In this document: one piece after another, positions 1 through 64,000 of the stretch | Layout: each line of letters starts with the position of its first letter | Position numbering within the stretch: the stretch's first letter is position 1 | IMG/VR virus record: IMGVR_UViG_3300045988_160053 | DNA: 64,000 nt | From: a virus | Direction: 5' to 3' (one strand) | Notes under the pieces: generated by a model | Database searches by the model: none | What the model was told of the DNA's origin: nothing | Seen by the model: the letters and a program-made list of their open reading frames with translations, nothing else | Position numbers and translations under genes: made by a program

Positions 1-217
1 GATTTCTATTAGAAATTTTAATAAACCCAATTTCTTCAAGTTTCATGACGGTATACATAATATCTTTGCTGTCATATGTCTGATTTAATGGCGATGCTAA
101 TAATTGTTTAAAAGTTACAGGTATAAGAGAAAATGAACCATCTTGCAATTCTCGATAATCAATATTATTTTTGCAATAAATCAAAACATCTCTTACACAT
201 TCTTCGTTTAACGTCAT
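1..217 (-). CDS. hypothetical protein, partial (C-terminus lies beyond the window edge)
   Basis: Not in the supplied track because it is truncated. My reverse-strand translation is open from ATG (217-215) to position 1 (MTLNEECVRDVLIYCKNNIDYRELQDG...). GGAGG lies about 8 nt upstream (complement of 226-230). Confidence 0.45.
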   Translation of the reverse strand, partial: MTLNEECVRDVLIYCKNNIDYRELQDGSFSLIPVTFKQLLASPLNQTYDSKDIMYTVMKLEEIGFIKISNRN

Positions 218-247
218 ACTTATTACCTCCATAAGAAAGGATTAAAA

Positions 248-484
248 ATGAATACAAATTATAAAATTTTATCAACTGTTGTAGATATTACGCAATTGCT
301 TCATGAAAACAATTGTACATATAATGAATCATATAAAATATTACAGATGGTTATCAATGAGTTAAAACAACAGCAGGAAAATATAGAATATCCTACAGTA
401 GATGATTATTTATCTAATCATAAAACCCATAATGCAAATAATCAAGTTATTGCTGCATTAAATCATATAGATGGATATTGCTAA
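248..484 (+). CDS. hypothetical small protein (78 aa)
   Basis: Track ORF. AGAAAGG RBS at 234-240, 7 nt before the ATG. Divergent from the gene at 1-217. No recognisable motif. Confidence 0.5.
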   Translation: MNTNYKILSTVVDITQLLHENNCTYNESYKILQMVINELKQQQENIEYPTVDDYLSNHKTHNANNQVIAALNHIDGYC

Positions 485-1081
485 TCATCTTCCTGGCCAC
501 CATTTGTGACCGCACTTCTGGCAGAGATTCTTCTTTTGAGAAGCACCAATCCAGCCGAAGAGTCCGTAACCTTGTTCTTCTGTTGTGACAGATGTAGAAC
601 CACAGCGTGGACAACGGACGACGTTTTGGGAAGTTGCTGATTGTTTCGGAATTGGAATCGGATAATTATCAGTATTAAATTCAAAATATTCAAAACCATG
701 GTTGACACATTCAACAAAAAATTTATATGTCAAATGCATCTTGTCATTTTTTTCCCACCAGTTAAAAGTTTTACATATTTCATGAGTAATATCTCCGCCG
801 AAGAAACTTTTATCTCCACCAAATTCAGGAGTTTTCTTTTTTATCAATTCTGGATTTAAACAACAACGATATTGCCAAGATGCTCTTTTATAAAGTCTTT
901 GTTTATTTTCTTCTGAAATCATATCGTATTGTTTTTTTATATTTGATATATTATATTTTGTACCATTAACTAAGACAGTATTTGTTTTTTCATTGTTAGT
1001 AAGAGGATATCCGCAATGAGGACAAGTTTTTGCTTTATCTGATACTTCTTTACTACATTCTGGACATTTAATAAGAGCCAT
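485..1081 (-). CDS. double zinc-ribbon protein
   Basis: CPECSKEVSDKAKTCPHCG at the N-terminus and CPRCGS...CQKCGH at the C-terminus (two CxxC...CxxC ribbons). Strong RBS GGGAGGAAA upstream on the minus strand. Confidence 0.6.
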   Translation of the reverse strand: MALIKCPECSKEVSDKAKTCPHCGYPLTNNEKTNTVLVNGTKYNISNIKKQYDMISEENKQRLYKRASWQYRCCLNPELIKKKTPEFGGDKSFFGGDITHEICKTFNWWEKNDKMHLTYKFFVECVNHGFEYFEFNTDNYPIPIPKQSATSQNVVRCPRCGSTSVTTEEQGYGLFGWIGASQKKNLCQKCGHKWWPGR

Positions 1082-1129
1082 TTATTATTTCCTCCCTTTT
1101 ATGCATTATTATACACTTTACACTCGCAA

Positions 1130-4100
1130 ATGTCATTAGGTAAAATCGGAAAACTAACTAATGTATTTAATGCATTTAAACAAAGTCCATTTAGTAATAA
1201 AAGTGACATGATTTCTTCCTTAGCTGCTTTCGGGAATATTAATAAGGCTGCTAGTTATCTTAATAAAGTTAATTCAGATGGAGCCATTAGTAATACTGCT
1301 TCTAAAATGTTATTATATAAAGCCTATGCAGCATCCGGAATAACAAAGGAAGAAGCTGGAGAAGCACTAAATAACAATCTTGCTGGTTCTTCAAAATTTG
1401 GATTATTAGGGAATATAAAAAATGTTGGTTCAGGTATTGCAACAGTATTTAAATCAATTGCTCCGATGATGATTCCTCTTATTATTGGTGCAGTAGGTAT
1501 TAAAGCAGGAAAAATGCTTTGGGATAATGTACTCACTGATAATGCAGCACAAAAGAATCTACAAGAATCAGTACAGAAATATAAGACTGAAAAATCAGAT
1601 CTTGATAACCTTCAGTCACAAAAAGAAACAAATAAACAACGTGTTTATGAATTAAGAGCTAAAAGCAATCGTACTGCCGCTGAAGATAATGAATTAAATA
1701 ATTTACTTAATGAGGATTCTATTTTAGATGCACAAATAGGATTAAAAAAAAGAACCGTTACTTCAGCCCAGAAACAGCAGGCTCTTGATGCAAAAAAAGC
1801 TTTAGAAAAACGAACCTTCCAAGGAGAACTTTTTGGCAAATCACCATATCCAGTATATCAAGATACTAATATTGGATATGCTCAGAAATTAATGAGTGGG
1901 CTTGAGGATGAAAAACAAGCTAGAAAAGATGTTCTTAATAATAAAGAATGGTCATCAGAACGAAAAGAAGCTGAATTAAAAGCGAAAGATAAAACAATCG
2001 CATCATATGAAACTGAACTTGCTGATGTTATGTCAGATATCTCAAGTAATGCACAGGATCTTTATGATGAAGATGGAAATTTGATTGACAAGAAAAATAC
2101 ACAAAATCTTGCAAACAACATCAATGATTTATTTAAAGCGTATTCTATGTTAACCAATTCTTCTGATTATGTTTCAGATAAAATGGATAATATTTTTGCT
2201 TTAAGTAAGTTTTCCAATTTAAAAGATAAATTAATCGAAGCTGGAAAATCTGGTGGAACGGATGCTATTAAGGATTTAATTAGTCAAACTAAAGATCTTG
2301 ATGAAGCTATGAGCAATGCTGGAATTGATGCGGATGATTTGGCAGATGGAATTATGGCGATAGCTGATCCTGATGCTAAAAATCTTGAAGGCATCAAGGA
2401 TAATCTTAAAGATATTTTTGGCAAAAAATATAGCTTCTTTAAAGATAAAAACGACGAAGATATTGAAGGATTCTGGGATTATCTTCAGGATAATAATTTT
2501 AACCCAGAAAAAATGAAATGGGGTAAAGAAGATATCTCTAAGAATTGGGAAAAATATCTTAATTCTAAAAACTCGACCGAAATTGTTGATGATACAACTT
2601 TTGCTTCTCGTTTCAAAAATTCTGCAGAAGATACAGCAACAGATCTTGATACCATAACAGACAATTTTCAGACAGATATGTCAAATATCAAGTCTTCAAT
2701 GGATTCTATTAAATCCGGTACATTCCAGAATTCAGATATTACTGACCTTATTCAACAGTTCCCGGAGCTTGCAACAGAAACTGATAACCTGCAACAGGGA
2801 TTACAGAATTTAGCATTTGATAAAGCAAGTGATGCTATCGGTAAAATCAGAGATTCTGTAAAAGATGTAACTGATCCGAAACAGCTTGCTGCCGCTGATA
2901 AATATATTCAGAGTATTATGGATACTATGGATCTGAGCGGATTTGATATGAGCAATGCTAAGTCTGCAATTCTTGGTAATTTAACAAAGAATTTAGCAGA
3001 CAAACATATGGCCTCTGTTACAACACCAAATCTTGTAAATCAGTTAATGTCAGAATATGGAAATGATGAAATTGCAGTTCAAGCAATTATGAAATTGTCA
3101 CTTGATCCATCAATGGCAAATGCTGATCTCGACACTTGGAAATCCAAAATTGAAGATACTAAAGTACAGATTCAGTTGGATACTTCAGCTAAAAATTTGG
3201 ATAATCTCTCAAAAGAACTGACTCGTCTTCAGACTGATGCTTCCGATCAGCAGACAAGACTGAATAATAAATCTGCTTATAATATGAAAGCTACTGCTTC
3301 AGACTACACCAATTTAATTGAAAATGGTGACAAACAGATTGAGAATCTTAATAATCAGATTCAGGAATATCAGAATAGTATCGATGCCTTGAAAAATAGT
3401 AAAGGTCTATCTACTCTTTCTGATGAAGATAACGAACAGATCAAGCAGTGGCAAGATCAGATTCAAGCTTCTCAAATGTCTATTGAAAACATGAAGGCTT
3501 CTCAGGCCGATTGGACAAAAACAGCATTTAATCTTCCAGTAACTGATATACAGAACACTGTTACTGCTCTTACATCAGCTATTAGCGAAATGCAGACAGA
3601 AACAGGACTCACATCTGATACAATGGATAGTCTTAGAACACAATTCAGTGATCTAAAAGATGCTCATGTTGATAATGTATTCGATCGCACTGCAAAAGGT
3701 TTGAAAATCAACACAGAAAGAATGAAGGATTATCTGGAACAGCAAAATGAATTCATGAATTCTGATTTTGCACAACGTATTCAGGATTATCAGGATCAAT
3801 TATCAGCAGGTAACAAAGATTATACTCAGCAAGGATTAGAAAATCTTAAAAATCTGCAGGCACAGTATTTTGCTCAGTATCAGGAGGCTGCAAAACAGTT
3901 CTCTGATTTCCAAGCTATGGTTAATGCTGACAATCTTTCTACTGAAGGCAATGAATATACTACAGCTAAGAGTTATCTGGATAATGCAAAAGATCTGTAT
4001 GATAAAGGCTTAGTTGGTACCCCTCAGTTTAAAGCAGCTGCAAAATATTTCTCTCAGAATGGTTTTGAAGATGCTGATAATTTCATTGAGAACTACAACA

Positions 4101-7100
4101 AACTTAAAAATTATTACACTGATGATGCTTCCGGTCCAAAGAGATTTTTAAGCGATCTTGAAGCTAAGGGATTGGCCACTTACAAAACTCTTGAGGATGG
4201 AAATCAGCAATGGATGTATTCTTTCACTGATACTCAAGAAGCTGCAGATGCTATGGGTATGAGTCTTGAATCATTCGAATCTATGTTTGGTAGATTGAAA
4301 GATTATGGCGATACAAATAATTTTGTATCTTCTCTTGAAGAAGGTGCCCTGAAATCTGAAGAGATTGACGATAAACTCATTGATGCTCAGATTAAAATGG
4401 GAAAACTGAAAGCTAGTGGTGCAAATCAATCCGCTCTGGACGATCAACAAGCAGTTATTGACAATTTAATTGCACAAAAAACTGGTATTACTCAGGCTAT
4501 ATCTGATTTCAAAGATGGTACTGTTGATCGTAAGATTCAGGATATCAAGGATGCCAAAGGTTCTATTGACGAATTAAATCAGTACATAAAAGATAATGGT
4601 ATTGATAAAGATTCTGATTTAGGCAAGAAATATATCGAATCAATTCAGGAACAAGCTAAGAAGACAGGCATTAAATTAACACCTGAATTTGAAGTTGATG
4701 AGGCTGCTTATAATGAAATGATCCAGAGTTATGAAGCGAAAGCTAAAGGCTCACAGATCAAACACTTCCAGGATGTCAACGAAGGAATTGAAAGTGGTAA
4801 TACTGGAGATTACTCTGATTCTGATGTTGAACTGGTTAATAAAATTAAAGATGCTCAGGAACAGAAAAGTGAAGCATTACAGAACGTTATTGATGCTGTT
4901 AATTCATTGGATAAAGATCAATGGAATGAAGCAAACCAGATTGAATTAGGCAATGGAGCTTATGAATCTGAAGATCAGGGTATTCGTAATGTTGAAGATG
5001 CTCTTCAGGGACTTTCAGATCAATTTGGACTAACAAAAGAACAGGCAACTGCTCTTCTACCGGCTCTTGAAGCTTTAGGTGTTGTTAATATTGATCCTAA
5101 TGTTGATATGACCGGGCTGGATGAATTGGATCAAGCTACTCAGGACGGAATGGCTTCATTGCGTCAGATGCAAGCAGATGGGGATATTAAACTCTCATTT
5201 GATGTGGATAGTAGTATAGAAGGATTATCTGTAGATAAACTACAATCACAAATTGGTGAATTAGAGCATATTAAAGTAAATTTTGACGTAGATTCATCTG
5301 AATATAAAGCAATTCAATCTATGATTGATCAACGTGAAATGCAAATGCATGTTCAGATTGCAGTAGATAAAACCGGTGATATTGATAAGTTATTATCTCT
5401 TAATGATGAAGAGTTGGCTCAAAAAGCTGAATTGGACGTAGATGTCAATACCGAAGATGGTAAAGCTAAAATCGATGAACTACGTTCAAGTCTTGAATCT
5501 TTATCAGGTGATACACCTGCTATATCGGTTAAAATTGACGAAACTCAATTCCAAGCATTGACAAAAGAACAACAAGGCCAAGGAACTGTAACTTTCAAAC
5601 CAGAACATAGCGAAGTAGATGCTTACCTTGCTGAAGAGAAAAAAAGCGAAGGAAAAGTAAAATGGTCTAATGAGACAGGTTTAGTAGATGTTTATGCTGC
5701 TACCGAACATTATTCTCATGGTACTGTTCATTGGGGAAATGATATTTCTGCCGTTCAGACTTCATTCACTGCTACCGGAACTGTTAATTGGATAAATTCA
5801 GGTGGACCAAGTGGTGGTTTGAGTAAAGAAGTTCAACTCTCAAGTGGTACGTTCAAAGCTAAGTCTACAGGAAGCGCTTACAATGTTTTAAACATCACAC
5901 CAGCTCATGCAAGTGGGACAAATGTTGCTATTAAACAAGATCAGCAAGCTCTTGTAAATGAAGTGGGTATCAACGGTCACGCTGAATCAATTGTTCGTGA
6001 TGGTGTTTGGAGTTTAATTCCTGGCGGTGCTCATATAGAGAACCTGAAAAAGGGCGACATTATATTCTCTACTACTCAAACTGATGCTCTTCTTAAACAC
6101 GGGGCTATTCAAGGACATGCCAGAGCTTATGCAAGTGGCACTGTTACTTCTCCAGGCGTTATGAAAGCTTATGCTGCTGCTGGTAATACTCCGGGATTCC
6201 ACTTCCAAGGCGGGGCTGCAACTGTTAAACCTGCCGGATCTGGAAATTCTGGTAACTCCGGTAATTCTGGTCTTCAACATGCAATCGAAGATAATACAGA
6301 TGCGGTATCAAACAATAGTGATGATACAAGTGACGCGGCTGATGAAGTAAGCGAAGCTCTTCAAAATGTAATCAAGAAGCTGAATGATAATTCTATGGAT
6401 TGGGTTGAAGTTGCTATGGATCGTCTTGATCGTATAACTTCTAGGTATACAGATCTTGCCGAAAGTGATTATAGTCATTATACAAAAGCTCAAAAGTATT
6501 ATAATAAAGCTCTTGAAAATACAGATAAAGAAATCAAGGCTGCTAAAGAAAGCATCTCTGTTTATAAAAGGAAGTCCGAAGAAGTTGCAAACAATGGCGA
6601 AGTAAGCAAATATCTTACTCCTGCTCTGAAGAAAAAAGTTCAAGATGGCACTATTAATATAGAAACATTGGATGCAAATCAGAAAGCTGCCGTAGAAGCA
6701 TATAAACAGTGGTACGACAAGTATCTTGATGCCGTTCAAAAATATAGAGATAAGAAAACTCAGGAACTTGATTTAGCTAAATCTAAAGTTGATAATGTTT
6801 ACGATTCCTATGATCTGATTATCAGTAAGCGTAAAGCTAAAGAGGAATATTATGCAGCTAAAGCTGAAAATCGTATAAAGAGCGGAAAATCTCAAAAAGT
6901 CGGTTCGGTATATTGGAAAGATCTTAAAAAACAAGTAAGTTATGCTCAATATCAGAAAGACTGGATGTTAAAAGAAAGAGATAAAGTTCAGCAAAGCATG
7001 ACAGATTATCTTAATGTGAATGGTCATAACAAAAAAGATAAAGCTTATCAGGAAATGAAGAAAAATCTAACTGATTTGAACACGTCTATTGTTGAGGCTG

Positions 7101-9538
7101 ATACACACATCCAAGAAGCTAAAGCTGCTCTTGAAGAAACCAGAGAGAACTTAAAGCAATGGCAAATTGATCGTTGGGAAAGAGCTGGTGATAAACAGGA
7201 CGCTTCTCTTAGTTATAAAAAGAATGCTGATGATATTAATTATCAGCTTTCAGCCAATGATTATGAAGAACGTTTGAAAACTTATGATAAAACTATTCGC
7301 GCTGATGAAGCGAAAAGACAGCTTCTCGCAGAAGAAATTGCAGCAAATCAAGCTAACGGTGGAGCTTGGAGCAATGAAGAAATGCAGAAAAAGATTGAGG
7401 AATATGATAATCTTACTACTTCTATTATTCAATCTAAAGAAGCGATGCGACAATTAGCTCAAGAAGAAATTGATTTTCGATTTAAACCTCTTGATGAAGC
7501 GCAGAATAAGCTTTCAAATCTTGTATCTGAGCTTCAGACTGCTCAGAAGTTACTTGGTGATACCGAGAGTTTCTATAATGATGATGGAGCCTTCTCTACA
7601 AACGGTTTGACCAATATTTTATTAGTTCAAGAACAGATTGACGCCACTAAGGATAAAATAGCAAATTATCGTGAGGGATTAAATAAGCTGGATGAAATGT
7701 ATAAAAATGGTGCAATTGGTCCAGAATATTATAAGACTAAAACCGATGAAATGCTTAAGAGTTTGCAACAAGAGTCTGCTACTCTTGCTGATCTTAAACA
7801 GAACCTTCTTGATATGTATACCACTCAAGTTACTAAAGAGAATGATCTGTTACAGGAGAATATTGAAAAACGTAAAGATGCTCTTTCTGCTAAAGAGAAA
7901 TATTACGATTATGACAAAACTCTAAAGAAGAAAACTAAAGATATCAATGCATTAAAAGCACAGATTGCTGCACTTGAAGGAACATCAAATGCAGCCTCAA
8001 AAGCTCGTCTTGAGAAATTACGTGCGGAACTTGCAGATGCAGAAGACGATATGGCCGATACAATGCATCAGCATGAAGTCGATATGAAAAATACCGGCTA
8101 TGAGAATTTTTCAGATGAGGCAAATAAGGCGTTAGACAATACTCTTGATGCTGTTAAGAAAAATGCAGCTTTCCAAGAAGCTATTATTGGCAGCATGCTT
8201 TCTAATGTAAAAGCAAATTACGACAGCACCTATAAACATCTGGGCGACGTAATGGATCAGTATGGCATGAAAGTTTCTCAAACTTATAGTCAAATGATCA
8301 CAAAGGCAGCTGACTTTAATACTGCTGCTGTAAATGCAACAAAAGCATGGGAAGGTGTTACAAAAATTGACACCAGTAAGCCTTATGGTGGTTCAACTGC
8401 CGGTAACAATGCCTTTAATAATGCAATGAATAATGCAGGATCTTCTCAGACTGCTGGAAGTACAAATATTAAACCTAATACTGATTACACTCTGAAGCTG
8501 AGTGATACAGATATTTATCTGACATACAGTCATATCAAGAAACAGCTTAAAGCAACATGGTCACCAAAGAAACCGGAACACTCTGATATTGAGTGGAAAA
8601 GTTCTGATGAATCTATTGCGAAAGTTTCTTCTGATGGTACAGTTCGTGGTGTGTCTTCAGGTCTTAATAAGAACGGTTTAATGGCGCGTGATGAGTCTAA
8701 AACAAGAAAATGTATCATTACTGCTATTGGCGGTGGTGGTCTTGCTAAAGCTACTTGTACCGTTCATGTAATGCCGGATTCTCATTATGAGAAGATCAAG
8801 GATTATGCAGATAAAGCTGGCATTAAAGATACTTCAGGTAATAATCTGAGAGATGCTATGGAATATGCTTATAAAAATGGCGCAAACCATAGCGATCAAT
8901 CATATACCGCAGTTGAGGGATTTAAGAAAGCATATCTGAAAGATTGGACAAATTCTCTGAGTAATCGTCCAGATGGTGCAACAGACGTTCCTGCCGGAGT
9001 GAGTCCTTTAATAGGATATTTTAATGCTAAAGGTAAGAAAGTCGGACCAAAAGAAATGCAACAGCTTGCAGATATTCTTCAGATCAATACTCCGGGTGTT
9101 AAGAACTATGATTCTTGGGGATCTACTCTGAAAAATAAAATCCTGAAGGCATATAAATCCTACGGATTCTCTAAAGGTGGTGTTGTACGGAAAGGTATTC
9201 CTGCCAGCATACTTGATATAATCGGCGGGGACGCTTTAATACCGCGTGGAGATTCTATGCTGATCGGTGCAAATCCGGGCGAAACTGTTCTGACAAAAGA
9301 ATTCACAGATCAACTGAAACCTACAGTTGCTACTCTGAATGAATTTAATGCTAGAATGGCGAAACCTATCACTCCTATTCTACCATCATCTTCAAATAAT
9401 ACAAGTATGAATAGCGAGTGCAATATTACAATCAATGTTGATAAAATCAATAGTGAGCAAGATATTAAGAAACTTGCTTATCAAATTGGTGATATTATCA
9501 CTGAACGTAATAAACGTGACTGGAAAAAAGTTCGCTAA
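1130..9538 (+). CDS. tail tape measure protein (giant, 2802 aa)
   Basis: N-terminal hydrophobic segment (VGSGIATVFKSIAPMMIPLIIGAVGIKAG). More than 2000 aa of charged coiled-coil-like sequence. Two motifs I associate with Gram-positive siphophage tape measures (ALVNEVGINGHAESIV... and GANPGETVLTKEFT). An Ig-like (Big_2-type) segment at about 8485-8775. Lies directly upstream of Dit and Tal homologues. Caveats: no Shine-Dalgarno before ATG 1130, and no tail chaperone or tube genes upstream in the window. Confidence 0.7.
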   Translation: MSLGKIGKLTNVFNAFKQSPFSNKSDMISSLAAFGNINKAASYLNKVNSDGAISNTASKMLLYKAYAASGITKEEAGEALNNNLAGSSKFGLLGNIKNVGSGIATVFKSIAPMMIPLIIGAVGIKAGKMLWDNVLTDNAAQKNLQESVQKYKTEKSDLDNLQSQKETNKQRVYELRAKSNRTAAEDNELNNLLNEDSILDAQIGLKKRTVTSAQKQQALDAKKALEKRTFQGELFGKSPYPVYQDTNIGYAQKLMSGLEDEKQARKDVLNNKEWSSERKEAELKAKDKTIASYETELADVMSDISSNAQDLYDEDGNLIDKKNTQNLANNINDLFKAYSMLTNSSDYVSDKMDNIFALSKFSNLKDKLIEAGKSGGTDAIKDLISQTKDLDEAMSNAGIDADDLADGIMAIADPDAKNLEGIKDNLKDIFGKKYSFFKDKNDEDIEGFWDYLQDNNFNPEKMKWGKEDISKNWEKYLNSKNSTEIVDDTTFASRFKNSAEDTATDLDTITDNFQTDMSNIKSSMDSIKSGTFQNSDITDLIQQFPELATETDNLQQGLQNLAFDKASDAIGKIRDSVKDVTDPKQLAAADKYIQSIMDTMDLSGFDMSNAKSAILGNLTKNLADKHMASVTTPNLVNQLMSEYGNDEIAVQAIMKLSLDPSMANADLDTWKSKIEDTKVQIQLDTSAKNLDNLSKELTRLQTDASDQQTRLNNKSAYNMKATASDYTNLIENGDKQIENLNNQIQEYQNSIDALKNSKGLSTLSDEDNEQIKQWQDQIQASQMSIENMKASQADWTKTAFNLPVTDIQNTVTALTSAISEMQTETGLTSDTMDSLRTQFSDLKDAHVDNVFDRTAKGLKINTERMKDYLEQQNEFMNSDFAQRIQDYQDQLSAGNKDYTQQGLENLKNLQAQYFAQYQEAAKQFSDFQAMVNADNLSTEGNEYTTAKSYLDNAKDLYDKGLVGTPQFKAAAKYFSQNGFEDADNFIENYNKLKNYYTDDASGPKRFLSDLEAKGLATYKTLEDGNQQWMYSFTDTQEAADAMGMSLESFESMFGRLKDYGDTNNFVSSLEEGALKSEEIDDKLIDAQIKMGKLKASGANQSALDDQQAVIDNLIAQKTGITQAISDFKDGTVDRKIQDIKDAKGSIDELNQYIKDNGIDKDSDLGKKYIESIQEQAKKTGIKLTPEFEVDEAAYNEMIQSYEAKAKGSQIKHFQDVNEGIESGNTGDYSDSDVELVNKIKDAQEQKSEALQNVIDAVNSLDKDQWNEANQIELGNGAYESEDQGIRNVEDALQGLSDQFGLTKEQATALLPALEALGVVNIDPNVDMTGLDELDQATQDGMASLRQMQADGDIKLSFDVDSSIEGLSVDKLQSQIGELEHIKVNFDVDSSEYKAIQSMIDQREMQMHVQIAVDKTGDIDKLLSLNDEELAQKAELDVDVNTEDGKAKIDELRSSLESLSGDTPAISVKIDETQFQALTKEQQGQGTVTFKPEHSEVDAYLAEEKKSEGKVKWSNETGLVDVYAATEHYSHGTVHWGNDISAVQTSFTATGTVNWINSGGPSGGLSKEVQLSSGTFKAKSTGSAYNVLNITPAHASGTNVAIKQDQQALVNEVGINGHAESIVRDGVWSLIPGGAHIENLKKGDIIFSTTQTDALLKHGAIQGHARAYASGTVTSPGVMKAYAAAGNTPGFHFQGGAATVKPAGSGNSGNSGNSGLQHAIEDNTDAVSNNSDDTSDAADEVSEALQNVIKKLNDNSMDWVEVAMDRLDRITSRYTDLAESDYSHYTKAQKYYNKALENTDKEIKAAKESISVYKRKSEEVANNGEVSKYLTPALKKKVQDGTINIETLDANQKAAVEAYKQWYDKYLDAVQKYRDKKTQELDLAKSKVDNVYDSYDLIISKRKAKEEYYAAKAENRIKSGKSQKVGSVYWKDLKKQVSYAQYQKDWMLKERDKVQQSMTDYLNVNGHNKKDKAYQEMKKNLTDLNTSIVEADTHIQEAKAALEETRENLKQWQIDRWERAGDKQDASLSYKKNADDINYQLSANDYEERLKTYDKTIRADEAKRQLLAEEIAANQANGGAWSNEEMQKKIEEYDNLTTSIIQSKEAMRQLAQEEIDFRFKPLDEAQNKLSNLVSELQTAQKLLGDTESFYNDDGAFSTNGLTNILLVQEQIDATKDKIANYREGLNKLDEMYKNGAIGPEYYKTKTDEMLKSLQQESATLADLKQNLLDMYTTQVTKENDLLQENIEKRKDALSAKEKYYDYDKTLKKKTKDINALKAQIAALEGTSNAASKARLEKLRAELADAEDDMADTMHQHEVDMKNTGYENFSDEANKALDNTLDAVKKNAAFQEAIIGSMLSNVKANYDSTYKHLGDVMDQYGMKVSQTYSQMITKAADFNTAAVNATKAWEGVTKIDTSKPYGGSTAGNNAFNNAMNNAGSSQTAGSTNIKPNTDYTLKLSDTDIYLTYSHIKKQLKATWSPKKPEHSDIEWKSSDESIAKVSSDGTVRGVSSGLNKNGLMARDESKTRKCIITAIGGGGLAKATCTVHVMPDSHYEKIKDYADKAGIKDTSGNNLRDAMEYAYKNGANHSDQSYTAVEGFKKAYLKDWTNSLSNRPDGATDVPAGVSPLIGYFNAKGKKVGPKEMQQLADILQINTPGVKNYDSWGSTLKNKILKAYKSYGFSKGGVVRKGIPASILDIIGGDALIPRGDSMLIGANPGETVLTKEFTDQLKPTVATLNEFNARMAKPITPILPSSSNNTSMNSECNITINVDKINSEQDIKKLAYQIGDIITERNKRDWKKVR

Positions 9539-9544
9539 TTTAAA

Positions 9545-9576
9545 AGGGCTGTCTTTAAGACAGCTCTTTTAATATT
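9545..9576 (+). terminator. hairpin plus T-tract between tape measure and Dit (possible partial terminator or attenuator)
   Basis: AGGGCTGTC (9545-9553) pairs with GACAGCTCT (9559-9567) including one G-U pair. 5-nt loop, followed by TTTTAATATT. Confidence 0.4.
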
Positions 9577-9600
9577 AAAATATATGAAAGAGGTGAAAAA

Positions 9601-10545
9601 ATGCTACAATTTGAATTTAATGGTCATACTTCTGATGAATATGGATTGATTGTGACTAGAATAGAAGAAAATGATACTCTTGTAAATCGTTCTTTGCAAT
9701 TAGGAGAAAAGAACAAATATCGACCAAAAGAAAATCAGTTCGGAACATTATATGGTGATAATTATTCATTCAAAATGGGCGTAATGAGAAATCCATGCAG
9801 AAACAAAAATGTAGTTCCAGAATTAAAAAATGGAATTTTAAAATACGATTCAACATATACTCCATATTTAGATAATGGAATTTTAAAATTTTCTATGAAT
9901 TATACAGCTGATATAAAAAATGGAATTATTATTCCAAATGATTCTGATTATTTAACTTCAAATAATATTAGAATCATTAATGCATGGTTAACATCCCCTC
10001 AATATCCAAGGCTTCTTAAATTTATTGGAGACGATTATTTTTCAGAAGAAATCGAATTTTTTGCTACAATTACAGAGGTATCTACAGAACATGCATCTCT
10101 TCCATATGAACTAACATACACAGTAACTTGTGATAGTCAATGGGGATATACTCCTCTTATTTTATGTAAAACAACTTCCTCTTCTACTCTTCCTAGAGAA
10201 TATTCTATTCAGAACAATTCTGATTGTTGGGAAGATTATGTATACCCCACAATTAAAGTTTCTCCAAAATCTCATGGGATAATTACTATAAAGAATAAAA
10301 CCGATAATGGTAGAACAATGAAAATTAATGCATTAAAAAGTGATGATTTCTATATAGATTGTAGAAATTTAAAAATCTACGACATCACAAAGTCAATTGT
10401 TTCATTTGAAGATTTAGGGATTGAGGATATAGATGACATTTATTGGCCTCGTCTTGCTTATGGAGAAAATATATTTGAATTTACAGGTGACGCGACATTT
10501 GAAATCTCATATAGGGAACCACGAAAGGTTGGTGCCTTTGCATGA
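9601..10545 (+). CDS. distal tail protein (Dit-like)
   Basis: N-terminus MLQFEFNGHTSDEYGLIVTRIEE fits the pattern I associate with siphophage Dit/Sipho_tail proteins. Sits between tape measure and Tal. RBS AGAGGTGA. Its stop overlaps the next start (ATGA). Confidence 0.7.
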   Translation: MLQFEFNGHTSDEYGLIVTRIEENDTLVNRSLQLGEKNKYRPKENQFGTLYGDNYSFKMGVMRNPCRNKNVVPELKNGILKYDSTYTPYLDNGILKFSMNYTADIKNGIIIPNDSDYLTSNNIRIINAWLTSPQYPRLLKFIGDDYFSEEIEFFATITEVSTEHASLPYELTYTVTCDSQWGYTPLILCKTTSSSTLPREYSIQNNSDCWEDYVYPTIKVSPKSHGIITIKNKTDNGRTMKINALKSDDFYIDCRNLKIYDITKSIVSFEDLGIEDIDDIYWPRLAYGENIFEFTGDATFEISYREPRKVGAFA

Positions 10546-13500
10546 GAATGATTCATAATTATGATATTTATGGAAATACAGAATCTGCAATCATTTATTT
10601 GGCTAAACCTGGAAAACGATTCTTTTGTGCATTAGGTGGAATTGATACTTCTACTGTTTCTGTTACGTTAAGAACTAATAATACTGCAGAATTAACTTTC
10701 ACAGTTGATAAATATGTAGATGGCGTAGAATCTCAAGGATATGAAGAACTTGATGAAATGATGGAATTGTATTGTGACGGAATCTGGTATAAAATTATGG
10801 ATCCTCCAACAGAGACAAATGACGGAACACAATGTACAAAGGATATTACCGCCGAATCATATGAAATCTCTCTTACTCAATATAAACTAAAAAATTTTAA
10901 AATTAACATGGGTGAAGAAGATTCTTATGAAATGATGTACCAAAAAAATCATGATATTAATAAGTTTTATCAAATTAAATTTTATAATCCAGAGAATGAA
11001 GATCTAAGTTTTCTACATATTGTGCTGAAACATGCGGATGTACCTGGATGGAAGATCGGATATGTAGACAACATCACTCCGGATGATGATAAGGTATTAC
11101 TTCCAAATGAAATCTGTAATTTCGATGTGAACGATCAAAATGTATATGCGTTTTTCACCCAAACTGCTGCTCCTGCATATAAATGTGTTTTTGAATTTGA
11201 TACCGAAAATTTATTAATTAATGTATATAAGCCGGATAGTTTAGGTAAAGATACAAATGTAGTACTTGGTTTTCGTAATATTCAAGATAGCGTAACAATA
11301 TCAAGAGACGACAGTTTGGTAACACAATTTTATGTTGATGGACTTGACGATTACAATATCGATCTCGCAAATTTTGGAAACTCTGTAATTACAGATTGTT
11401 CTCATTTTTGTCGTGAACCATATATGAACATTGTCCTACAAGAAAAATATACAGCTTGGCAAAAATACATAGAATCAAGAAGAGATGAATACTGTAATCT
11501 ATCTAGGGAGTATAATAAAAATCTTGACATTCTTGCTGAATTGATGAATAGAGTCCCTATTGATACTGCTCAGACAAATTGGTTCGGACAAAAAGTTGAA
11601 GATCTAAAAGATGCATATGATTCAAACATGGCTATAATCAAAGGTTTTGAGTCTATTCATGTTGATGAAGAAGGAAATTTTGATCTTGAAGATTTGAAAA
11701 ACTCATCCGATTGGCCTATGTACGAATCAATCATGAACTATACTCTTCCATCCATTGTGGCTGCGTTACAAGCTCAAGACGAAACTATAGAGGGTTTCGG
11801 TAAGGGAAACATCATCTCATGTGTAAATCCAGTTGTATTAGGTCAAGATTGGTATATGGTAGGTTCCGGAACTTCTTCGTTCCAAACAGTACAAATTAAT
11901 GACGCACCTGCATACGGAATTACTCGTGGAGTTAAAGTAACCGGTACAGATGGTGGTATCTATCAACACAATATCAGTATCGAACCATCTCAGAGATATA
12001 CTCTTAGTTGTTTTGTAAAAGGATCCGGTACATTTTATCTTGGTTATAATAACACCGGAGAGGACAGAAAGAATATTTCTTATAACATCACATCTTCTTG
12101 GACCAGAGTTTATACTTCTTTCAATCTAACATCACATCTTATTGATGTGGCATTTACAGGAAGTTCTGACTTTACTGTCTGTGGTATGCAGCTTGAAATG
12201 GGAGATGCCCCATCTCAATTTGGATACTTTACGCAGTCTGAAACAATCATGAAAGCGTATGAAACAGATTGGAAATTATACGGCATTGCAGAATTAAAAA
12301 CTAAAATTGCCATATATGATTCATGTATCAAGGAACTAAAAAAGAATGGATATGCAGATGGATATAATCCTCTTTCTGGATACGAAGAGGCATATTTCAC
12401 TCAAATGCATCAGAAATATCTGGATTATTTGAATTTAAAAGATCAGGCTGAGACTGCATTAAAGGAACGTCAAGCTGAATATGATGCGGCTAAGAAACCT
12501 GAAATTCAAGAAAAACGAAACCAGATTGCCAAAGATGTTTTAATGGAAAATTTTGGTAAAGTACAGGAAAAATATCCAGCGTTTACAGATAAGGAAACGT
12601 ATATTATTAAGAGCCTGTATAATCAAGCAACTTATTCAAATGAAAATATTATTATTACGACTCTTGATAGTACAGTTGATGCAGTCGATAAAGCGATTAC
12701 ATTATATAAAGATGCTGTAGAAGAATTGTATGTAGAATCTCATCCACAATATACTTATACAGATGAAATTGGAAATATTTATGCTCTTCCAGAATTCAGA
12801 GAATATCATGATCAGCTTGCAGTAAATGATTTTGTTCGATTAGGACTATCTGATACACGATATGTAAAACTTCGTGTTGTAGAAATCAGATATAATCCTT
12901 GTGATATGGATGAAACGATGGAAGTTACTTTTTCCAACATGGTTCAATATAAATCAAAATTAACAAATGATAACGAATTTTTAACAAATGCATTAAATCA
13001 GACCTCTGACAGAACCGGTGGTCGTGTTAATTCAATCAACAAATCTTCTACTTCTGATTATGTCATCACATCAGAAGCTATCAAACAAATCTTTTCAAAT
13101 CCTCTATTCAATTCAATGTTAGGTGGAACAACTACTGGTGGAACTGGATCCGGTGGTACTATTACCGCTGATACAATTATTGCAAAACTCGTGAAAGCAA
13201 AAGAGGGTGTTTTTGATAAGCTTACTGTTGATACTGCTTTCATGAAATATCTCGATGTAAAACTTATTTCCGCAGATAAGATCACAACTCGTATTCTCGA
13301 AGCGGAACAGGCGAATATTGAAAAGCTGTCAGCTAAGATTATAGAATCTAACCAGATTAATGCTGATATGATCAATGTGAAAAATCTCCTGGCAGGAAAT
13401 GCTGGTGTAGGTAATCTCCAGGCATTACATCTTACTGCTCAGAATGTAACTATTGACCAAGCAGTAATCACGGATCTTATTGCTAAGAAGATGACCGTAG

Positions 13501-16500
13501 CTGACTTAAATACTCATACTGCTACTGCTGATGAGTTTATGATCATCTCTAGTGGAAAAGCTGGTATTGCCTTTAAGAATAGCACTCAGCAGTTCTATGA
13601 TTCAACAGGAGCTGTTAGGGTACAGATTGGTCAGGATGGTACCGGAAAGTTTAATTTTGTTGTCAAGAACGGTGATAAGACAGCATTATTTGATGAAAAT
13701 GGTATCACTCAAACAGGTATTCCTGATAACACTATTGTCAATAATATGATCTCTGATGGAACAATCAATAAAGAAAAACTAAGTTTTACTATGGTAGAAC
13801 CGAATGAACAAGGTGGAATTGATATCAGTCAGGTATACCTTGATGGTAAAAAGTTCGGTCAGCAATATACTTCATTTAAAGACCAGACAACTGAGCAAAT
13901 TACTAACATTACTGATCCTCAAAAGGGTCAAATCGTACAGAGTATACAAAACAGTTTGTTTAATGAAGACGGATCGTCTATCTATACAAAATATACAGAG
14001 TATAAACAAACTGTTGATGGAATTACTCAGACGGTTTCAAATAATAAGCTTGATACGGACAAAAAGCTTGATGCAGCTTCTACTTCTATAACACAGACTG
14101 CAGATAAGTTGAATCTTATTGCTACTGGTGGGACTGGAGAATCTAAATTAGAGCTGACCCCAGATTTTATAAATCTTGTTTCATCTAAAGTTGTAGGTAT
14201 TAAAGCAGATCAGATCAATATTGATGGTGTGATTACAGCAATCAATACCAATGGCACAACTGCAGGTAAGACTCAGATTGATGCTGGAGCTATCAGTACA
14301 GAGAATGTTAATGCTCTCTTGATCAAAACAGGAAAACTGAAATCTAATAATTACAAAGATCCTTCAAACACTTCTCCTCTTTATTCACAGGCTGGAACAT
14401 TGATTGACATGGAGAACGGCGCTATTACTTCGAAGAATTTTAGTATAGATGCTTCAGGGGAAGCTCATTTCAAAGGTGACGGAGAGTTTGGTGGAAAGAT
14501 TTCTGCTAATTCTGGTTATATTGGTGGCGAAAAAGGTTTCGTTATTGAAGCTGGAAAATTGTATTCTGGATTAAAAGATTTTCCTACTCAATATCCCTCT
14601 TCTATTTCAACGAATAAAAATGTATATGTAGGAATCAATGGCATTGCTCTTGGTAACGGTAATTTTATGGTTGATTCTAACGGTAAGATGTATGCTAATC
14701 AAGGTGAGTTTACAGGTAAGATTGCAGCTAATGATGGATTTATTGGTGGATGGATTATTTCAAGTAATTCTTTAACTGCTAATAAAGGAAGCATAAGTAT
14801 AAGTCCAGATGGTATTCATTGGGGTGATTACCTAAACATTAATAGTCAAGGTGCTACATTTAAAGGTCATATTACAGCTACTTCAGGAAGCTTTACAGGA
14901 GATATAATTGCTAATTCACTTACACTTGGACCAGGTTCAACTGTTAACGGACTAAGTTATAATGATCTTGACGATAGACCTAATATTCCATCTGATCTTA
15001 GTGGATATATTACTATTGATGGAAAAATTGGTATTATTCAAAATGAAGATCAAGAAATACCCTCTGGGGCAACTGGATTTAAAGTGTCAAAAAATGGTTT
15101 GTTACAAGCAAGTAATGCTATTATTTCTGGAACTATTTATGCTTCTTCTGGTACTTTCGCCGGAAATGTAACCGCAAGAACAATGACTGCAAAAAGAAGT
15201 TATAGCATTTATTATAATGATGTAAACGGTAACCCTACTGATTCAAGAGAAATCATCTCTGCTACTAATTGGGGACTTACAAGCGGTGATTTAAGATTCG
15301 GGCTAAATGATGATTGCGGATATATGATATCTACAGATGTTGGTGGCAAGAACACCTTGCGAATAATGGGAGATACTCTCCTTGTTACCGCGCCTATGCA
15401 AATACAAAGCAATTGTTTAGTACAAAGTCAATTTGTTATAGATACTACAACAGGATCTATCCCTTATCAGAATATGAAATGGACACCATATGAAGTTAAT
15501 AATTCTGGGAATCCAATCTATCTTGATTATGATAATCGAGAATATTTTTCATATAATGGATATGGACATAATCATACGTTGCTTCCAAATACAGAAGGTG
15601 GTTGTGCAATTGGTATTGGTAACGTAGATAAGCAAGATGCTGATGTTACCGCTACATGGTGTATTATGCCTTATAATATTTATACTGAAAAAAAAACTGA
15701 TGAGAATGCAAACGGAATCCCAGTTATAACAAATATCAAAAGAGATGCAAGCGCAACCATGAATATTGGTTCTAAAAATAATAAATTTAATTGTTTGTAT
15801 GTAAACGCAATTCATATGGGTGGACAAACATACACATCTTTAAATTCTGGTGGTGGAAAGATTACTTCTTACAAAGCAACTGCCAGTCAAGTTAATTATA
15901 ACGCTGATCCTAAAGTAGAGACTTCTGTAAACACTGCAGGAGATACTTTGACATTTAAATTTAGTATCCCTAAGGGAAAAGACGGAACCAATGGTAAGGA
16001 TGGTAAAAATGGTGCTCGTGGACCACAAGGCGAACCTGGTCCACAAGGACCACAAGGTGAGCCAGGCTCTTCATTGTCATCTGGTAATTATGAAGTTGGA
16101 ATGGTTACTACTGCCCCAAGGAGTTTTTCTCCACTAAGAAGTACATTTCACCTTGGACATGCGGGTAATTATAGATGGGAAGATGTATATGCTAAAAATA
16201 CTACAATTCAAACGTCAGATGAGCATTTAAAAGATAATATCAAATATTTAGATGAGCAACCAGATTTAGAAATACTATATATGAATTTAAAACCAATTTC
16301 ATATAAATTAAAGAACTTTGATACAGAAGATCACCATGATAGAATTCAAATTGGCTTCGGTGCAAGAGAAACTGAAACAATTATGAACAATCTAGGTTTT
16401 GATATAAATGACTATTCTTTTTTGTGTAAAGATAAATTAGACAAACCAAATAAAGCAGGTGATCTGGAAGAATATTCTTTTAGATATGGACACATTATTT

Positions 16501-16631
16501 CTCTCAACACTCATATGATACAGAAAGCTCATCATCGTATTGACGACTTGGAGAAATCTCTTACTACTGCTCTATCCACAATAGAAACTCTTAAACAAGA
16601 AATAGAAACTCTTAAACAGGCTATAGCATGA
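10542..16631 (+). CDS. tail-associated lysin/tail tip protein (Tal-like, 2029 aa) with collagen-like segment and C-terminal S74 intramolecular chaperone domain
   Basis: N-terminal about 380 aa resemble prophage tail endopeptidase/Tal N-termini, and the position follows Dit. Jelly-roll CBM-like segment at about 11800-12225. Ten Gly-X-Y triplets at 15975-16067 (GKDGTNGKDGKNGARGPQGEPGPQGPQGEPG). TSDEHLKDNIKYL from 16215 matches the SDxxxK signature of peptidase S74 self-cleaving chaperone domains. C-terminal coiled coil. Confidence 0.75.
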   Translation: MRMIHNYDIYGNTESAIIYLAKPGKRFFCALGGIDTSTVSVTLRTNNTAELTFTVDKYVDGVESQGYEELDEMMELYCDGIWYKIMDPPTETNDGTQCTKDITAESYEISLTQYKLKNFKINMGEEDSYEMMYQKNHDINKFYQIKFYNPENEDLSFLHIVLKHADVPGWKIGYVDNITPDDDKVLLPNEICNFDVNDQNVYAFFTQTAAPAYKCVFEFDTENLLINVYKPDSLGKDTNVVLGFRNIQDSVTISRDDSLVTQFYVDGLDDYNIDLANFGNSVITDCSHFCREPYMNIVLQEKYTAWQKYIESRRDEYCNLSREYNKNLDILAELMNRVPIDTAQTNWFGQKVEDLKDAYDSNMAIIKGFESIHVDEEGNFDLEDLKNSSDWPMYESIMNYTLPSIVAALQAQDETIEGFGKGNIISCVNPVVLGQDWYMVGSGTSSFQTVQINDAPAYGITRGVKVTGTDGGIYQHNISIEPSQRYTLSCFVKGSGTFYLGYNNTGEDRKNISYNITSSWTRVYTSFNLTSHLIDVAFTGSSDFTVCGMQLEMGDAPSQFGYFTQSETIMKAYETDWKLYGIAELKTKIAIYDSCIKELKKNGYADGYNPLSGYEEAYFTQMHQKYLDYLNLKDQAETALKERQAEYDAAKKPEIQEKRNQIAKDVLMENFGKVQEKYPAFTDKETYIIKSLYNQATYSNENIIITTLDSTVDAVDKAITLYKDAVEELYVESHPQYTYTDEIGNIYALPEFREYHDQLAVNDFVRLGLSDTRYVKLRVVEIRYNPCDMDETMEVTFSNMVQYKSKLTNDNEFLTNALNQTSDRTGGRVNSINKSSTSDYVITSEAIKQIFSNPLFNSMLGGTTTGGTGSGGTITADTIIAKLVKAKEGVFDKLTVDTAFMKYLDVKLISADKITTRILEAEQANIEKLSAKIIESNQINADMINVKNLLAGNAGVGNLQALHLTAQNVTIDQAVITDLIAKKMTVADLNTHTATADEFMIISSGKAGIAFKNSTQQFYDSTGAVRVQIGQDGTGKFNFVVKNGDKTALFDENGITQTGIPDNTIVNNMISDGTINKEKLSFTMVEPNEQGGIDISQVYLDGKKFGQQYTSFKDQTTEQITNITDPQKGQIVQSIQNSLFNEDGSSIYTKYTEYKQTVDGITQTVSNNKLDTDKKLDAASTSITQTADKLNLIATGGTGESKLELTPDFINLVSSKVVGIKADQINIDGVITAINTNGTTAGKTQIDAGAISTENVNALLIKTGKLKSNNYKDPSNTSPLYSQAGTLIDMENGAITSKNFSIDASGEAHFKGDGEFGGKISANSGYIGGEKGFVIEAGKLYSGLKDFPTQYPSSISTNKNVYVGINGIALGNGNFMVDSNGKMYANQGEFTGKIAANDGFIGGWIISSNSLTANKGSISISPDGIHWGDYLNINSQGATFKGHITATSGSFTGDIIANSLTLGPGSTVNGLSYNDLDDRPNIPSDLSGYITIDGKIGIIQNEDQEIPSGATGFKVSKNGLLQASNAIISGTIYASSGTFAGNVTARTMTAKRSYSIYYNDVNGNPTDSREIISATNWGLTSGDLRFGLNDDCGYMISTDVGGKNTLRIMGDTLLVTAPMQIQSNCLVQSQFVIDTTTGSIPYQNMKWTPYEVNNSGNPIYLDYDNREYFSYNGYGHNHTLLPNTEGGCAIGIGNVDKQDADVTATWCIMPYNIYTEKKTDENANGIPVITNIKRDASATMNIGSKNNKFNCLYVNAIHMGGQTYTSLNSGGGKITSYKATASQVNYNADPKVETSVNTAGDTLTFKFSIPKGKDGTNGKDGKNGARGPQGEPGPQGPQGEPGSSLSSGNYEVGMVTTAPRSFSPLRSTFHLGHAGNYRWEDVYAKNTTIQTSDEHLKDNIKYLDEQPDLEILYMNLKPISYKLKNFDTEDHHDRIQIGFGARETETIMNNLGFDINDYSFLCKDKLDKPNKAGDLEEYSFRYGHIISLNTHMIQKAHHRIDDLEKSLTTALSTIETLKQEIETLKQAIA

Positions 16632-16667
16632 TACTATAGTCTGTTTTATTTAATTTTATTTGAGAAG

Positions 16668-17051
16668 GTGAAATATTTGACCAGTCGAGAATATGAACTT
16701 GAATTAAAGAAAATCAAAGCCAAAAATCGGCAGATTGAAATGAAACGAAATCTGAAAGCAGCAAAAGTTAGTAGATTTAACATTCCAAAGATTTCTACCA
16801 GTAAATTGATTCTTGTTGCAGTACTTCTACTCAATCTACAGATCATTTATTTCGTAGAAAAAGCGATCATGACATATGGTGATTTATCTGCTCTCTACGC
16901 TCTTATTGCTATCCCAGCGACACTTATCCCTACGGTGTGGGCTTATTTTAGTAAGGCAAAAGCTGAAAATTGTGCAGGCGGAATTACTTATGATTCTGCA
17001 ATGGAACAACTTAGACAGTCATCTTCAGAAAATGATGAAGCTGTCGGTTAG
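16668..17051 (+). CDS. membrane protein (two predicted TM segments)
   Basis: Hydrophobic stretches LILVAVLLLNLQIIYFV and LYALIAIPATLIPTVWAYF. Start is ambiguous: GTG 16668 abuts the GAGAAGG RBS, and the in-frame TTG at 16677 is better spaced. Confidence 0.5.
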   Translation: MKYLTSREYELELKKIKAKNRQIEMKRNLKAAKVSRFNIPKISTSKLILVAVLLLNLQIIYFVEKAIMTYGDLSALYALIAIPATLIPTVWAYFSKAKAENCAGGITYDSAMEQLRQSSSENDEAVG

Positions 17052-17060
17052 GAGGAAATT

Positions 17061-17459
17061 ATGAATATTAAACAGGGTATTCAGGACGTATTATATCTGA
17101 TCATTACTGGTGTTCTTCCACTTCTTATTACTTATGGAATCCTCTTCTTAAAAGTAAAGATTAAAGAACAGGAAAAGAACCTGGAGAACGATCAGCTCGT
17201 AAAATATATAGATGCTGCCACTGATGCTATTAGTAAAGCAGTGCTCGCAGTTAATCAGACCTATGTTGATTCATTAAAGAAACAGGGTAAATTTGATGAG
17301 GAAGCTGCTAAAACTGCTAAACAGATGGCTATTGATAAAGCTAAGGCTTTGATTACAGAAGATTCTAAAGCGGCTATCGAAACATTATATTCTGACTTTG
17401 AAGCATATCTAAATGATGCTATTGAAGAACTCGTCAGAGAAAATAAAGTTACATATTAA
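17061..17459 (+). CDS. LL-H-family-holin-like membrane protein
   Basis: Single N-terminal TM (VLYLIITGVLPLLITYGILFL) followed by an Ala/Lys-rich helical tail, an architecture and composition I associate with LL-H family holins. Strong RBS TAGGAGGAAATT. Not adjacent to the endolysin. Confidence 0.4.
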   Translation: MNIKQGIQDVLYLIITGVLPLLITYGILFLKVKIKEQEKNLENDQLVKYIDAATDAISKAVLAVNQTYVDSLKKQGKFDEEAAKTAKQMAIDKAKALITEDSKAAIETLYSDFEAYLNDAIEELVRENKVTY

Positions 17460-17480
17460 TATAAAAGGAGTACAAGGATT

Positions 17481-17924
17481 ATGAAAAAAGTTATTGTAAA
17501 TGCAGACATTATGGCAATGTATAAAACATTAAATTCTATGAAGAGTCGTGCGGATTTAATCGCAGGAGATGTTGATGTATTCTGGGCGAATACAATGAAC
17601 CTGAAGACTCTTAAGGCGCAGGTAGATAAAATCTCAGAGGTCGAGCAGGAGTTAGTTGATTCTTATTTTACAGAGGAAAACTCACATTCTATTGTTGACG
17701 AAAACGGTAATGAAACAGGAAATCGTGCTCTTAATGATGACATAAAAGATAAAATCATCCCTGAAATCCAAGAAGGTCTGCAGAAAATTTATGATAAAAC
17801 ATGTGAACTTGATGTTGAGATGATCCCAGAGGAATCTCTCAAGAAAATGCTTAAATCTAATGAAGACAAACTGTCTATGCTTGATATGACAGTACTATAT
17901 GAATTTGTAGAAAAAGGTGAGTAA
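17481..17924 (+). CDS. hypothetical protein (147 aa)
   Basis: Track ORF with an AAAGGAG RBS, inside the tail module. No recognisable motif. Confidence 0.6.
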   Translation: MKKVIVNADIMAMYKTLNSMKSRADLIAGDVDVFWANTMNLKTLKAQVDKISEVEQELVDSYFTEENSHSIVDENGNETGNRALNDDIKDKIIPEIQEGLQKIYDKTCELDVEMIPEESLKKMLKSNEDKLSMLDMTVLYEFVEKGE

Positions 17925-17926
17925 TA

Positions 17927-18373
17927 ATGGCAACATATATTCAGGGAATTCAAACCTCTGTTGGTGTTGTTAAGTATGATTATAATTATCTGGCTAATCT
18001 CCCTGAATCAGATATGACATTATCTAAACAGGGTGCATTCGCTGATGCCCTTGTTGTTGGAAGAAAACTTACTCAGCTAGGAGCTGATGTGGATAAATTG
18101 AAAGAATCTATGACTGCCGTACAGAAATCTATCTCTGATCTGCAGTCTGCAGATTCTTCTTCTAACACTTCAATTGAACAGATCAATACATCATTACTTA
18201 GCATGACCAATAATATCGAAACAATACAGAACAATATTACTACTTTGACTCAGAATACTGCTGAGATCAAGAAAAGTGCTGATAATGCGAATTCATCAGT
18301 CACAACACTGCAGGAAACTATTAAGTCACTACAGACTAGAATTGAAGCTTTAGAAAAAACTCAGACTAAATAA
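17927..18373 (+). CDS. coiled-coil tail-fibre-associated protein
   Basis: LSKQGAFADALVVGRKL resembles the 'L-S-x-x-G-x-A-A-D-A-K-x-x-G' motif common at phage fibre N-termini. The remainder is Ser/Thr/Asn/Gln-rich coiled coil. Confidence 0.55.
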   Translation: MATYIQGIQTSVGVVKYDYNYLANLPESDMTLSKQGAFADALVVGRKLTQLGADVDKLKESMTAVQKSISDLQSADSSSNTSIEQINTSLLSMTNNIETIQNNITTLTQNTAEIKKSADNANSSVTTLQETIKSLQTRIEALEKTQTK

Positions 18374-18387
18374 GGAAGGAGGCAGTT

Positions 18388-19095
18388 ATGTATACACTAA
18401 AAATTACAGATGAAAATACTGTTGTTACAACAGTCAAAGAATCAATTGTGGAAAGAAGCAATTATGTAGATAAGATTCAGATTGTAACAAGTAAAATGTA
18501 CCGGGAACAGATTGATATGTCAGATACAACTGTTTATATGAAGTATAAGCTTCCAGTGTCAGGCAAAATTAAAATGACACAGCTGATTCCGAATGATCTT
18601 GCATATGAACAGAATTATATCCAGTATTTAATTCCCGTTGATGCCGGACTTACTGCTGAAGCTGGTGATATTGAAGTATCTTTCACATTTTTAAAACTGA
18701 TTGCAAATGAAGACAAATCTTACACTTCTTATATTCGCAAGACCACATCAGGTGTTATCCATATCACTCCACTTGTACAATTTGATAAATATGAACCTTC
18801 AGAAATGTTTACTGAAATTGATCAGAGACTTCTTGTTATGGAAGGAATGATTAAAGATTTAGATGCTCAGAACAAAGCTGCTTATGAAGGTATGGTAAAA
18901 GATATTCGTCTGGATACAGATGGAAGAAAGATTACGCTGACAGACAGAAACGGTGATGACACCGGAGATGGTATCGTTGTAAAAAATCTTTCTGCTATGG
19001 TAGCCGAAGATATGACAGGTAAAGATCCTGATGGAACACAGGATGGAGTTGTCCATCTTGATCAGGTTGTTGATCTGGATAAATTATTAAAGTAA
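18388..19095 (+). CDS. baseplate upper protein (BppU N-domain-like) structural protein
   Basis: The N-terminal about 110 aa (…AGDIEVSFTFLKL) parallels the N-terminus of the next gene (…AGDIIFEIMATG), and both resemble BppU-type anchoring domains. Strong RBS AAGGAAGGAGG. Confidence 0.5.
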   Translation: MYTLKITDENTVVTTVKESIVERSNYVDKIQIVTSKMYREQIDMSDTTVYMKYKLPVSGKIKMTQLIPNDLAYEQNYIQYLIPVDAGLTAEAGDIEVSFTFLKLIANEDKSYTSYIRKTTSGVIHITPLVQFDKYEPSEMFTEIDQRLLVMEGMIKDLDAQNKAAYEGMVKDIRLDTDGRKITLTDRNGDDTGDGIVVKNLSAMVAEDMTGKDPDGTQDGVVHLDQVVDLDKLLK

Positions 19096-19107
19096 AGGAG
19101 TCATGAT

Positions 19108-22100
19108 ATGTCATTTAAAGATTCTAAAATTGCTGCTGCGGCTAATTCGGCAATGACTTTGAGTGCTGAGTTAGCCGTAGACACTGAGGAATATACATTA
19201 TGTACTGATGGTCGTTATGAAGTATATACCAAATATCAAGACAATGCATATTCAACAGTGGATAACTTAAAAAATATTGCCGTTGATGCTACACAGATTA
19301 ATATCATGCAGGAAGAAAACAGCCAGTATATGCCATTTAGGATTCCAAGATATTGGGATGGTATGGATCTTATGGATATGCTCATCCAAATAAGATATGA
19401 ATCTGTAGCTGAGAAAAAGGGTAAAGTAGCGACAGTTATCAATGTAGCTTCCAATAATACTTATATTCGATTTGGTTGGTTGATTGATGCTGCTGTTACA
19501 GCAAATGCCGGAGATATAATTTTTGAAATTATGGCTACTGGCGTAAATGAAAAAGGAAACAATTATATTTGGAGAACCAGACCAAATGGTCAGTTTACTG
19601 TTCTTCAAGGATTAAATTATGATGGAATCATTGAACCTTCTGAAGATTGGTATACAAGTTTTGTAAATATGATTCTTGGTCATGTAGCCGAAGCAAAACA
19701 ATACGCAGATGAAGCAAAGGCTTCTGCTGCTTCTATTAATGTAGATGATATAAAGGCAGATGTAAAAACATCTGTTATGAATGATCTTAATGGAACAGTA
19801 ACTGAATCTCTGAAAGCATATTATACAAAAACAGAAGTTGATACAAAAGTCAAAGAATTAAACACTGCTATTTCCGGTATTGACAGTTTGAAGAACTTAA
19901 AAGTTGAATATGACAACACAACTGGAAATTTAGTGTTTAAAGATGGAACGGAACCTATTGGAAAACCTATTACTATTAACAGTCTTGCAAACCTCATAGT
20001 TGAGTATTCTGTTGTCAATGGAAAAGGTTCATTAGTATTTAAAGATGGAGAAACTATTATTCAGACTGTAGAACTTAGTTCTATTGAGCCATCTGCTGAG
20101 TGGAGAGCTGCATTGAAGCAGGAACTTGAAGCAGAAATGGACGAGAAAGATACAGTAATCTCTAATCGAATTGATCCACTTGAAACAGCTAAAACTGAAA
20201 TCGAAAAGAATGTAAATGCCAATACTACTGCTGTCTCAGAGATAAAAACTACTATTTCAAACATTGAGAAGAAAGTAGAAAGTGCCGCTACAAAATCTGA
20301 TGAGGCCAAAAATGCTGTAGATATCTTGAAACAAAATATGACTTCTTATGATACTCAGTTTGAAGGAATTAATACAGATATTACAGATGTTAAAGCCGCC
20401 ATTGAAGAAATCAAGAAAAATCCTGCGGCTGCAGAGTACGATGTTACATACGAAAATAGTATTTTTACATTTTTAAAGGATGGAGAAATCCAGAAAAGCT
20501 TTAAAATTGAAGGTGGTGGAGGATCTTCCTCAGATACTACTACTATTACTATTGAAAGAATCACAAATGCAGATGCTATTTTCTTACTTGGTTCAAAAGC
20601 AATTATTGAATATAGTTTTTCATCTGTAGATAATACTGGTGATACAACTGGAGCCGGTACTGCTGTGTGGAAAGTTGGTAATACTATTGTAGCTACGAAT
20701 ACGGCTGCGCAAGGAAACAATAGTTTTGATATCACTGAATATCTTAATGTCGGTGCAAATACTATTAGATTAACTATTACCGACAGTTTTGGGACACTTG
20801 CCACTAAGACATGGACTGTTACTATTGTAGAATTCAAACTTGAAAGCACATTTGATGATACTTTGTTATATACAAATACAGATGTAGTATTTAGGTATAC
20901 ACCTTACGGAAATGTCAATAAGACTCTTCATTTTATTCTTGATGGAAAAGACTTAGGCACTGTTGAAACTCAGTCCTCCGGCAGAATTATGTCTTATAAT
21001 ATTCCTAAACAGGAACATGGTAGCCATTTACTCAAAGTATATATGACTGCGACAATTAACAATAAAGAAATAACCTCAAATACTATTTGTAAGGATATTA
21101 TTTGTGTTGATCCTACAAATAGAACTCCTATTATTGGATGTGCTCAACAGGAATTTACAGCACAACAGTATCAGGCAACAAGTATTAAATATGTTGTATA
21201 TGATCCTGATCACAATCCAGCCTCTGTAAAACTATCAATTGATGGTAAAGTACAGAGCACTCTTTCTGTAAATCGTTCTGCTCAAATCTGGAGTTATAAG
21301 TCATCCACTGAAGGAAAACATAACCTGACCATCTCATGTCGTAAAGTGACTAAGATTTTATCAGTTAATATCACTAAACTTGATATTGATGTTGAACCAA
21401 TCATAGCCAACTTAGCATTTGATTTTAACCCTGTTGGAAAATCCAATGGAGATACCGACAGACTCTGGACCGATAAAAATAACTCTGCTATTACTCTTTC
21501 AGTATCAGATAACTTTGACTGGGATAATGGTGGATACCAGATTGATGCTTCTGGAAACCAGTATTTCTGTGTAAAAGCTGGAACAACTGCTCAGATTAAT
21601 TATAATCTCTTCGGAAAAGACCCGAAACAGACTGGTTCTGAATTCAAATTTGTATTTAAGACTCAGAATGTTCGCAATGCTTCTGCTACTTTCTTATCAT
21701 GTATTGATGGTACTGAAGGCTCTGACGTAGGTATTAAAATGGATGTTCATGAAGCATACGTGAACACTTCTACTGACAGCTTATATTTTCCATATAGCGA
21801 AGAGGATATTATTGAATTTGAATATAATATCAATACAATTGATACAAAAGACACATCTGCAACTTCTATCATTATGACTTATGAAGACGGAGTTGGAGGA
21901 AGACCTCTTATTTATGATAATTCTCATAGACTGCACCAGTATTCTCCTGTTCCGATTACTATCGGTTCTCCGGATTGTGATGTGTTGATTTATAGAATGA
22001 AAGCTTATTCTGCTTCTCTCACTGATTCAGATATCCTTGCTAACTTTATTGCAGATGCTAGAGATTCAGATGAAATGATTGCAAGATATAATAGAAACCA

Positions 22101-25100
22101 GATCTACAATGACAACAATGCTCTTACTCCAGATTCTGTAGCTAATGCTTGCCCGAATCTAAGAGTAATCAAAATTGAAGCCCCTCACTTTACAAATGAT
22201 AAGAAGGATTTTGTTAAAAATACTTCTATGGAATGTATTTATAAGAATGGGGATCCTAAATTAGATAACTGGAAATTTATTAACTGTTTCCACGCTGGAC
22301 AGGGAACTACAAGTAATGAATATGGTTTTGCTGCCAGAAATATTGATGTTATTTGTTGTGCGGATGGTGTACATCAGATCAATAGTAAGATTCCTCTTGA
22401 TCCTAACTATAAGACAGAGTTAGTTCTTGGTGATGGCACAAAATATGAGGACGGAACTGGTAAGATTAGTCTTACAAGAAACTCTGTTCCAAATAATTGG
22501 TGGAATTTTAAAGTAAATGTAGCATCTTCAAATATGGCAACTAATGCATTAGGACAGAAGAGATTCAACGACTTTTTACCATATGAAAGTCCTGCGGTAC
22601 GTAGAGATCCTAAAGTTAAAAACTCTATGGAATTTGTCAACTGTGTAATCTTTATTAAAGAATCTGATCCTGATATTACTACTCATAGAGAATTTCAGGA
22701 TACAGACTGGCACTTCTACTCTCTCGGTAATATGGGAGATTCAAAGAAGACTGATATTACAAGAGCTTATGATCCAGAGGATATGAAAGAATTCTGTATT
22801 GAGATCAGTGACAATACTCTCCCAAACTCTGCATTCCAGACCGGTATAACAAACCAAGATGGAACTATGAAATATCCTATCAGTAAAGCTGAATGGAAAA
22901 CTGGTAATACAGCATATGATGCTCTGTATAATAACTGGGATGGATCATTTGAATTCAGATATGATTGTTGCGGCGATTCTAAGGATGGTTCTGCTCTTAC
23001 TTCTGATGAAGCAAAAAAGAAAATACGTACAGATAACAAACAGATTTGGAGAGACTTCTATGAGTTTGTAATTACGTCTAGTGATAAAGAATTTAAAGAT
23101 GGCTTGAAAGATTGGTGTATTCAGGATGCAATGCTCTATTTCTATTTAGTTACACTCAGATATAGTATGATTGATAATAGAGCCAAGAATGTTTTCCCGC
23201 ATTGGGCAAAACATTATATCACTCAGGAAGAAGCTACAACTATGGGTGATAAAGCTAAATATTATACTATAGATGATGATGCGGCTGCTCTGCATAATGG
23301 TTATAGATTTGATCTATGGGCATATGATATGGACACTCAGCTTGGTATTAATAATTCAGGTGAGCTGTCATTCCCATATGGTAAGGAAGATACTGACTAT
23401 AAAGAAGAAGGAAATCCTTCATCTGGTTATGTTTTCAATGCTGCTGAATCTGTATTGTGGTGCAGAATACGTGATATATTTACACAAGAATTAAGAAATA
23501 TGTATCAGTCTGTAGACTCTAACTGTTGGTCTGATTCTCATTTAATTAATGAATATGAGGCTTGGCAGAGCCAGTTCCCAGAAGAACTTTGGAGAATCCA
23601 CTATGAAAGATTATATCTGAGAACATATCGTGCTGGAACAGTAAGATTCCTTAATGAGATGATGAATGGACGTGGAAAATATCATCTCAGACAATGGGAA
23701 CGTGACCAGCATATTTATATGGGAACGAAATTCTTACATACAGATGTAAAGTCTGATCAGATTATGTTCAGATGTAATACTCCTAAGAAAGTTGTAGTTA
23801 AACCAGATTATACTCTGAAGATCATTCCTTATTCTGATATGTATATTTCTGTACTTTATGGTAATTCACCAGAAACTACTCAGGTACGTGCAAAAGCCGG
23901 ACAAGAATATAAGATTACTACGGACTTAACAAATATGGATGATACAGCTATTCTTATCTATGCTGCATCAAGAATTGAGGCACTAAATGACCTCTCTGCT
24001 TGTTATATTCATGATAATGATTTCTCAAAGGCTTCTAAGCTGAAAACTCTTATCATTGGTAATAATACAGCTGGATATCAGAATACTTTTATGACATCTC
24101 TTAATATGGGTAATAATACTCTTCTTGAGACTTTGGATATTCGTAATTGTCCAAATCTTACAGGATCTGTTAACCTGTCTGCATGTGAAAATCTTATTAA
24201 TCTTTATGCTGATGGAACTATTGTAACATCTGTATTATTTGCTAATCATGGTAAGATTGCTCATGCTTCTCTACCATCTTCTATTAACACTCTTACACTC
24301 AAGAACCTCAAAGACTTAACTGATCTTAAGGTTGCAGGATACGATAATTTACAGACATTTGTGTGTCAGAACTCTATCGTAGATGCTCTTGCTATCTTAA
24401 ATGCTGCTATTAATACTCTTCGTACCGTAACAATTACTGGTATCTCATGGAATCTTGATGATACTACGCTTCTTCTGAAATTAGCAAAGCTTACTGGTAT
24501 TGATGATAATGGAGCTACTACAGAGCAGTCTGTTCTTACTGGAACCGTACATGTACCTGTAGTCAGACAGCAGGAATATAAAGAATTTGTTGGTTCTGAA
24601 GATGAACCTGGAATCTGGACAGACCTTGTTCTTACTTACGATTCAATCATTACTCAATTCAAAGTTACATTTATAAATGATGATGAAAGTAATACTATCC
24701 TTGATATCCAGTACGTAGATAAAGGTGGAAACGCTGTTGATCCTACTACAAGAGAAGTTAATCCGATTCCTATTCCTACAAAGAAAAGCACAATTAAGCT
24801 TGATTATACCTTCAAAGGATGGGAAGGTTCAATGACAGGAATCTTTGCTGACAGAACTATTACTGCTATATATGACAGTAAAATCCGTGAATATACTGTA
24901 AAATATGTTTCTAAAGGATTATCTCTTCAAGAATCTACTGCCCAGTATGGTTCTTATGTAAAATATACAGGTGATACTCCTGTATATACTGCTGAGGAAT
25001 CTGCTTATAAGTACAATCTGTTTAAAGGATGGGATAAGTCAGGATTTGTCGATGGAAATAAAACGATCAATGCAGTATATGAAACATGCGAATACGTAGA

Positions 25101-26331
25101 TGGATACTTTGATAGTAAGGATCTGGCCAATATGACACAGGTTGAGCTTTATACTCTTATGAAAATGGGACTTGAAGCAAAATCATTATCATTAAAAGAT
25201 ACATTAGATTTCAAACTTGGTGTTGATTATAGCTATGGCGACATTGAAGAGCATGAAGTTATTTCAGCTGCGACTAAATTTGATGGAACAAACTATATTG
25301 ACACCGGATTAAAAATCATGGAAAAAGACAGAGACTTTACAATTGCTATTGACTTTGAATTTGATTCAGGAAATAGTGTAAACTCCACTCTTGCTCAGTG
25401 TTTTCAAGGTGATGGTTCAAATGGATTCAGACTTTGGTATTCTCAGGAACCTCGTTTCTCATGGAATACTGATAGTATAACTCCATCTGCTGGAACAAAC
25501 CGAGAGATTATTGTATTTCGTCATGAAGCTGGAAGTCAGAAGCTTTATATGTACAATTCAAACATGACTGGGAAAGAAGTATCTTCTACTACTCTGAATG
25601 CGATCAGGATTCCAGAGCATAGTTCCACTCTCGTATTTGGATGTTCTAAAGCTGACGATGGAGCATATGAAAACTTTGCAAAAGGCACTATACATTGGGC
25701 TAAAGTCTGGTACGCAGATCTTGGTGAAGAACAATGTATGGATATTGCTGCATGGATCCACGAAGTAATCCCTATGGAAGTGGCTAAGTTTAAAGGATAT
25801 TATCTGTCTGACGTTGCTTCAAAGAGAGCTAACATTACATTTGTTGCTTCTAATCTCCTTGGTACAGAAAAACCTTATAATAATAAGAGCACAAATGCAG
25901 GTGGATGGGCTGATTCTACATTAAATACATGGTTGAATACTCGTATGGTTAAGGCAATCTCTCCTTTATGGAAAGCTCTGATCAAACCTGTAAAAGTATA
26001 CTCTTCTATTGGTAATAAATCTAATGACACTTCTGTATCTAATTGCAGATTCTATGTTCCATCTCTGTACGAAGTTGATCCTACTGCTACTTCTGAACCA
26101 TATATTTCTGAAACAAATGCTCCTATTGCTTATTTCACAGATGATGATACCAGAAAGAAAGCAAAACCTTCTATTCCTGCAGAGTATAAATCTTATTGGA
26201 CCAGATCTCCAAATGCTACAGTTGCAAACTGGTTGTATACGGTTAATGAATCTGGTGCAACATATGGATTCTCTTATCCAGGACAGAATTCTGGAATTTT
26301 ACTTATGTTCTCAATTTCATGCGAGGGGTAA
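19108..26331 (+). CDS. giant mosaic tail fibre/adhesin (2407 aa) with a CotH-like kinase-fold domain
   Basis: Approximate order of segments:
- BppU-like N-domain.
- Coiled coil.
- Several Ig-like segments.
- CotH-like region 22140-23740 (…LRYSMIDNRAKNVFPHW… and …FDLWAYDMDTQLGINN…).
- Leucine-rich repeats 23975-24510.
- Listeria-Bacteroides/InlB B-repeat-like units 24658-25085 (…YTFKGWEG…, …YNLFKGWDKSG…).
- LamG/concanavalin-like region 25270-25725.
- C-terminal domain ending …YWTRSP… (DUF6273-like). Confidence 0.75.
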   Translation: MSFKDSKIAAAANSAMTLSAELAVDTEEYTLCTDGRYEVYTKYQDNAYSTVDNLKNIAVDATQINIMQEENSQYMPFRIPRYWDGMDLMDMLIQIRYESVAEKKGKVATVINVASNNTYIRFGWLIDAAVTANAGDIIFEIMATGVNEKGNNYIWRTRPNGQFTVLQGLNYDGIIEPSEDWYTSFVNMILGHVAEAKQYADEAKASAASINVDDIKADVKTSVMNDLNGTVTESLKAYYTKTEVDTKVKELNTAISGIDSLKNLKVEYDNTTGNLVFKDGTEPIGKPITINSLANLIVEYSVVNGKGSLVFKDGETIIQTVELSSIEPSAEWRAALKQELEAEMDEKDTVISNRIDPLETAKTEIEKNVNANTTAVSEIKTTISNIEKKVESAATKSDEAKNAVDILKQNMTSYDTQFEGINTDITDVKAAIEEIKKNPAAAEYDVTYENSIFTFLKDGEIQKSFKIEGGGGSSSDTTTITIERITNADAIFLLGSKAIIEYSFSSVDNTGDTTGAGTAVWKVGNTIVATNTAAQGNNSFDITEYLNVGANTIRLTITDSFGTLATKTWTVTIVEFKLESTFDDTLLYTNTDVVFRYTPYGNVNKTLHFILDGKDLGTVETQSSGRIMSYNIPKQEHGSHLLKVYMTATINNKEITSNTICKDIICVDPTNRTPIIGCAQQEFTAQQYQATSIKYVVYDPDHNPASVKLSIDGKVQSTLSVNRSAQIWSYKSSTEGKHNLTISCRKVTKILSVNITKLDIDVEPIIANLAFDFNPVGKSNGDTDRLWTDKNNSAITLSVSDNFDWDNGGYQIDASGNQYFCVKAGTTAQINYNLFGKDPKQTGSEFKFVFKTQNVRNASATFLSCIDGTEGSDVGIKMDVHEAYVNTSTDSLYFPYSEEDIIEFEYNINTIDTKDTSATSIIMTYEDGVGGRPLIYDNSHRLHQYSPVPITIGSPDCDVLIYRMKAYSASLTDSDILANFIADARDSDEMIARYNRNQIYNDNNALTPDSVANACPNLRVIKIEAPHFTNDKKDFVKNTSMECIYKNGDPKLDNWKFINCFHAGQGTTSNEYGFAARNIDVICCADGVHQINSKIPLDPNYKTELVLGDGTKYEDGTGKISLTRNSVPNNWWNFKVNVASSNMATNALGQKRFNDFLPYESPAVRRDPKVKNSMEFVNCVIFIKESDPDITTHREFQDTDWHFYSLGNMGDSKKTDITRAYDPEDMKEFCIEISDNTLPNSAFQTGITNQDGTMKYPISKAEWKTGNTAYDALYNNWDGSFEFRYDCCGDSKDGSALTSDEAKKKIRTDNKQIWRDFYEFVITSSDKEFKDGLKDWCIQDAMLYFYLVTLRYSMIDNRAKNVFPHWAKHYITQEEATTMGDKAKYYTIDDDAAALHNGYRFDLWAYDMDTQLGINNSGELSFPYGKEDTDYKEEGNPSSGYVFNAAESVLWCRIRDIFTQELRNMYQSVDSNCWSDSHLINEYEAWQSQFPEELWRIHYERLYLRTYRAGTVRFLNEMMNGRGKYHLRQWERDQHIYMGTKFLHTDVKSDQIMFRCNTPKKVVVKPDYTLKIIPYSDMYISVLYGNSPETTQVRAKAGQEYKITTDLTNMDDTAILIYAASRIEALNDLSACYIHDNDFSKASKLKTLIIGNNTAGYQNTFMTSLNMGNNTLLETLDIRNCPNLTGSVNLSACENLINLYADGTIVTSVLFANHGKIAHASLPSSINTLTLKNLKDLTDLKVAGYDNLQTFVCQNSIVDALAILNAAINTLRTVTITGISWNLDDTTLLLKLAKLTGIDDNGATTEQSVLTGTVHVPVVRQQEYKEFVGSEDEPGIWTDLVLTYDSIITQFKVTFINDDESNTILDIQYVDKGGNAVDPTTREVNPIPIPTKKSTIKLDYTFKGWEGSMTGIFADRTITAIYDSKIREYTVKYVSKGLSLQESTAQYGSYVKYTGDTPVYTAEESAYKYNLFKGWDKSGFVDGNKTINAVYETCEYVDGYFDSKDLANMTQVELYTLMKMGLEAKSLSLKDTLDFKLGVDYSYGDIEEHEVISAATKFDGTNYIDTGLKIMEKDRDFTIAIDFEFDSGNSVNSTLAQCFQGDGSNGFRLWYSQEPRFSWNTDSITPSAGTNREIIVFRHEAGSQKLYMYNSNMTGKEVSSTTLNAIRIPEHSSTLVFGCSKADDGAYENFAKGTIHWAKVWYADLGEEQCMDIAAWIHEVIPMEVAKFKGYYLSDVASKRANITFVASNLLGTEKPYNNKSTNAGGWADSTLNTWLNTRMVKAISPLWKALIKPVKVYSSIGNKSNDTSVSNCRFYVPSLYEVDPTATSEPYISETNAPIAYFTDDDTRKKAKPSIPAEYKSYWTRSPNATVANWLYTVNESGATYGFSYPGQNSGILLMFSISCEG

Positions 26332-26360
26332 CTATTCCCCTCTTATAAGGAGGATATCAC

Positions 26361-26603
26361 ATGTATTATAAAGTAATCAAAAATGATGAAGTCGTAGATG
26401 TCCTTAATCATATCCTGTATATCAAATATCAGGAAAAACATAGTCTGTTGCTTCTATGTGATATCACAGAAGCACAGGCTATTTTAAGTTCAGACGGAAA
26501 ATATGGATGGCACATTGAAGGTCTCTATAATTTTCCGCCTGATAATGACATTTATGCAATAAAAGAAATTTCAAAATATGAATATGACAAATTGAAGAGG
26601 TGA
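26361..26603 (+). CDS. hypothetical small protein (80 aa)
   Basis: Track ORF with a TAAGGAGGA RBS. No motif. Confidence 0.55.
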   Translation: MYYKVIKNDEVVDVLNHILYIKYQEKHSLLLLCDITEAQAILSSDGKYGWHIEGLYNFPPDNDIYAIKEISKYEYDKLKR

Positions 26604-26610
26604 TCACAGC

Positions 26611-27474
26611 ATGGCGTTAATTCCAACCTGGTATTCTGCATCAACTAAGCAAATTGCAGAAAAGGCTTTACAAAGAGGGGTGCTAAAATACCCAGGACTT
26701 TGTTACATCCAAGACAGTAAGAGTATAGCGTGGGTGACCATCGACAACACATTAGAATATGTCAAAGGAGATAAACAGATTACAGATGTAAAATGCATCG
26801 GATCAAATCTTATGTTTTTCTCTGGAGATAAACTGCTTTTCTCTTATGACATATCTATGACTGATGAAGATAAAGATCATATTATTGAAGAGGTCAAGAA
26901 AACAATCGGATTGGATAATTATGTCAAATCTTCTGAGCTTTCTACTCTTTTAGATAATATAATCGGTAATCTTGAAGATAAGTCCACTGTTGTAGACTAT
27001 ATCAACAGCTTATCTTATAACAAATTATTTGACGTACCTATTGTAAATCTTATAGGTACACTTACTGTTCCTGTGAAGATATCATCACTCGATGATGGTA
27101 TTTATAAAGTAAAAGGCCAATGTATCATTGGCGGAAACAATACTACTGTTCAATCTTCTGCAGACGATGTTCTGTATCTTGTATCTCATGATGCTGATAC
27201 TTCCAGCACAACAATCACAAAAATGCAAGGAAAATCTATTACATTGTATTTCATTCAGCAAGATGGTGAATATACGACTGATCGTTATGTCACTGAAAGC
27301 TGGATTAATGAACAGAATTTTGCAAGTGCTGATTCTGTAAAAGAATATGTTTCAAATATCATTGAAGAAACTGTTCTGGATGTTTTAGATGAACATATTG
27401 ACTCTGCTTTAGACCGAAAACTCGGAGGTATTGATTCCGAAGATTTAACAAATATATTTCAAGGAGGAAACTAA
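26611..27474 (+). CDS. hypothetical virion-module protein (287 aa)
   Basis: Track ORF with a GAAGAGGTGA RBS, between fibre genes. No motif. Confidence 0.6.
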   Translation: MALIPTWYSASTKQIAEKALQRGVLKYPGLCYIQDSKSIAWVTIDNTLEYVKGDKQITDVKCIGSNLMFFSGDKLLFSYDISMTDEDKDHIIEEVKKTIGLDNYVKSSELSTLLDNIIGNLEDKSTVVDYINSLSYNKLFDVPIVNLIGTLTVPVKISSLDDGIYKVKGQCIIGGNNTTVQSSADDVLYLVSHDADTSSTTITKMQGKSITLYFIQQDGEYTTDRYVTESWINEQNFASADSVKEYVSNIIEETVLDVLDEHIDSALDRKLGGIDSEDLTNIFQGGN

Positions 27475-27476
27475 TT

Positions 27477-28547
27477 ATGGCAAAATTACAGTTCGCTACA
27501 CTTTCTAATCTTCAGGAGTTTTTAAATCTGCATAACGTACAGATCGACTCTAAAATCAGTGAGGCTGTCAAAAACTCAATTAAAACAGTATCTCAGTCAG
27601 AAGACGGATACACACTTTATTTCTACACAAAAACTGCTCCAGTAACTATTGATGAAGCAGCATTTACTATTACTATTCCTCAGCCAACAGGTAAGGCAGA
27701 TAAAGTAAAAGGAGCTATTTCCGGACATCTTGCAGGTCTTGATGCTAATGGTAATCTGGTAGATTCTGGAAAGGCAGCTACAGATTTCGATGCAGCCGGA
27801 GCTGCTAACACAGCAAAAACAGAAGTAATGTCTTATGTTGGTACTATTCCTGCTGATGCAAAAGCTAAAGATGTAGTTTCTTATATTAAAGAAGCTGTAA
27901 AAACAGGCACATATGATGATTCTGCTCTAAAATCCAGTGTTGCAGCTAATACCGCAGCAATCAGTACTCTTAATGGAACCGGGGCTGGATCCGTAAAGAA
28001 AGCTGTTTCTGATGCAGTTGCTCAGATTGTTAACGGTGCCCCAGAAGCGTATGACACGCTGAAGGAAATCTCTGATTGGATTTCTTCTCATGCATCTGAT
28101 GCAGCAGGAATGAATAGTCAGATTACTACCAATAAAGAGGATATCTCTAAGCTGAAAACACTTATCGGTACTCTCCCAAACACAGCAACATCTAAAGATA
28201 TCGTAAGTTATATTGCTGAATATGTTTCTAAGGCTCTTGCAGATTCTGACCTTTCTCAGTATGCGAAAGCTGAAGATCTGACAGCCGCTGTAGGAAGAAT
28301 TGATGCTATTGAAAAGAAATTACCTACATTAGAAGCTGCTGATAAAAAGAATACCGAAGATATTACTGCTATTAAAGGCAGAATGGATACAGCAGAAGGC
28401 AAAATTACTGCTGTAGAAAAAGATCTTGCTACTGAAAAACCGAAGATTGCTAAAAATGCATCTGATATTGCCGCTCTTAAAGGGCTTGTTGGAGATGGAT
28501 ATGAAGCAATTCCAAGTGCGTCTATCAAAGGTTTATTTACTGCGTAA
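27477..28547 (+). CDS. tail fibre-like protein (356 aa)
   Basis: Ala-rich repeats (DFDAAGAANTAKTEV, duplicated KDVVSYIKEAV / KDIVSYIAEYV) and GAPEAYDTLKEISDWI, a motif frequent in phage fibre shafts. RBS CAAGGAGGAAA. Confidence 0.6.
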   Translation: MAKLQFATLSNLQEFLNLHNVQIDSKISEAVKNSIKTVSQSEDGYTLYFYTKTAPVTIDEAAFTITIPQPTGKADKVKGAISGHLAGLDANGNLVDSGKAATDFDAAGAANTAKTEVMSYVGTIPADAKAKDVVSYIKEAVKTGTYDDSALKSSVAANTAAISTLNGTGAGSVKKAVSDAVAQIVNGAPEAYDTLKEISDWISSHASDAAGMNSQITTNKEDISKLKTLIGTLPNTATSKDIVSYIAEYVSKALADSDLSQYAKAEDLTAAVGRIDAIEKKLPTLEAADKKNTEDITAIKGRMDTAEGKITAVEKDLATEKPKIAKNASDIAALKGLVGDGYEAIPSASIKGLFTA

Positions 28548-28567
28548 AAATACAATTGATTTTATTG

Positions 28568-28600
28568 GGAGGAGGGCTGCAATGCTCTCCTTCTATTTTA
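28568..28600 (+). terminator. hairpin plus T-rich tract after the 356-aa fibre gene
   Basis: GGAGGAGGGC (28568-28577) pairs with GCTCTCCTTC (28584-28593) including two G-U pairs. 6-nt loop, then TATTTTA. Confidence 0.4.
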
Positions 28601-28633
28601 AAAATAAAAATGGAAGGATGTGACTAATGCAAA

Positions 28634-31528
28634 ATGAAAGAACAATTTCTTAATCTCACTGGATTAACAGAACTGGTTGGTTATTTGAAGACAAGTATAG
28701 CTAATCATAAAGAAATACTTCCATATGCTTCCAATAAGTTATTTCCGTCTGTTGGAGATATAAATACTATTTATATAAATACTGCTACGAATACTATTTA
28801 TCGTTGGGATAGCTCAAGCAAAACTTATATTACTCTAGCAAAAGCCGTAAAGTCTGTTGCTATTTCAGAAGCTACTGAAAACGGAAAAATCACACTCACT
28901 GTAGATGGTAATAAAACTACTGTTCCTATTCATGGATTAGGATCTGCTGCATATACAAATTCAAGTGCTTACTCTCCTGCCGGGCATACTCATACAAAAG
29001 CTCAGGTAGGGCTTGGCAATGTAGATAATACTGCCGATGCAAATAAGAGTGTAAAACATGCAACTACTGCTGATAGTGCAACTACTGCAGGAACAGCTAC
29101 AAATGTATCCGCTGGAGAAGGTACTGCTGATGCAGCTAGACATGTTTGGTTTTCTGACTCTACCACAGAGACAAAGCGAGTATACAGCGATAAGTTTAAA
29201 TATAATCCTGTTACTAATAATCTGACGGTAAATGTTACAGGAAATGCTGCGACTGCAAGTAGTGTCGCATGGGGTAACATTACAGAAAAACCTTCTACCT
29301 ATACTCCTTCTGCGCATAATCATAATGATTCAACTATTACTTCTCTCAACGCAAGTAAACTCTTTGGAACAATTGATATTGCAAGGCTTCCTCATGGAGC
29401 ATTAGAACGTCTGGTTATTGTTGAAGATGATACTGCACGTTTTAAACTTACTACTGCTAATATTCAGCTTGGTGATACCGTAAAAGTAACTAAGACTGAA
29501 AAAATGTATTATGTTGTTGATGAGAGCAAATTATCTTCTGAGGCTGGTTATTCAGTATATACTGCCGGAACTGCTACTTCTGTACCATGGTCTGGAGTTA
29601 CTGAAAAGCCTAGCAGCTATCCACCAGCATCTCATAATCATGATGAACGTTATTATACCGAGACTGAGATGAATAGTAAATTAGCTGAAAAAGCTACAAA
29701 AGTACATACGCATACTAAAAGTGAAGTTGGATTAGGCAACGTTGACAATACTGCTGATGCCACAAAAAGTGTTAAATATGCTATTTCTGCAGGTAGCGCA
29801 TCATCTGCCGCTGCTCTTACTTCTAATGCTGGATCATCAACTCAGCCAGTATATTTCTCAGGTGGTAAGCCAGTAGCTTGTTCATATACACTTGGTAAGT
29901 CAGTGCCTGCAGATGCATTATTTACCGATCATACTTATGGAAACATGAAGGGTGCTACTTCTTCTTCCGCCGGAAGTGCTGGTCTTGTTCCTGCACCTAA
30001 TATAGGAGAACAATTAAAATTTCTTCGTGCAGATGGTACATGGGTAATTCCTACAAATACGACATATTCTGTAGGTACATCAAGTTACTTAGGAATAACT
30101 AAGCTTTATACTGAAACTGGGTCGGCTACAGATGGTACCATGACTCAAAATGCTATTACTTCTGCTCTTAACGGGAAATCTCCTACCTCTCATACGCACA
30201 ATTATGCAGGAAGTTCTAGTTCTGGTGGTGCTGCAAACTCCGCAAATAAACTAGCAACTGCTAGAACCGTATCTGGTGGAACTGACATCACGCTAAGTTT
30301 TAACTATGATGGTAGTGGTAACTCCTCTGCAAATATCGGATTTTATAGTTCGTCTGCGAGTGTAGGCGACAAAAACAATTATCCATTCCATCGATTCGCA
30401 AAACTGGATACTATTGCTGCAAGCTATTCAGATAAATCAACCACATTCTTTATCTCACAGGATTATAGTGGTGGTGGCTTCGGTATTGTACGAATTGTAT
30501 TACGTACGAATAACAGCAGCTTAGCATCGACAGTTGAAGTAAAATGGCTGGTTCGTTGTGGCTTAAGTGCGGATAGCGTACAAGTCGGAATTTACAATGT
30601 TTTTGGAAAGACTTACGCAGATGCCTTCTTTAAAACAGGAGGATCGTATGCTGGAACTTGTTTCCGTACACTTGCAAGTGGTGCGCGTGGTGGTATTAGC
30701 AGAACTTGGGTGCTGGTCAATTCTTCAGAAGTAAGTGGAACCTCTGCAACAGATGCAAAAACATCTACCGAGTGTTATGCTACTATTGCAGCTGCTGGTA
30801 CCGCACTTCATAAACAAGCATATAGTAGTATCGTTTCTGGTACTGATAGCGGTACTGCATCTTATGCGAATAGTGCTGGCAGTGCAAATTCTGTTGCTTG
30901 GGGTAATGTTACAGGTAAGCCATCTACATTCGCACCATCATCTCATACTCATAACTATGCAGGATCCTCTTCTGCTGGCGGTGCTGCTACATCAGCAATT
31001 AAATTATCCACACCTAGAAAAATTGGTAACGCATCTTTTGATGGTACTGCTGATATTACCTTATCTCAGATGGGACTTAATGTTCCTGTTGAAATTACAA
31101 AAGCTAACTATCTTGCAAAAAAGAAAGCTGGAACTTTAAATGCAAATACCTATTACAATGTTATTGATGAATATGATTCTGCAAATGTTATTAACGACTC
31201 ATCTGTAACAACCAACAGTACATTTTCAAGTACTAAATCGGAAAAAACATATGCAAAGAAAAGTACACTTGTTAATACTACTCTCACGGCTAGTAAATGG
31301 ACTGGTTCCTCTGCTCCGTATACATATGTATTACCTGTATCTGGTGCGACTACTTCAAATATAGTAGAAATTAATTATGCTTCTAATGCATCATCTCAAG
31401 CAATAGAGGCATATCAGAACGCTATGTTAGCAGATGGAGGGCAGACTACAAATCAGATTACTATAAAAGCAACCGAGAAACCAACTGTAGATATTCCCAT
31501 TACTATTGTTATAAGAAATGATTTATAA
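28634..31528 (+). CDS. long tail fibre protein (964 aa) with Phage_fiber_2-like repeats and six HxH motifs
   Basis: Duplicated HTHTK[AS][QE]VGLGNVDNTADA[NT]KSVK. Three copies of W[GS]x[IV]T[EG]KPS..(P)..SH[NT]H. Two copies of SHTHNYAGSSS.GGAA.SA.KL.T.R. These motifs are typical of phage fibre repeats. Weak RBS. Confidence 0.75.
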   Translation: MKEQFLNLTGLTELVGYLKTSIANHKEILPYASNKLFPSVGDINTIYINTATNTIYRWDSSSKTYITLAKAVKSVAISEATENGKITLTVDGNKTTVPIHGLGSAAYTNSSAYSPAGHTHTKAQVGLGNVDNTADANKSVKHATTADSATTAGTATNVSAGEGTADAARHVWFSDSTTETKRVYSDKFKYNPVTNNLTVNVTGNAATASSVAWGNITEKPSTYTPSAHNHNDSTITSLNASKLFGTIDIARLPHGALERLVIVEDDTARFKLTTANIQLGDTVKVTKTEKMYYVVDESKLSSEAGYSVYTAGTATSVPWSGVTEKPSSYPPASHNHDERYYTETEMNSKLAEKATKVHTHTKSEVGLGNVDNTADATKSVKYAISAGSASSAAALTSNAGSSTQPVYFSGGKPVACSYTLGKSVPADALFTDHTYGNMKGATSSSAGSAGLVPAPNIGEQLKFLRADGTWVIPTNTTYSVGTSSYLGITKLYTETGSATDGTMTQNAITSALNGKSPTSHTHNYAGSSSSGGAANSANKLATARTVSGGTDITLSFNYDGSGNSSANIGFYSSSASVGDKNNYPFHRFAKLDTIAASYSDKSTTFFISQDYSGGGFGIVRIVLRTNNSSLASTVEVKWLVRCGLSADSVQVGIYNVFGKTYADAFFKTGGSYAGTCFRTLASGARGGISRTWVLVNSSEVSGTSATDAKTSTECYATIAAAGTALHKQAYSSIVSGTDSGTASYANSAGSANSVAWGNVTGKPSTFAPSSHTHNYAGSSSAGGAATSAIKLSTPRKIGNASFDGTADITLSQMGLNVPVEITKANYLAKKKAGTLNANTYYNVIDEYDSANVINDSSVTTNSTFSSTKSEKTYAKKSTLVNTTLTASKWTGSSAPYTYVLPVSGATTSNIVEINYASNASSQAIEAYQNAMLADGGQTTNQITIKATEKPTVDIPITIVIRNDL

Positions 31529-31542
31529 AAGGAGGCGATAAC

Positions 31543-32085
31543 ATGGCAATTTACAAAGGTGAACAATGTCTTGCTGGAGTTGGTAAGAATGCAACTATTA
31601 AAATTGGTACTGCTAAAACAGGTACTTCGGCTGCAGTAACCAATTCTGGTACAGATACAGATGCAATATTAAATTTTACACTGCCCAAAGGTGATCAGGG
31701 AGTTGGTATTTCAAGTGTTATCCCTCATTATCTTGCAAGTTCTAAATCGCAGGGAGTGACCAGATCAACTACTGGATGGGCGACTTCCGCTCAGGTTATG
31801 ACATCTACAAACAAATATTTGTGGTGCTATCATGAATTTGTTTTATCAAATAATAATCATCTGTATACAAATGCAACCGTTATAGGTGTTTATGGAGATA
31901 AAGGTGATCCGGGCACAACTGATTACAATGGATTACAGAATAAACCGGTCGTTAATGGAGCTGTAACTGCTTATCAGTCAGATATTATGAAATCTCAGTT
32001 AAGGAATGTGACATTCTCTACTGAAGAACCTAAAATAACTGATGGTAAACCTGGTGATATGTGGGTGGTGTATGGCGATGAGTAA
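31543..32085 (+). CDS. fibre adaptor-like protein (180 aa)
   Basis: RBS AAAGGAGG. Ends …KPGDMWVVYGDE. Its stop overlaps the start of the next gene. Confidence 0.6.
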   Translation: MAIYKGEQCLAGVGKNATIKIGTAKTGTSAAVTNSGTDTDAILNFTLPKGDQGVGISSVIPHYLASSKSQGVTRSTTGWATSAQVMTSTNKYLWCYHEFVLSNNNHLYTNATVIGVYGDKGDPGTTDYNGLQNKPVVNGAVTAYQSDIMKSQLRNVTFSTEEPKITDGKPGDMWVVYGDE

Positions 32086-34708
32086 TATTAAAACTGGTGA
32101 TATTTTAAACTTTGATTATACTGGTACTGTCCAAACTGTAACACTTCCTAAAGGTACATATAAGTTGGAGTGTTGGGGTGCTCAAGGAGGATACAGTTCT
32201 TCTAATTCAGGAATAGAGGTTGGTATGGGCGGAAAAGGTGGATACTCCGCTGGAACTATTACACTAAACCAAAAAACACTTATATATATTTATACTGGTG
32301 GAGTTGGTAGCATAAGTGGCAACGGTAAAGCAGATGGTGGATTTCCTAATGGTGGTTCATCTTGGGCTTCCAGCACAAGCGAAGGTGCTGGTGGTGGCGG
32401 TGGATCATCCGATATCCGTATTGGTACCGATTCATTGTATGCTCGTGTTATCGTAGCTGGAGGTGGCGGAGGTGGCGGTGAAGACAACGAAACTGGCGGA
32501 TATGGTGGCGGTGAAACTGGCGGAACTTCAGGTTCTGGAACACCTGGTAGTCAAACTGCTCCAAGTGGATATTTTGGAATCGGCGGTCATACTTCCTATG
32601 ATGGTGGAGGTGGTGGCGGTGGATGGTATGGTGCTGATCCAGCCGGTGGTCAAACAACTCCAGCTACCGGTAGCAGTGGAAGTGACACATCTGGCTCTCC
32701 TGGAGGATCTGGTTACGTTTATACTTCTGCTACAGCCTCTAATTACCCGTCAGGTTGTTTATTAAACTCTTCTTATTACTTATCTGCTGCTAAAACCATA
32801 GCAGGTAACACTTCTTTTACATCTCCCACAGGTTCATCTGAGACAGGGCACTCTGGGAACGGCTATTGTCGAATTACTGTTATTGAATGCAAGAATACGG
32901 CGCTATATACCAGAATAAACAATTCAATGAAAAAGGCTACTGCTTTTTATTTCAAATTAAATAATAACAAAATGTACGGCGTTGGATCTGCTAATTATAA
33001 TGGTTCTGTTATGAATTTTGATTATACTGGTTCGGTTCAAACTGTTACATTGGCTCCTGGTACATATAAACTTGAATGCTGGGGCGCTCAAGGTGGGAAT
33101 GGATCATCTAATGGTAATTCTAATATAAATGCAGTTGGTGGTCTTGGTGGATATAGTGTTGGCACCATTACATTAAGTAAAACACAAAAAGTATATATAT
33201 ATTCTGGTGGAAAAGGACAAACTAAATCAAATACCGGTAGCTATTCTACTGTTAATGGTGGATTTAACGGCGGTGGGTCAAATTATACTTGTGGTTCCGG
33301 AGGTTCTGGTGGCGGTGGATCGGATATAAGGATCGGAACTGATTCATTATATGCAAGAGTAATTGTTGCAGGCGGCGGTTCTGGAACAGGATGGACAATT
33401 AAAGGTGCCGCTGGCGGTGGAATATTAGGCTTATCAAACTATAATTCATCTTACAATAGTACTCAAACAGCAGGAGGAATAGCTTATACTTCAGCTTACA
33501 ATATAATGCCCACAGCTGGCACTTTTGGTATAGGTGGCAATGGTTCCGGTTCTTCAGAAGGCGGTTCTGGCGGTGGAGGCGGCTGGTATGGAGGTGGCGG
33601 AGCCGGATATACGGGCGGTTCTAGTGGTGGATCAGGTTATGTCTACACTTCTGTCACTGCTTCAAATTATCCAAATGGTTGTTTACTTAACTCTTCTTAT
33701 TATCTTTCTAATGCTCAAACTATTGCCGGAGATCAATCGTTCCCTGCTCCTTCTGGTTCTACAGAAACTGGTCATTCTGGTAATGGACATGTAAAAATCA
33801 CTAAATTATCAGATGTAATATATCTTACTCATGCTAAGAACAACATAATGGATTTTAATTATACAGGTTCAGTACAATCTAAAACTCTAAAACCAGGTAC
33901 GTATACAATAGAATGCTGGGGTGGCCAAGGAGGAACTTACAGTAGTTACATAGGCGGATACGGTGGTTATTCCAAGGGTACTATTACTCTTACTGAAGCA
34001 ACTACTGTTTATATATCTGTTGGTGGGGCTGGATCTTCCTCTTCTACTGCTGCAGGATTCAATGGTGGAGGAACTGGTATTTCTTCTGGTAGAGGTGGTG
34101 GAGGAGCTACAGATGTTCGTATAGGTCAAAATTCTCTATATTCAAGAGTTATCGTAGCCGGAGGTGGCGGCGGAGCTGGTGTAACAAGTGCCAATGCTAA
34201 TCCTTGTGGTTGTGGCGGTGGAGAATATGGTGGAGATGGATATTACAATGATACCACTGGTTCTTATACTATAGGTCAAAATAGATGTGGTGGTAGTGCC
34301 TCACAAACTGCAGGTGGCAAAACATGGAGCACGAGCACTCAGGCTACTTTTGGTCAAGGCGGAAATGCTTCAGGCTACTCTTGTGGTGGTGGCGGAGGCG
34401 GCTGGTATGGCGGTGGTGGAGCCTATGACAGTGATTCTGACTCTGATGGACGTTGGGGTGGAGGAGGCTCAGGATATGTTTATACCTCTTCTACAGCTAA
34501 AAATTACCCTAACGGATGTCTACTAAATTCTACTCATTATCTCACAAATGCTCAGACTATCGCAGGAAACACTTCTTTTACTTCTCCTACAGGATCAGCA
34601 GAAACTGGTCACACAGGCAGTGGATTCTGCAGAATTACAAATTTGAACCCAACACAATATGGATTATACGTAAAAACGAACTCTGGTTGGAAACACATAG
34701 ATTTATAA
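32078..34708 (+). CDS. glycine-rich (PF12810-like) three-module adhesin-like tail protein
   Basis: Three modules of about 270 aa start near 32101, 33009 and 33845. Each runs NF[DN]YTG.VQ..TL.PGTY.[LI]ECWG[AG]QGG … GG.GGYS.GTITL … GGG[GA].[ST]D[IV]RIG..SLY[AS]RVIVAGGGGG … GGGGGWYG … GGSGYVYTS … ETGH[ST]G[NS]G.[CV][RK]IT. Start trimmed to ATG 32078 (ATGAGTAA overlap with the upstream stop). ATG 32072 is also possible, and the track start 32042 is unlikely. Confidence 0.8.
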   Translation: MSNIKTGDILNFDYTGTVQTVTLPKGTYKLECWGAQGGYSSSNSGIEVGMGGKGGYSAGTITLNQKTLIYIYTGGVGSISGNGKADGGFPNGGSSWASSTSEGAGGGGGSSDIRIGTDSLYARVIVAGGGGGGGEDNETGGYGGGETGGTSGSGTPGSQTAPSGYFGIGGHTSYDGGGGGGGWYGADPAGGQTTPATGSSGSDTSGSPGGSGYVYTSATASNYPSGCLLNSSYYLSAAKTIAGNTSFTSPTGSSETGHSGNGYCRITVIECKNTALYTRINNSMKKATAFYFKLNNNKMYGVGSANYNGSVMNFDYTGSVQTVTLAPGTYKLECWGAQGGNGSSNGNSNINAVGGLGGYSVGTITLSKTQKVYIYSGGKGQTKSNTGSYSTVNGGFNGGGSNYTCGSGGSGGGGSDIRIGTDSLYARVIVAGGGSGTGWTIKGAAGGGILGLSNYNSSYNSTQTAGGIAYTSAYNIMPTAGTFGIGGNGSGSSEGGSGGGGGWYGGGGAGYTGGSSGGSGYVYTSVTASNYPNGCLLNSSYYLSNAQTIAGDQSFPAPSGSTETGHSGNGHVKITKLSDVIYLTHAKNNIMDFNYTGSVQSKTLKPGTYTIECWGGQGGTYSSYIGGYGGYSKGTITLTEATTVYISVGGAGSSSSTAAGFNGGGTGISSGRGGGGATDVRIGQNSLYSRVIVAGGGGGAGVTSANANPCGCGGGEYGGDGYYNDTTGSYTIGQNRCGGSASQTAGGKTWSTSTQATFGQGGNASGYSCGGGGGGWYGGGGAYDSDSDSDGRWGGGGSGYVYTSSTAKNYPNGCLLNSTHYLTNAQTIAGNTSFTSPTGSAETGHTGSGFCRITNLNPTQYGLYVKTNSGWKHIDL

Positions 34709-34723
34709 AAGGAGGGCTTAACT

Positions 34724-34999
34724 ATGCCGATTATATTTCACGGAACAGGTAGTGGCGGCTCTGCTAAAAAACTAAAAACCGCACGAACTATTAATGGTAC
34801 GAATTTTGATGGTACAGCTAATATTACTACTGCTAATTGGGGAACAACAAGAACCGTTACTGTAGGAAATACAAGTAAATCTGTAAATGGATCTGGAAAC
34901 GTAAGTTGGTCGTTAGCTGAAATAGGTATTCATCTTTCAACAACGGAACCTGCAGCTAGTGACGGAAAAAATGGAGATATTTGGATTACTTATGAATAA
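34724..34999 (+). CDS. mini fibre/adaptor protein (91 aa) with Phage_fiber_2-like repeat
   Basis: AKKLKTARTINGTNFDGTANIT matches the KL.T.R.I.G..FDG..NI fibre repeat. Ends KNGDIWITYE, like the 180-aa protein. RBS AAAGGAGGG. Confidence 0.6.
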   Translation: MPIIFHGTGSGGSAKKLKTARTINGTNFDGTANITTANWGTTRTVTVGNTSKSVNGSGNVSWSLAEIGIHLSTTEPAASDGKNGDIWITYE

Positions 35000-35023
35000 A
35001 AGACTGAAAGGAAGGTGAGGCTT

Positions 35024-35665
35024 ATGGCTTGTAGTAATGGATGTGGAACTTCTTGTTCTACTGACTGCACTCATTCATCATCTGGTGGATGTGGTGGTTC
35101 TTGTGGTGGTTCTTGCTCTACTAACTGTACTGGTGGATGTTCTGGATATTGTGATGGAACTTGTAAGGGAGGTTCAGGAAGTACTTGTTCTGACTGTACT
35201 GCCAAATGTGCTAATGACTGTACCGGAGCTTGTACAAATGCTTGTGTAACCGGATGCACTGGCTGTGGGAACAACTGTGATGGAGACTGTACAAGCGCCT
35301 GTGCTCAAAGGTGCTCTAATGATTGCAATGCTGCATGTACTGCTACTTGTGCTTATGATTGCGAACATACTTGCACTGCTTCTTGTGCCAACGACTGCAC
35401 CAGTTGTGGTGGATCTTGCTCAAGTAATTGCTCAGGAAATTGTGATTCCGGTTGTTATACTGGTTGTTATGGTTGTGATTCTACCTGTTCTGGTGGTTGT
35501 TCTGGCACTTGTAATACTACTTGCACTACCACTTGCGCCAATGACTGCACTGGCGGGTGCAAAGGAACCTGTACAGGTGGATGTGGTGGTTCTTGTGATA
35601 ATTCATGCGGCTTTTCTTGTGAAGCTTCATGTGATAACAATTGTACTGCTGTTTGTTCTGTATCT
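35024..35665 (+). repeat. coding 12-nt periodic Cys-X-X-X repeat tract (about 50 units)
   Basis: A TGT/TGC codon recurs every fourth codon (CSNGCGTSCSTDC…CDNNCTAVC). The units are degenerate at the DNA level. The tract creates spurious ORFs in other frames and on the opposite strand. Confidence 0.9.
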
Positions 35666-37465
35666 TCTGTGTATGGTGGAAACTCAGAGAAGAGTGTATT
35701 GAATTTTGCTTATACAGGTAAAGCTCAATCTGTAACCCTTGAGCCTGGAAAATATGTTCTTGAATGTTGGGGAGCACAGGGAGGTTATCGTTCTAATTCT
35801 AGTTATGGTGGAAAAGGTGGCTATTCTACAGGGACTTTAACATTGACTCAAAAAACTACTATATACATATATGTCGGTGGATCTGGAAATTCTGTTACAT
35901 CAGCATCAAATTCAATCTATCCCGGAGGTTTCAATGGTGGTGGATATAGATACAATTATAAAGGTGGTGGTGGCGCTACTGATATTCGTATTGGAAGTGC
36001 TTCTTTATATGCCCGTGTTATCGTTGCAGGTGGCGGTGGTTCTGATGGTAGTCCTAATTATAGTGGTGGGTATGCAGGTGGTGTATCTGGTACTAGGGGA
36101 AATTTTGGATGTGGTTCATATGGATATGGTGGATCTCAAACTGCTTCATATTCATCTTTAAGTGCTATTAATTCACAAGGCACCACAAATTCTTCTTCTA
36201 ACTGTGCTGCTGGTTTTGGTTTCGGTGGTTTTGGATGTTATTACGCTTCAGGTTACGGTGGAGCCGGTGGCGGAGGATGGTACGGTGGACAAGGTACTTA
36301 TCCTGATGGTTCTGGAGATGATGATGGCGGTGGCGGAGGTGGATCTGGTTACGTTTATACTTCCTCTTCTGCTTCTAACTATCCTCAAGGCTGTCTCCTA
36401 AATTCATCTTACTATCTTTCTGATGCTTCTAATTTATCTGGCAATGAATCTTTCAAATCTCCTTCTGGTGCTACAGAAACTGGTCATTCTGATAATGGCT
36501 ATTGTAGGATTACCTGTTATGTCAAAAAGAAAACTCTACATTGTAAAATGAACAATGAAATTAAAAAAGCAGCTCCAGTATTTATGAAAATGAACAATAA
36601 AATTTATGATGCTGGCGCTAATGCTGTAATGGATTTTGCTTATACAGGAACAGCTCAAGCTATATCACTTCCAAGAGGAAAATATATTATAGAATGCTGG
36701 GGCGCTCAAGGCGGTTCATATAGTAGTTATTATGGTGGTGCTGGAGGATATTCTGTCGGAACCATAACTCTAACTAAAAATTCTACGGATTTATATATTT
36801 ATGTTGGTGGACAACCAGAAGCTACAACTTCAACAGGTGAAACACCTGGTGGATTTAACGGAGGAGGAAAAGGTTGTTCAAGAACTTATAATTATAGTAG
36901 TTATGGACAAGGTGGCGGCGGTGCAACCGATGTTCGTATAGGAAAAAATGATCTTTATGCTAGAGTTATTGTCGCTGGTGGCGGCGGAGGTTCATCATCA
37001 GAAAATTCGCTTACAACAAAATATGGCGGTGGAACTACTGGTGGTTCTTCTGCTTCTGGATATGGAGCTACACAAACTGCTGCAGGTACAAATGGTTCGT
37101 TTGGTCAAGGTGGTTCTGCAACAACTTCTGGAACTAATTATAATTATGGTTCCGGCGGTGGTGGAGGTGGATGGTATGGTGGTGGTGCATGTTCTGATTA
37201 TAGTGACAGCACTAACTACCGAGGCTATAATGGCGGAGGTTCAGGATATGTTTACACTTCAGCTACTGCTGCTAATTATCCAAGTGGTAATTATGTAAAT
37301 TCTTCTTACTACCTTACCAATGCGCAAACTATAGCAGGAAATCAATCATTTAAATCACCTGATGGAACAAATGAAACAGGCCATACCGGAAATGGTTTCT
37401 GTCGAATCACCCGTAAATCAGGAAAAATATTTGTAAAACAAAACGGTTCATGGATCAAAGTATAA
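35024..37465 (+). CDS. CXXX-repeat / glycine-rich two-module tail-fibre-like protein (putative radical SAM maturase substrate)
   Basis: ATG 35024 is preferred over the track's GTG 35015 because the GGAAGGTGAGG RBS is well spaced. Residues 3 to about 207 carry 52 Cys, almost all at C-x-x-x spacing. Two PF12810-like modules follow, starting near 35695 and 36627 and ending ETGHSDNGYCRIT / ETGHTGNGFCRIT. Confidence 0.85.
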   Translation: MACSNGCGTSCSTDCTHSSSGGCGGSCGGSCSTNCTGGCSGYCDGTCKGGSGSTCSDCTAKCANDCTGACTNACVTGCTGCGNNCDGDCTSACAQRCSNDCNAACTATCAYDCEHTCTASCANDCTSCGGSCSSNCSGNCDSGCYTGCYGCDSTCSGGCSGTCNTTCTTTCANDCTGGCKGTCTGGCGGSCDNSCGFSCEASCDNNCTAVCSVSSVYGGNSEKSVLNFAYTGKAQSVTLEPGKYVLECWGAQGGYRSNSSYGGKGGYSTGTLTLTQKTTIYIYVGGSGNSVTSASNSIYPGGFNGGGYRYNYKGGGGATDIRIGSASLYARVIVAGGGGSDGSPNYSGGYAGGVSGTRGNFGCGSYGYGGSQTASYSSLSAINSQGTTNSSSNCAAGFGFGGFGCYYASGYGGAGGGGWYGGQGTYPDGSGDDDGGGGGGSGYVYTSSSASNYPQGCLLNSSYYLSDASNLSGNESFKSPSGATETGHSDNGYCRITCYVKKKTLHCKMNNEIKKAAPVFMKMNNKIYDAGANAVMDFAYTGTAQAISLPRGKYIIECWGAQGGSYSSYYGGAGGYSVGTITLTKNSTDLYIYVGGQPEATTSTGETPGGFNGGGKGCSRTYNYSSYGQGGGGATDVRIGKNDLYARVIVAGGGGGSSSENSLTTKYGGGTTGGSSASGYGATQTAAGTNGSFGQGGSATTSGTNYNYGSGGGGGGWYGGGACSDYSDSTNYRGYNGGGSGYVYTSATAANYPSGNYVNSSYYLTNAQTIAGNQSFKSPDGTNETGHTGNGFCRITRKSGKIFVKQNGSWIKV

Positions 37466-37503
37466 CACTTTGGTCCATATTTAAATTACGAGGAGGAATT
37501 GTT

Positions 37504-37902
37504 ATGAAACTTATTTTTAAAGACGGACAAGAATTAGTTATTACTCGTGCTAACGATACATATTCATATGAAGGATATAAAGATGGGTTAGGAAATGATA
37601 TGAACAAAAATATTGTAGCTACTATTTCTATCTTCAATTCTGATAAATCTTTAAACACTATTAAGGATATGATTACTGATGACAATAGAACAGGTTTTAA
37701 AATTATTTATGGGAATACCCAGAAAGATTATACTGGAATGAAAATTGAAAGTATTTCAGAAGAAATCTCCAATGAAAGAAGTGTTATTAATATCTCATTA
37801 GCTACAGATAAAACCATAGCTCCTACTGAGACCACTGGAACAACAACAGAAAAAACTAAAGAAGAAACTAAAGAAAAAACGGAAACAGCTTCTGATAAAT
37901 AA
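37504..37902 (+). CDS. hypothetical protein (132 aa) with Thr/Glu/Lys-rich tail
   Basis: Trimmed to ATG 37504, 5 nt after the GAGGAGGAA RBS; the track start 37450 overlaps the previous gene. No motif. Confidence 0.6.
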   Translation: MKLIFKDGQELVITRANDTYSYEGYKDGLGNDMNKNIVATISIFNSDKSLNTIKDMITDDNRTGFKIIYGNTQKDYTGMKIESISEEISNERSVINISLATDKTIAPTETTGTTTEKTKEETKEKTETASDK

Positions 37903-37927
37903 TTAAGAATGAAAGGAATATAAGGAT

Positions 37928-38266
37928 ATGAGAAAAATAATCGTAAAGGTTGATAAAGAAAAAGCTACAGAGCTTGAAAGAGTTAATTTTGAATTAAACT
38001 TCGTAAAAGACATTGTACAGAGAGTTATTGAATCACATCCAAGCGATTTAGAACTCATCAATGGAGATACTCTTATGTCTTACAATAAACGTGGTGCAGA
38101 ATTACAGAGAAAGTATGCTGCTCTTGCAAATGAGATGGAAAAGGAATACATCCCAGAATACCTCGAAGGTCATCAGTATAGTTGGATTATTCCAAATAAT
38201 TCTGATGAAATGACTATTACTATTAAATGTAATTGTGAGATTCCAGAATTAGAGGGAATAGCATGA
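37928..38266 (+). CDS. small accessory protein translationally coupled to the radical SAM maturase (possible CXXX-repeat modification system partner)
   Basis: 112 aa with a GAAAGGAATATAAGGAT RBS. Its stop overlaps the maturase start (ATGA at 38263-38266). The function is inferred from context only. Confidence 0.5.
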   Translation: MRKIIVKVDKEKATELERVNFELNFVKDIVQRVIESHPSDLELINGDTLMSYNKRGAELQRKYAALANEMEKEYIPEYLEGHQYSWIIPNNSDEMTITIKCNCEIPELEGIA

Positions 38267-39594
38267 AAAGAACAGAACAATATTCGGACCAGATAGCTAG
38301 ACTTTATCCATCTAAGAAGGTAAAAACCGATGACGGACAAAGAATATTAACACAGAGTATCACTTTTCAAGTAACTGATGATTGCAACCTTGCGTGTCTA
38401 TATTGTTACCAAGGACACAAAGGAAAAAATCGAATGTCGTTTGAAACAGCTAAGAAATTCTTTGATTTAGTTGTATCAGGTGAAAAAGGTTTTAAATCTT
38501 ATATCAATCCAGAGAAATCTCCTGGATTGGTTGTAGATTTCATTGGAGGAGAACCCTTTCTTGAGATAGAGCTTATAGATCAAATCTGTACTTATATTAT
38601 GGATAAACTCATAGAGTTGGATCATCCTTGGGCCATGAAAACTATGTTCTCTATTTGTTCAAATGGTGTTTTATACAGGGACGAAAAAGTACAAGCATTT
38701 CTTCGTAAATGGGCCAATAGATTATCTTTCTCAGTTACTATTGATGGGAATAAAGAATTACATGATTCCTGCCGAGTTTTTCCAGATGGTGGTCCAAGTT
38801 ATGACATAGCTGTCGATGCTGCGTCAGATTGGATGAAACGTGGAAATCATATGGGAAGCAAGATCACAATTGCTCCGGGCAATATCAGCTTTCTATACGA
38901 TGCTATTAAGCATATGGTCGATCTTGGATATGATGAAATCAATGCCAATTGTGTATATGAAAAGGGTTGGACACCTGTACATGCAACTGTTCTTTATGAT
39001 CAAATGAAACGTATATCTGATTATTTCTTGGAACAGAATTTTGATTTTGAACGTGATTTCTTCTGTTCCCTTTATAATGAAGACTTCTTTCAGCCTAAAG
39101 ATCCTGATGATTTACAAAGTTGGTGTGGAGGCGTTGGTAATTCAATGATTGCTTGCGATCCTCAAGGTCGCATATTTCCATGTATCAGATATATGGAATC
39201 TTCTCTTAATGGAGAGCAAGAACCGTACTCTATTGGTGATGTAGATAATGGTATAGGATGCACAGAATGTTATAAATGCAGAATTAATTGTATGGCAAAA
39301 ATAGATAGAAGGACACAGAGTACAGATGAATGTTTCTATTGTCCTATAGCTGCAGGATGTTCTAATTGTTCTGGTTATGATTATCAAGTGAATGGTACTC
39401 CTGACTCAAAAGCTACTTATATATGTGTTATGCATAAAGCTCGTGCTCTTGGGAATCTGTATTTCTGGAATAAATATTATAGAAAAAATAATATGAGTAA
39501 GCGAATGAAAAACTATGTGCCAGATGAATGGGCGCTTGAGATTATTTCTGAATCAGAACTTAATATGTTGAAAGAACTTGAAAGAGAGGATTAA
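38263..39594 (+). CDS. radical SAM / SPASM-domain peptide maturase
   Basis: CNLACLYC (CX3CX2C, nt about 38383-38406) within FQVTDDCNLACLYCYQ. GGEPFLE motif. C-terminal Cys cluster WCGGVGNSMIACDPQGRIFPC … CTECYKCRINC … CFYCPIAAGCSNC, typical of SPASM auxiliary Fe-S domains. Confidence 0.85.
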   Translation: MKRTEQYSDQIARLYPSKKVKTDDGQRILTQSITFQVTDDCNLACLYCYQGHKGKNRMSFETAKKFFDLVVSGEKGFKSYINPEKSPGLVVDFIGGEPFLEIELIDQICTYIMDKLIELDHPWAMKTMFSICSNGVLYRDEKVQAFLRKWANRLSFSVTIDGNKELHDSCRVFPDGGPSYDIAVDAASDWMKRGNHMGSKITIAPGNISFLYDAIKHMVDLGYDEINANCVYEKGWTPVHATVLYDQMKRISDYFLEQNFDFERDFFCSLYNEDFFQPKDPDDLQSWCGGVGNSMIACDPQGRIFPCIRYMESSLNGEQEPYSIGDVDNGIGCTECYKCRINCMAKIDRRTQSTDECFYCPIAAGCSNCSGYDYQVNGTPDSKATYICVMHKARALGNLYFWNKYYRKNNMSKRMKNYVPDEWALEIISESELNMLKELERED

Positions 39595-39612
39595 AAGCCT
39601 CTCTTTTTTATT
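39583..39612 (+). terminator. intrinsic terminator closing the fibre/maturase operon
   Basis: AGAGAGG (39583-39589) pairs with CCTCTCT (39598-39604). 8-nt loop, then TTTTTTATT. Overlaps the maturase stop codon. Confidence 0.6.
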
Positions 39613-39634
39613 GACTAAAAGGAGGCTTGATATT

Positions 39635-41305
39635 ATGGCAGAAATTAAAGGAATTGATGTTTCCAGATGGAATGGAAACATCGACTGGAAAACTGTTGCT
39701 AGTTATGGAATGGGCTTCGCTATCCTAAGAATTACAGAAAAAGGAAATATTGTTGATAGCACATTCGAACCTAATTATAAAGGCTGTATTGAGAATAAGA
39801 TTCCTGTTGGAGTCTATAAATACAGCTATGCTACTACTATTGCTCAGATTGAAGATGAAGCAAATGTAGTTATTAAAACATTGAATAAAAGAAAACTGGA
39901 TTATCCAGTGTTTCTTGATATAGAGGATAAATGTCAGGAGAATTTATCTGACAGTTTAATGATGAAAATGATCGAAGCTTTTAGAGCTATTATTGTCAAA
40001 GCTGGATATAAATTTGGTATTTACTGTGGTTATTCTTGGTATCAGAACCAGTTACCAAAAGGTGCTAAAAAGTACGATTGCTGGGTTGCTCGATATCCTA
40101 ATAATGATACCGGTGAATTACAGGAAAGATTAAGAGTTCCTGCTTCTACTGGTGTTATTGGATGGCAATATTCTAGTAAGGCAACCATTCCTGGTATTCC
40201 AACAAAAACCGATCGAAGTGTATTCTATAAAGACTATTCTAAATCTTCTACTACTTCTACAAACTCTCTCAAACCAACAACTACACAAGGAAGTGATACT
40301 ATGAATAAAGATAAAGCTATTGATGCTCTTATTGCTTGCGCTGAAAATGAGGTTGGATATTTAGAGAAGAAATCTAATTCTCAGCTTGATGATAAAACTG
40401 CAAATGCAGGTTACAATAACTACACTAAATACTGGAGAGACGTATATCCTCAGTATCAGGCACAGGCTTGGTGTGCAGCGTTTGTGAGTTGGTGCATGAT
40501 GAAAACATTCGGTCTTGATGTAGCTAAAAAACTCCTTAAACATTGGCCTTATGTATACTGTCCTACTCTTGGAAATCTCTTCACAAAGTATGCAAATCCA
40601 CAGCGAGGAGACATTGTGATCTTCTATCGTAACGGTACTTTTGCACATACAGGAATTGTCACAAAAGTTGAAGGTGATAAGTTTTATACTATTGAAGGGA
40701 ATACTTCAGCTGGCTCTACTGTTGTTCCAAATGGTGGAGGAGTTTTTGCTAAATCTTATTACAATTCTAATCTTCCAGGCACTAAATTCTGTCGTCCAGA
40801 CTATTCTATTGTCACATCTATTTTAACATCTACTGCACCTGTACAGCCATCTTATACTGCATGGGTAGGTTCTTGTACAGCTAATGGAACAGATGTATTC
40901 TCAGACGCTACAGGAGCTTCTAAGCTAAGTACATATCCTAAACTTAATGCAGGTAATCTTGTGGATATCATCGGTGAATCTGGTACAAGATATCAGGTTC
41001 GTATCGCTGCAAAATATATAGGGTATGTAGAAAAATCTAACATTAAAAATCCTAATACTCCTGCTGCAACAACTACAAAAAAATATCCATTTGTAGGAAA
41101 AGTAACTGCAAGTAAATTGAATGTTCGCAAAAAACCCGGTACTGAACATCCATTACTTCCAGAGTATCCGATGTTAAATAAAGACAATCTTGTTAATGTC
41201 CTCGGAGTTACAAAAGATACTAAAGGTAACAGATGGTACAAAGTATCAATTACTAAAAATGAATATGTTGGCTATGTATCAGCCAAATATATTACTAAGG
41301 CATAA
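39635..41305 (+). CDS. endolysin: GH25 muramidase + CHAP peptidase + two SH3b domains
   Basis: Trimmed to ATG 39635 (RBS AAAGGAGG).
- GH25: GIDVSRWNGNIDW and FLDIED, about 39635-40240.
- Ser/Thr linker.
- CHAP: AWCAAFVSW Cys and FAHTGIV His, about 40300-40810.
- Two SH3b-like repeats at about 40850-41040 and 41085-41300. Confidence 0.85.
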   Translation: MAEIKGIDVSRWNGNIDWKTVASYGMGFAILRITEKGNIVDSTFEPNYKGCIENKIPVGVYKYSYATTIAQIEDEANVVIKTLNKRKLDYPVFLDIEDKCQENLSDSLMMKMIEAFRAIIVKAGYKFGIYCGYSWYQNQLPKGAKKYDCWVARYPNNDTGELQERLRVPASTGVIGWQYSSKATIPGIPTKTDRSVFYKDYSKSSTTSTNSLKPTTTQGSDTMNKDKAIDALIACAENEVGYLEKKSNSQLDDKTANAGYNNYTKYWRDVYPQYQAQAWCAAFVSWCMMKTFGLDVAKKLLKHWPYVYCPTLGNLFTKYANPQRGDIVIFYRNGTFAHTGIVTKVEGDKFYTIEGNTSAGSTVVPNGGGVFAKSYYNSNLPGTKFCRPDYSIVTSILTSTAPVQPSYTAWVGSCTANGTDVFSDATGASKLSTYPKLNAGNLVDIIGESGTRYQVRIAAKYIGYVEKSNIKNPNTPAATTTKKYPFVGKVTASKLNVRKKPGTEHPLLPEYPMLNKDNLVNVLGVTKDTKGNRWYKVSITKNEYVGYVSAKYITKA

Positions 41306-41316
41306 GGAGGTACATC

Positions 41317-41865
41317 ATGGGTATTGAACAGATACAGAAAATCCATGAGTTTGGTGAGATCAATGTGATCATATCTTTACTTCTTTGTGCAATGCTTGTT
41401 ATAGCTTTAAAAGCTGGATGGGAGAAACTTCTTGATGTTCTTGGTCTCGAAACAAAAGCATCTCTACAGAAGAAAGCTTTAGAGAAGAAGTTGTCTGATA
41501 TGGAACAGAAAATTGCTGATTTTGAGCAGTCTCAACATAATTATCATGACCAGTCCATTAATATCAGAGATGATCTGAGAACAAATCAAAATACTCTGAG
41601 CACACAGCTTACTGATCTTACAACTTTGATGCAGAACTTTATAACTAATCAAGATGAGTGTACTGTAGCATCATTTAGAAGTTCTCTCTGGAGAATGCAT
41701 AGAGACTTTATGGCACAAGGGTACATCACACCGGATGGATTAAAGACATTCCTAGAGATGGGAAAGCTTTATGAAAAGGCTGGTGGAAATGATATTTATC
41801 ATGAGAAATTACTTCCAGATATTGAATCTCTGGAAGTCAGATATACAAAAGACAATGTACTATAA
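41317..41865 (+). CDS. single-pass membrane coiled-coil protein downstream of the endolysin (possible lysis accessory or holin-like)
   Basis: TM segment INVIISLLLCAMLVIALKAGW followed by coiled coil. RBS TAAGGAGGT. The functional call rests on position only. Confidence 0.5.
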   Translation: MGIEQIQKIHEFGEINVIISLLLCAMLVIALKAGWEKLLDVLGLETKASLQKKALEKKLSDMEQKIADFEQSQHNYHDQSINIRDDLRTNQNTLSTQLTDLTTLMQNFITNQDECTVASFRSSLWRMHRDFMAQGYITPDGLKTFLEMGKLYEKAGGNDIYHEKLLPDIESLEVRYTKDNVL

Positions 41866-41870
41866 TTTAT

Positions 41871-41907
41871 GGGTAGTCAAGCATTATACTTGGCTACCCA
41901 TTTTTTT
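41871..41907. terminator. terminator hairpin between convergent late operon and minus-strand gene
   Basis: GGGTAGTCAAG (41871-41881) pairs with CTTGGCTACCC (41889-41899) including one G-U pair. 7-nt loop, followed by ATTTTTTT on the + strand. Confidence 0.6.
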
Positions 41908-42175
41908 ACTTTGATTCTTTATCAAGCATATTCCGAACGTCTTCTACAGAAAGTCCTTTTTCTCGAAGTAATTTGGCAAGATCTTTCATAGACTGTTCTT
42001 CTTTTACGGCTGCTTCTTTCTTCTCTGCTGCAACAAAATCTTTAGAAAGATTCTTTTTCTGCAATTTAAGAGTCTTAAGCTCGTCAGTAAGCTTAGTAAT
42101 TTGTTCTTCTGTTGATGCAATCTGCGCTTTAACTTCTTCAGTTGTTAATTCCACTACTCGTCTTTTACCTCTCAT
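41906..42175 (-). CDS. small coiled-coil protein (89 aa)
   Basis: Track ORF with an AGGAGGTAC RBS. Charged heptad sequence. It would lie at a prophage end after integration at the proposed attP. Confidence 0.6.
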   Translation of the reverse strand: MRGKRRVVELTTEEVKAQIASTEEQITKLTDELKTLKLQKKNLSKDFVAAEKKEAAVKEEQSMKDLAKLLREKGLSVEDVRNMLDKESK

Positions 42176-42205
42176 TTGAAGTACCTCCTGACATAATTAT
42201 AAATA

Positions 42206-42234
42206 ATCATATCATAAAATTATTAAAGGTACAA
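42206..42234 (-). promoter_or_regulatory. candidate sigma-A promoter for the 89-aa gene
   Basis: On the minus strand: TTGTAC (42234-42229), a 17-nt spacer, then TATGAT (42211-42206), about 30 nt upstream of ATG 42175. AT-rich context, so it could be a chance match. Confidence 0.35.
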
Positions 42235-42319
42235 GATGTCACCGGAGTGTTAACATCATTTACCTACCTCCTCTGGTAGTTATTTTAGGAAAATTGTCTC
42301 ATTGTACTGTTTAGTTTTG

Positions 42320-42544
42320 ACACCATTTGTACACCATTTTTGTGTTAAGTTACGTGAAGATATAACATGATACGTGAATGTTAATCCTTTAAATTCAATA
42401 TATAATGGTTAAAAATGGTCATATTTATTTAATTTCATGTTCCTCATGGAAATGCTTATATTTTTCTATAAGTCGTTTATAGGTCCCTGTAAAATCAATG
42501 ATTTTAATGTGCTAATACTGATTTTACACCATTTTTACACCATT
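42320..42544. repeat. two pairs of direct repeats ACACCATT(T) flanking about 185 bp: candidate integrase arm-type sites / attP
   Basis: ACACCATTT at 42320-42328 and 42331-42339. ACACCATTT at 42526-42534 and ACACCATT at 42537-42544. Spacing within each pair is 11 bp. Located in the 375-bp non-coding gap next to the integrase 3' end. Confidence 0.4.
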
Positions 42545-42550
42545 CTATAG

Positions 42551-43759
42551 TTAGCTGATTTTTTGGAATGCTCTGCACGTATTTATATCGTTCATCGTAT
42601 TTTCTAACAACTTAATGTCACTCATTTTTTTATCACTTAAAACTTCTGTATAGATATCCATGGTCATCTGAATATTTGTATGTCCAAGATATGATTGTAC
42701 TGTTTTTGGTGGGATTCCTGCCTCAAAACAGCGTGTGGCAAATGTGTGTCTAAATGTATGCGCACTAAATTTTGGCATCAGAGGCTGATTTTGAGATGCT
42801 CTAATTTTATTAACATTATTTCTTACTGTACGTATCGAACTACCAAGTACTTCATCCATCAAGGGTCTATTATTTCTTGTCACGAAAAGGAGTTTGCCAA
42901 GAACGTCAGAGTCATAATCAATCGGTGGCAATGTATTGAGCTGCTGTACTTGATCTTCAATTGCTTTTCTACATATGGAATTCATCGGTACGGTTCTTAT
43001 ACTGGATTTAGTTTTTGGTATGCTGATTTTGTATCCTAAAAAATCATCTTTTGAAGATTTTCTAAAATAAGTTAAAGTTTTAGTAACATTTATAGTATTA
43101 TTTTCAAAATCAATATCATCTAAAGTAAGCGCTCTCAATTCTCCTGAGCGAAGTCCTGTATTAACTGCGACAACATATAGATTATAATAGAAGCATCCTT
43201 TCGCCATAAAGAAGAAATCTCTTTGATCCTCACGGGATAAGGTAACGATTTTTCTTCTGTCAGTTCCGATTATTTTTATGCCTTTTGCCGGGTTTTTAGT
43301 ACATAAATCATTATCCATAGCATAAGAGAATAAATCGCACAAAACTGTACGTATATTATTGACTGTACTTTTATGTAACCTTTTACCCAGTCCGTTAAGT
43401 AAATCTGTTACCATCAATTTAGTAATTGATGACAATGGCAATCTGCCTAGCACAGGTTTTATATAGCAATGGTATGTACGTATATATATTCTAATTGTAC
43501 TTGGCTTCAGAACAGGTTCTTTATATACCCTCATCCACTTTTCATACCACTGATCCAAAGTCATATTGGAGTCTACTACATTATTTTTACTGTAATTATC
43601 TACAACTTCACTCATTAATGCATTTTTAACTTCTTTTAAAGTTATCCCGTATACACATCTACGCTTCCCGAACCTATCTGTAAATCGGGCTTGATATCTA
43701 CCGTCCTTTCTCTGTGAAATGCCCTTTCCGAGTTCTTTACCTTTTAAATCTTTTCCCAT
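42551..43759 (-). CDS. int: tyrosine recombinase (phage integrase)
   Basis: C-terminal catalytic region …LRSGELRAL… / …AHTFRHTFATRCFEAGIPPKTVQSYLGHTNIQMTMDIYTEV (R…HxxR…Y pattern). N-terminal SAM-like domain. RBS GAAAGGATG. Confidence 0.9.
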   Translation of the reverse strand: MGKDLKGKELGKGISQRKDGRYQARFTDRFGKRRCVYGITLKEVKNALMSEVVDNYSKNNVVDSNMTLDQWYEKWMRVYKEPVLKPSTIRIYIRTYHCYIKPVLGRLPLSSITKLMVTDLLNGLGKRLHKSTVNNIRTVLCDLFSYAMDNDLCTKNPAKGIKIIGTDRRKIVTLSREDQRDFFFMAKGCFYYNLYVVAVNTGLRSGELRALTLDDIDFENNTINVTKTLTYFRKSSKDDFLGYKISIPKTKSSIRTVPMNSICRKAIEDQVQQLNTLPPIDYDSDVLGKLLFVTRNNRPLMDEVLGSSIRTVRNNVNKIRASQNQPLMPKFSAHTFRHTFATRCFEAGIPPKTVQSYLGHTNIQMTMDIYTEVLSDKKMSDIKLLENTMNDINTCRAFQKIS

Positions 43760-43779
43760 TATACATCATCCTTTCAAAA

Positions 43780-43835
43780 AGTCCGTATGTACAATGAGGC
43801 AATTTTCTACATTAATCATATCATACATACGGACT
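43780..43835 (-). promoter_or_regulatory. 12-bp perfect inverted repeat between xis and int (terminator/attenuator-like on the minus strand, or operator)
   Basis: AGTCCGTATGTA (43780-43791) and TACATACGGACT (43824-43835), 32 nt apart. On the minus strand the second arm is followed by TTTTTG. Confidence 0.35.
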
Positions 43836-43843
43836 TCTTTCAA

Positions 43844-44032
43844 TTATAAATAGACAATGCTATCTAAATATTTTTCAAACTTCTGTCTTTTTATCAGACA
43901 TCTGTTACCGGAGTACATGACAAAAGTACATCCCGGTTCTTTAACAAGCTCACGTAGCTTATTTTTTCCTATATTAAAGTATTGAGCAGCCTCATCTATA
44001 GTTAGAGCATATTTCTCAGATAATGCGATCAT
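43844..44032 (-). CDS. xis: excisionase-family DNA-binding protein
   Basis: 62 aa. LTIDEAAQYFNIGKNKLRELV is a typical excisionase/MerR-type HTH. Sits immediately upstream of int. Confidence 0.7.
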   Translation of the reverse strand: MIALSEKYALTIDEAAQYFNIGKNKLRELVKEPGCTFVMYSGNRCLIKRQKFEKYLDSIVYL

Positions 44033-44267
44033 CTTCTTCTACTTTCCAAAATCCAAGTTGATGCTCCAGATCTTCTATTAATTTAGTATTGTCACTCTGA
44101 ATTACTACTTCAATTGTTTTTGGAAGTTCAAATGATAACACTCCTAAAATAGATTTAAGATCTATAATATATCTTCCAAATTTTCCATCAATATCACAAT
44201 CTTTAAACTTATTTGCAATAGATACAACAGCCGTAGCATCTGCTGAATTATTTAGTCGAATTTTCAT
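44016..44267 (-). CDS. HPr-fold (Crh-like) protein lacking the His15 site
   Basis: IDLKSILGVLSFEL aligns with the HPr Ser46 region (VNLKSIMGVMSLGI), and overall spacing matches HPr. The G-I-H-A-R-P-A active-site segment is replaced by NSADATA. RBS AGAAAGGAT. Confidence 0.5.
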   Translation of the reverse strand: MKIRLNNSADATAVVSIANKFKDCDIDGKFGRYIIDLKSILGVLSFELPKTIEVVIQSDNTKLIEDLEHQLGFWKVEEDDRII

Positions 44268-44362
44268 AGTTATCCTTTCTTTTTATCAAATAAAATGATA
44301 TACTATACATGGTTGTATTTGATGTATAGCATTCATACATATAACCATACACATTTTTCTTT

Positions 44363-44402
44363 AAAGAGGCACTAACCATATACGGAGTGCCTCTTTTTTT
44401 TT
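44363..44402 (+). terminator. strong plus-strand intrinsic terminator inside a minus-strand gene block
   Basis: AAAGAGGCAC (44363-44372) pairs perfectly with GTGCCTCTTT (44387-44396). 14-nt loop, then a T-run to 44402. In the minus orientation the hairpin is followed only by TTTAAAG. Confidence 0.55.
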
Positions 44403-44406
44403 ACTT

Positions 44407-44586
44407 TTAATCATCATATTCCCATTCACGAGTGTGTCTATTATAATGACTATTCGCTTTGCACCGGAAGTCATATTGAGTAGAATCTCCTTTACGAAGT
44501 GGACACTCATTACAATGGACACGATTATTTTTATCATATGTGCTATATTTTTCGCATATAGCTTTTTCTCTGTCTGTTGTAAGCAT
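44407..44586 (-). CDS. small Cys-rich protein (59 aa), below the track's size cutoff
   Basis: My translation: MLTTDREKAICEKYSTYDKNNRVHCNECPLRKGDSTQYDFRCKANSHYNRHTREWEYDD. Starts 3 nt after the upstream stop. Its Cys pattern echoes the upstream 158-aa protein. Confidence 0.4.
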   Translation of the reverse strand: MLTTDREKAICEKYSTYDKNNRVHCNECPLRKGDSTQYDFRCKANSHYNRHTREWEYDD

Positions 44587-44589
44587 ATG

Positions 44590-45066
44590 TTATTCGTCTC
44601 TCACCTCTAATTTTTTCAAGTCTTCAATGCCCCAAGGTGCTTCATCCTCCCATTTAATGAAGTTAAACATATTACCATACATATCTCTTGATACATAAAA
44701 ATAATTACTATCTTCAGTTATCCACAATTCATTCATAGAATTACGTCTTGGTTTATTATAGTAAATATAAAGATCATTATTGATATCTCTTGCAATATAT
44801 TTACAATTAGACAGAAGGGCATCAAGGAAGTTCTTTTCTCTTGATGTAATTGTAGGTTTCTCTACATATTCTGATTCAGCCCATTCACGTAATCGATCGG
44901 AGCATGCCTGTGAACGTCCAATATGTTTACCACAACCATCAAACATGCATGATTCACATGATATATTACTACAATAAGCGATTTTATTTTCTTTTGTTAC
45001 TGCTATACTCCTACCATTACAAGCAATATCCAAAATCTCTTTAGCAAATTTCTCTCTATTCTTCAT
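44590..45066 (-). CDS. hypothetical Cys-containing protein (158 aa)
   Basis: Track ORF with an AGAGGTG RBS. CSNISCESCMFDGCGKH cluster. Confidence 0.6.
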   Translation of the reverse strand: MKNREKFAKEILDIACNGRSIAVTKENKIAYCSNISCESCMFDGCGKHIGRSQACSDRLREWAESEYVEKPTITSREKNFLDALLSNCKYIARDINNDLYIYYNKPRRNSMNELWITEDSNYFYVSRDMYGNMFNFIKWEDEAPWGIEDLKKLEVRDE

Positions 45067-45080
45067 AAGCGTTTACACCT

Positions 45081-45611
45081 CTACTTATTCTTTGTTGTAC
45101 TTCCAAATCCACCATTTCTTATGCCTGTTACTTCATCATCAATAGTAATACCATATTCTAAAAATACTCCCTGTACAACATTGTCACCTTCTCTAATTGT
45201 ACATTCTTTATCACCATTATTTTTCAGTTTAACAAAGATATGTCCTTCGTTATCACTGTAATAAAAATCTGAATCCACAATACCTGTTTGATTCATGAGA
45301 TTTAACCCATATTTGCATCCTAATCCACTTCTAGGATATAACATTAGGACCCAATCTATGTTCATTTCACATCTGATCCCTGTAGGAATTTTAATGGTTT
45401 CACCCGGCTTTAAAGTAAATGTCAAAGGACTTACAAAGTCATATCCTGCGCTGCCTTTTGTTGCTCTTTTAGGTAACGTAATTGCATCATAAATATCCTT
45501 AATATTTCGCCTAGTTGACATATTTAGTTCAGGAACATTAAATGCATCAATCCAATCTTTTTCAAACTGTCTGTATGTAACTTTCTCAAATCTTGCTACT
45601 CTTTTTGCCAT
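45081..45611 (-). CDS. dut: dUTP diphosphatase (trimeric dUTPase family)
   Basis: ATKGSAGYDF, RSGLG, GIVDSDFY and GDNVVQGVF motifs in canonical order. RBS AAAGGAG. Confidence 0.85.
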   Translation of the reverse strand: MAKRVARFEKVTYRQFEKDWIDAFNVPELNMSTRRNIKDIYDAITLPKRATKGSAGYDFVSPLTFTLKPGETIKIPTGIRCEMNIDWVLMLYPRSGLGCKYGLNLMNQTGIVDSDFYYSDNEGHIFVKLKNNGDKECTIREGDNVVQGVFLEYGITIDDEVTGIRNGGFGSTTKNK

Positions 45612-45666
45612 ATTATTAATCTCCTTTTTGTATGTAATTTAATGTATATATTATCTGAGTATAACT

Positions 45667-46119
45667 TTATATTAAATGAGCATTTTGCAATTCTTTTAGT
45701 TTAGTTTGTGCTTCTTCATACGTAAAAAAGTATTTTTTACCAATATCCTTTTTAGAAATATAATCCAAGTGACTAATAAGGTTAATCGTGTCTATATAGT
45801 ATTCTTTCTTACTACTACATCCATAGTCGTTACAATGGTTACATTCATCACTATATCCATCGTGTTCTATTCCTTTATGACATTTCGACCATATAAAATC
45901 AATATAATAAAGTATTATATCGTTACTTAATTTTATTGATTGTTTAATATTGTCAGATTGTTCATAATTTGCTAATTGACGAGCAATTTTATTAAGAATT
46001 TTCCATCTTTTGTTTTTTGCAAGTTGCTTAATTGTAAGTCCTTTATCAGATGGATAACCGTCTGGGTGGAACAAAATCTCTCCATTTTCAGTAACGTAAG
46101 TTAATCTTTCGATCCGCAT
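45667..46119 (-). CDS. hypothetical protein (150 aa)
   Basis: Track ORF. RBS AAAGGAG lies inside the end of the upstream gene (19-nt overlap). Confidence 0.6.
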   Translation of the reverse strand: MRIERLTYVTENGEILFHPDGYPSDKGLTIKQLAKNKRWKILNKIARQLANYEQSDNIKQSIKLSNDIILYYIDFIWSKCHKGIEHDGYSDECNHCNDYGCSSKKEYYIDTINLISHLDYISKKDIGKKYFFTYEEAQTKLKELQNAHLI

Positions 46120-46808
46120 TTACAAATCTCCTTTTTTAAATATTCAATATATTCATTCCATTCGCCTAATGAATGGATATATTCTTTAGTTTTTAAACAT
46201 TTTTTCTTCATATCTTTTTTCAAATCAATTGTCCTATACTGCTTATTTTTTTGAAGTTTATTGGTCAAAAAAGCATCGGTTACCCTAGAGACTAACAAGT
46301 AATCCTTACTGTCCATAGAATCCAAAATAGCGTTGTATTCTGCTAAATCTTCCTCAGGAATAGGGTAATTACATTTGGGTAAGTTCTTAGTCGAGAAAGG
46401 ACTAATATCAGCTCCTGCAATCGCAGGTTTAAGAAAAAGTGCTATGTATTCTAACTTACGAGCATGGAACTTAAACTCTATTTCTTTGTCGTTTTCCATG
46501 ATACTTCGTACAGTTCCTTCATCTTCAAGTGCCTTATATAATTCTTCATAAGTTTCATATTCAGGTAACCCAATATCATTAGCTATAGCTTTTAAAATAT
46601 TGTGTCCTCTTCCTATAGATGGGATATAAGCTACAAGAGTAGAAAAACCATAATGATATATCTGAGCGCCACCATAACACTTAATATAAATATCATCAAA
46701 ACTTGGATCTATTCCTCCAGAATCATCTCTGGGATAATCATTGGTACTTTGATCTATTGCAGCTTTTAGTCTATAAGTACCTTTATATTTCATTAGATAT
46801 TTTGCCAT
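46101..46808 (-). CDS. hypothetical protein (235 aa)
   Basis: Track ORF with an AGAGG RBS. No motif. Confidence 0.6.
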   Translation of the reverse strand: MAKYLMKYKGTYRLKAAIDQSTNDYPRDDSGGIDPSFDDIYIKCYGGAQIYHYGFSTLVAYIPSIGRGHNILKAIANDIGLPEYETYEELYKALEDEGTVRSIMENDKEIEFKFHARKLEYIALFLKPAIAGADISPFSTKNLPKCNYPIPEEDLAEYNAILDSMDSKDYLLVSRVTDAFLTNKLQKNKQYRTIDLKKDMKKKCLKTKEYIHSLGEWNEYIEYLKKEICKCGSKD

Positions 46809-46857
46809 TTAAAACCTCTTCTTTTTCCTCTCATAACCAAATAAATATTATTCATGT

Positions 46858-47349
46858 TTATCTTTTAAACTCCTCTGCTAAAATTTCAAACTCCACATCA
46901 TCATGCAACTTTCCATCCATTAATTTACATATTTGTTTATGATAAGCACACTCTCTGCCGCCATGCTCCTTAATAAAGTTTCTGTACCCACGAATAGCCG
47001 GATTGTCTGCTATACAGATCCAACAAAGTCTATTCAAATGGTATTTATCAAAGATATCACATATGATTTGATATAAATCTTTAGCAAATAATACATTACC
47101 TTTATCAAAACTAATTGCGCCAAAACGATCAGCGCTCATTGTTACAAAGCTAACAGAATATGAAATATATCCTAATATATTGCCGTTATTGTCAACAGAA
47201 ACAAAATGATGAGAATCATAATTGTTGTTTGGAATATCCAGTTCTTCAACTCCAGACCAACCAGAATAATACATGTATTCTTCGTTATACCAAGTCTCTA
47301 TATATTTCTTTTTTATTTCTTCTTTATATAATTGTGCTGGTTTAATCAT
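46858..47349 (-). CDS. GNAT-family N-acetyltransferase-like protein
   Basis: Size and beta-alpha pattern …ILGYISYSV…RFGAISF…NPAIRGYRNFIKEHGG… resemble GNAT motif A/B regions. Identified by eye only. Confidence 0.5.
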   Translation of the reverse strand: MIKPAQLYKEEIKKKYIETWYNEEYMYYSGWSGVEELDIPNNNYDSHHFVSVDNNGNILGYISYSVSFVTMSADRFGAISFDKGNVLFAKDLYQIICDIFDKYHLNRLCWICIADNPAIRGYRNFIKEHGGRECAYHKQICKLMDGKLHDDVEFEILAEEFKR

Positions 47350-47369
47350 TCTTTATTCCTCATATTTAT

Positions 47370-47489
47370 TTAATATGTCATTAATGGTAACAAAAACGCC
47401 CATAAGCACCATGCTGAATGCGTGACTTTAATGCCTACAATTACTGCTAATGCAGTTGAAATCCATGCTGCTGCTTTTGCAAATTCCAT
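47370..47489 (-). CDS. 39-aa hydrophobic micro-protein
   Basis: My translation: MEFAKAAAWISTALAVIVGIKVTHSAWCLWAFLLPLMTY. Strong RBS AAAGGAGGATTAATAT before the ATG. Fills the gap between two genes. Confidence 0.4.
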   Translation of the reverse strand: MEFAKAAAWISTALAVIVGIKVTHSAWCLWAFLLPLMTY

Positions 47490-47492
47490 ATA

Positions 47493-47735
47493 TTAATCCT
47501 CCTTTAATACCATAATAACTGCATTACACATACCAATAATCCTTTGAAATTTTTCATCTTTCGAATGAACGTTTGTGCTAGGCAAGACATATCCATTTTC
47601 TGCAATTTCTTTTATTGCTGACATCCATTCAACAACAATGTTACTACCGGATTTTTCCTGAGACGTTTTTTTATCTGGTGGTGATACGTAAGGCAATTGT
47701 TGCGGCCTTCCTGGTGTCATATCTGCTTCCTCCAT
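47493..47735 (-). CDS. hypothetical protein (75-80 aa)
   Basis: Track ORF. The internal ATG at 47720 has the better RBS (GGAGGAAGCAGAT). Confidence 0.55.
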   Translation of the reverse strand: MEEADMTPGRPQQLPYVSPPDKKTSQEKSGSNIVVEWMSAIKEIAENGYVLPSTNVHSKDEKFQRIIGMCNAVIMVLKED

Positions 47736-47773
47736 TAATTTAATATAATTCCTTTAATGTTTTTATCATAATT

Positions 47774-48322
47774 TTAATTCTCCTTTATGCTTTCCATAAG
47801 TTCACTACGAATTTCATCATACATTTTATGTAACTTAGGATTCACAAAAGTCATCCATTCTCGCCGTTTATCCTGTATCATAAGTGCTCTCAACATAGTC
47901 CCAGAGATGGGTAATTCTTCACGATTAATGATTAATTCGGTTGTGTTCTTTAAATCTTTCTTGTCGAACCATCCACTCCGGCTATCATCATTACCATAAA
48001 TCATTACATCTGGATTTTTATAAATATACCGATCCACATTTTGAAGAAGATATCTACCCCAATCTGGTGTGATATCATTTTCATCAGTAAGGTCTGATAA
48101 TGCATAAATCATAATATTCGGATTATCACCATACACTTCACGTATCATCTTGATTCTAGTATTGACATTCAAAGGATTACGTTCTGTCCCGCATTCTTGA
48201 GCGCTACCGACGAGAATAAGCATTCGATCACAAAGTAATAACCCAGTATCAATAAGTTTTTCATGGCCTTTATGGAATGTTTGAAAACGTCCACAAACAA
48301 GCCCAACATCATATGGTTTCAT
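47774..48322 (-). CDS. nicotinamide-nucleotide adenylyltransferase (NadM/NadR-type NMNAT)
   Basis: GLVCGRFQTFHKGHEKL (GRFQxxHxGH cytidylyltransferase signature of NMNATs) and ISGTMLR near the C-terminus. Trimmed to ATG 48322 (RBS AAAGGAGAAG), which abuts the upstream stop. Confidence 0.8.
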   Translation of the reverse strand: MKPYDVGLVCGRFQTFHKGHEKLIDTGLLLCDRMLILVGSAQECGTERNPLNVNTRIKMIREVYGDNPNIMIYALSDLTDENDITPDWGRYLLQNVDRYIYKNPDVMIYGNDDSRSGWFDKKDLKNTTELIINREELPISGTMLRALMIQDKRREWMTFVNPKLHKMYDEIRSELMESIKEN

Positions 48323-48323
48323 A

Positions 48324-48587
48324 TTATTTCTTCTCCTTTTTAATTCCAAGCATATGAATAAATGGTATTAAGAACACAATGAAAAGAACGATATATATAA
48401 TAATTGCTGCAGGAATAGTAAATATAATTACGATAGCAGTATATATTTTCCCAAACCAGTTTTTATTTTGGAGCCACGTTTTATATTCTCCTATTGGTAA
48501 TAATTCATCTATCGCGCAATTAACCACTAAAACAATTGTGAAATAAATTTCGATTAAAAAGAATGATGTAAATACTACGTCATCCAT
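48324..48587 (-). CDS. membrane protein (87 aa)
   Basis: Three hydrophobic segments. Its start overlaps the nadE stop by 1 nt. Confidence 0.55.
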   Translation of the reverse strand: MDDVVFTSFFLIEIYFTIVLVVNCAIDELLPIGEYKTWLQNKNWFGKIYTAIVIIFTIPAAIIIYIVLFIVFLIPFIHMLGIKKEKK

Positions 48588-49348
48588 TATGCTACCTCCA
48601 CTTTTAATCCAGGATTAAATACCGGGATCTTCTCTGATTTAAAAAGACATCGTTTGTGCATTAAATCAATCTTAGCTTTTACATCCAGATCGTCAATCTC
48701 TCCTGTACGAAGATATCTGTCCAGAACTTCATATGGGAATCCTAAATTGTCCTCATCTGTCTTTTCACACAAGCCATCTATCGGGATCTTTTCAATAAGT
48801 TCTGTAGGAAGCAATAATTCATATCCAAGTTTTTTAACTTCATATACAGTTAATTTTCCTAACGGACTAAAATCACCTGCCGAATCACCATACCTGGTTT
48901 CATAACCGACATATGATTCTGAAAGATTACATGTATTTGCTACTCTTCCATTACAAGACTGAGAGACAGCATATAATGTAGACATTCTAATACGTGCCGG
49001 AAGATTTATTTTTGTCTGTTCACTGATCTCGATTCCTGAGCTTTCGAGCCTTGCCAGTACACTTCGAACCGTATCTCCAATATTAATCTCGTAAGACTTA
49101 ATATTAAGAAATTCACAAAGTTTGTACGCAGCATAAATATCTTTCTGCTGACCCTGTGGCATCAGTACACCAATTACACGATCTTTTCCAAGAGCTTCTA
49201 CACAAAGTGCTGCTACTACAGAAGAATCTTTTCCGCCAGAGATTCCTACAATTGCATTGCATCCGGGACCATTCTGATCGAACCAGTCTCTGATCCACTG
49301 TACAATTTCATTCTTGAGTTCTTTAACATATCCATTGTAATATTTCAT
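48587..49348 (-). CDS. nadE: NH3-dependent NAD+ synthetase
   Basis: PP-loop GISGGKDSSVVAAL, NLPARIRM, GYETRYGDSAGDFSPL and the C-terminal EDNLGFPYEVLDRYL motifs in NadE order. Confidence 0.9.
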   Translation of the reverse strand: MKYYNGYVKELKNEIVQWIRDWFDQNGPGCNAIVGISGGKDSSVVAALCVEALGKDRVIGVLMPQGQQKDIYAAYKLCEFLNIKSYEINIGDTVRSVLARLESSGIEISEQTKINLPARIRMSTLYAVSQSCNGRVANTCNLSESYVGYETRYGDSAGDFSPLGKLTVYEVKKLGYELLLPTELIEKIPIDGLCEKTDEDNLGFPYEVLDRYLRTGEIDDLDVKAKIDLMHKRCLFKSEKIPVFNPGLKVEVA

Positions 49349-49349
49349 C

Positions 49350-49709
49350 TTATAATCCTCCTAAACAATTAATATATTGTTTAACATTGCCATTATCATA
49401 TGTCTTTGTAATCAATACGGCAGACACTGTTTGTCCTATTCTTCCATGATATTTACGATATGTACTTTCATCACTAAGTGAATATTCCACTCCGTTATAG
49501 TCTACCGTAATTTCATACTCGGCATAATCTGTCCGAAATTGTGGAACATGATTAATCATACCTGTAAAATGAACTTCTTTCGGCTTATAGTATTCATTAA
49601 CAATTTTGACTTTTACACTTTCTTCTTTCTTATCAATACATTTAGCGCATCCAGTCAACATAAATACACTGATAAGCAGAAGAATTAATATAGTAGCTGC
49701 CTTTTTCAC
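49350..49709 (-). CDS. lipoprotein (119 aa)
   Basis: Signal peptide plus lipobox (…VFMLTGC). GTG start with a GGAGGAATCAAA RBS. GTGA overlap with the upstream stop. Confidence 0.55.
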   Translation of the reverse strand: MKKAATILILLLISVFMLTGCAKCIDKKEESVKVKIVNEYYKPKEVHFTGMINHVPQFRTDYAEYEITVDYNGVEYSLSDESTYRKYHGRIGQTVSAVLITKTYDNGNVKQYINCLGGL

Positions 49710-50134
49710 TTTGATTCCTCCTGCAGTTTCTTTCTTACTTTCATAAGAATTCTACCAAGCCTGTTTTCTCCAATACCATTAACAGTTCCCCAAGTTGTAT
49801 CTCCCCATGTATTTCCTTCTTCCAAATGTTCATTACCTGTAGCAAGTAACTTTTCCTTAAGGTCTGGATTCTGAGTGAATTTAGCCAGTACGATTTCATA
49901 CATTACTTTATCTTTTACTTCTTCCCAATCTGATCTCAGATCAATCTTTCTACCTGTTGCCTTTGCCTCTGATGGGCTAGCTTTAGAAAATAACTGGAAT
50001 CTTAGTCTACGATTCTTTGTTTTCTGCGCTTGAAAAGCTGCTTCATTATTTGTATAGTCCCATCCGTTGTAACTTACCGGTGCCATATAAAAGTTACTTA
50101 AAAAGTAATAATCTCCAGTAAAACTATTAATCAT
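49706..50134 (-). CDS. NADAR (YbiA/DUF1768) domain protein
   Basis: FTGDYYFLSNFY…NNEAAFQAQK…WGDTTWG is the NADAR pattern. Trimmed to ATG 50134 (RBS GGAGGG, 8-nt spacer), directly after the upstream stop at 50136. Confidence 0.75.
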   Translation of the reverse strand: MINSFTGDYYFLSNFYMAPVSYNGWDYTNNEAAFQAQKTKNRRLRFQLFSKASPSEAKATGRKIDLRSDWEEVKDKVMYEIVLAKFTQNPDLKEKLLATGNEHLEEGNTWGDTTWGTVNGIGENRLGRILMKVRKKLQEESK

Positions 50135-50135
50135 C

Positions 50136-50684
50136 TTAAATACCCTCCATTGCTTTCCACTGTTTTCTTCTCTTACTCTGCATCTTCCAACCAGACACTT
50201 TGGATCCTTTCTCATAATCCCATGAATCTATTTTTCTTTTTGGTTTTATAGGCTTGAGAGTAATACCATATTCATTTCTTACCTCTACAATCTCTTCTGG
50301 TGTAATACTTTTACGCTGATCCGGCTCTGTTGAAGCCCGATGAATATTCCATCCATGATGTTTATGATATGTACGATAATATTTCTTCTTATATTTCTTA
50401 GTAAGCTGATGAAAGTCTCGTACATTACCATAATCATCCATAATCAAATATCTGTGATATTCTTTTGTTGTCGTAAAGTAACATCTACCGTGCATGTATT
50501 CATCTTCAAAATAATTAAACTTATTATAAAATTGTTTATCGTATTTTGTTTCGAAATATGTATACACTTCTTTAGTACCTGTTAGATATCCGAGATATTC
50601 CCATGGTAACCATTTATATTTGGCCCATTCGCAATGATATTCAACTACTTTTGTTCTTTGCATATAAATATGATATTCTCTCAT
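50136..50684 (-). CDS. hypothetical Tyr/Lys/His-rich protein (182 aa)
   Basis: Track ORF. No motif. Confidence 0.6.
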   Translation of the reverse strand: MREYHIYMQRTKVVEYHCEWAKYKWLPWEYLGYLTGTKEVYTYFETKYDKQFYNKFNYFEDEYMHGRCYFTTTKEYHRYLIMDDYGNVRDFHQLTKKYKKKYYRTYHKHHGWNIHRASTEPDQRKSITPEEIVEVRNEYGITLKPIKPKRKIDSWDYEKGSKVSGWKMQSKRRKQWKAMEGI

Positions 50685-50693
50685 ATAAAACTC

Positions 50694-50978
50694 CTACTGT
50701 CCTTTATGTCTTGACATATCGACTGTTGTTTTAAAATATTTACCAATTGTTGCAATTGTTGCACAAATAACAGGGATCATTGGTTTCGTAAATCTAGTTG
50801 TATTAAATATGATATTTAGTCCATTAACCAATGCGTCTCCTACAAAAAATTTCAGTATACATCCACCTATGTAAGCAAACATAAATGATAATGCCGGACT
50901 AATAACAAGAGTGAAAATCGCAAGGATGATTACTGTAAACGCACCTATTCCTTCTAATGTATTATCTTTTCTGTTCAT
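50694..50978 (-). CDS. membrane protein (94 aa)
   Basis: Three hydrophobic segments. 4-nt overlap with the macro-domain gene. Confidence 0.55.
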   Translation of the reverse strand: MNRKDNTLEGIGAFTVIILAIFTLVISPALSFMFAYIGGCILKFFVGDALVNGLNIIFNTTRFTKPMIPVICATIATIGKYFKTTVDMSRHKGQ

Positions 50979-51475
50979 TCATCCAGCCTCCATAATTCCA
51001 CATCATAATCTTTAAGTTCCTCTTCAATGATTTTATAAACCACTTCCCAGTCTGCTCCCCCTCTTACACAACCAATCTTATACGGAAGTGCTACTGAGGT
51101 TCTACAAAGATCTTTTCCTTCTAGTCCATTTTTTTCACGCCATACTCCAAAATGTTGCGAAATATATCTTAAACCATCTCTAAAAGCTTCAAGATCTGTA
51201 TACTGTTTACCATCATATCCATATTTATTTTGTGCGAATAAAGACAATACAATTTGACCTCTATCTTTCAATAAATATGCATCACATGTTCCGAGTAGTT
51301 CTTCCGGCTCGAACTTACAAAATTCACAAAACTTTCTATAGTGTTTATAAATGCCTTCATCATAATCTCTTAATGCTTTAGCAACTCCAGATCCCATAAC
51401 ACCCTGGCAGTTAACCTGATGAATTATAAAATCTGTCTTTGCATTAACGATATTACCTTCAATAATTTTAATCAT
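50975..51475 (-). CDS. macro domain protein (ADP-ribose binding/hydrolase)
   Basis: MIKIIEGNIVNAKTDFIIHQVNCQGVMGSGVAKAL is a typical macro-domain N-terminus. Trimmed to ATG 51475 (RBS GGAGGA, 5-nt spacer). Confidence 0.8.
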   Translation of the reverse strand: MIKIIEGNIVNAKTDFIIHQVNCQGVMGSGVAKALRDYDEGIYKHYRKFCEFCKFEPEELLGTCDAYLLKDRGQIVLSLFAQNKYGYDGKQYTDLEAFRDGLRYISQHFGVWREKNGLEGKDLCRTSVALPYKIGCVRGGADWEVVYKIIEEELKDYDVELWRLDE

Positions 51476-51485
51476 TTGCTTCCTC

Positions 51486-51902
51486 CTATATAAAATTCTG
51501 AAATGTAAATTTCTCGCCACAAGAACAGATTACTTCTCCAACAGTTCCAATTGATGTTGGTGTAAAGCACCATGTAAGAGAGCCGCCTATGCAACCATGT
51601 CCCATTGCTCTCTGTTCCATAGTTTTCAAACCATGTTTCTCAGCATCATGTTTTAATTCCCACTCTCTGATTTTCTCTTGTTCTTTTTCTGAAATTGGAA
51701 ATCCTCTATACAGATCCTCTTTCGCTTTTTTCAGTTCTGTTTCCATTCTCTGCATTTCAGAATCTTTATAATGCTCATCTTTGAGTTTCTTGTTTTCTTC
51801 TTCTAAGTATTTAATTCGTTTTTCATAAGTATCTGCTTTATCAATAATTCCTTGACAAAGATCTGAAACAGAATCGGAAAAATATGTCTTTTTCATTTTC
51901 AT
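51486..51902 (-). CDS. hypothetical coiled-coil / Cys-containing protein (138 aa)
   Basis: Track ORF. C-terminal …GHGCIGGSLTWCFTPTSIGTVGEVICSCGEKFTF. Confidence 0.6.
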   Translation of the reverse strand: MKMKKTYFSDSVSDLCQGIIDKADTYEKRIKYLEEENKKLKDEHYKDSEMQRMETELKKAKEDLYRGFPISEKEQEKIREWELKHDAEKHGLKTMEQRAMGHGCIGGSLTWCFTPTSIGTVGEVICSCGEKFTFQNFI

Positions 51903-51903
51903 C

Positions 51904-52443
51904 TTAAATTTCCTTTACTAAATATTTCACTGGAACATTTTTAGTCAGCCAAACTCCATTTTTAGATAAGTAAAATTTGTATCCATCTTTGTACATCTGT
52001 TCACTATTGATAGAATAAACAACTTCTTTACCATGTCTTTTGCCGACAGCTTTGGCGGTTTCAACATCTTTTGACAAATGAACATATAAACGACTTTTAG
52101 GAATCAGTCCGTTCTGATCAATAGACGCTATATATTTCTCGCCGGTTCCATGATAAAGAATTCTAGGCGGCTCTTTCTCTTCCAGTTCTACATCTACCGG
52201 AATTGAATGTCCCTGATTCGCTCTGATCAATGTTTTGTCATCATTGAAAGAATATCGCTGCTTATTGTCAGTCCGTACAATTTCCTCTAAAATTTCTTTG
52301 TTGAATCCGGGATTGTTTTTAGCAATGCCCTGAATTAGTTCTTCTACATTCGCCCATCCGTGTTCATTTAAAGTAATATTGATCACTTCAGGTTTATGTC
52401 TTAATATAAGACTTATATATCTACTAATACTTTGTAAATTCAT
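51904..52443 (-). CDS. kptA: RNA 2'-phosphotransferase (Tpt1/KptA family, NAD+-dependent)
   Basis: [13 protein letters not shown]…GWANVEELI…RYSF…IRANQGHS…LYHGT…VHLS, the canonical Tpt1/KptA order. Confidence 0.85.
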
Positions 52444-52448
52444 TCTCT

Positions 52449-54395
52449 TTACTCCATAAATGATGAAACATGTACGGTTACAAAATCGCTATGTGCACGA
52501 ATATAATCCAAAGTTTTTACTGTATCCTCTACAATTGCAATCTGAGATGGCTTAAGCCCAAGCTTTTGCTGCAACGTCTGAAGCACAGTAAGTTTTTCTG
52601 TTTTTTCTAAAGTGAAATAGATATTATCATCCGGAAGATTATAGTTGTTTTTGATAAAAGCTCTTTTGCCGGGGATCTCACTAGAAGGACTCTTTGAACA
52701 AGTATATACTTTATCAATACCTTTCTTTTGAATAAACTTTTGCATTAATTTAATCGGACGCACATCTTTATACGGATTCTCACCGAAAGCTACAAGTCTA
52801 TCCCATTCATCATCAGTCATACTATGACTTAATTCAGAAAACTCATACGGAGCAAGTACTCCATCTACGTCCATTACTACAATCACATCATCTTTTAATA
52901 AATAATCTGTAATTTTACTTATCTTTGTTTTTTTGTTTCCTCCGTTTAATCTTTCTCTAATGTCTTCAAATGTTTCTTTATTGCAAGCTTCCCCATCTAC
53001 AAATACAGTTCTTAATGTTCCATTACCAAATATACTATCATATCCGTCTTCACACTGTAATTCTCCATTGTCATCGTAATATATACAACAACACCCCTTA
53101 TGAGATTTTTTCAAATGACTCGTATCGGTTTTTGGATCTTTATAGATCATAATTGGCTCGCCATTGACAATTCCATAAGTGGCTTTCATAGCAATACCAA
53201 ACATATCTCTGGTTACAACAACCATATGTCCATCAGGCTCTATAACTGCTGAGAAGCAAAATGCTCCGACTCCGAATACGATATTGTTTGCAGCAAATCC
53301 TTTTTTCTTCAATTCTTCCCATACCTGCTTTACATTATTAAGAGTACATCCGTCCCCATAAATAATTCCAATATGAGAGTCAAGTACTTTATATCCTTTG
53401 CTATTTACTGTTCCGCCGAATGTATTCCAAAGTTTCTCAATGGTCTTTACGGCAATTTCTACCATATCTCCGGAATCTGGACGAACCAGAAGTTTGCCAT
53501 TATGCTGCATGATTTCTTTTTTACAAGCCGGAAGAATATTATCAATCATATTCCAGTAATCATAAGTATCAGATACCATGCTAAAAGATGCATTAGGATA
53601 TAGTTCCGTAAGTAGTCTTTTTACAAATGTGATTTCATCACCGTCTACTGCATAATTTGAAGCCATAACTGAATGTTCTGTTGATACAGCGCCAATTCCA
53701 ATCTTTTCAGCCCAGCAACAAGCATCATAATATGTATCTATATAATCAATAGCAGGAATTGTGCTTGTCTTATCAAATGATAATAACCAAGCAGATGAAC
53801 ATCTCACGGCCTCTTCCATACAAGACATTCCTCTCATACCAAAGTCTGAGCAGGCCATTTCAGGTCTTAAAAAGTCATCACAGGTCATTTTATAGTAGTC
53901 GTTTGCAAGTTCTCTATACATATGACCAATTGTTGCATGAGCACATGGTTTCCAGAGTTCAACCTGCAGAATACATTCGATCCACTGTACTACCCAGGCA
54001 AAATCTGGATGTGTATTTGTAATTTCGATGCATGGGATGCCCATTGGTACTAATGTTCCCTCCGGAATAGCACGTATCCGAATTGGAAGATAACCTAATT
54101 TATGAAGTTTCATAATAGGCTCTAGGTCATAATTGTTTCCTAACTGTATATCCATACTGTATTTATATGTATGTTCAACTTCTGCTGCTGTTAATTCAAA
54201 AAAGTTTTTATTAAAATAATCAACCAGATACTCTTCAATAAATGCCTGTAAACCAAAGAATACCATTTTGTTTTGATTCTTAAGCATTGATCTTCGTGGG
54301 GTCCAGTAAGATACTAATTGATCCAGTCCTTTCGGATAGATTTTATTATGTATCTGTTTATATGTATCGCTTAATAGGATTGCTAAAGTATTCAT
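52449..54395 (-). CDS. nicotinamide phosphoribosyltransferase-family enzyme (NAMPT/NadV-like) fused to a C-terminal HAD (NT5C-like) domain
   Basis: NAMPT-family motifs: [56 protein letters not shown]. The C-terminal about 165 aa (nt about 52452-52940) carry [14 protein letters not shown] (DxDG[VT]) and IAIVEDT, which are HAD motifs I and IV. Trimmed to ATG 54395 (RBS GAGGGAGA). Confidence 0.85.
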
Positions 54396-54412
54396 AATAT
54401 TCTCCCTCAAGT

Positions 54413-54703
54413 CTATTCTTCTGTATAACAAGTATTTGTCACTTTTTTATATACATCCTCGTAAAGTTCCTGTTTATCGCCATTGTATGTATATTCAGCA
54501 TAAATACCATCACCAGAAACCGTAGTAGAAGCAAGACATTTGTAGTTCTGTAAAGTCTTGCACGACCAAACAATAAATACATTTGATAAATTAATTGGCT
54601 TAATTGCATTTGGACCTTCGTGAATCATACAGCTATTGTTATACCATTCAACTAATTTCTTTTTGCATACATCTTGAAAATGTTCCATTCCTGTAATAAT
54701 CAT
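54413..54703 (-). CDS. hypothetical protein (96 aa)
   Basis: Track ORF. TAATG overlap with the upstream gene. Confidence 0.55.
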   Translation of the reverse strand: MIITGMEHFQDVCKKKLVEWYNNSCMIHEGPNAIKPINLSNVFIVWSCKTLQNYKCLASTTVSGDGIYAEYTYNGDKQELYEDVYKKVTNTCYTEE

Positions 54704-55092
54704 TATTTTTTATTCTCCTCTTTATCGTTTACAACTTTGTCAATCTGGTCAGTAATATAATCAACTACATCTTTGCCGGTTTTCCCAATTGCTTGGATGT
54801 TATCTGTCGTTACATTATCTAGCACAAGCATTGTATACATGGTATCTTTTGATGGAACTGTTGTAAAAAGTAAACTACTAACACAAAGCCAGATAACTGA
54901 TTTCTTTAAATACTTTTTACATGTAACAATAGGTTTTTCATCCTGTCTATAATCCATAGAACTCAAAAGCCAAATAATTGATAATACCACCGCTGCACAT
55001 CCAAGTAAAATTGATGCAATACCAAATAACTCCCTTAAATCATCAAATAAATCAATTAAATAAATCAACCACGGGCTAATAATCGGTTTCAT
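54703..55092 (-). CDS. membrane protein (129 aa)
   Basis: Three hydrophobic segments. RBS AAGGAGGC. Confidence 0.55.
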   Translation of the reverse strand: MKPIISPWLIYLIDLFDDLRELFGIASILLGCAAVVLSIIWLLSSMDYRQDEKPIVTCKKYLKKSVIWLCVSSLLFTTVPSKDTMYTMLVLDNVTTDNIQAIGKTGKDVVDYITDQIDKVVNDKEENKK

Positions 55093-55101
55093 AATGCCTC
55101 C

Positions 55102-55905
55102 TTATCTAAACCTCTCAACAAGTTCAATCTTAGGACTTTCCAGATTTGTCAGAATCGTATCTGTCGTATAAATCTTCTCAATCAATCCATTATTTTTCAG
55201 AAGTTCTCCTTCATAAATAGTATTCTCACAATGAGTAATATAAAGATAAATCTTACCTACACCGGCCTCTTTCAGCTTTTTAGCACTATAATAAAAAGTA
55301 CCACCTCTGCTGCAAATGTCATCTACAATAAGAATGTCTTTACCTGGTAATTGATCAATTTCACCAGATAAATCTAAACCTTTAATCTCTCCGGTCTCCC
55401 AATCTCTATTCTTAATACCGAAAGCATATGGAAGATGTACTGCTGAAGAATATCGCTTCATGGATCCCGCATCCGGATAAAACATCATAAGGTTATTACT
55501 CGCAATCTTCTTAACAGCATCCTCAATCATTCGATTCGGGGATTCTACATGTACTTTATTAAATAATGCGGCAGATACATCAGAATGCGGATCTAAAACT
55601 TCTACTTTTCCAAAATGTAATGAATTAATAGTCTGAGCAAAATATTTTAAAGTAAATAATTCGTTCTTATGCTTAACTCGGTCCATACGTGCATCTGGGA
55701 TATAAGGCATATATAAATTAGGCACTACTCTATGATCCCAACAATATCTAGTAATATATTCAACTGCTGTTAACTCTTCCATTGATTCAAAGAACCATTC
55801 AATATTATCTCTGCGCCATCCTCCGATGGGTGGGAGATTCTTAAATAAGAATGTCCCATCCGGATATTTATCAAGTTTGATTTCTACGTCGTTTAATTTA
55901 ATCAT
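55102..55905 (-). CDS. ribose-phosphate pyrophosphokinase-like protein (PRPP synthetase, or ADPR-pyrophosphate synthetase of the NARP1 type)
   Basis: YMPYIPDARMDRV (compare PYxxYARQDR) and ILIVDDICSRGGTF (PRPP/PRTase loop). About 45 aa shorter than cellular Prs. Starts directly after the upstream stop. Confidence 0.7.
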   Translation of the reverse strand: MIKLNDVEIKLDKYPDGTFLFKNLPPIGGWRRDNIEWFFESMEELTAVEYITRYCWDHRVVPNLYMPYIPDARMDRVKHKNELFTLKYFAQTINSLHFGKVEVLDPHSDVSAALFNKVHVESPNRMIEDAVKKIASNNLMMFYPDAGSMKRYSSAVHLPYAFGIKNRDWETGEIKGLDLSGEIDQLPGKDILIVDDICSRGGTFYYSAKKLKEAGVGKIYLYITHCENTIYEGELLKNNGLIEKIYTTDTILTNLESPKIELVERFR

Positions 55906-57012
55906 TTAGTTCTCCTCACGTTCAAACAATTTTAATTTCCAGTTATCTTTGAATATTTTATGTATTTCATAAAGAGATATATTAGACTCGCAATATTCAT
56001 TCATATGAGTCATAGCCAATGTCTTTCGACATGGGATTCCAGAGGTTTTTATGTCTGCTTGACATCTTTCATATAGTTCTTCAACATTTAACTTCCCATA
56101 TCTCAAAGTATCCTGATGCGGATTTGGAACATTGGTTAAATCTTTTATGTCTGGATTAATCTCTTCCTTATTACATTCAGTTGGGAACGCACCGGCTCCA
56201 TGTCTAGTCATATATGTACGTGTCACATAACAAGCTTCTATATTAATCTCATCAGTCCAATTTACAGACTTTATAATTCTTGCAGGATTTTTAATACCAG
56301 TGTTGGATGGAGTAAGATGTGGGTAATATTCAGTATTATTTTGATCTAAAAGAAGCCCCTGCCCATTTTCAAATACTATGATATCGTATCCATCAAGTAA
56401 TTGATCATCATTCACGACATGTATGTGCGACATCATAAAATCAAAATCTTCATTGTAATGGTCTTGAAGCCCAGGATTTTTGAAATGATTAAATAATTCT
56501 TCTTCCTGCTCAGATAACGTAATTCCCATGCGCTTGAACATATTCATATAATATGACCATGACGATGAATATGAAGTAATATGTTTTTTATAGCGTTGAA
56601 TTGTATTATAAATACCCATTCCACAGCTTCCGTGTTTATTATTACCGCGACTTCGCTCAATAATTTGATTTGCCATCATATCAAGAGGATTCGTAATCAT
56701 ACATTGTTCATGAACGTACACATAAGGTTCCCATCCTAATTTCTTCAACTCTTCCCATTCTTCCCTAAATACCAGAGGATTTAAAATAAAATCCTCCGGT
56801 AAATAAGTATCTGCTCCGTTTAATGTTCCAGAGCCGAAATGATGAAAGACATGCCGGGTTCCGTCTGATTTTAATACTGTGTGTCCTCTTTGAGCACCGC
56901 CATTTGAACACACAACGATACAGTTATCTGCATTTTTAGTATAATAATCTGTTAATTTACCCTTGCCCTCGTCACCAAAGTTTGCTCCGATGACAATTTT
57001 TATATCTTTCAT
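55906..57012 (-). CDS. short adenylosuccinate synthetase homologue (PurA/PurZ-like)
   Basis: IGANFGDEGKGKLTDYY (P-loop GDEGKGK) and GGAQRGHTV (compare GHNAGHT). At 368 aa it is markedly shorter than bacterial PurA. The GTTxxGIGP element is replaced by HGSCGMGIYNT. Confidence 0.7.
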   Translation of the reverse strand: MKDIKIVIGANFGDEGKGKLTDYYTKNADNCIVVCSNGGAQRGHTVLKSDGTRHVFHHFGSGTLNGADTYLPEDFILNPLVFREEWEELKKLGWEPYVYVHEQCMITNPLDMMANQIIERSRGNNKHGSCGMGIYNTIQRYKKHITSYSSSWSYYMNMFKRMGITLSEQEEELFNHFKNPGLQDHYNEDFDFMMSHIHVVNDDQLLDGYDIIVFENGQGLLLDQNNTEYYPHLTPSNTGIKNPARIIKSVNWTDEINIEACYVTRTYMTRHGAGAFPTECNKEEINPDIKDLTNVPNPHQDTLRYGKLNVEELYERCQADIKTSGIPCRKTLAMTHMNEYCESNISLYEIHKIFKDNWKLKLFEREEN

Positions 57013-57024
57013 AAGTTATTCTCC

Positions 57025-57924
57025 TTACCAAACAATAGCTCCTGATTCATCTGTCTCTGCAGAAATTACAGTGGATGAGACTACTACAGGTTCATTATTT
57101 TCTGCAGCCGCAACTACAATCTTTACAATTTCATCTGCAATATCATCAAGACGATTAATGGTCCTAAAATGATTATCATCAAGATACTCTGAAAAAGACT
57201 CAACTATTCCTCTCTGGTCATATCCATCACGATGATTTACATTAATGTGATAAATATCAAATTTCTCAGATGTTTCCATATATAAATCTTTAGTTTCTAC
57301 ATCGGCCTGAAGCGTATCGCCAGTTGTAATTCCTAATCCAGAGCGTCGTCCTGATACTGGTAAGTACGGATTAAGACGTTCGTCCCCAATTGTGATAATT
57401 ACGCCTTTTTTACCCCTATTCCAACAATCAAGTTTTGTATGACGAGATCCAAAATACCAAGCAGCAGTATATGACTCGAAACAATTACCTCCGCCGCCAA
57501 ATTCAAAATAGATTTTATCAAGCTGCTCCGCAATTCTAATATCGGATTCAAACTGTGATGCCTGAATTGGATAATTATCATATGCTAAATCACCAATACC
57601 CATAATCATAAATTCTACATCTTTAATCTGACCATATAATTTTGTCATGATTTCATTAAGTCTTTTTGCAATTTCTACTGCGGTCTGTCCCATAGATCCT
57701 GTGACATCCAAAGCTAAAATGACTGGTAAAGTATTCGGATGCTCTTCATTATCACAACATTCTCTAATAACACCTTTAGGATCGAGTGCTGCATCAATAT
57801 TTTTTGCTTTAAACATTTCCTGATTAGAATAACTTCCTGTAACTACTCCTCGTGAATCAGTGCCATATCCTTTTGATGTTGAATAACTTACAAAACTTCT
57901 AGTATCCCAACTTCCGCTTCCCAT
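57025..57924 (-). CDS. von Willebrand factor A (vWA) domain protein
   Basis: MIDAS-like LPVILALDVTGSMG followed by an alternating beta/alpha pattern. RBS GAGGAGGA. Confidence 0.7.
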   Translation of the reverse strand: MGSGSWDTRSFVSYSTSKGYGTDSRGVVTGSYSNQEMFKAKNIDAALDPKGVIRECCDNEEHPNTLPVILALDVTGSMGQTAVEIAKRLNEIMTKLYGQIKDVEFMIMGIGDLAYDNYPIQASQFESDIRIAEQLDKIYFEFGGGGNCFESYTAAWYFGSRHTKLDCWNRGKKGVIITIGDERLNPYLPVSGRRSGLGITTGDTLQADVETKDLYMETSEKFDIYHINVNHRDGYDQRGIVESFSEYLDDNHFRTINRLDDIADEIVKIVVAAAENNEPVVVSSTVISAETDESGAIVW

Positions 57925-57926
57925 AA

Positions 57927-58544
57927 TTATTCATCCTCCTCTAAATCATCTTCACTATCTTCTGTGTCTGTATCATCCATGCTAAAATCAAACATACCGT
58001 CAAATACATCACCAATACCACCATTCATCATCATAAATGGCATCATAGCACTCATTGGATTACTGTCTGTTCCAGTTCCGGTACCGGCCGCTCCATTCAT
58101 CATCTGGGACATCATCATATATTTAAAGATTTTATTTGCACTATTCTTATCTTTTCCAAGATTACTTCCGAACATAGATACAATTTTCCCATAGAAATAA
58201 GTATTGCCCATAAATACATGGCGCTCCGGCAGAATTGTTTCAACTGTAGAATCTTCATAATTGATTACAGTGATCTTTGTTTTATCTGCTTCGATGACGC
58301 ACTTAGGTTTGCCATTTACAAGGATGATGTCTCCTTTAGCCACCTTATTTGTTGGAATGACGAAGAAAAAGTTTTCATCTACTCCTGGGAATACAAAATT
58401 TCCACAGTTTGTGAGCTTACCGGATTTAACATTGTAACTCTTATATCCATTAGAGGTTTTTACTGCGATATTACCACTCATAGATAACTTACACATTCCA
58501 CTACCAATTTTTCCAAACATTCCATTCATAAAATTATTCATCAT
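57927..58544 (-). CDS. hypothetical Met/Gly-rich protein with poly-acidic C-terminus
   Basis: Trimmed to ATG 58544 (RBS GGAGGG, 7-nt spacer). …MMMSQMMNGAAGTGTGTDSNPMSAMMPFMMMNGG…DDTDTEDSEDDLEEDE. Confidence 0.55.
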   Translation of the reverse strand: MMNNFMNGMFGKIGSGMCKLSMSGNIAVKTSNGYKSYNVKSGKLTNCGNFVFPGVDENFFFVIPTNKVAKGDIILVNGKPKCVIEADKTKITVINYEDSTVETILPERHVFMGNTYFYGKIVSMFGSNLGKDKNSANKIFKYMMMSQMMNGAAGTGTGTDSNPMSAMMPFMMMNGGIGDVFDGMFDFSMDDTDTEDSEDDLEEDE

Positions 58545-58567
58545 TTTAATTCCCTCCATTGTTTAAT

Positions 58568-59122
58568 TTAATTTCTATTGATTACATTAATCTGGCAGCT
58601 TTCCATTACATCAAGAGCCGCTTTATGCTTTTCCGGTGTTGATCCTGCGCAGCATGATGCATCAACTGTGATTTTTGCCTCTGGATAATAAGTTTTAATC
58701 AAAAGAGCGTTTGTAATAACACAGATATCTGTGCATATGCCAATAATTTCAATATCTAATAAAGAAGAATCATATGCGATACCAAATGTTTCTTCCCAAT
58801 CCCAGTCATCAAATCCAAAAGTAGATTTACAACATACCATAAAACTATCGAGATTTTTATAATCAAGTTCATCAACAATTTCCCAACCTTTAGTACCATA
58901 CATACAATGTTCAGGAAGTTTTCTGCCCTCTGAAGTATCTGCGTAATCTGAATGATGAGTATCCTTTGTAAGAATTACATAATCCCCATTATTCTTATAT
59001 TCATCAAATTTCTCTTTTACATTCGGAATAATAGCCTGAGCTTCCGGTGTACCAAGTGAACCGGTTACAAAATCATTCTGTACATCAATCACAATCAAGA
59101 CTTTCTTTTTCTCTTTTTCCAT
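58568..59122 (-). CDS. pncA: nicotinamidase (isochorismatase family)
   Basis: LIVIDVQNDF (catalytic Asp), DTHHSDY…LPEHCMYGTKGWEI (metal site pattern) and IIGICTDICV (catalytic Cys). Trimmed to ATG 59122 (RBS GGGAGAA). Confidence 0.85.
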   Translation of the reverse strand: MEKEKKKVLIVIDVQNDFVTGSLGTPEAQAIIPNVKEKFDEYKNNGDYVILTKDTHHSDYADTSEGRKLPEHCMYGTKGWEIVDELDYKNLDSFMVCCKSTFGFDDWDWEETFGIAYDSSLLDIEIIGICTDICVITNALLIKTYYPEAKITVDASCCAGSTPEKHKAALDVMESCQINVINRN

Positions 59123-59444
59123 CTCTGTTCTCCCATTCTTTAATTTGCTGTGATCCATCTTCAACTTGCTGCTTATCATGTTTTGAATAGTTGTCTGCCG
59201 GACCATAAGCACCTTTATGTCGATATGAAGCATGTCCTTTACGAGTATTAGTTTTTACTGCAGTGCCACCTCGACCAAGCAAACCATTATGACCTTTTGC
59301 TAATACACCAGATTTAAATTCAGGTTCATCAATCCATTCTCCAAGATATCTTCCGGAATATTTTTGGCCCTTAATTAATCTGCGTCTCTTTTTAATACTT
59401 TTTAACCTTTGTTCTCTCAAATATCCTCTGTTACGTTCCGGCAT
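59085..59444 (-). CDS. hypothetical basic protein (119 aa)
   Basis: Strong RBS GGAGGAATAGTA before ATG 59444. Its 3' end overlaps the trimmed pncA start by 38 nt in another frame. Confidence 0.55.
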   Translation of the reverse strand: MPERNRGYLREQRLKSIKKRRRLIKGQKYSGRYLGEWIDEPEFKSGVLAKGHNGLLGRGGTAVKTNTRKGHASYRHKGAYGPADNYSKHDKQQVEDGSQQIKEWENRDGKREKESLDCD

Positions 59445-59446
59445 TA

Positions 59447-59905
59447 CTATTCCTCCAGTCTATACAAAATAATTGGTCCACCTTCAATATAGAACGTCGC
59501 ATTGTAATCTATAAATTCTCTAGCCTCATCTTCTGTCATATCCTCATGATTAACTAAAGATTCAACCATTTTTTCGTAATCATATATTGCTCTATCATCA
59601 GAAGAAATACCAAGAAACGCATCTTCATAAGATGGATTTGTAAAAAATATCGTTCCCTCGTACCCGGCCTCTAACAATAACCGTTCTGTTTTTGATACTT
59701 GGTCTTCATATATATTATCTGCATGTGCTTCAATGTCATCATGTAACGTCTCTTCTGGGTAATCTATAAGAGAATCCATAATATAAGAAGAAGTAATCAT
59801 ATTTAAAGCCTTTTCTTCTGAAATTTGATATTTTCTTTGTAATACAGCTTGCAATCCTTCAATGTAACCCTTAACACTTTCTGTAAGTTCTGATATATCT
59901 ACCAT
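59447..59905 (-). CDS. hypothetical acidic protein (152 aa)
   Basis: Track ORF. 1-nt overlap with the upstream stop. Confidence 0.6.
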   Translation of the reverse strand: MVDISELTESVKGYIEGLQAVLQRKYQISEEKALNMITSSYIMDSLIDYPEETLHDDIEAHADNIYEDQVSKTERLLLEAGYEGTIFFTNPSYEDAFLGISSDDRAIYDYEKMVESLVNHEDMTEDEAREFIDYNATFYIEGGPIILYRLEE

Positions 59906-60642
59906 TATGCGATCCTCACAATCTGTTCATATATAACTATATCTTTTATTGTTATTGCTTTATTGTCGTGGTAATGCCCACACAACCAACGCTTATAATC
60001 AACATTGCGCCTTATTTCTTCCAGATAATTTGTTAACTTATCCGGCTTATATAGTCCATGTGATAATAATGCTGCTGTAGAAGAAGCTGTACAATGTGTT
60101 AAGATAAAATCTACCTTATTATTATGTTCTGCCAGATTCTTTATACCCTCATCCATCTCTTCTTGATTTGGCATTTCTCGTTCCCACCATGAAATATGAT
60201 TGATTCGGTACATTTTATCCGGATCATCCCTCCATTCTTTTACTCTTGGATCGTCAATCTCTAATACTCCATCTGAAATATCATGACTTGAAGCTCCTCC
60301 AAAGGTAAAGAATTTTAATCCGTCTATATCAAATACCTGTCCTCTCATAAGATGAATTATCGATGGTTTAATAAAATGCACCTTACCACCATGCCATTCT
60401 TCTACCGGATAAGAATCTAATATATCGTAATTCTCATGATTTCCGTCAATAAAGAGTGTTGTGAAATGTTTCTCTTCAAGCCAATTCAGGTACCACCTTT
60501 GTTGCGGTGAATCTCTCCATATTCCAAAATCTCCAAGAATTATCACATAATCGTCCTTCGACATCTCACGCTGTTCGGGAAAAGAATCCATATTAACTCT
60601 ATGGATCCAATCCCCATGCGTATCTCCAGTTACCCAAATCAT
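59905..60642 (-). CDS. calcineurin-like metallophosphoesterase
   Basis: WVTGDTHGD, ILGDFG, GNHEN and GHYH motifs in order. ATG 60642 is preferred over the track's TTG 60657. Confidence 0.8.
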   Translation of the reverse strand: MIWVTGDTHGDWIHRVNMDSFPEQREMSKDDYVIILGDFGIWRDSPQQRWYLNWLEEKHFTTLFIDGNHENYDILDSYPVEEWHGGKVHFIKPSIIHLMRGQVFDIDGLKFFTFGGASSHDISDGVLEIDDPRVKEWRDDPDKMYRINHISWWEREMPNQEEMDEGIKNLAEHNNKVDFILTHCTASSTAALLSHGLYKPDKLTNYLEEIRRNVDYKRWLCGHYHDNKAITIKDIVIYEQIVRIA

Positions 60643-60797
60643 GTCCGTGATCCCCAAATGAAGTAGTTAACACTTAAAATAAATAATGATATTGCAGAAG
60701 GCCAATAACCATCCGGAACAACATTATTCATAACAACGCTCATGCATATCACACTGATAATGAAAAACACAATATTTTTTAATATCGTTTTAATCAT
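60639..60797 (-). CDS. 52-aa membrane micro-protein
   Basis: My translation: MIKTILKNIVFFIISVICMSVVMNNVVPDGYWPSAISLFILSVNYFIWGSRT. TAATG overlap upstream and ATGA overlap downstream. Confidence 0.45.
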   Translation of the reverse strand: MIKTILKNIVFFIISVICMSVVMNNVVPDGYWPSAISLFILSVNYFIWGSRT

Positions 60798-61417
60798 TAT
60801 TTCGTTAACTCCTTATACTGATCAAGCAAGGCCGCCAGTTCTGGATTCTCAGCCGCATACATTTCATATTTCTTTGTTACATCCATCTGCTTAATAACTG
60901 CATCCATATCTTTTTTAAGCTTCTCAGCTTTCTTTCTATTTTCAACACGCTGGTCATATGCAGATGTATCAACTCTACAGATAATTTCTGCAGTAATATT
61001 CTTGGCGCATTTTACTTCTGCTTCCGACACAGTTAAAATTTCTTTAATTGTCAGAACATCTTTGTTACAACCACTTACTAAAACCTGGTCTCCGGCTTTA
61101 TATGTATTGCCATCGTCAAAGACTGCATAATAATAGTCTTTTTTACAACAACAAGTTACTTCTTCAATTACTGCTACTGCATAATATCCTGTTAATTTTG
61201 CCATTTGTCCATTCTCCTCTTCTGATTTATATAAATGCGTCAAATATTGTTTTTCTACTTCAAAAATCATAGAATCAGAATTATGTACTGTATATAATTC
61301 GCAATTAATGTTCGTGATGATTCCCTCAGTTCCCTCAAGGCGTTCGTAACCTTGAGGGAGATTGGTTAATTTTACATAATCGCCAACAATAAATTTTTCT
61401 ATTTTCCATCTAATCAT
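60797..61417 (-). CDS. hypothetical protein (206 aa)
   Basis: Track ORF. No motif. Confidence 0.6.
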   Translation of the reverse strand: MIRWKIEKFIVGDYVKLTNLPQGYERLEGTEGIITNINCELYTVHNSDSMIFEVEKQYLTHLYKSEEENGQMAKLTGYYAVAVIEEVTCCCKKDYYYAVFDDGNTYKAGDQVLVSGCNKDVLTIKEILTVSEAEVKCAKNITAEIICRVDTSAYDQRVENRKKAEKLKKDMDAVIKQMDVTKKYEMYAAENPELAALLDQYKELTK

Positions 61418-61420
61418 AGT

Positions 61421-61594
61421 TTATTTCCCAAATACTGATTTCAGTAATAAGATTACAAGCCAAATTCCTGTAGCAATCAACCAGCTGAAAGCGACCCCGA
61501 AACATAATGTGATTAATTTTATAATTCCACATGTTACGATCCAACTGAAAGCTAATGCCAATAATGACATAATAATAAGTAACATTCCCCTCAT
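61421..61594 (-). CDS. 57-aa two-TM micro-protein
   Basis: My translation: MRGMLLIIMSLLALAFSWIVTCGIIKLITLCFGVAFSWLIATGIWLVILLLKSVFGK. Starts 1 nt after the SPFH stop. Confidence 0.45.
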   Translation of the reverse strand: MRGMLLIIMSLLALAFSWIVTCGIIKLITLCFGVAFSWLIATGIWLVILLLKSVFGK

Positions 61595-61595
61595 A

Positions 61596-62558
61596 TTATT
61601 CTCCTTTTACACTTGCTGTTCCTGATGTTAAATCACCTGCATCAACAATTGTTGCAGCATTTCCACCTTGTACCTTCGGCACATCACCATTCCACTTATC
61701 AATCTTCTGTTTCTCAATAAGCTCTGGAGTAAGAGACTCAGCAATTTTCTTATTTGCTTCTGCTTCAGCATCCGCTTTAATTCTTGTTGCTTCCGCTTTA
61801 CCTTCAGCAGTGATCTTCGCCTGTTCAGCCTCAATAGCGGCCTTTTCTTTATCCTGTTCTGCTGCAATAAGAGCAACTTCTTTATCTTTATCTGCCTGTA
61901 CCTTTGCAGTCTTAGCTTCAATATTTGCAAGTTCCAGTTCCTGCTGTGCATTTACTTTCTTCTGAATAGCTGCCTGAGTTTCATCATCGGTTGAAATCGA
62001 AGTAAAGTTTACAGTATCAATGATAATTCCATATGGCTCAAATTTCTTTTTCAAGTATTTGTCAAGTGCTTCATTCAGTTCCTGGCGTTTATCACCAAAT
62101 ACATCTGTTACCGGATACTTAGCAGTTACTTCCTGTGTCCACGCTTTCATCTTTGGTTTAATGAAAGTATTTTTTACACTTTCACCGGACTGACCTTTAA
62201 ATCTTGTAAATACATCAGCAACTTGATCCTGATCGAACTTATAAGAGAATTCCAAATCAACAAGAAGCTGTTTTCCATCAGCAGTAGGTGTTTTAAAACT
62301 CTCATCTTTTGGTGAATCACCTTTATCTTCTGAAGTCAGATAAGACTGTTCAATACCAATTGAATACAGTGATGTTTTTACTGTAGGTGAAATCAAATGC
62401 CATCCCTGTGGAAGAGTATCATTTGAAATTCCGCCGTTCATCTTGTATTCTACAGCTACATAACCAGCAGGAACTCTTACCGTACACTTTGCTACACAAA
62501 TTAATCCTGCTACAATTATTACTGCTAATCCAACCCCACCTAAAAATCCTTTTCTCAT
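61596..62558 (-). CDS. SPFH/band-7 (prohibitin/flotillin-like) membrane protein
   Basis: N-terminal TM, an SPFH core (…VPAGYVAVEYKMNGG…VDLEFSYKF…IIIDTVNFTSI…), then an Ala/Glu/Lys coiled coil. Confidence 0.8.
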   Translation of the reverse strand: MRKGFLGGVGLAVIIVAGLICVAKCTVRVPAGYVAVEYKMNGGISNDTLPQGWHLISPTVKTSLYSIGIEQSYLTSEDKGDSPKDESFKTPTADGKQLLVDLEFSYKFDQDQVADVFTRFKGQSGESVKNTFIKPKMKAWTQEVTAKYPVTDVFGDKRQELNEALDKYLKKKFEPYGIIIDTVNFTSISTDDETQAAIQKKVNAQQELELANIEAKTAKVQADKDKEVALIAAEQDKEKAAIEAEQAKITAEGKAEATRIKADAEAEANKKIAESLTPELIEKQKIDKWNGDVPKVQGGNAATIVDAGDLTSGTASVKGE

Positions 62559-62725
62559 TACTCATTCTCCTTATCTTTTTCTTTATTTTCTTCTCTGTTT
62601 ATTTCATCTGCTGCATCTTTCCAGATCCTATGTAAGAATCTACCAAATGGATAAAACAATGCAGATAATAGAAACCATAAAATTACTGCTCCAACTAATA
62701 CTAAAAATATAAATACCGGATTCAT
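62558..62725 (-). CDS. 55-aa single-TM micro-protein
   Basis: My translation: MNPVFIFLVLVGAVILWFLLSALFYPFGRFLHRIWKDAADEINREENKEKDKENE. RBS AAGGAGAA. TAATG overlap with the SPFH start. Confidence 0.45.
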   Translation of the reverse strand: MNPVFIFLVLVGAVILWFLLSALFYPFGRFLHRIWKDAADEINREENKEKDKENE

Positions 62726-62739
62726 ATAATTCTCCTTAC

Positions 62740-62769
62740 TACGGTATGCGTGTTCTTACGCATACCGTA
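62740..62769 (-). promoter_or_regulatory. perfect 12-bp hairpin in an intergenic gap (no U-tract)
   Basis: TACGGTATGCGT (62740-62751) pairs with ACGCATACCGTA (62758-62769), 6-nt loop. Lies between the coiled-coil gene stop and the next RBS. Confidence 0.3.
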
Positions 62770-62780
62770 TAATTAAATTA

Positions 62781-63761
62781 TCATTTATTATTCTGCTGAG
62801 TCTGACCGTTCAGAATTTTAACTCCACCGGTAGATTCTACAGTCTTAGCAGCAAGTTCTCTCATCTGAGCATATGCATCGTCAAGTTTCTGCTGTAATTC
62901 AACTTTTTCTGCTCTCGCATTAGCCAGATCCTCTGTAAGTCTTTCATTTTTATCTTCCAGAAGCTGTTTCTGATATTCAGCATCTTTCTTAAGTGCTCTG
63001 ACCTCAAACGCATTTGATTTATCAGCATCGGCTCTACCTTTTTTAATACCTTCCTCTGTTGCTGCTGCAATCAATGTCGGAATCTCTTCTACTTTTGCTT
63101 CTAATTCCTTTACATGATCAGCTTTTGCATTCAGTTCTGTTTCTTTCTCAAGAGCCGCTGTTTCTCTAAGTTCCAAAATCTTTTCTCTAGCAGCTTTCTC
63201 ATCTTCCCACTTATCATTTTCAGCTTTACGACTACGTTTCAGATTATAGGTATATTCATCTTCCTCACGGCTACGAGTTAATTTAATTTCATTTTCTCTT
63301 GCTTTAGCTTCTGCATTGATAGAATCAATAATTTCCTGTTTCTGCTGCTTCAGTGCCTCAATTTCAGCTTTCAGTGTATCTTTTTTCTCACCCAATTCAG
63401 CTTCAATCTCTGCTTCTTTCGCTGCCTGAGCCTCTTTTAACTCTTCATTTTTCTCTTTATAAGCATTGATCATAGCTGCCATAGCATTTGCTTTTGTCTC
63501 AATGCCATATAATTCATCTAACTCAAGCTGTTTAATTTCAATAGCTTCTGTAAGATCATTGTATTTCTTGATAATCTCTGGATTAAAGATATCCTCTTTT
63601 GCTGTTGCATCTGCAGATTCGATAACTTCTACCTTTTTAGCCTTCGCTGCTTCTTTTGCAGGATCATCAATCATTCGGTCTCTTGTATCAAGTTTCTCCA
63701 CCGCTGCCTTATACGCTTCCATAATTTCTGCCTTTGTTGATTTCATTGTAATTTCTGCCAT
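62781..63761 (-). CDS. long coiled-coil protein (326 aa)
   Basis: Track ORF with an AAAGGAGAA RBS. Ala/Glu/Lys heptad sequence throughout. Confidence 0.6.
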   Translation of the reverse strand: MAEITMKSTKAEIMEAYKAAVEKLDTRDRMIDDPAKEAAKAKKVEVIESADATAKEDIFNPEIIKKYNDLTEAIEIKQLELDELYGIETKANAMAAMINAYKEKNEELKEAQAAKEAEIEAELGEKKDTLKAEIEALKQQKQEIIDSINAEAKARENEIKLTRSREEDEYTYNLKRSRKAENDKWEDEKAAREKILELRETAALEKETELNAKADHVKELEAKVEEIPTLIAAATEEGIKKGRADADKSNAFEVRALKKDAEYQKQLLEDKNERLTEDLANARAEKVELQQKLDDAYAQMRELAAKTVESTGGVKILNGQTQQNNK

Positions 63762-63829
63762 GTTTTTAGTTCTCCTTTTTCTCCGTGTTTTGTTTAATTA
63801 AATTTTTATATCAAAGCTTTAATAGCTTA

Positions 63830-64000
63830 TCAATCATTATTAATGTCATCTTTATACAGAACGATCTTTTTCTCTTCGAGTGATCTCTGCACATCAATTA
63901 CTCTTTGATTAGTTGATCCAGCCCAATGATAATTTACATCTGCCAAATCTTTCTTAAACATACCGTCTACAATTACATTTGTATTCAACAAAATATCTGT
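63830..64000 (-). CDS. hypothetical protein, partial (N-terminus lies beyond the window)
   Basis: My translation of the reverse strand is open from 64000 to TGA at 63832-63830 (…VIVDGMFKKDLADVNYHWAGSTNQRVIDVQRSLEEKKIVLYKDDINND). Confidence 0.4.
   Translation of the reverse strand, partial: TDILLNTNVIVDGMFKKDLADVNYHWAGSTNQRVIDVQRSLEEKKIVLYKDDINND

Follow-up and report, generated by a model that had tools for sequence, protein, structure and literature searches.

A radical SAM/SPASM enzyme cassette encoded with a CXXX-repeat, glycine-rich protein in a phage tail module: a putative system for protein cross-linking

The window, i.e. the whole stretch of 64,000 nucleotides of viral DNA that was analysed (IMG/VR record IMGVR_UViG_3300045988_160053), carries at positions 35024-39612 four genes on one strand, closed by a terminator-like hairpin (Table 1). 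A GGAAGGTGAGG ribosome-binding site precedes the ATG of the 813-aa ORF, which is separated by 38 nt from the 132-aa ORF, and the latter by 25 nt from the 112-aa ORF, whose stop overlaps the enzyme start by 4 nt. The terminator consists of a 9-bp hairpin (AAAGAGAGG / CCTCTCTTT) followed by TTTATT, and contains the stop codon of the enzyme. ORF sizes, coordinates, gaps and overlap given in the initial annotation, which was made from sequence alone, were all reproduced on ORF check, and the terminator that it placed before the endolysin gene was also found.

Upstream, the window encodes a distal tail protein (Dit), a 2029-aa tail fibre/Tal-like protein and tail-fibre-like ORFs of 964, 356, 180 and 91 aa; an endolysin and an integrase lie downstream. 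As judged from the integrase gene, the phage is temperate; in three contigs (L156-L158) the lysis cassette is succeeded by bacterial genes rather than by the integrase. The host is probably a gut member of the Lachnospiraceae such as Blautia, and the phage lineage is very abundant in gut metagenomes and very common in human-gut bacteria. The segment as a whole is best explained as a late-operon unit of four genes in a temperate, siphovirus-like phage.

Table 1. Positions of the cassette genes, their domains and the neighbouring features in the window
Feature	Coordinates	Strand	Basis
813-aa target protein: N-terminal CXXX-repeat domain, then two ALK/LTK-type glycine-rich domains (GRD)	35024-37465	+	ORF
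CXXX-repeat domain, residues 1-215, presumed radical SAM substrate	35024-35668	+	
First glycine-rich domain, residues about 236-498	35729-36517	+	best PF12810 stretch
Second glycine-rich domain, residues about 533-797, approximate limits	36620-37414	+	second PF12810 stretch, limits from paralogue alignment
132-aa accessory protein: conserved ~100-aa N-terminal part and T/E/K-rich tail	37504-37902	+	
112-aa helper protein, translationally coupled to enzyme (ATGA overlap)	37928-38266	+	
443-aa radical SAM/SPASM enzyme, CXXX-repeat target family	38263-39594	+	
Intrinsic-terminator-like hairpin closing the unit	39581-39612	+	inverted-repeat search, sequence read
Paralogous 876/888-aa protein, three glycine-rich domains, without CXXX domain	32042-34708	+	PF12810 E 5e-138, 3 stretches
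91-aa ORF with tail-fibre repeat similarity	34724-34999	+	PHROG tail-fibre families 21722 (E 3e-12), 26292 (E 7e-12)
Endolysin, GH25 + CHAP + SH3	39635-41305	+	phrog_291 and related families; precomputed Pfam labels
Integrase	42551-43759	-	phrog_1, E 1.8e-76

The profile search of the 443-aa enzyme, proposed with the initial annotation as a test that could refute it, places the protein above the cutoff of TIGR04115, 'radical SAM peptide maturase, CXXX-repeat target family' (520 bits, cutoff 350). The next-best models are those of PapB (166.5 bits, cutoff 340), the SCIFF maturase (TIGR03974; 99 bits, cutoff 425) and QhpD (TIGR03906; 95.6 bits, cutoff 453), all of them Cys-dependent thioether maturases. 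The anaerobic sulfatase maturase model gives only 41.5 bits, so that the first refuting outcome named with the initial annotation did not occur. The CX3CX2C motif and C-terminal SPASM-type cluster noted at first reading are confirmed as C41-x3-C45-x2-C48 and seven SPASM cysteines (C288, C307, C357, C360, C366, C369 and C388), all invariant in 16 homologues of 61-100% identity. The enzyme also matches phrog_1802 (E 1e-69). Its best solved structure by sequence is CteB (5WGG, E 4e-19), and since the alignment spans CteB residues 91-423, the enzyme is without an N-terminal RRE.

The N-terminal part of the 813-aa protein contains 52 Cys within residues 3-211. Among the 51 Cys-Cys spacings, 45 are of 4 residues, four of 3 and two of 8; not one of 10,000 shuffled versions of the domain attained 45 spacings of 4, which bears out the near-pure Cys-X-X-X character first ascribed to it. 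Recent DNA tandem repetition as the source of the domain was ruled out, as only a few two-copy 12-nt stretches are present. In 23 protein variants of the domain, no Cys column out of 52 varies as compared to 20 of the 163 other columns (Fisher p=0.005), and six Cys codons display synonymous variation. The register of the repeat is maintained in length variants of -12, +11 and -164 aa, and the frame and all Cys are retained in 35/35 distinct variants. When the domain is compared with that of locus L037, 51 of the 52 Cys align, while identity at the other residues is only 38%. Purifying selection on the cysteines and on the repeat register is evident at the level of these sequence comparisons.

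The Cys part is covered by phrog_6085, and the 813-aa protein carries a precomputed Pfam label, PF27846 (tSAM_targ_Cxxx_rpt), flagged as faint; the curated NCBIfam repeat models remain below cutoff (TIGR04117, 20 bits against 50; TIGR04114, 14.5 bits against 20). An AF2 model of the domain has a pLDDT of 24-31 and thus offers no confident fold. In 117 distinct tracts, cysteines follow one another at intervals of 4 (78%) or 3 residues (21%), with hardly any exceptions. Neither these tracts nor the 813-aa protein show a conserved acceptor residue, x1-x3 being drawn from S, T, G, N, D and A; the cross-link type is not predictable.

The remainder of the 813-aa protein matches PF12810 (ALK/LTK glycine-rich domain; E 2.8e-97) in two stretches, the best of which aligns to profile positions 2-242 of 243. 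Alignment with the upstream paralogue having three such domains reveals that the CXXX domain takes the place of the first GRD. The GRD part is covered by PHROGs 1589, 5811 and 7388, all of 'unknown function', and its tblastn search against 50,697 GenBank phage records gave no match; the label 'tail fibre' is therefore a positional inference, drawn from gene position and tail-fibre-like neighbours, without homology to a characterised fibre and without proteomics. Nor was a characterised phage protein with PF12810 found in these searches. Glycine-rich polyglycine-II folds serve as receptor-binding tips of phages, as in the T4-like gp38 adhesins; the C-terminal 600 residues, with their two strong PF12810 matches, are likewise glycine-rich, but this resemblance can be taken as an analogy only. 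On the available sequences, the fusion of CXXX repeats to glycine-rich domains is restricted to this phage lineage: IMG/VR relatives at 81-100% identity have it, whereas those at 67-70% encode an N-domain-CXXX protein and an all-CXXX protein.

The survey of related loci covered 131 cases, of which 80 are viral contigs and 51 come from the genomes of strict anaerobes; seven viral loci short on the upstream flank were left out of the neighbour count. A same-strand CXXX ORF lies beside the enzyme gene at 73/73 of the remaining viral loci, and a CXXX ORF at 46/51 genomic loci (38-68% enzyme identity), in phage tail, baseplate and lysis modules, which supports the initial annotation on the neighbourhood question that it raised. 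The partner is almost always a CXXX/CXX-repeat protein of about 170-500 aa, usually built of a conserved ~110-aa N-domain and a CXXX tract, and never a short peptide. The suggestion that the substrate is a large protein rather than a peptide is thus upheld, but it is not unusual, as the whole family has such targets and only the GRD fusion is specific to the lineage. Among the 120 ORFs that flank the cassette at 18 bacterial loci, baseplate wedge, Baseplate_J, YQBQ, Mu Gp48, BppU_N, tape measure, tail fibre and endolysin families predominate; ABC exporter and C39 protease are absent from their top families. As had been claimed, no exporter, leader or protease was found in the window, nor in the 25 most frequent Pfam families of 18 other loci. 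Family membership, gene linkage, tail-module context and the absence of leader, protease and exporter are established as far as sequence data can establish them.

The 112-aa helper family adjoins the enzyme in 123/131 loci, almost always directly upstream, and has two invariant Cys (C101 and C103). Its AF2 model (pLDDT 90) combines one strand with a long helical hairpin and a beta-hairpin. A PqqD/RRE-like recognition element was rejected for this protein, as the fold search against the PDB gave nothing better than E 0.7. It also matched no NCBIfam model. Of the two family models named in the initial annotation, TIGR04115 exists and includes the enzyme, whereas 'CXXX repeat peptide modification system protein' gave no match to the helper or to any other ORF tested. 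The 132-aa protein has no match in Pfam, NCBIfam or PHROG; its family was detected by jackhmmer in 79/131 loci, always as part of the cassette, where it precedes the helper or comes right after the enzyme.

These observations are best accommodated by a radical SAM cassette that cross-links the CXXX domain of a tail-module protein, a reading on which confidence is evenly balanced. The enzyme, its translationally coupled helper and probably the 132-aa protein would act jointly on the domain, modifying its ~52 Cys in the anoxic, reducing cytoplasm of the host. The likeliest chemistry would be serial intramolecular thioether (Cys-S to carbon) cross-linking, as carried out by PapB, CteB and QhpD. 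The product may be a covalently stapled stalk or anchor that resists reduction and proteases and, on the tail, bears two glycine-rich modules that presumably bind receptors. The corresponding enzyme set of related phages would have as its substrates free-standing CXXX proteins, whose genes lie amid those for baseplate and tail fibre. Action of the enzyme on the domain, the thioether products and the presence of the 813-aa protein in virions are all inferred. All genome-collection hosts of enzyme relatives belong to named taxa that we take to be strict anaerobes, and such hosts fit an O2-sensitive enzyme that substitutes for disulfides.

The phage enzyme belongs to a catalogued but uncharacterised system of NCBIfam (TIGR04115 enzyme; TIGR04114/PF27846 target repeat; TIGR04117 Syntrophobotulus-type target), with which it shares a Cys at each fourth residue of a target encoded beside the enzyme. 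That system is named for a 'peptide' maturase, whereas phage tail modules are, overall, the setting of the surveyed TIGR04115 clade and the target here, itself under the curated repeat cutoffs, is a domain of a large tail-module protein. To our knowledge only annotation models exist for this system, without biochemistry, and a literature search found no paper on it, nor one describing CXXX-repeat maturation of a phage tail protein. Biochemical, mass-spectrometric or virion-proteomic evidence for a modified 813-aa protein does not exist in any form.

A non-structural cargo cassette, whose CXXX protein is freed at lysis or in lysogeny as a bacteriocin-like, adhesive or decoy effector, is improbable but cannot be neglected. 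In this lineage the GRDs would then be a targeting module only, comparable to the portion of a colicin or tailocin that binds the receptor. The lysis-gene neighbourhood at a prophage end is a typical site where non-structural cargo genes accumulate, and the cassette adjoins lysis genes both in the window and in several prophages; moreover, relatives of the enzyme produce secreted peptides, and one target variant (L129) has peptidoglycan-binding domains and a C-terminal membrane segment with no tail domain. However, two cassettes do not lie at a prophage end. That of L050 is located between Baseplate_J and a tail-fibre gene with a diversity-generating retroelement and its variable receptor-binding target, and that of GenBank phage contig MT835573, which shares the layout at 34% enzyme identity, also lies between baseplate and downstream tail-fibre/receptor-binding genes. 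An associated exporter, signal peptide or protease is missing, and the fusion partner has a paralogue next to it, the 3xGRD protein of the tail-fibre gene series.

It is still less probable that the domain forms no thioethers, being instead a metallothionein-like metal or iron-sulfur scaffold, or a substrate for some other modification, such as conversion of Cys to formylglycine, epimerisation or methylation. A content of 24% Cys with small residues does resemble metal-binding proteins, SPASM enzymes include the Cys-oxidising sulfatase maturase, and no fixed acceptor is conserved. Nevertheless, the closest models by far are those of thioether-forming maturases, the sulfatase maturase scoring >10-fold fewer bits than TIGR04115 and 4-fold fewer than PapB. 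The strict 3/4-residue spacing and register-keeping indels suit a repeated small ring or ladder more readily than the binding of a cluster, and obligate linkage to a dedicated radical SAM enzyme is unexpected for a plain metal binder.

Thioether formation in the CXXX domain would find its closest characterised parallel in PapB, although the phage enzyme is below the PapB cutoff. Both share the SPASM radical SAM core and, by analogy, serial action on tandem Cys-containing repeats, and the phage repeats include units of C-A-N-D-C or C-S-N-D-C, comparable to those of freyrasin, the PapB product, a ranthipeptide with Cys-X3-Asp thioethers. PapA is a short leader-containing peptide of six repeats with an Asp acceptor at i+4, whereas in the phage domain i+4 is the next Cys, the repeats number ~50, a leader is absent and the product is a large protein. 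CteB likewise shares the core and forms thioethers on a Cys-rich substrate, but it has an N-terminal RRE (about residues 1-90) in place of which the phage has a separate 112-aa helper of different predicted fold. QhpD, of which the phage enzyme is not a member, puts Cys thioethers into QhpC, the gamma subunit of quinohemoprotein amine dehydrogenase, and is a precedent for a cross-linked protein that stays in a larger functional assembly rather than being exported. QhpC has ~100 aa, three cross-links and a leader; the present case differs in being phage-encoded, with ~50 Cys and a structural-gene context. The 'chainmail' of the HK97 capsid and Gram-positive pilins have autocatalytic isopeptide bonds of Lys to Asn/Asp. 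The proposed purpose is common to them, namely covalent stabilisation of an extracellular protein structure assembled in the cytoplasm, but the phage would need a dedicated radical SAM enzyme set and C-S bonds. The cassette as a whole suggests, without proving, that in phages a virion protein is covalently stapled by radical chemistry of the peptide-antibiotic type.

That the true substrate lies elsewhere, for instance in a host protein or in a small peptide that escaped annotation, with the CXXX adjacency coincidental or historical, is very doubtful. Direct enzyme-substrate evidence is absent and the helper proteins have no assigned function, but adjacency is kept from 34% to 100% enzyme identity at >120 loci despite gene-order rearrangements, the intergenic gaps are too small for a further ORF, and the curated family is itself defined by a CXXX target. 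That the fusion is a pseudogene or arose from faulty assembly or annotation, for which nothing speaks beyond the general risk with repetitive sequence, is hardly credible, as the variants retain frame and cysteines, the 90%-identity cluster of the protein has 3204 member sequences, and the CXXX-GRD ORF of 813-832 aa recurs in about 35 independent IMG/VR contigs and in ENA and JGI contigs of 200-232 kb.

The 443-aa enzyme matches the curated model TIGR04115 (radical SAM peptide maturase, CXXX-repeat target family) from model position 1 to 359 of 359, with 520 bits and an E value of 3.9e-156. The curated cutoff is 350 bits, and the enzyme is a member of this family, the model of which the initial annotation had named. 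The next-best models are PapB (166.5 bits), SCIFF maturase (99), QhpD (95.6) and CcpM (94). The enzyme does not belong to the first three of these families, the respective cutoffs being 340 bits (PapB-family ranthipeptide maturase, NF047865), 425 (TIGR03974) and 453 (TIGR03906). An anaerobic sulfatase maturase, named earlier as the identity that would tell against this assignment, is not the best match either, as evident from the 41.5 bits of TIGR03942 against its cutoff of 349. The radical SAM motif CX3CX2C (C41/C45/C48) and the 7-Cys SPASM motif (C288, C307, C357, C360, C366, C369 and C388) are both invariant in 16 homologues. CteB (5WGG) is the closest solved structure; the enzyme aligns to it only from CteB residue 91 onward, which indicates that the fused RRE domain of CteB is absent from the phage enzyme. 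Inteins interrupt many homologues of the gene (related loci L029, L030 and L035, about 8780-11200; homologous proteins P0003, P0007, P0026 and P0098), some of them with homing-endonuclease domains. One intein site is located exactly within the CX3CX2C cluster motif (CNLAC / intein / ..YC) and a second at the first SPASM cysteine (NW / C…intein… / CGG).

The 813-aa protein has 52 cysteines within its first 211 residues, and 45 of the 51 spacings between them equal 4, a number reached by 0 of 10,000 shuffles. The periodicity is itself unambiguous. Matches of the CXXX domain (residues 1-215) to the curated repeat models remain below threshold (TIGR04114, 14.5 bits with a cutoff of 20; TIGR04117, 20.2 with a cutoff of 50), and its precomputed PF27846 label (tSAM_targ_Cxxx_rpt) is marked 'faint'. 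The enzyme family and the target repeat are already catalogued (TIGR04115, TIGR04114/PF27846, TIGR04117), and no biochemistry or phage connection of this system was found in the literature searched. The new elements are the protein scale of the proposed substrate, its fusion to a tail-fibre-like glycine-rich protein and a phage tail-module function for the surveyed clade. That the repeat arose by a recent tandem duplication at the DNA level was rejected, only short 12-nt two-copy stretches being found.

Selection acts on the cysteines and on the repeat register. None of the 52 Cys columns varies across 23 protein variants of the 215-residue domain, as compared to 20 of 163 others (Fisher p=0.005), and six Cys codons display synonymous TGT/TGC variation. 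When compared with the diverged domain of a related locus (L037), 51 of the 52 cysteines are aligned while the other residues are only 38% identical, and length variants of -12, +11 and -164 residues hold the register. The 117 distinct tracts from all loci exhibit Cys spacings of 4 (78%) or 3 (21%), with practically no others; the residues in between are rich in S, T and G, with N, D and A, and provide no fixed acceptor. The AlphaFold2 model of residues 1-500 (18-sequence alignment) has a mean pLDDT of 34 and is uninformative for the CXXX part (24-31).

The remainder of the 813-aa protein consists of two strong copies of PF12810, the ALK/LTK-type glycine-rich domain (GRD), and the upstream 888-aa gene (32042..34708, +) encodes a paralogue with three PF12810 domains and no Cys domain. 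A sequence search of the 813-aa protein against PDB gave no match, and the GRD part had no tblastn match in GenBank phages either, possibly through low-complexity masking. Homology to a characterised fibre or receptor-binding protein was not found, the matching PHROG families being of 'unknown function'. The glycine-rich proteins are modular (window 32042-37465; homologues P0182, P0212, P0220, P0240 and P0270), with versions that have three GRDs, CXXX in place of the first GRD, or swapped second GRDs, and a 1063-aa version of Blautia wexlerae that has an additional N-terminal domain of ~190 aa. This suggests that domain shuffling is frequent among the fibre genes. The 180-aa ORF (31543-32085) was considered as a split-off N-terminal anchor domain like that of the B. 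wexlerae protein (P0270), and rejected as no similarity was found.

The lengths, gaps and overlap of the four genes, as first annotated, agree exactly with the ORF map (see table), and the next gene 3' of the terminal hairpin encodes a GH25/CHAP/SH3 endolysin.

Features of the CXXX cassette in window coordinates
Feature	Coordinates	Basis and remarks
813-aa target protein	35024-37465	ORF map; ATG preceded by GGAAGGTGAGG
132-aa accessory protein	37504-37902	ORF map; gap of 38 nt before
112-aa helper protein	37928-38266	ORF map; gap of 25 nt before
443-aa enzyme	38263-39594	ORF map; start overlaps stop of 112-aa ORF
9-bp hairpin and T-run	39581-39612	stop codon of enzyme gene inside

A strong sigma-70-like promoter match, GTGACA-17-TATAAT (11/12), lies within the 3' end of the 813-aa gene (37203-37231), and a 12-bp hairpin (37450-37478) spans its stop codon; expression of the accessory and enzyme genes could thereby be uncoupled or attenuated relative to the structural gene. 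The local G+C content at 32001-36000 is 0.42-0.43 as compared to ~0.35 elsewhere, with strongly positive GC skew. The raised G+C coincides with the Gly/Cys-rich genes, and is thus a codon-content effect and not evidence of foreign origin.

The 112-aa helper family adjoins the enzyme in 123 of the 131 loci surveyed, nearly always directly upstream, and the 132-aa family is present in 79 of them at either of two cassette positions. Neither protein has a match in Pfam, NCBIfam or PHROGs. The accessory model 'CXXX repeat peptide modification system protein', also named initially, was not recovered with these two ORFs in NCBIfam even at E<=10, and five accessory proteins of variant cassettes (loci L050, L121 and L129) gave no NCBIfam match at E<=0.01. 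The AF2 model of the 112-aa helper is confident (pLDDT 90). A PqqD-like RRE was tried as its identity and rejected, since Foldseek against PDB returned generic helical-hairpin matches only, at E >= 0.7. No RRE, fused or discrete, is therefore apparent from the CteB alignment and the helper fold, and the unlikeness of the helper to an RRE suggests that substrate recognition differs from that of classical RiPP systems.

The classical RiPP pathway tests failed in the other respects as well. There is no leader, the target opening directly with MACSNGCGTSC, and the claim that protease and exporter genes are missing nearby holds for the window and for the top Pfam families of 120 flanking ORFs in relatives. 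The proposed chemistry is likened in its way of working to the thioether maturation of ranthipeptides/sactipeptides and of the QhpD type, the bond type being inferred. The substrate differs from that of the PapB family, in which Cys-X3-Asp/Glu units place the acceptor at i+4, whereas 45 of 51 units in the window target have the following Cys at that position.

In the interpretation with the most support, the enzyme, aided by its two small partners, would act on the CXXX-domain cysteines while the protein is still in the cytoplasm of the strictly anaerobic host, which is reducing. The products would most probably be thioether cross-links formed in series, like those of PapB, CteB and QhpD, the closest relatives that have been characterised, and the outcome would be a covalently stapled stalk or anchor that resists reduction and proteases. 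In the window lineage, this stapled stalk would bear two glycine-rich modules on the tail. A candidate for the recognition element, by inference only, is the conserved start MACSxGCGTSC. A metal-binding scaffold, or other chemistry, is a less likely alternative for the same cysteines.

On the most far-reaching reading, a large and widespread group of phages that infect strict anaerobes would staple their CXXX-repeat tail proteins with dozens of thioethers, by means of a dedicated radical SAM/SPASM enzyme set. Such chemistry would be of the 'RiPP' kind at the scale of a protein, and a virion structural protein would for the first time be seen to be cross-linked by an enzyme through radicals; where oxygen is lacking, the staples would take the place of disulfides and withstand reduction. 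The 'CXXX-repeat peptide maturase' family would on this view have a phage tail-assembly function and not belong to a natural-product pathway. We advance this proposal tentatively, as one that falls slightly short of being probable. The initial interpretation is supported in every part testable in silico, which leaves the chemistry and the virion location as inferences.

If the inference holds, radical SAM/SPASM cross-linking reaches structural proteins of 200-500 residues, beyond short secreted peptides; phage biology gains a new kind of virion post-translational modification, and an uncharacterised curated 'peptide maturase' family is reassigned to phage tail assembly. An enzyme with a leaderless protein substrate and non-RRE helpers also bears on substrate recognition by SPASM enzymes. 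The substrate, two helpers and enzyme form a compact 4.6-kb unit that can be co-expressed, with simple mass-spectrometric predictions, and a genetically encoded, enzyme-stapled poly-CXXX rod could serve as a protease- and reduction-resistant scaffold.

The 813-aa gene is located inside the tail/baseplate gene block, as are its relatives. The order in the window is Dit, Tal-like protein, tail-fibre-like ORFs, the paralogue with three GRDs, the CXXX-GRD protein and endolysin; upstream of the GRD genes are Dit, a 2029-aa Tal/tail-fibre protein, other giant ORFs and tail-fibre-like ORFs of 964, 356, 180 and 91 aa. The 120 flanking ORFs of 18 bacterial loci encode mostly baseplate wedge/Baseplate_J, YQBQ, Mu Gp48, BppU_N, tape measure, tail fibre, Mtd_N and endolysin proteins, and this dominance of tail and lysis families bears out the phage tail-module setting anticipated for maturase homologues. 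In the viral contig L050, the cassette has Baseplate_J/tail protein genes on one side and, on the other, a tail-fibre gene with a diversity-generating retroelement and its variable target; its counterpart in a faecal phage contig from GenBank (34% identity) is flanked by tail proteins on one side and by collagen-like fibre genes on the other. The tail and lysis genes flanking the cassette across relatives indicate that it is a component of the tail-fibre module and not merely prophage-end cargo. The CXXX product might instead be a released effector, virion incorporation being inferred; this setting within the tail module is what has to be weighed against that possibility. Mtd_N was seen in 2 of the 18 bacterial loci. 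The L050 retroelement (13635-16751), just downstream of the cassette, comprises a 398-aa variable-target-like protein (13635-14831), Avd (14886-15317), a template-like ORF (15323-15541) and a reverse transcriptase (15723-16751).

The expected adjacency of CXXX ORFs to enzyme homologues is confirmed in 73 of 80 viral loci (80 of 191 IMG/VR contigs were fetched), the remaining 7 lacking the upstream flank, and in 46 of 51 loci from GTDB representative genomes (enzyme identity 38-68%). This linkage is observed, while action of the enzyme on the CXXX domain is inferred; an unrelated substrate is an unlikely alternative, with the linkage in both sets speaking against it. That the CXXX-GRD fusion is an artefact is the weakest alternative. 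All IMG/VR contigs at 81-100% enzyme identity (up to 177 kb) have the fusion where the flank suffices; two targets take its place in contigs at 67-70% identity (30-66 kb, myovirus-like). The first of these targets, of ~190 aa, has an N-domain that is not Cys-rich in the manner of the repeat (non-Cys) and ends in 62 aa of CXXX; the second (215-255 aa) is all CXXX, its start, MACSKGCGTSC, resembling that of the window protein.

The stand-alone all-CXXX ORF of the 67-70% clade often has no ATG/GTG/TTG start (L050, 8636-9311; L041, 8670-9311) and stands in frame right behind the N-domain-CXXX ORF and its TAA/TAG stop, an arrangement that suggests a non-canonical start or readthrough of the stop codon. 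In another related locus (L072, 8856-9653), the two ORFs have two stops, a ribosome-binding site and an ATG between them.

The genomic loci belong to Lachnospiraceae, Oscillospiraceae, Christensenella, Eubacterium, Treponemataceae, Erysipelotrichaceae/Mollicutes and one Methanobrevibacter MAG, all of which we take to be strict anaerobes. A typical genomic target has a conserved N-domain of ~110 aa (consensus …IKxKVKAEMxRRxGYGSL…EHGQKTIDLLL…SSSCRGACTGLC…) followed by 70-350 residues of repeat; in a few, the extra domain is at the C-terminus. Target sizes in the surveyed loci range from 170 to 920 aa, and none is a short peptide. The N-domain has no PHROG match, and tblastn revealed no homologue of it within the window. 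A variant cassette (L129, 9900-14770; L118; L125) has the order HTH/sigma-like ORF, enzyme (TIGR04115, 417 bits), two different helpers of ~100 aa and CXXX protein. Its 920-aa target in L129 combines a 350-aa CXXX tract with two PG_binding_1-like (peptidoglycan-binding) repeats and a hydrophobic C-terminus; in L125, enzyme and helpers are present and the CXXX tract is absent. The Methanobrevibacter MAG contig (L117, 7.6 kb) encodes a CXXX protein of 277 aa together with a homologue of the enzyme (45% identity); it may represent an archaeal provirus, or have been binned wrongly.

The window is a temperate, siphovirus-like phage. Metagenome contigs of 200-232 kb with an identical enzyme have bacterial genes directly after the lysis cassette, so the element occurs as a prophage in bacterial DNA, too. 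In the assembly collection, 11,776 blocks are indexed for exactly this enzyme sequence, and the cluster of the 813-aa protein has 3204 member sequences; the phage is very common in human gut metagenomes. A Lachnospiraceae host is inferred because Blautia has the genomic relatives closest to the enzyme and to the GRD protein alike. When 30000-42000 was compared with GenBank phages by megablast, there was only a 5% match, inside the endolysin gene, and no cultured relative was revealed; no cultured phage with the cassette was found.

An integrase gene (42551-43759, -; phrog_1, E 2e-76) directly follows the lysis cassette in the window, at the point where three related contigs (L156-L158) have Na+/H+ antiporter and molybdo-flavoprotein dehydrogenase genes; the attachment site should hence be near 42.2-42.5 kb. 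The tail module (1130-26331) contains unusually large ORFs of 2802, 2029 (tail-fibre/Tal-like) and 2407 aa, the first of which has no PHROG match and is perhaps the tape measure. A holin-like ORF (17061-17459; phrog_13712, E 5e-29) is located amid the tail genes, far from the endolysin.

Follow-up and report, generated by a model that had tools for sequence, protein, structure and literature searches.

The window, by which we mean the whole 64,000-nucleotide stretch of viral DNA analysed here, encodes a fibre-like protein whose N-terminal domain is a tract of 52 regularly spaced cysteines and, downstream on the same strand, a radical SAM (rSAM)/SPASM enzyme of a family that accompanies such CXXX-repeat tracts nearly always. 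Our preferred reading, which we rate as somewhat better than an even prospect, is that the tract forms a virion-fibre stalk stapled by enzyme-installed thioethers, produced via a phage-encoded maturation cassette. The rSAM enzyme most likely staples the tract cysteines into permanent cross-links.

The CXXX tract and its fibre-like gene

The CXXX-GRD gene (35024..37465, + strand) encodes an 813-aa protein composed of the CXXX tract and two glycine-rich domains, and sequence comparisons identify its product as a tail-fibre or receptor-binding-like protein with the tract as its N-terminal domain. The ATG at 35024 is the correct gene start, preceded by a ribosome-binding site (GGAAGGTGAGG, 35010..35020, + strand) that lies after the TAA of an upstream open reading frame (ORF). 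This 91-aa ORF (34724..34999, + strand), which presents tail-fibre N-terminal repeat motifs and PHROG tail-fibre matches and is confined to the window lineage (L001-L040) among the loci compared, probably provides the CXXX-GRD protein with an adaptor or anchor. The two ORFs share a frame, and the possibility that they form one read-through gene was rejected on the grounds that the TAA stop is followed by a strong ribosome-binding site and an ATG, and that an upstream paralogue of the CXXX-GRD gene shows the same two-gene arrangement.

The tract itself (35024..35665, + strand) spans residues 1-214 of this ATG-started protein and translates as MACSNGCGTSC...CTAVCSVS, with cysteines at residues 3-211. 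It is followed by a first glycine-rich domain of the ALK/LTK GRD type (35693..36520, + strand; SVLNFAYTG to CRITCY) and by a second one (36623..37417, + strand; AVMDFAYTG to CRITRK), and the protein matches PF12810 in two stretches (E=2.9e-97). The paralogue (from about 32042 or 32078 to 34708, + strand) has no CXXX tract and three PF12810 stretches, which bears out the initial annotation's comparison of three glycine-rich modules there with a CXXX tract in place of the first module here. The CXXX-GRD protein also matches phrog_1589, phrog_5811 and phrog_7388, all of them annotated as "unknown function", and the tract matches phrog_6085.

The gene lies at the distal end of the phage tail module, and its neighbours match tail-fibre PHROGs. 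The order of genes in the window (Dit, Tal-like protein, fibre genes, GRD genes, cassette and endolysin) recurs in prophages of Desnuesiella massiliensis and Neglectibacter timonensis, as well as in a further locus (L069), and it is this gene order that suggests incorporation of the CXXX-GRD protein in the virion.

The translation confirms exactly the initial counts of 52 cysteines, here in 209 residues (3 to 211), and of 51 spacers, 45 of which comprise three residues, four comprise two (SD, TG, TS and YG) and two comprise seven (THSSSGG and KGGSGST). The tract has a cysteine density of 25% and a composition of C52 G37 T30 S29 N16 A15 D14, with few other residues. Four-residue cysteine spacings number 45, whereas 100,000 shuffles that preserve the composition average 5.4 and never exceed 17, so that the periodicity is far beyond chance. 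The underlying DNA is degenerate, as had been claimed: cysteine is encoded by 37 TGT and 15 TGC codons, and Tandem Repeats Finder arrays reach at most 2.6 copies of 12 nt, which supports the notion that the periodicity is kept at the protein level.

A repetitive, low-complexity sequence of this kind could in principle be a functionless linker derived from replication slippage, but the degeneracy of its DNA units and its conservation leave this explanation effectively refuted and, in our estimation, extremely improbable. The 211 residues and 52 cysteines are kept in 31 of 33 near-identical phages, among which the cysteine codons present seven synonymous changes and no non-synonymous ones, and pN/pS is 0.157 for the tract and 0.095 for the remainder of the gene. 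The tract is thus under purifying selection with invariant cysteines. Furthermore, conservation of its N-terminal and C-terminal units extends across lineages with rSAM enzymes of 67-81% identity. The initial annotation had named hypervariable length in near-identical phages as the mark of a slippage-prone linker, and length was found not to vary; together, fixed length, unsubstituted cysteines and low pN/pS indicate that the tract is not such a linker.

The proposed maturation cassette and its linkage to CXXX tracts

Two small genes separate the CXXX-GRD gene from the gene encoding the maturase (38263..39594, + strand), which lies on the same strand about 2.6 kb downstream of the tract end. 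The enzyme matches NCBIfam TIGR04115, the "radical SAM peptide maturase, CXXX-repeat target family", over model positions 1-359 with 520 bits (cutoff 350, E=3.9e-156), and the tract is the predicted substrate domain of this enzyme. Lower-ranking NCBIfam matches include PapB (166.5 bits, E=9e-49; cutoff 340), SCIFF (99 bits, likewise far short of the cutoff), QhpD (96 bits; cutoff 453) and CcpM, and the similarity to anaerobic sulfatase maturases amounts to 41 bits. The best PDB match is the thioether-forming CteB (5WGG), in an alignment that begins at CteB residue 91. In an alignment spanning 35-82% identity, the CX3CX2C cysteines (C41/C45/C48), the GGEP motif and the SPASM cysteines (C288, C307, C357, C360, C366, C369 and C388) are invariant. 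The maturase starts about 30 residues ahead of the CX3CX2C motif, and neither an RRE domain nor a leader peptide is recognisable; the tract starts at residue 3 of its protein.

Directly upstream of the rSAM gene, here and in other Firmicutes-type loci, lies a gene encoding a conserved 112-aa partner protein (37928..38266, + strand), which shares an ATGA overlap with the maturase gene and is translationally coupled to it. The alignment of this protein shows an invariant CxC at its C-terminus. Its AF2 model (pLDDT 90) consists of a helical hairpin on a three-stranded sheet and has no significant fold match in the PDB, where Foldseek reached at best an E-value of 0.74 with generic helical hairpins; nor did a profile search against the PDB return anything. 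Given a confident model with no PDB fold match, the identification of the partner as a discrete PqqD-like RRE was rejected. The other small gene (37504..37902, + strand; ATG at 37504, AGGAGG ribosome-binding site) encodes a conserved 132-aa accessory protein, homologues of which adjoin the cassette in 79 of 162 loci and which has no match in Pfam, NCBIfam, PHROG or PDB. A hairpin with a 12-bp stem (37450..37478, + strand) overlaps the stop codon of the CXXX-GRD gene and may act as an attenuator between the structural and maturation genes.

The comparison covered 160 related loci, drawn from both phages and bacterial genomes, in which a CXXX-repeat gene flanks the TIGR04115-type enzyme nearly always: the IMG/VR loci with sequence upstream of the enzyme carry a same-strand CXXX-tract ORF there, and such an ORF is present in 72 of 80 bacterial-genome loci. 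The tracts range from about 8 to 144 cysteines, those of about 500 residues occurring in proteins of 1600-1700 aa, and are fused elsewhere to Listeria-Bacteroides repeats, InlB B-repeats, Ig-like domains or CBM_4_9. These partners are adhesin-type domains by sequence, and the tract thus appears to be modular. Among the loci examined, fusion to a PF12810-type domain is found only in the window lineage, which lacks the N-terminal domain of about 110 aa seen together with CXXX tracts in 86 other loci. Relatives retrieved by the tract search carry PF27846, and a stand-alone ortholog in L069 scores above the TIGR04114 cutoff with 27.1 bits; the matches of the window tract to TIGR04114 (14.6 bits, cutoff 20) and TIGR04117 (20.6 bits, cutoff 50) are weak and sub-threshold. 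Bacteroidales relatives present Tat signals and dedicated TatA/TatC genes, implying that the product is completed in the cytoplasm and only then exported. TIGR04119 is found in Bacteroidales loci (235 bits in L082), and a search of the window for such a second maturase matched only the rSAM enzyme itself; TIGR04119 hence appears to mark a subtype rather than the whole CXXX-repeat family.

Within GenBank phages, a megablast search with positions 32000-40000 yielded no match, and tblastn with the rSAM enzyme identified two uncultured human-faecal contigs above 30% identity, the other matches being unrelated jumbo-phage rSAMs at about 24%. No cultured phage carrying the system was found in the GenBank phage collection searched.

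These loci also bear on the idea that the tract is a multi-core RiPP precursor, cleaved from the fibre after modification to yield small bioactive peptides. Such a role would fit the "peptide maturase" in the NCBIfam name of the enzyme and the stand-alone all-CXXX proteins of 213-267 aa, orthologous to the window tract, that related phages encode. Pfam, NCBIfam and PHROG searches, however, detected no protease, transporter or leader peptide in the cassette, many lineages carry CXXX tracts fused in-frame with an adhesin or fibre domain, and the tract is embedded within tail and baseplate gene blocks. We therefore deem a released peptide product improbable.

Candidate chemistry of the tract cysteines

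The nearest characterised relatives of the maturase all form cysteine thioethers, making a thioether ladder the best-supported chemistry for the tract. The initial annotation had argued for such a ladder partly from a "striking" excess of Asp and Asn immediately before Cys, and had also described a position-specific residue bias. Neither is significant in this tract: the combined Asp and Asn count is 8 at the first spacer position, 9 at the second and 12 at the third (chi-square p=0.57), and the overall bias yields a permutation p of 0.09. The Asp/Asn enrichment is not a trait of the wider family either. Across 133 non-redundant tracts (4043 cysteines, 3105 three-residue spacers) there is a strong position bias of a different kind (chi-square p~1e-193), defining a unit C-[S/T]-G-[G/S/T] with a preference for Ser or Thr at +1, for Gly at +2 (39%) and for Gly, Ser or Thr at +3, and with Cys as its only invariant residue. 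The interpretation thus keeps its footing in a protein-level feature of a fibre-like protein with a TIGR04115 maturase nearby, and loses the argument from Asp and Asn. A 20-residue super-repeat, CTATCANDCTGGCKGxC, was discarded as a general periodicity, since it is a sub-lineage motif present in 4-17 of the 133 tracts.

Acidic acceptors are likewise too scarce to serve a whole ladder, as the proposal of Asp, Asn and Thr acceptors would have it. Asp or Glu is present in the following spacer for 572 of the 4043 cysteines (about 14%) and is entirely missing from 8 of the 133 tracts, so that a strictly PapB-like Cys-Asp chemistry cannot explain the family. In the window tract the corresponding figure is 15 of 52 cysteines, and Ser, Thr, Gly or backbone carbons would need to supply the majority of acceptors. 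With known acceptor residues lacking in most repeat units, a novel kind of link may be involved, connecting Cys to Ser/Thr/Gly carbons or one Cys unit to another. Furthermore, the mixture of two- and three-residue spacers (737 and 3105 family-wide) argues against a single regular architecture or a fixed coil length.

In the mechanism that we propose, the cassette would consist of the 132-aa protein, the 112-aa partner and the TIGR04115 enzyme, with the tract as its substrate. The CXXX-GRD protein would be synthesised late, as the phage infects an anaerobic Gram-positive bacterium of the gut, and the enzyme, probably complexed with the 112-aa partner, would move along the unstructured Cys/Gly/Ser/Thr-rich tract. 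There, 5'-deoxyadenosyl radicals would allow cysteine sulfurs to be joined to nearby backbone or side-chain carbons, giving short-range intramolecular thioethers of the sacti-/ranthipeptide type. The outcome would be a covalently laced stalk, resistant to reduction and proteases, that displays the receptor-binding-like pair of glycine-rich domains at the tail tip. A full ladder would be costly, at 52 SAM-consuming turnovers per polypeptide, which counts against it. That gut phages of anaerobes turn a fibre Cys-repeat domain into a rod held by dozens of thioether staples is a tentative proposal, to which we assign somewhat less than an even chance.

The same enzyme-substrate pair might instead perform a different cysteine chemistry, be it formylglycine formation, desulfurisation, dehydroalanine formation, epimerisation or links between Cys units in which every cysteine is both donor and acceptor. 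The enzyme falls under the cutoffs of every characterised thioether family, including by a wide margin those of PapB, SCIFF and QhpD, and its chemistry may differ accordingly; Cys as the sole invariant unit residue and the scarcity of Asp/Glu acceptors point in the same direction. Formylglycine is the product of cysteine oxidation by anaerobic sulfatase maturases, but the similarity of the window enzyme to these is far weaker than to PapB, SCIFF or QhpD, and a structural protein with dozens of formylglycines would be, to our knowledge, unprecedented. The reactions of SPASM enzymes do range widely (PMC10114670). On balance, we consider a different cysteine chemistry unlikely.

Alternatively, the cysteines could remain free thiolates that bind metal, in a metallothionein-like or Fe-S-like manner, or form a disulfide ladder in the virion, with the rSAM enzyme acting on a few sites only or on another target. 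The 25% cysteine density and small polar spacers would suit either possibility, the composition appears to resemble that of disulfide-laced beta-helix antifreeze proteins, and the Tat export of the Bacteroidales relatives is typical of cofactor-bearing proteins. Metallothioneins, however, follow CXC/CXXC patterns, unlike the regular C-X3-C found in 45 of the 51 tract spacers, and the tract has no Pfam match, metallothionein included, even at E<=1. No sequence relative of the tract was found in the PDB, and AF2, from a 44-sequence alignment, does not predict that the unmodified tract folds on its own (mean pLDDT 45, no strands), the model being unusable. Disulfides would be unstable in an anoxic, reducing gut, and the cytoplasm, where synthesis of the protein takes place, would not allow them to form. 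Moreover, this explanation offers no reason why a dedicated rSAM enzyme should share an operon with the tract almost universally, and we rank it as unlikely, a little below a different enzymatic chemistry.

If the thioether-stapled stalk is correct, a phage enzyme that laces a fibre with irreversible thioethers would represent a new way of stabilising virions in an environment where disulfides are unreliable. It would also take radical SAM "RiPP" chemistry beyond small peptides into large structural proteins, as the first instance of RiPP-type radical chemistry to be found on a structural protein of a virus.

Comparison with known systems

The C-terminal two-thirds of the CXXX-GRD protein, together with the paralogue, are clear members of the phage PF12810 ALK/LTK-type proteins represented by the three PHROGs of the glycine-rich domains. 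For the enzyme, the SCIFF maturases CteB and Tte1186 share the SPASM architecture, and CteB is the closest solved structure; the N-terminal RRE of CteB, of about 90 residues, is absent from the window enzyme. The concept of a dedicated rSAM enzyme modifying Cys-rich targets is common to SCIFF, the Cys-every-fifth CefB and the Cys-rich CcpM systems, but their targets are peptides of about 45 aa and the window enzyme scores far under those family cutoffs.

QhpD, a SPASM radical SAM enzyme with HMM similarity to the window maturase, introduces several cysteine thioethers into QhpC, the gamma subunit of quinohemoprotein amine dehydrogenase and thus a protein subunit rather than a released peptide (PMC10114670). 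In QhpC, in contrast with the window tract, the cross-links are few and directed to Asp and Glu, and the protein is neither repetitive nor viral.

The best-scoring characterised enzyme family for the window maturase is that of PapB, which in the freyrasin (PapA) system of Paenibacillus polymyxa cross-links Cys S to Asp C-beta in repeated CSANDA units and tolerates CXnD with n=0-6 (PMC9413430). The window tract resembles PapA in its four CANDC units and in the Asp/Glu that follows some of its cysteines. It differs in that the enzyme reaches less than half the PapB cutoff, 52 cysteines are present compared to 6 in PapA, most units have no acidic acceptor, leader peptide and RRE domain are absent, and the predicted substrate is a structural protein as opposed to a secreted peptide. 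An enzyme with no recognisable leader or RRE and a highly repetitive substrate would, like PapB, be attractive for protein-stapling biotechnology.

Finally, the window enzyme passes the TIGR04115 cutoff and is encoded alongside a long CXXX repeat protein, as in the NCBIfam CXXX-repeat system, which comprises the TIGR04115 maturase, the TIGR04114/PF27846 "tSAM_targ_Cxxx_rpt" target repeat, TIGR04117 and the TIGR04119 "CXXX repeat peptide maturase". Databases catalogue this family, as models only, but our literature search retrieved no publication about it or its occurrence in phage tails, and it goes unmentioned in the TIGRFAMs 2013 paper. The target in the window is the N-terminal domain of a large fibre-like protein rather than a small peptide, and the phage loci are compact cassettes of three to four genes. 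Compared to the Bacteroidales form, the window lacks the TIGR04119 protein, the Tat signal and TatA/TatC, and the 112-aa partner and 132-aa accessory protein are specific to the phage form.

Periodicity and conservation of the CXXX tract

The 813-aa product of the CXXX-GRD gene (35024-37465) consists of a tract with cysteine at mostly every fourth position and, after it, two glycine-rich domains of the ALK/LTK type (PF12810, E=2.9e-97), whereas the upstream paralogue (32078-34708) carries three PF12810 domains without the tract, bearing out the comparison made in the initial annotation. The gene starts at ATG 35024, preceded by a GGAAGGTGAGG ribosome-binding site (RBS); the automatic ORF start, GTG 35015, was rejected. 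Translation of 35024-35665 (MACSNGCGTSCSTDC...CDNNCTAVCSVS) reproduces the 52 cysteines and 51 spacers originally counted (45 of three residues, four of two and two of seven), with spacers made up almost entirely of G, T, S, N, A and D, and no other Cys tract was found among the ORFs of the window. Four-residue Cys spacings occur 45 times, compared to a mean of 5.4 and a maximum of 17 in 100,000 composition-preserving shuffles. Furthermore, the DNA repeats are 12-nt arrays of no more than 2.6 copies, and both Cys codons are used (37 TGT, 15 TGC), which places the maintenance of the period at the protein level, as had been proposed.

The reported excess of Asp or Asn directly before Cys is not significant (12 residues versus 8 and 9 at the other spacer positions; p=0.57). 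The claimed position-specific residue bias is only marginal in the window tract alone (p=0.09). Across the family there is a strong bias, but a different one: 133 pooled non-redundant tracts (4043 Cys; 3105 spacers of three residues and 737 of two) define a C-[S/T]-G-[G/S/T] unit (chi-square p~1e-193), with Gly at 39% of second spacer positions and the larger residues K, Y, Q and R almost confined to the first. The window tract is comparatively rich in Asp/Glu, which follows 15 of its 52 cysteines in the next spacer, against 14% family-wide and none in eight tracts. Its four CANDC units resemble the CSANDA units cross-linked by PapB (PMC9413430). Given the scarcity of Asp/Glu and the presence of CA[ND]DC in only 17 of the 133 tracts, strictly PapB-like Cys-to-Asp chemistry cannot, judging by these sequences, be the general reaction of the family.

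To characterize selection on the tract, we analyzed 33 phages with near-identical radical SAM (rSAM) enzymes. Hypervariable length between near-identical phages, which the initial annotation had named as evidence against its reading, is not seen: the tract has exactly 211 aa and 52 Cys in 31 of the 33. In the other two (L024 and L039, about 6740-9200), otherwise near-identical, the central third is replaced in a mosaic manner (55 Cys versus 52), a pattern suggestive of recombination with a different CXXX gene and not of slippage. No Cys substitution was observed among the 33 phages, and the segregating sites in Cys codons across 23 DNA haplotypes comprise seven synonymous and no non-synonymous changes. 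The pN/pS ratio is 0.157 within the tract, against 0.095 elsewhere in the gene. With its cysteines fixed and its pN/pS low, we regard the reading of the tract as a functionless linker, the last-ranked of the alternatives, as effectively excluded.

The co-encoded maturase and the proposed chemistry of the tract

Downstream of the CXXX-GRD gene lies a three-gene cassette. A hairpin with a 12-bp stem (37450-37478) overlaps the CXXX-GRD stop codon just 5' of the RBS (AGGAGG) of a 132-aa gene (37504-37902), and could make the maturation genes less strongly expressed than the structural gene. Homologues of the 132-aa protein occur in 79 loci. The 132-aa gene is followed by a 112-aa partner gene (37928-38266), located directly upstream of the enzyme throughout Firmicutes-type loci, and, through an ATGA overlap, by a 443-aa radical SAM/SPASM enzyme (38263-39594). 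The enzyme scores 520 bits (cutoff 350) against NCBIfam TIGR04115, named "radical SAM peptide maturase, CXXX-repeat target family". The next-best families, all below their own cutoffs, are the Cys-thioether formers PapB (166 bits), SCIFF maturase (99), QhpD (96) and CcpM (94), with anaerobic sulfatase maturase far behind at 41 bits. Homologues at 35-82% identity share, without exception, the C41/C45/C48 triad, the GGEP motif and all seven SPASM cysteines. The nearest solved structure, CteB (5WGG, E=4e-19), aligns only from its residue 91, and the enzyme therefore lacks an N-terminal peptide-recognition domain. AF2 models the partner with confidence (pLDDT 90), placing a helical hairpin against a three-stranded sheet; because no PDB fold matched this model, we rejected the partner as a PqqD-like recognition element. 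Neither the tract nor the 132-aa protein was found to have a relative among solved structures.

We scanned IMG/VR with the enzyme (80 loci) and then one genome per prokaryotic species (80 further loci, 160 in total). Wherever upstream sequence is present, the IMG/VR loci encode a same-strand CXXX-tract ORF upstream of the enzyme. In half of them (L001-L040; rSAM 81-100% identical), it is a CXXX-GRD fusion as in the window. In the others (L041-L080; 67-70% identical), two stand-alone CXXX proteins replace the fusion: one of about 190 aa, in which a ~110-aa N-terminal domain is combined with 17 Cys, and another of 213-267 aa that is all CXXX and contains 51-64 Cys. A ~110-aa partner and the enzyme come next, all within a baseplate/fibre block. 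The prokaryotic loci derive from Blautia, Lachnospiraceae, Oscillospiraceae, Clostridia and, at 38-40% identity, Bacteroidales; a CXXX ORF of up to 144 Cys adjoins the enzyme in 72 of 80. For Desnuesiella massiliensis and Neglectibacter timonensis, both represented by isolate genomes, the cassette lies within a prophage ordered tape measure, baseplate, fibre, CXXX protein, partner, rSAM and endolysin. We consider it very probable that the TIGR04115 enzyme encoded alongside acts on the tract as its substrate domain.

In 86 loci (e.g., L069 8328-8858 and L081 6517-7095), including most Firmicutes phage and prophage loci, the ~110-aa N-terminal domain (motif ...LK..VK.EM.RR...) stands in front of a CXXX tract; it has no Pfam or PHROG annotation and is missing from the window lineage. 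The tract behind it opens with a conserved C-[RG]-[GA]-[AL]-C-[ST]-G-L-C. An alignment of fused with stand-alone forms matches the tract over its first ~25 and last ~40 residues, the middle differing by whole-unit indels. The stand-alone all-CXXX proteins of L064 and L084 end in ...GQATTPIYSFN, similar to the first GRD strand, SVLNFAYTG (35693-35719), a resemblance that hints at fusion or fission exactly at the domain boundary.

We somewhat favor short-range Cys thioethers as the most likely chemistry, since the characterized relatives of the enzyme all form them, Cys is the sole invariant residue of the unit, the unmodified tract is predicted to have no fold of its own (AF2 pLDDT 45, no confident fold), and the cellular relatives use Tat export, which implies that their product is complete before it leaves the cytoplasm. 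The foremost alternative is another Cys chemistry on the same tract, which would also fit the invariant Cys but is disfavored by the enzyme's closer similarity to thioether formers. Metal binding or disulfide formation carries less weight, and disulfides would be unreliable in an anoxic gut. Under the thioether reading, a thioether-laced stalk would be borne by a virion that is built in the reducing cytoplasm and freed into that gut, a setting where such a stalk would make sense.

Tail module and fusion partners

By gene content, the surroundings of the CXXX-GRD gene are a phage tail module, with a Dit-like gene (9601-10545), a Tal/fibre-like giant gene (10542-16631) and a 964-aa fibre. A small ORF carrying repeat motifs of the tail-fibre type lies in front of each GRD gene (31543-32085 and 34724-34999), the two ORFs sharing similar C-terminal motifs (DGKPGDMWVVYGDE and DGKNGDIWITYE). 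The second, of 91 aa, is in frame with the CXXX gene, separated from it by one TAA and five codons, and the separate RBS argues for two genes. A GH25-CHAP-SH3 endolysin gene lies 3' of the cassette, and its type points to a Gram-positive host. A strong terminator (41869-41901) follows; past it, gene orientation and GC skew switch at ~41900-42550, with every ORF farther right on the minus strand. Giant ORFs span 1130-9538 (2802 aa), 10542-16631 (2029 aa) and 19108-26331 (2407 aa); the first, with only 3 Cys and no PHROG match, could be a tape measure of exceptional length. Related contigs in IMG/VR measure 85-177 kb.

Searched exhaustively with HMMER, a set of 1.84 billion representative proteins yielded 185 tract matches (E<=1e-3). 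Many of these proteins are large (400-2440 aa), have the tract at one terminus and carry adhesin-type domains besides it (Listeria-Bacteroides repeats, InlB B-repeats, Ig-like domains, CBM_4_9). In terms of domain architecture, the tract thus behaves like a portable unit within fibre or adhesin proteins; the GRD fusion was seen only in the window lineage. Release of the tract as peptides, which the small stand-alone proteins would suit better than these large fusions, ranks third among the alternatives. Extreme members include P0090 and P0094 (1600-1700 aa, C-terminal tracts of about 500 residues) and a 669-aa protein with 144 tract cysteines from a "Tenericutes" MAG (L111 5120-7126).

Comparison with known systems

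The enzyme-target pairing is already known from NCBIfam models (TIGR04114, 04115, 04117 and 04119) and Pfam PF27846, and PHROGs holds the phage proteins as families of unknown function (phrog_6085, phrog_1802). Literature searches found no publication on the CXXX/TIGR04115 system, its chemistry or its phage-tail setting, and no cultured phage in the GenBank collection was found to carry it. A Glu-rich variant, (C-E-T/V-G)n, occurs in L163 (638-5292), where a PAAR-motif gene precedes an 814-aa protein with about 300 residues of repeat and Glu in every unit, two small ORFs, a SPASM rSAM, a glycosyltransferase and gp25/baseplate-J genes. This rSAM is a different enzyme (24% identity, N-terminal extension), and the locus may represent a parallel system with an evident acidic acceptor.

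In the Bacteroidales form (L164 8001-12547, L165 3741-8287 and L082), a small CXXX protein with a twin-arginine signal comes first, and behind it lie the rSAM, TIGR04119 as a second SPASM-like protein, an ORF of ~94 aa and dedicated genes for TatA and TatC. This form lacks the 112-aa partner directly upstream of the enzyme, with only weak ~93-aa matches downstream. In the window, the target of this recognized system is fused to a fibre protein of the glycine-rich type and accompanied by accessory genes specific to phages, in a form that, in contrast with the cellular one, dispenses with the second maturase and Tat export.

Follow-up and report, generated by a model that had tools for sequence, protein, structure and literature searches.

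A phage NAD+ gene block predicted to encode a NARP1 variant operating through deamidated intermediates

The window, the whole 64,000-nt stretch of DNA analysed here, derives from a phage of a gut bacterium. Besides tail genes, it encodes an endolysin and an integrase, and the contigs related to it are viral ones in IMG/VR, in agreement with the phage origin given in the preliminary description. The five enzymes named in that description were all found as ORFs at the same positions on the minus strand, and their family matches agree with the names assigned. They are a nicotinamidase PncA (58568..59122; Isochorismatase, 79 bits), an Adps-like protein with the Prs fold (55102..55905; phrog_619, 230 bits), a NAMPT-like protein of 648 aa (52449..54395; NAPRTase and NAMPT_N, and phrog_448 with 562 bits), the NH3-dependent NAD synthetase NadE (48587..49348; Pfam NAD_synthase, 179 bits) and a stand-alone NMNAT of the NadM/archaeal type (47774..48322; CTP_transf_like, 43 bits). 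The 648-aa ORF comprises a variant Namat domain, labelled Namat* below (residues 1-488; 52932..54395), and a HAD-like domain fused to its C-terminus (residues 489-648; 52449..52931). The block also includes genes that had been overlooked, all on the minus strand, encoding a Tpt1/KptA RNA 2'-phosphotransferase, a macro-domain protein, a NADAR-domain protein and a PurA-like protein. The view that the NAD+ gene set around the Prs-like/NAMPT-like pair is unusually rich was borne out.

The preliminary description left the nature of this pair to be settled by phylogenetic placement. The Pfam matches of the Prs-like protein lie under the gathering score; it aligns with the Adps of Vibrio phage ICP1 at 117 bits versus at most 52 bits for cellular Prs structures. 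Residues F18 (as Y), R87, H121, D161 and K185 of ICP1 Adps, listed according to PMC13586617, are retained, as are a K-x-R-D-x-x-T-G-x-I hairpin and a DDIC...GGTFYY PP loop. The enzyme is predicted to convert ADP-ribose and ATP to ADPR-pyrophosphate (ADPR-PP) and AMP. The NAMPT-like protein scores 393 bits with the Namat structure of Bacillus phage SpβL1 (9w5x) and 319 bits with a second Namat-type structure, versus 197 bits with human NAMPT; a Xanthomonas structure that is not a Namat gives 156 bits. By sequence comparison, the protein belongs to the Namat clade and not to Nampt, and the pair is of the NARP1 type (Adps + Namat) and not Prs + Nampt. The resemblance to NARP1 of SpβL1, E. coli phage Bas63 and ICP1 comprises the Prs-fold Adps adjoining a NAMPT-fold Namat, the conserved Adps catalytic residues and Namat core (His, R192, R306, TRD motif), and the overall logic of rebuilding NAD+ from ADP-ribose.

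A nicotinamide route of the NARP2 type, as in phage KVP40, had also been proposed, and it did not withstand the comparison. As in NARP2, which pairs Nampt with a bifunctional Nmnat/Nudix protein, a NAMPT-family enzyme and an NMN adenylyltransferase occur in one phage, a combination that a 2024 survey did not find together with NARP1. However, the transferase of the window is of the Namat clade and shares only ~28% identity with KVP40-like NadV, its NMNAT is a stand-alone protein of 182 aa with no Nudix domain, and the predicted intermediates are NaMN and NaAD.

The Namat* domain differs from canonical Namat at the pyridine pocket. Throughout the variant clade, Ser or Ala takes the place of the Asp to which the amide of nicotinamide binds (SpβL1 D215, human D219); in the window the residue is Ser211, and SpβL1 Ala242 corresponds to Ser238. 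Asp219 sets the nicotinamide specificity of NAMPT, and its structural counterpart in human NaPRTase is Ser214 (PMC4442680, PMC7096376), which by itself does not fully account for nicotinate specificity (PMC4442680). In an alignment of 161 sequences (150 representatives at no more than 50% identity, with the window and 10 references added), the D215/A242 positions were Asp/Ala in 98, Ala/Ser in 30 and Ser/Ser in 24. The variant clade makes up 53 of 155 diverse representatives, and a neighbour-joining tree placed all 53 sequences, including that of the window, in a single clade. Further columns discriminating the classes cluster on the pyridine-pocket strands (SpβL1 187, 213, 239-241 and 304). 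The catalytic His and the stacking Phe/Tyr are retained, and so are the ribose-phosphate contacts R192, R306 and R399/D400, while A362 and S391 are altered, in a tabulation that leaves out columns D308, G360 and D361. Namat* is predicted to be a nicotinate ADPR-transferase, forming NaAD and PPi from ADPR-PP and nicotinic acid, whereas the product of NARP1 Namat is NAD+.

The gene neighbourhood follows this substitution. The core order, PncA - Adps - Namat - (macro) - NadE, is not a matter of chance: more than 100 related viral contigs share it, as do about 70 loci in bacterial or archaeal genomes, with Namat identities falling to 33%. Within 7 kb of Namat*, PncA was found in 60 and NadE in 48 of 68 variant-clade genome loci, whereas neither was detected at any of 11 canonical Asp/Ala loci; the variant-class context takes in all viral relatives with enough flank, Phass-1 and the metagenomic contigs L121, L122, L124 and L125. 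Of the 20 of 68 variant loci where NadE was not detected within 7 kb, some lie where a contig ends, and a bacterial chromosome could also carry NadE away from the Namat* locus. Since the variant class arose only once, its association with PncA and NadE represents one inherited clade trait rather than repeated independent events. Two loci (L141, L142) have Namat* and NadE but neither Adps nor PncA, and such persistence of NadE is as expected if the products of Namat* are deamidated.

The best PDB match of PncA is the P. horikoshii nicotinamidase (1ilw/1im5), and in the alignment with it PncA has both the Asp/Lys/Cys triad and the Asp/His/His metal site; the predicted reaction is nicotinamide to nicotinic acid and NH3. 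An alternative upstream start of this ORF, at 59233, is possible. NadE passes TIGR00552 (179 bits, cut-off 63.65) and is predicted to make NAD+ from NaAD, NH3 and ATP. Its nearest structures, 3fiu and 2e18, are nearly tied (110.9 and 109.7 bits); 3fiu is presumably the NaMN-amidating NMN synthetase of F. tularensis, so NaMN is a possible alternative substrate. The short single-domain NadE and the NadM-type NMNAT recall the Francisella route (NadE* NMN synthetase and NadM), but there is no evidence of NaMN amidation in the window system, NMNAT is absent from most related operons, and NadE is equally similar to the conventional archaeal enzyme 2e18.

It seems, with a probability of about 0.55, that the island represents an enlarged PncA - Adps - Namat* - (macro) - NadE operon encoding a NARP1 variant that proceeds via deamidated intermediates and serves NAD+ upkeep during infection. 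PncA would deamidate the nicotinamide released by NAD+ cleavage, yielding nicotinic acid and ammonia; Adps would pyrophosphorylate ADP-ribose with ATP; Namat* would couple nicotinic acid with ADPR-PP to give NaAD; and NadE would amidate NaAD to NAD+, recapturing the ammonia. PncA and NadE had been ascribed to a Preiss-Handler branch, with which the island shares the first and last enzymes and deamidated NaAD. With no PncB and no NadD, however, the classical route is incomplete; in place of the two missing steps, Adps and Namat* would lead from ADP-ribose to NaAD in one transfer. The proposal of three separate routes operating at once does not hold either: as PncA and NadE are conserved, nearly constant partners of the Namat subfamily with the exchanged Asp, the genes appear to form a single integrated pathway. 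No description of a nicotinic-acid variant of NARP1 was found in the searchable literature. The deamidated detour costs one extra ATP with no apparent benefit, which speaks against the pathway.

The same neighbourhood bears on a rival explanation, in which Namat* makes NAD+ directly from nicotinamide in an ordinary NARP1-AP system, and PncA and NadE boost the host Preiss-Handler pathway in parallel, host PncB and NadD filling in. An Adps, a Namat-clade enzyme and a macro domain of the Poa1p class are all encoded, and the catalytic His, R192, R306 and stacking Phe/Tyr of Namat* would suit it. Yet Ser or Ala stands in place of the amide-bonding Asp in all members with PncA/NadE neighbours and in none without them, and a Namat dependent on nicotinamide would lose its substrate to the phage nicotinamidase. 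Besides, among 50,697 phage records, Adps-like genes occur in 1,505 and Namat/Nampt homologues in 2,046, whereas NadE occurs in 48 and PncA in 16. This explanation is quite improbable.

The sugar donor is the second point to be weighed. In the Namat of the window, 10 aa are inserted in the SCH clamp, 13 aa are deleted after RPDSGD and Met replaces SpβL1 R40; the published adenine-clamp signature is missing. Early-branching variants (Phass-1, P0138 and many Clostridium loci) have retained the clamp motif GIGSYTYQYNTRD and lie beside an Adps gene, an argument for continued use of ADPR-PP as donor; for the window Namat, the SCH insertion and the R40 replacement make this preference less certain. 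PRPP, which Namat can also use in vitro (PMC12774641), is possibly accepted by Namat* as well. The island might then be a PRPP-based booster of the Preiss-Handler pathway lacking ADPR chemistry, in which the Prs-like protein supplies PRPP, Namat* forms NaMN, NMNAT or host NadD forms NaAD, and NadE acts last. The NaPRTase-like D-to-S change (PMC4442680), the altered clamp, the NMNAT in the window and the arrangement NMNAT-Namat*-...-NadE without Adps in L141 fit this scheme; the grouping of the Prs-like protein with characterised Adps, its hairpin and PP loop, the clamp motif of early-branching members and a macro domain, a handler of ADPR derivatives, inside the operon do not. NMNAT, the sole step that ADPR-PP chemistry makes unnecessary, was not detected in the flanks of most operons. 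We regard the PRPP-based scheme as doubtful.

The NMNAT of the window has the motifs GRFQTFHKGH and ISGTMLR; all 13 of its PDB matches and the top NCBIfam matches are archaeal, NadM- or NadR-type NMN adenylyltransferases, with scores under the curated NCBIfam cut-offs (62.7 vs 127). Among the viral-contig relatives, it occurs only in the window-like subgroup and three further contigs (L052, L053, L112), and homologues adjoin Namat* in L123 (NMNAT-Adps-Namat) and directly upstream in L141. It is predicted to be a variable accessory branch, converting NaMN (or NMN) and ATP to NaAD (or NAD+). Within the deamidated NARP1 variant, it would give the window phage a second entry, from nicotinic acid and PRPP to NaMN by a side activity of Namat*, then to NaAD and NadE.

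The macro-domain protein (50975..51475) was assigned to the Poa1p/DarG/TARG1 class with an AF2 model (pLDDT 90.1) and Foldseek (DarG macro domain, E 2e-11; Poa1p, E 1e-10). It is 32% identical (E 5e-17) to a 'phosphatase' of Vibrio phage K408 whose gene separates Adps from Namat, a layout matching that of NARP1-AP (NARP1 with the macro-domain Adpp, Vibrio phage Gary); the comparison with NARP1-AP was made via K408. In the variant operons, by contrast, the macro gene follows Namat, directly between Namat and NadE in compact relatives, and in the window Tpt1 and one more gene separate it from Namat. The protein is a candidate ADPR-1''-phosphate phosphatase, which would probably supply ADPR as Adpp does in NARP1-AP; DarG-like DNA de-ADP-ribosylation is a possible alternative role.

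Tpt1/KptA (51904..52443; Pfam PTS_2-RNA, 162 bits; NCBIfam NF002014, 255.7 vs cut-off 239) is an NAD+-consuming accessory gene. It is missing from the compact operons of relatives, and in Bacteroidota (L200-L202 and L209) it also adjoins canonical NARP1. The NADAR protein (49706..50215; Pfam NADAR, 98.6 bits; TIGR02464, 78.4 vs cut-off 73.7) varies in presence across relatives; its family is linked to NAD/ADP-ribose.

The purpose of the variant pathway is likely to keep NAD+ available in Lachnospiraceae/Clostridia hosts, including against NAD+-cleaving defences. The same chemistry might instead do housekeeping, recycling ADP-ribose and nicotinamide from NAD+ consumers (phage Tpt1, ADP-ribosyltransferases) or raising NAD+ for replication. 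In the window, Tpt1 and NADAR are interspersed in the block, a Tpt1 gene is again seen next to canonical NARP1 in Bacteroidota, and the module is frequent among genomes assigned to Clostridium or other Clostridia, although many of these matches may be prophages. On the metagenomic contig L121, a weak match to an NrtR-like domain lies just upstream of the module, and a chemotaxis-receptor gene is adjacent. A housekeeping purpose is possible on this evidence, if less than likely, and does not exclude counter-defence, which is a reasonable purpose by analogy: canonical NARP1 and NARP1-AP were shown by experiment to overcome NAD+-depleting defences (10.1101/2024.02.11.579819; 10.64898/2026.01.28.702374).

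The domain fused to Namat* was modelled at pLDDT 91.8, with Foldseek matches to MDP-1, KdsC and the Lem4 HAD domain; its invariants are a DxDGVL motif, a Ser, a Lys and an ED motif, which suggest a HAD-superfamily phosphatase-like domain. In 41 relatives the domain has an ORF of its own that overlaps the stop codon of Namat, while the fused form occurs in the window, 7 fetched loci and many 646-aa database proteins; a 7-nt insertion together with an ATG-to-ATA change joins the two. The three-gene insert between PncA and Adps (55906..58559, minus strand) was found in the window-like subgroup only and is probably outside the NAD pathway. It consists of the PurA-like gene (55906-57012), a phrog_2971 protein gene (57025-57924) and an unassigned gene (57927-58559). 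The PurA-like protein is under the NCBIfam cut-offs (PurA 105 vs 402, PurZ 49 vs 300), and its PDB matches are exclusively PurA.

All coding in the region of about 42.5-64 kb of the window lies on the minus strand, and the five NAD+ enzymes of the preliminary description are all encoded there. They comprise the nicotinamidase PncA (58568-59122 (-); Isochorismatase, 79 bits), which keeps the Asp/Lys/Cys triad and the Asp/His/His metal site of the P. horikoshii nicotinamidase, a Prs-like protein (55102-55905 (-); phrog_619, 230 bits, with sub-threshold Pfam matches), a NAMPT-family transferase (52449-54395 (-); NAPRTase and NAMPT_N, phrog_448, 562 bits), the NAD+ synthetase NadE (48587-49348 (-); NAD_synthase, 179 bits, above the TIGR00552 cut-off) and an NMNAT-like protein (47774-48322 (-); CTP_transf_like, 43 bits). 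All 13 PDB matches of the last are NMN adenylyltransferases (13/13), and its best NCBIfam matches are archaeal, NadM or NadR NMNATs, at 62.7 bits against a cut-off of 127. The island also encodes proteins absent from the earlier list, namely a macro-domain protein (50975-51475 (-)), Tpt1/KptA (51904-52443 (-)), a NADAR protein (49706-50215 (-)) and a PurA-like protein (55906-57012 (-)). A megablast search of the island against GenBank phages returned no match, and in a promoter/terminator scan of 47-61 kb the number of sites was not above that in shuffled sequence.

The preliminary description left undecided whether the Prs-like and NAMPT-like proteins form a canonical pair or one of the NARP1 type, in which Adps converts ADPR and ATP into ADPR-pyrophosphate (ADPR-PP) and Namat combines ADPR-PP with nicotinamide to give NAD+. 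Scores, residues and tree position identify the pair as Adps and Namat. The NAMPT-like protein matched the PDB entries 9w5x/9w5w at 393 bits and 9ke8 at 319 bits, as against 197 bits for human NAMPT and 156 bits for Xanthomonas Nampt; 9w5x carries GSFTYQYNTRD, the published motif of SpβL1 Namat (PMC12774641). The neighbour-joining (NJ) tree placed the protein within the Namat radiation and not on the Nampt branch. The Prs-like protein matches 1,505 phage records, including the Adps of phage ICP1 (41.7% identity, 117 bits), while the best match among cellular Prs structures reached 52 bits. A PDB search found no solved Adps structure, its best matches being cellular Prs, so the diagnostic residues were taken from the functional residues reported for ICP1 Adps (PMC13586617) and from an alignment that took in the ICP1, FADO and K408 Adps and E. 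coli Prs. The residues F18 (as Tyr), R87, H121, D161, K185, D212 and D213 of ICP1 are kept and F92 is changed. K185 lies on a K-x-R-D-x-x-T-G-x-I hairpin, where E. coli Prs has DKRRP-RANVSQ, and the PP loop DDIC...GGTFYY is of the remodelled, Adps type. Only two small ORFs separate the genes in the window, within the limit of ten genes between Adps and Namat homologues used to define NARP1, and in relatives the genes are adjacent.

The window shares with NARP1 an Adps near a Namat, Adps-type residues and a Namat-branch transferase. It differs from NARP1 in the nicotinamide pocket, where Asp215 (SpβL1 numbering; human NAMPT Asp219) and the pocket residue Ala242 are both replaced by Ser, and in the adenine selectivity clamp helix (SCH). 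Asp215 of SpβL1 Namat hydrogen-bonds the nicotinamide amide, and human Asp219 is the accepted determinant of nicotinamide specificity (PMC4442680, PMC7096376). The window protein does not fit the Namat SCH signature (G-S-aromatic-T/S-aromatic-Q/N-aromatic-N/V-T-R-D plus the SCL stacking residue); relative to SpβL1 it carries a 10-residue insertion in this helix, a deletion of 13 residues after RPDSGD and Met at the R40 position. Early-branching members of the variant group, such as the gut phage Phass-1, protein P0138 and many Clostridium loci, retain the canonical clamp motif, and the SCH insertion, judged from these sequences, is a later feature within the clade.

An exhaustive HMMER search yielded 150 representatives at ≤50% identity, which were aligned with the window protein and 10 references (161 sequences). 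Residues 215/242 were Asp/Ala in 98 of them, Ala/Ser in 30, Ser/Ser in 24, and other or not alignable in nine. In the NJ tree of 155 sequences with a Nampt-like root, all 53 of the 53 variant sequences, with Ser or Ala at 215 and Ser at 242 (hereafter Namat*), fell into one pure clade, which indicates one ancient subfamily and not a recurrent substitution. Namat* makes up about one third of the diverse Namat-like representatives sampled and occurs mainly in phages and genomes of Firmicutes from the human and animal gut. The other alignment columns that discriminate most strongly between the two classes map, like 215 and 242, to strands of the pocket (SpβL1 187, 213, 239-241 and 304). Among the ribose-phosphate contacts, in a tabulation leaving aside D308, G360 and D361, R192, R306 and R399/D400 are kept and A362 and S391 are changed.

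The variant residues are accompanied by a distinct gene context. Within 7 kb of Namat in the genome collection, PncA was present at 60, NadE at 48 and Adps at 61 of the 68 variant loci; the five canonical loci all had Adps, and none had PncA or NadE. Neither gene was found at six further canonical loci (ICP1, FADO, K408, P0140, P0143 and P0161). Across 115 IMG/VR relatives, with Namat identities of 53-98% and contigs of up to about 420 kb (90-190 kb for most of the complete ones), every flank of sufficient length shows the order PncA - Adps - Namat - (macro) - NadE. These genes often form a tight operon, as at locus L052 with gene starts at 8415, 8921, 10001, 11451 and 12136 for PncA, Adps, Namat, macro and NadE. 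Phass-1, a GenBank phage with a Namat 33% identical to that of the window and Ala/Ser at 215/242, has overlapping genes for nicotinamidase, Prs, NAMPT, a 139-aa ORF and NadE, and metagenomic contigs with other Namat* representatives carry the same partner genes. Among 50,697 phage records, NadE occurs in 48 and PncA in 16, compared with 1,505 for Adps-like proteins and 2,046 for Namat/Nampt; the variant accounts for the presence of these otherwise rare genes in gut phage genomes. The explanation that residues and gene context arose together in independent, repeated events is ruled out by the single NJ clade, and the association of Namat* with PncA and NadE is a clade trait of single origin. 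Two loci (L141, 1-5300; L142, 6986-10156) lack both Adps and PncA and carry Namat* - macro - NadE - NADAR, so that NadE is the partner still present there. In L141, an NMNAT gene lies directly upstream of Namat*, a layout resembling a deamidated NARP2.

The composition of the module points to nicotinic acid as the substrate of Namat*. Alongside a nicotinamidase, a Namat that used nicotinamide would run short of substrate, and NadE would be idle if Namat made NAD+ itself; both fit an enzyme that uses nicotinic acid. In the proposed pathway, PncA would deamidate nicotinamide to nicotinic acid and NH3, Adps would form ADPR-PP from ADPR and ATP, Namat* would join nicotinic acid and ADPR-PP to give NaAD and PPi, and NadE would convert NaAD, NH3 and ATP into NAD+. 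As inferred, the four steps form a closed scheme that can do without PncB and NadD, the very genes that are missing. In vitro, canonical Namat can use PRPP as well (PMC12774641), and the NMNAT of the window would therefore allow nicotinic acid and PRPP to be converted to NaMN and then NaAD, converging on NadE. NMNAT is also found at L123, L141, L052, L053 and L112. The best structure matches of NadE, 3fiu and 2e18, are tied; by sequence, the enzyme is compatible with either NaAD or NaMN. The most far-reaching reading is that Namat* catalyses the undescribed reaction of nicotinic acid with ADPR-PP to NaAD. Together, Namat*, PncA, Adps and NadE would then make up a "deamidated NARP1", closed and ammonia-neutral, that is widespread in bacterial genomes and in the phages and prophages of gut Clostridia; at loci with an added or substituted NMNAT, Namat* would serve a deamidated NARP2-like branch as well. 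We give this reading as a whole roughly even odds (about 0.5). As to why the costlier deamidated route should be favoured, we speculate that an active host nicotinamidase makes nicotinic acid available instead of nicotinamide. A literature search outside most subscription journals found no account of such a pathway and nothing relevant that links NARP or ADPR-PP to nicotinic acid, NaAD, PncA or NadE.

The preliminary description suggested that the ingredients of three salvage routes are present at once. An NAD+ rebuilding system of the NARP1 type, with extras, is upheld; the three routes give way, as the better reading, to one conserved and probably nicotinate-based NARP1 variant. NARP2 requires a PRPP-preferring Nampt of the KVP40 type, and the window transferase is not of that type, with 28% identity and 178 bits to the enzyme of the KVP40-like phage D525 against the 393 bits to Namat. 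The second NARP2 component, an Nmnat homologue, has as its possible counterpart a 182-aa NMNAT-like protein of the NadM/archaeal type without a Nudix domain, whose matches are all NMNATs but fall below the curated cut-offs. A 2024 survey found no phage with both NARP1 and NARP2 (10.1101/2024.02.11.579819); the window joins Adps and Namat with an NMNAT, but without the KVP40-type Nampt. As for NARP3, its bifunctional NadR-like enzyme differs from the NMNAT of the window, which is too short for a ribosylnicotinamide-kinase domain, and its transporter PnuC had no match among the island ORFs scanned. The complete Preiss-Handler branch is likewise not borne out: PncA and NadE are shared with it, but separate PncB and NadD genes were not found among the ORFs scanned at 44.5-62.5 kb.

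Bacteria commonly counter phages by depleting NAD+, and three phage pathways that rebuild it (NARP1-3) have been described. The probably nicotinate-based variant points to a fourth biochemical solution. Homology-only screens for NARP1 would count Namat* loci and miss what is probably a difference in chemistry. The predicted new enzyme specificity can be checked by two point mutations and one LC-MS assay. To our knowledge, phage counter-defence in gut Firmicutes has been little tested.

Other parts of the island are more variable. The Namat ORF ends in a HAD-fold phosphatase-like domain of 160 residues (model pLDDT 91.8; Foldseek matches MDP-1 and KdsC). In 41 relatives the HAD domain has its own ORF, which overlaps the stop codon of Namat; the junction (window 52925-52960 (-); L007 11440-11480) is an overlapping stop/start, ATGAGTAA, in most relatives. 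The window and at least seven further contigs have the two fused by a 7-nt insertion (AAAAACA) together with ATG->ATA. Both forms are common in metagenomes. An assembly artefact was ruled out by the same insertion and ATG->ATA change at the DNA level in at least one independent contig (L004), and by the occurrence of the fused ORF in seven fetched loci and many database proteins. A 488-aa protein (P0026) that shares 95% identity with the window Namat across 77% of its length combines PF04095 with the isochorismatase domain PF00857 and represents a hybrid of PncA and Namat or else a chimeric assembly.

Pfam gave only sub-threshold matches for the macro protein and the HAD tail. The model of the macro protein (pLDDT 90.1) had DarG macrodomains and Poa1p as its top matches in Foldseek and also matched TARG1, and its homologues carry PF01661. 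In NARP1-AP, the macro protein Adpp turns ADPR-1''-phosphate into ADPR, defeating RES-type NAD+ phosphorolysis (10.64898/2026.01.28.702374). The layout described for it, Adps-macro-Namat, is that of the operon of Vibrio phage K408, whose "phosphatase" is 32% identical to the window protein. The definition of NARP1-AP used here asks for a Poa1p-like macro-domain protein no more than two genes away from Adps or Namat; the macro gene is the third after Namat in the window and adjacent to it in relatives. A DarG-like role of the window protein is a possible alternative.

Tpt1, NADAR, and the PurA-like gene with its two neighbours vary among relatives. In Bacteroidota genomes (L200-L202 and L209; Chitinophaga, Ekhidna and MAGs), Tpt1/KptA also neighbours Adps and canonical Namat or separates the two, so its link with NARP1 recurs at canonical loci and with the window Namat*; no discussion of it was found in the NARP literature examined. 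A three-gene insert between PncA and Adps (55906-58559 (-)), present only in the window-like subgroup, encodes the PurA-like protein, a phrog_2971 protein with a vWA-like DVTGSMG motif and an unknown ORF. The PurA-like protein matches the PHROG "PurZ" family (299 bits). Its assignment to the PurZ of Z-genomes is unsupported, as it falls short of both NCBIfam cut-offs (PurZ and PurA), retains GDEGKGK and had no PurZ among its structure matches. On a bacterial-looking metagenomic contig (L121, 128-4614), a gene with a weak NrtR-like winged-helix match is followed in order by Adps, PncA, Namat* and NadE, adjoining a chemotaxis receptor gene; in cells, regulation of the module may respond to NAD/ADPR.

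The remaining window is that of a phage, with an integrase, an endolysin, a homologue of Dit and tail genes of very large size. Ruminococcus sp. AM36-2AA (77%), Roseburia, Lachnospiraceae bacterium A4, Thomasclavelia cocleata, Faecalimonas and Agathobacter hold the closest genomic copies, and many Clostridium isolates hold more distant ones. The phage therefore probably infects gut Lachnospiraceae or related Clostridia. Since an integrase is encoded, the phage is probably temperate. A tRNA scan of the window found none. The integrase lies at the coding-strand switch (42551-43759 (-), 38263-41305 (+)) beside a radical SAM protein and a 575-aa endolysin, an arrangement that suggests a large temperate phage. 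Upstream of PncA, a calcineurin-like metallophosphoesterase (59905-60657 (-)) lies two genes away and an SPFH/Band 7 protein (61596-62558 (-)) farther upstream. The segment 32042-37465 (+), with a GC content of 0.42-0.43 against about 0.35, encodes two paralogous large proteins with repeated phrog_1589/5811/7388 domains.
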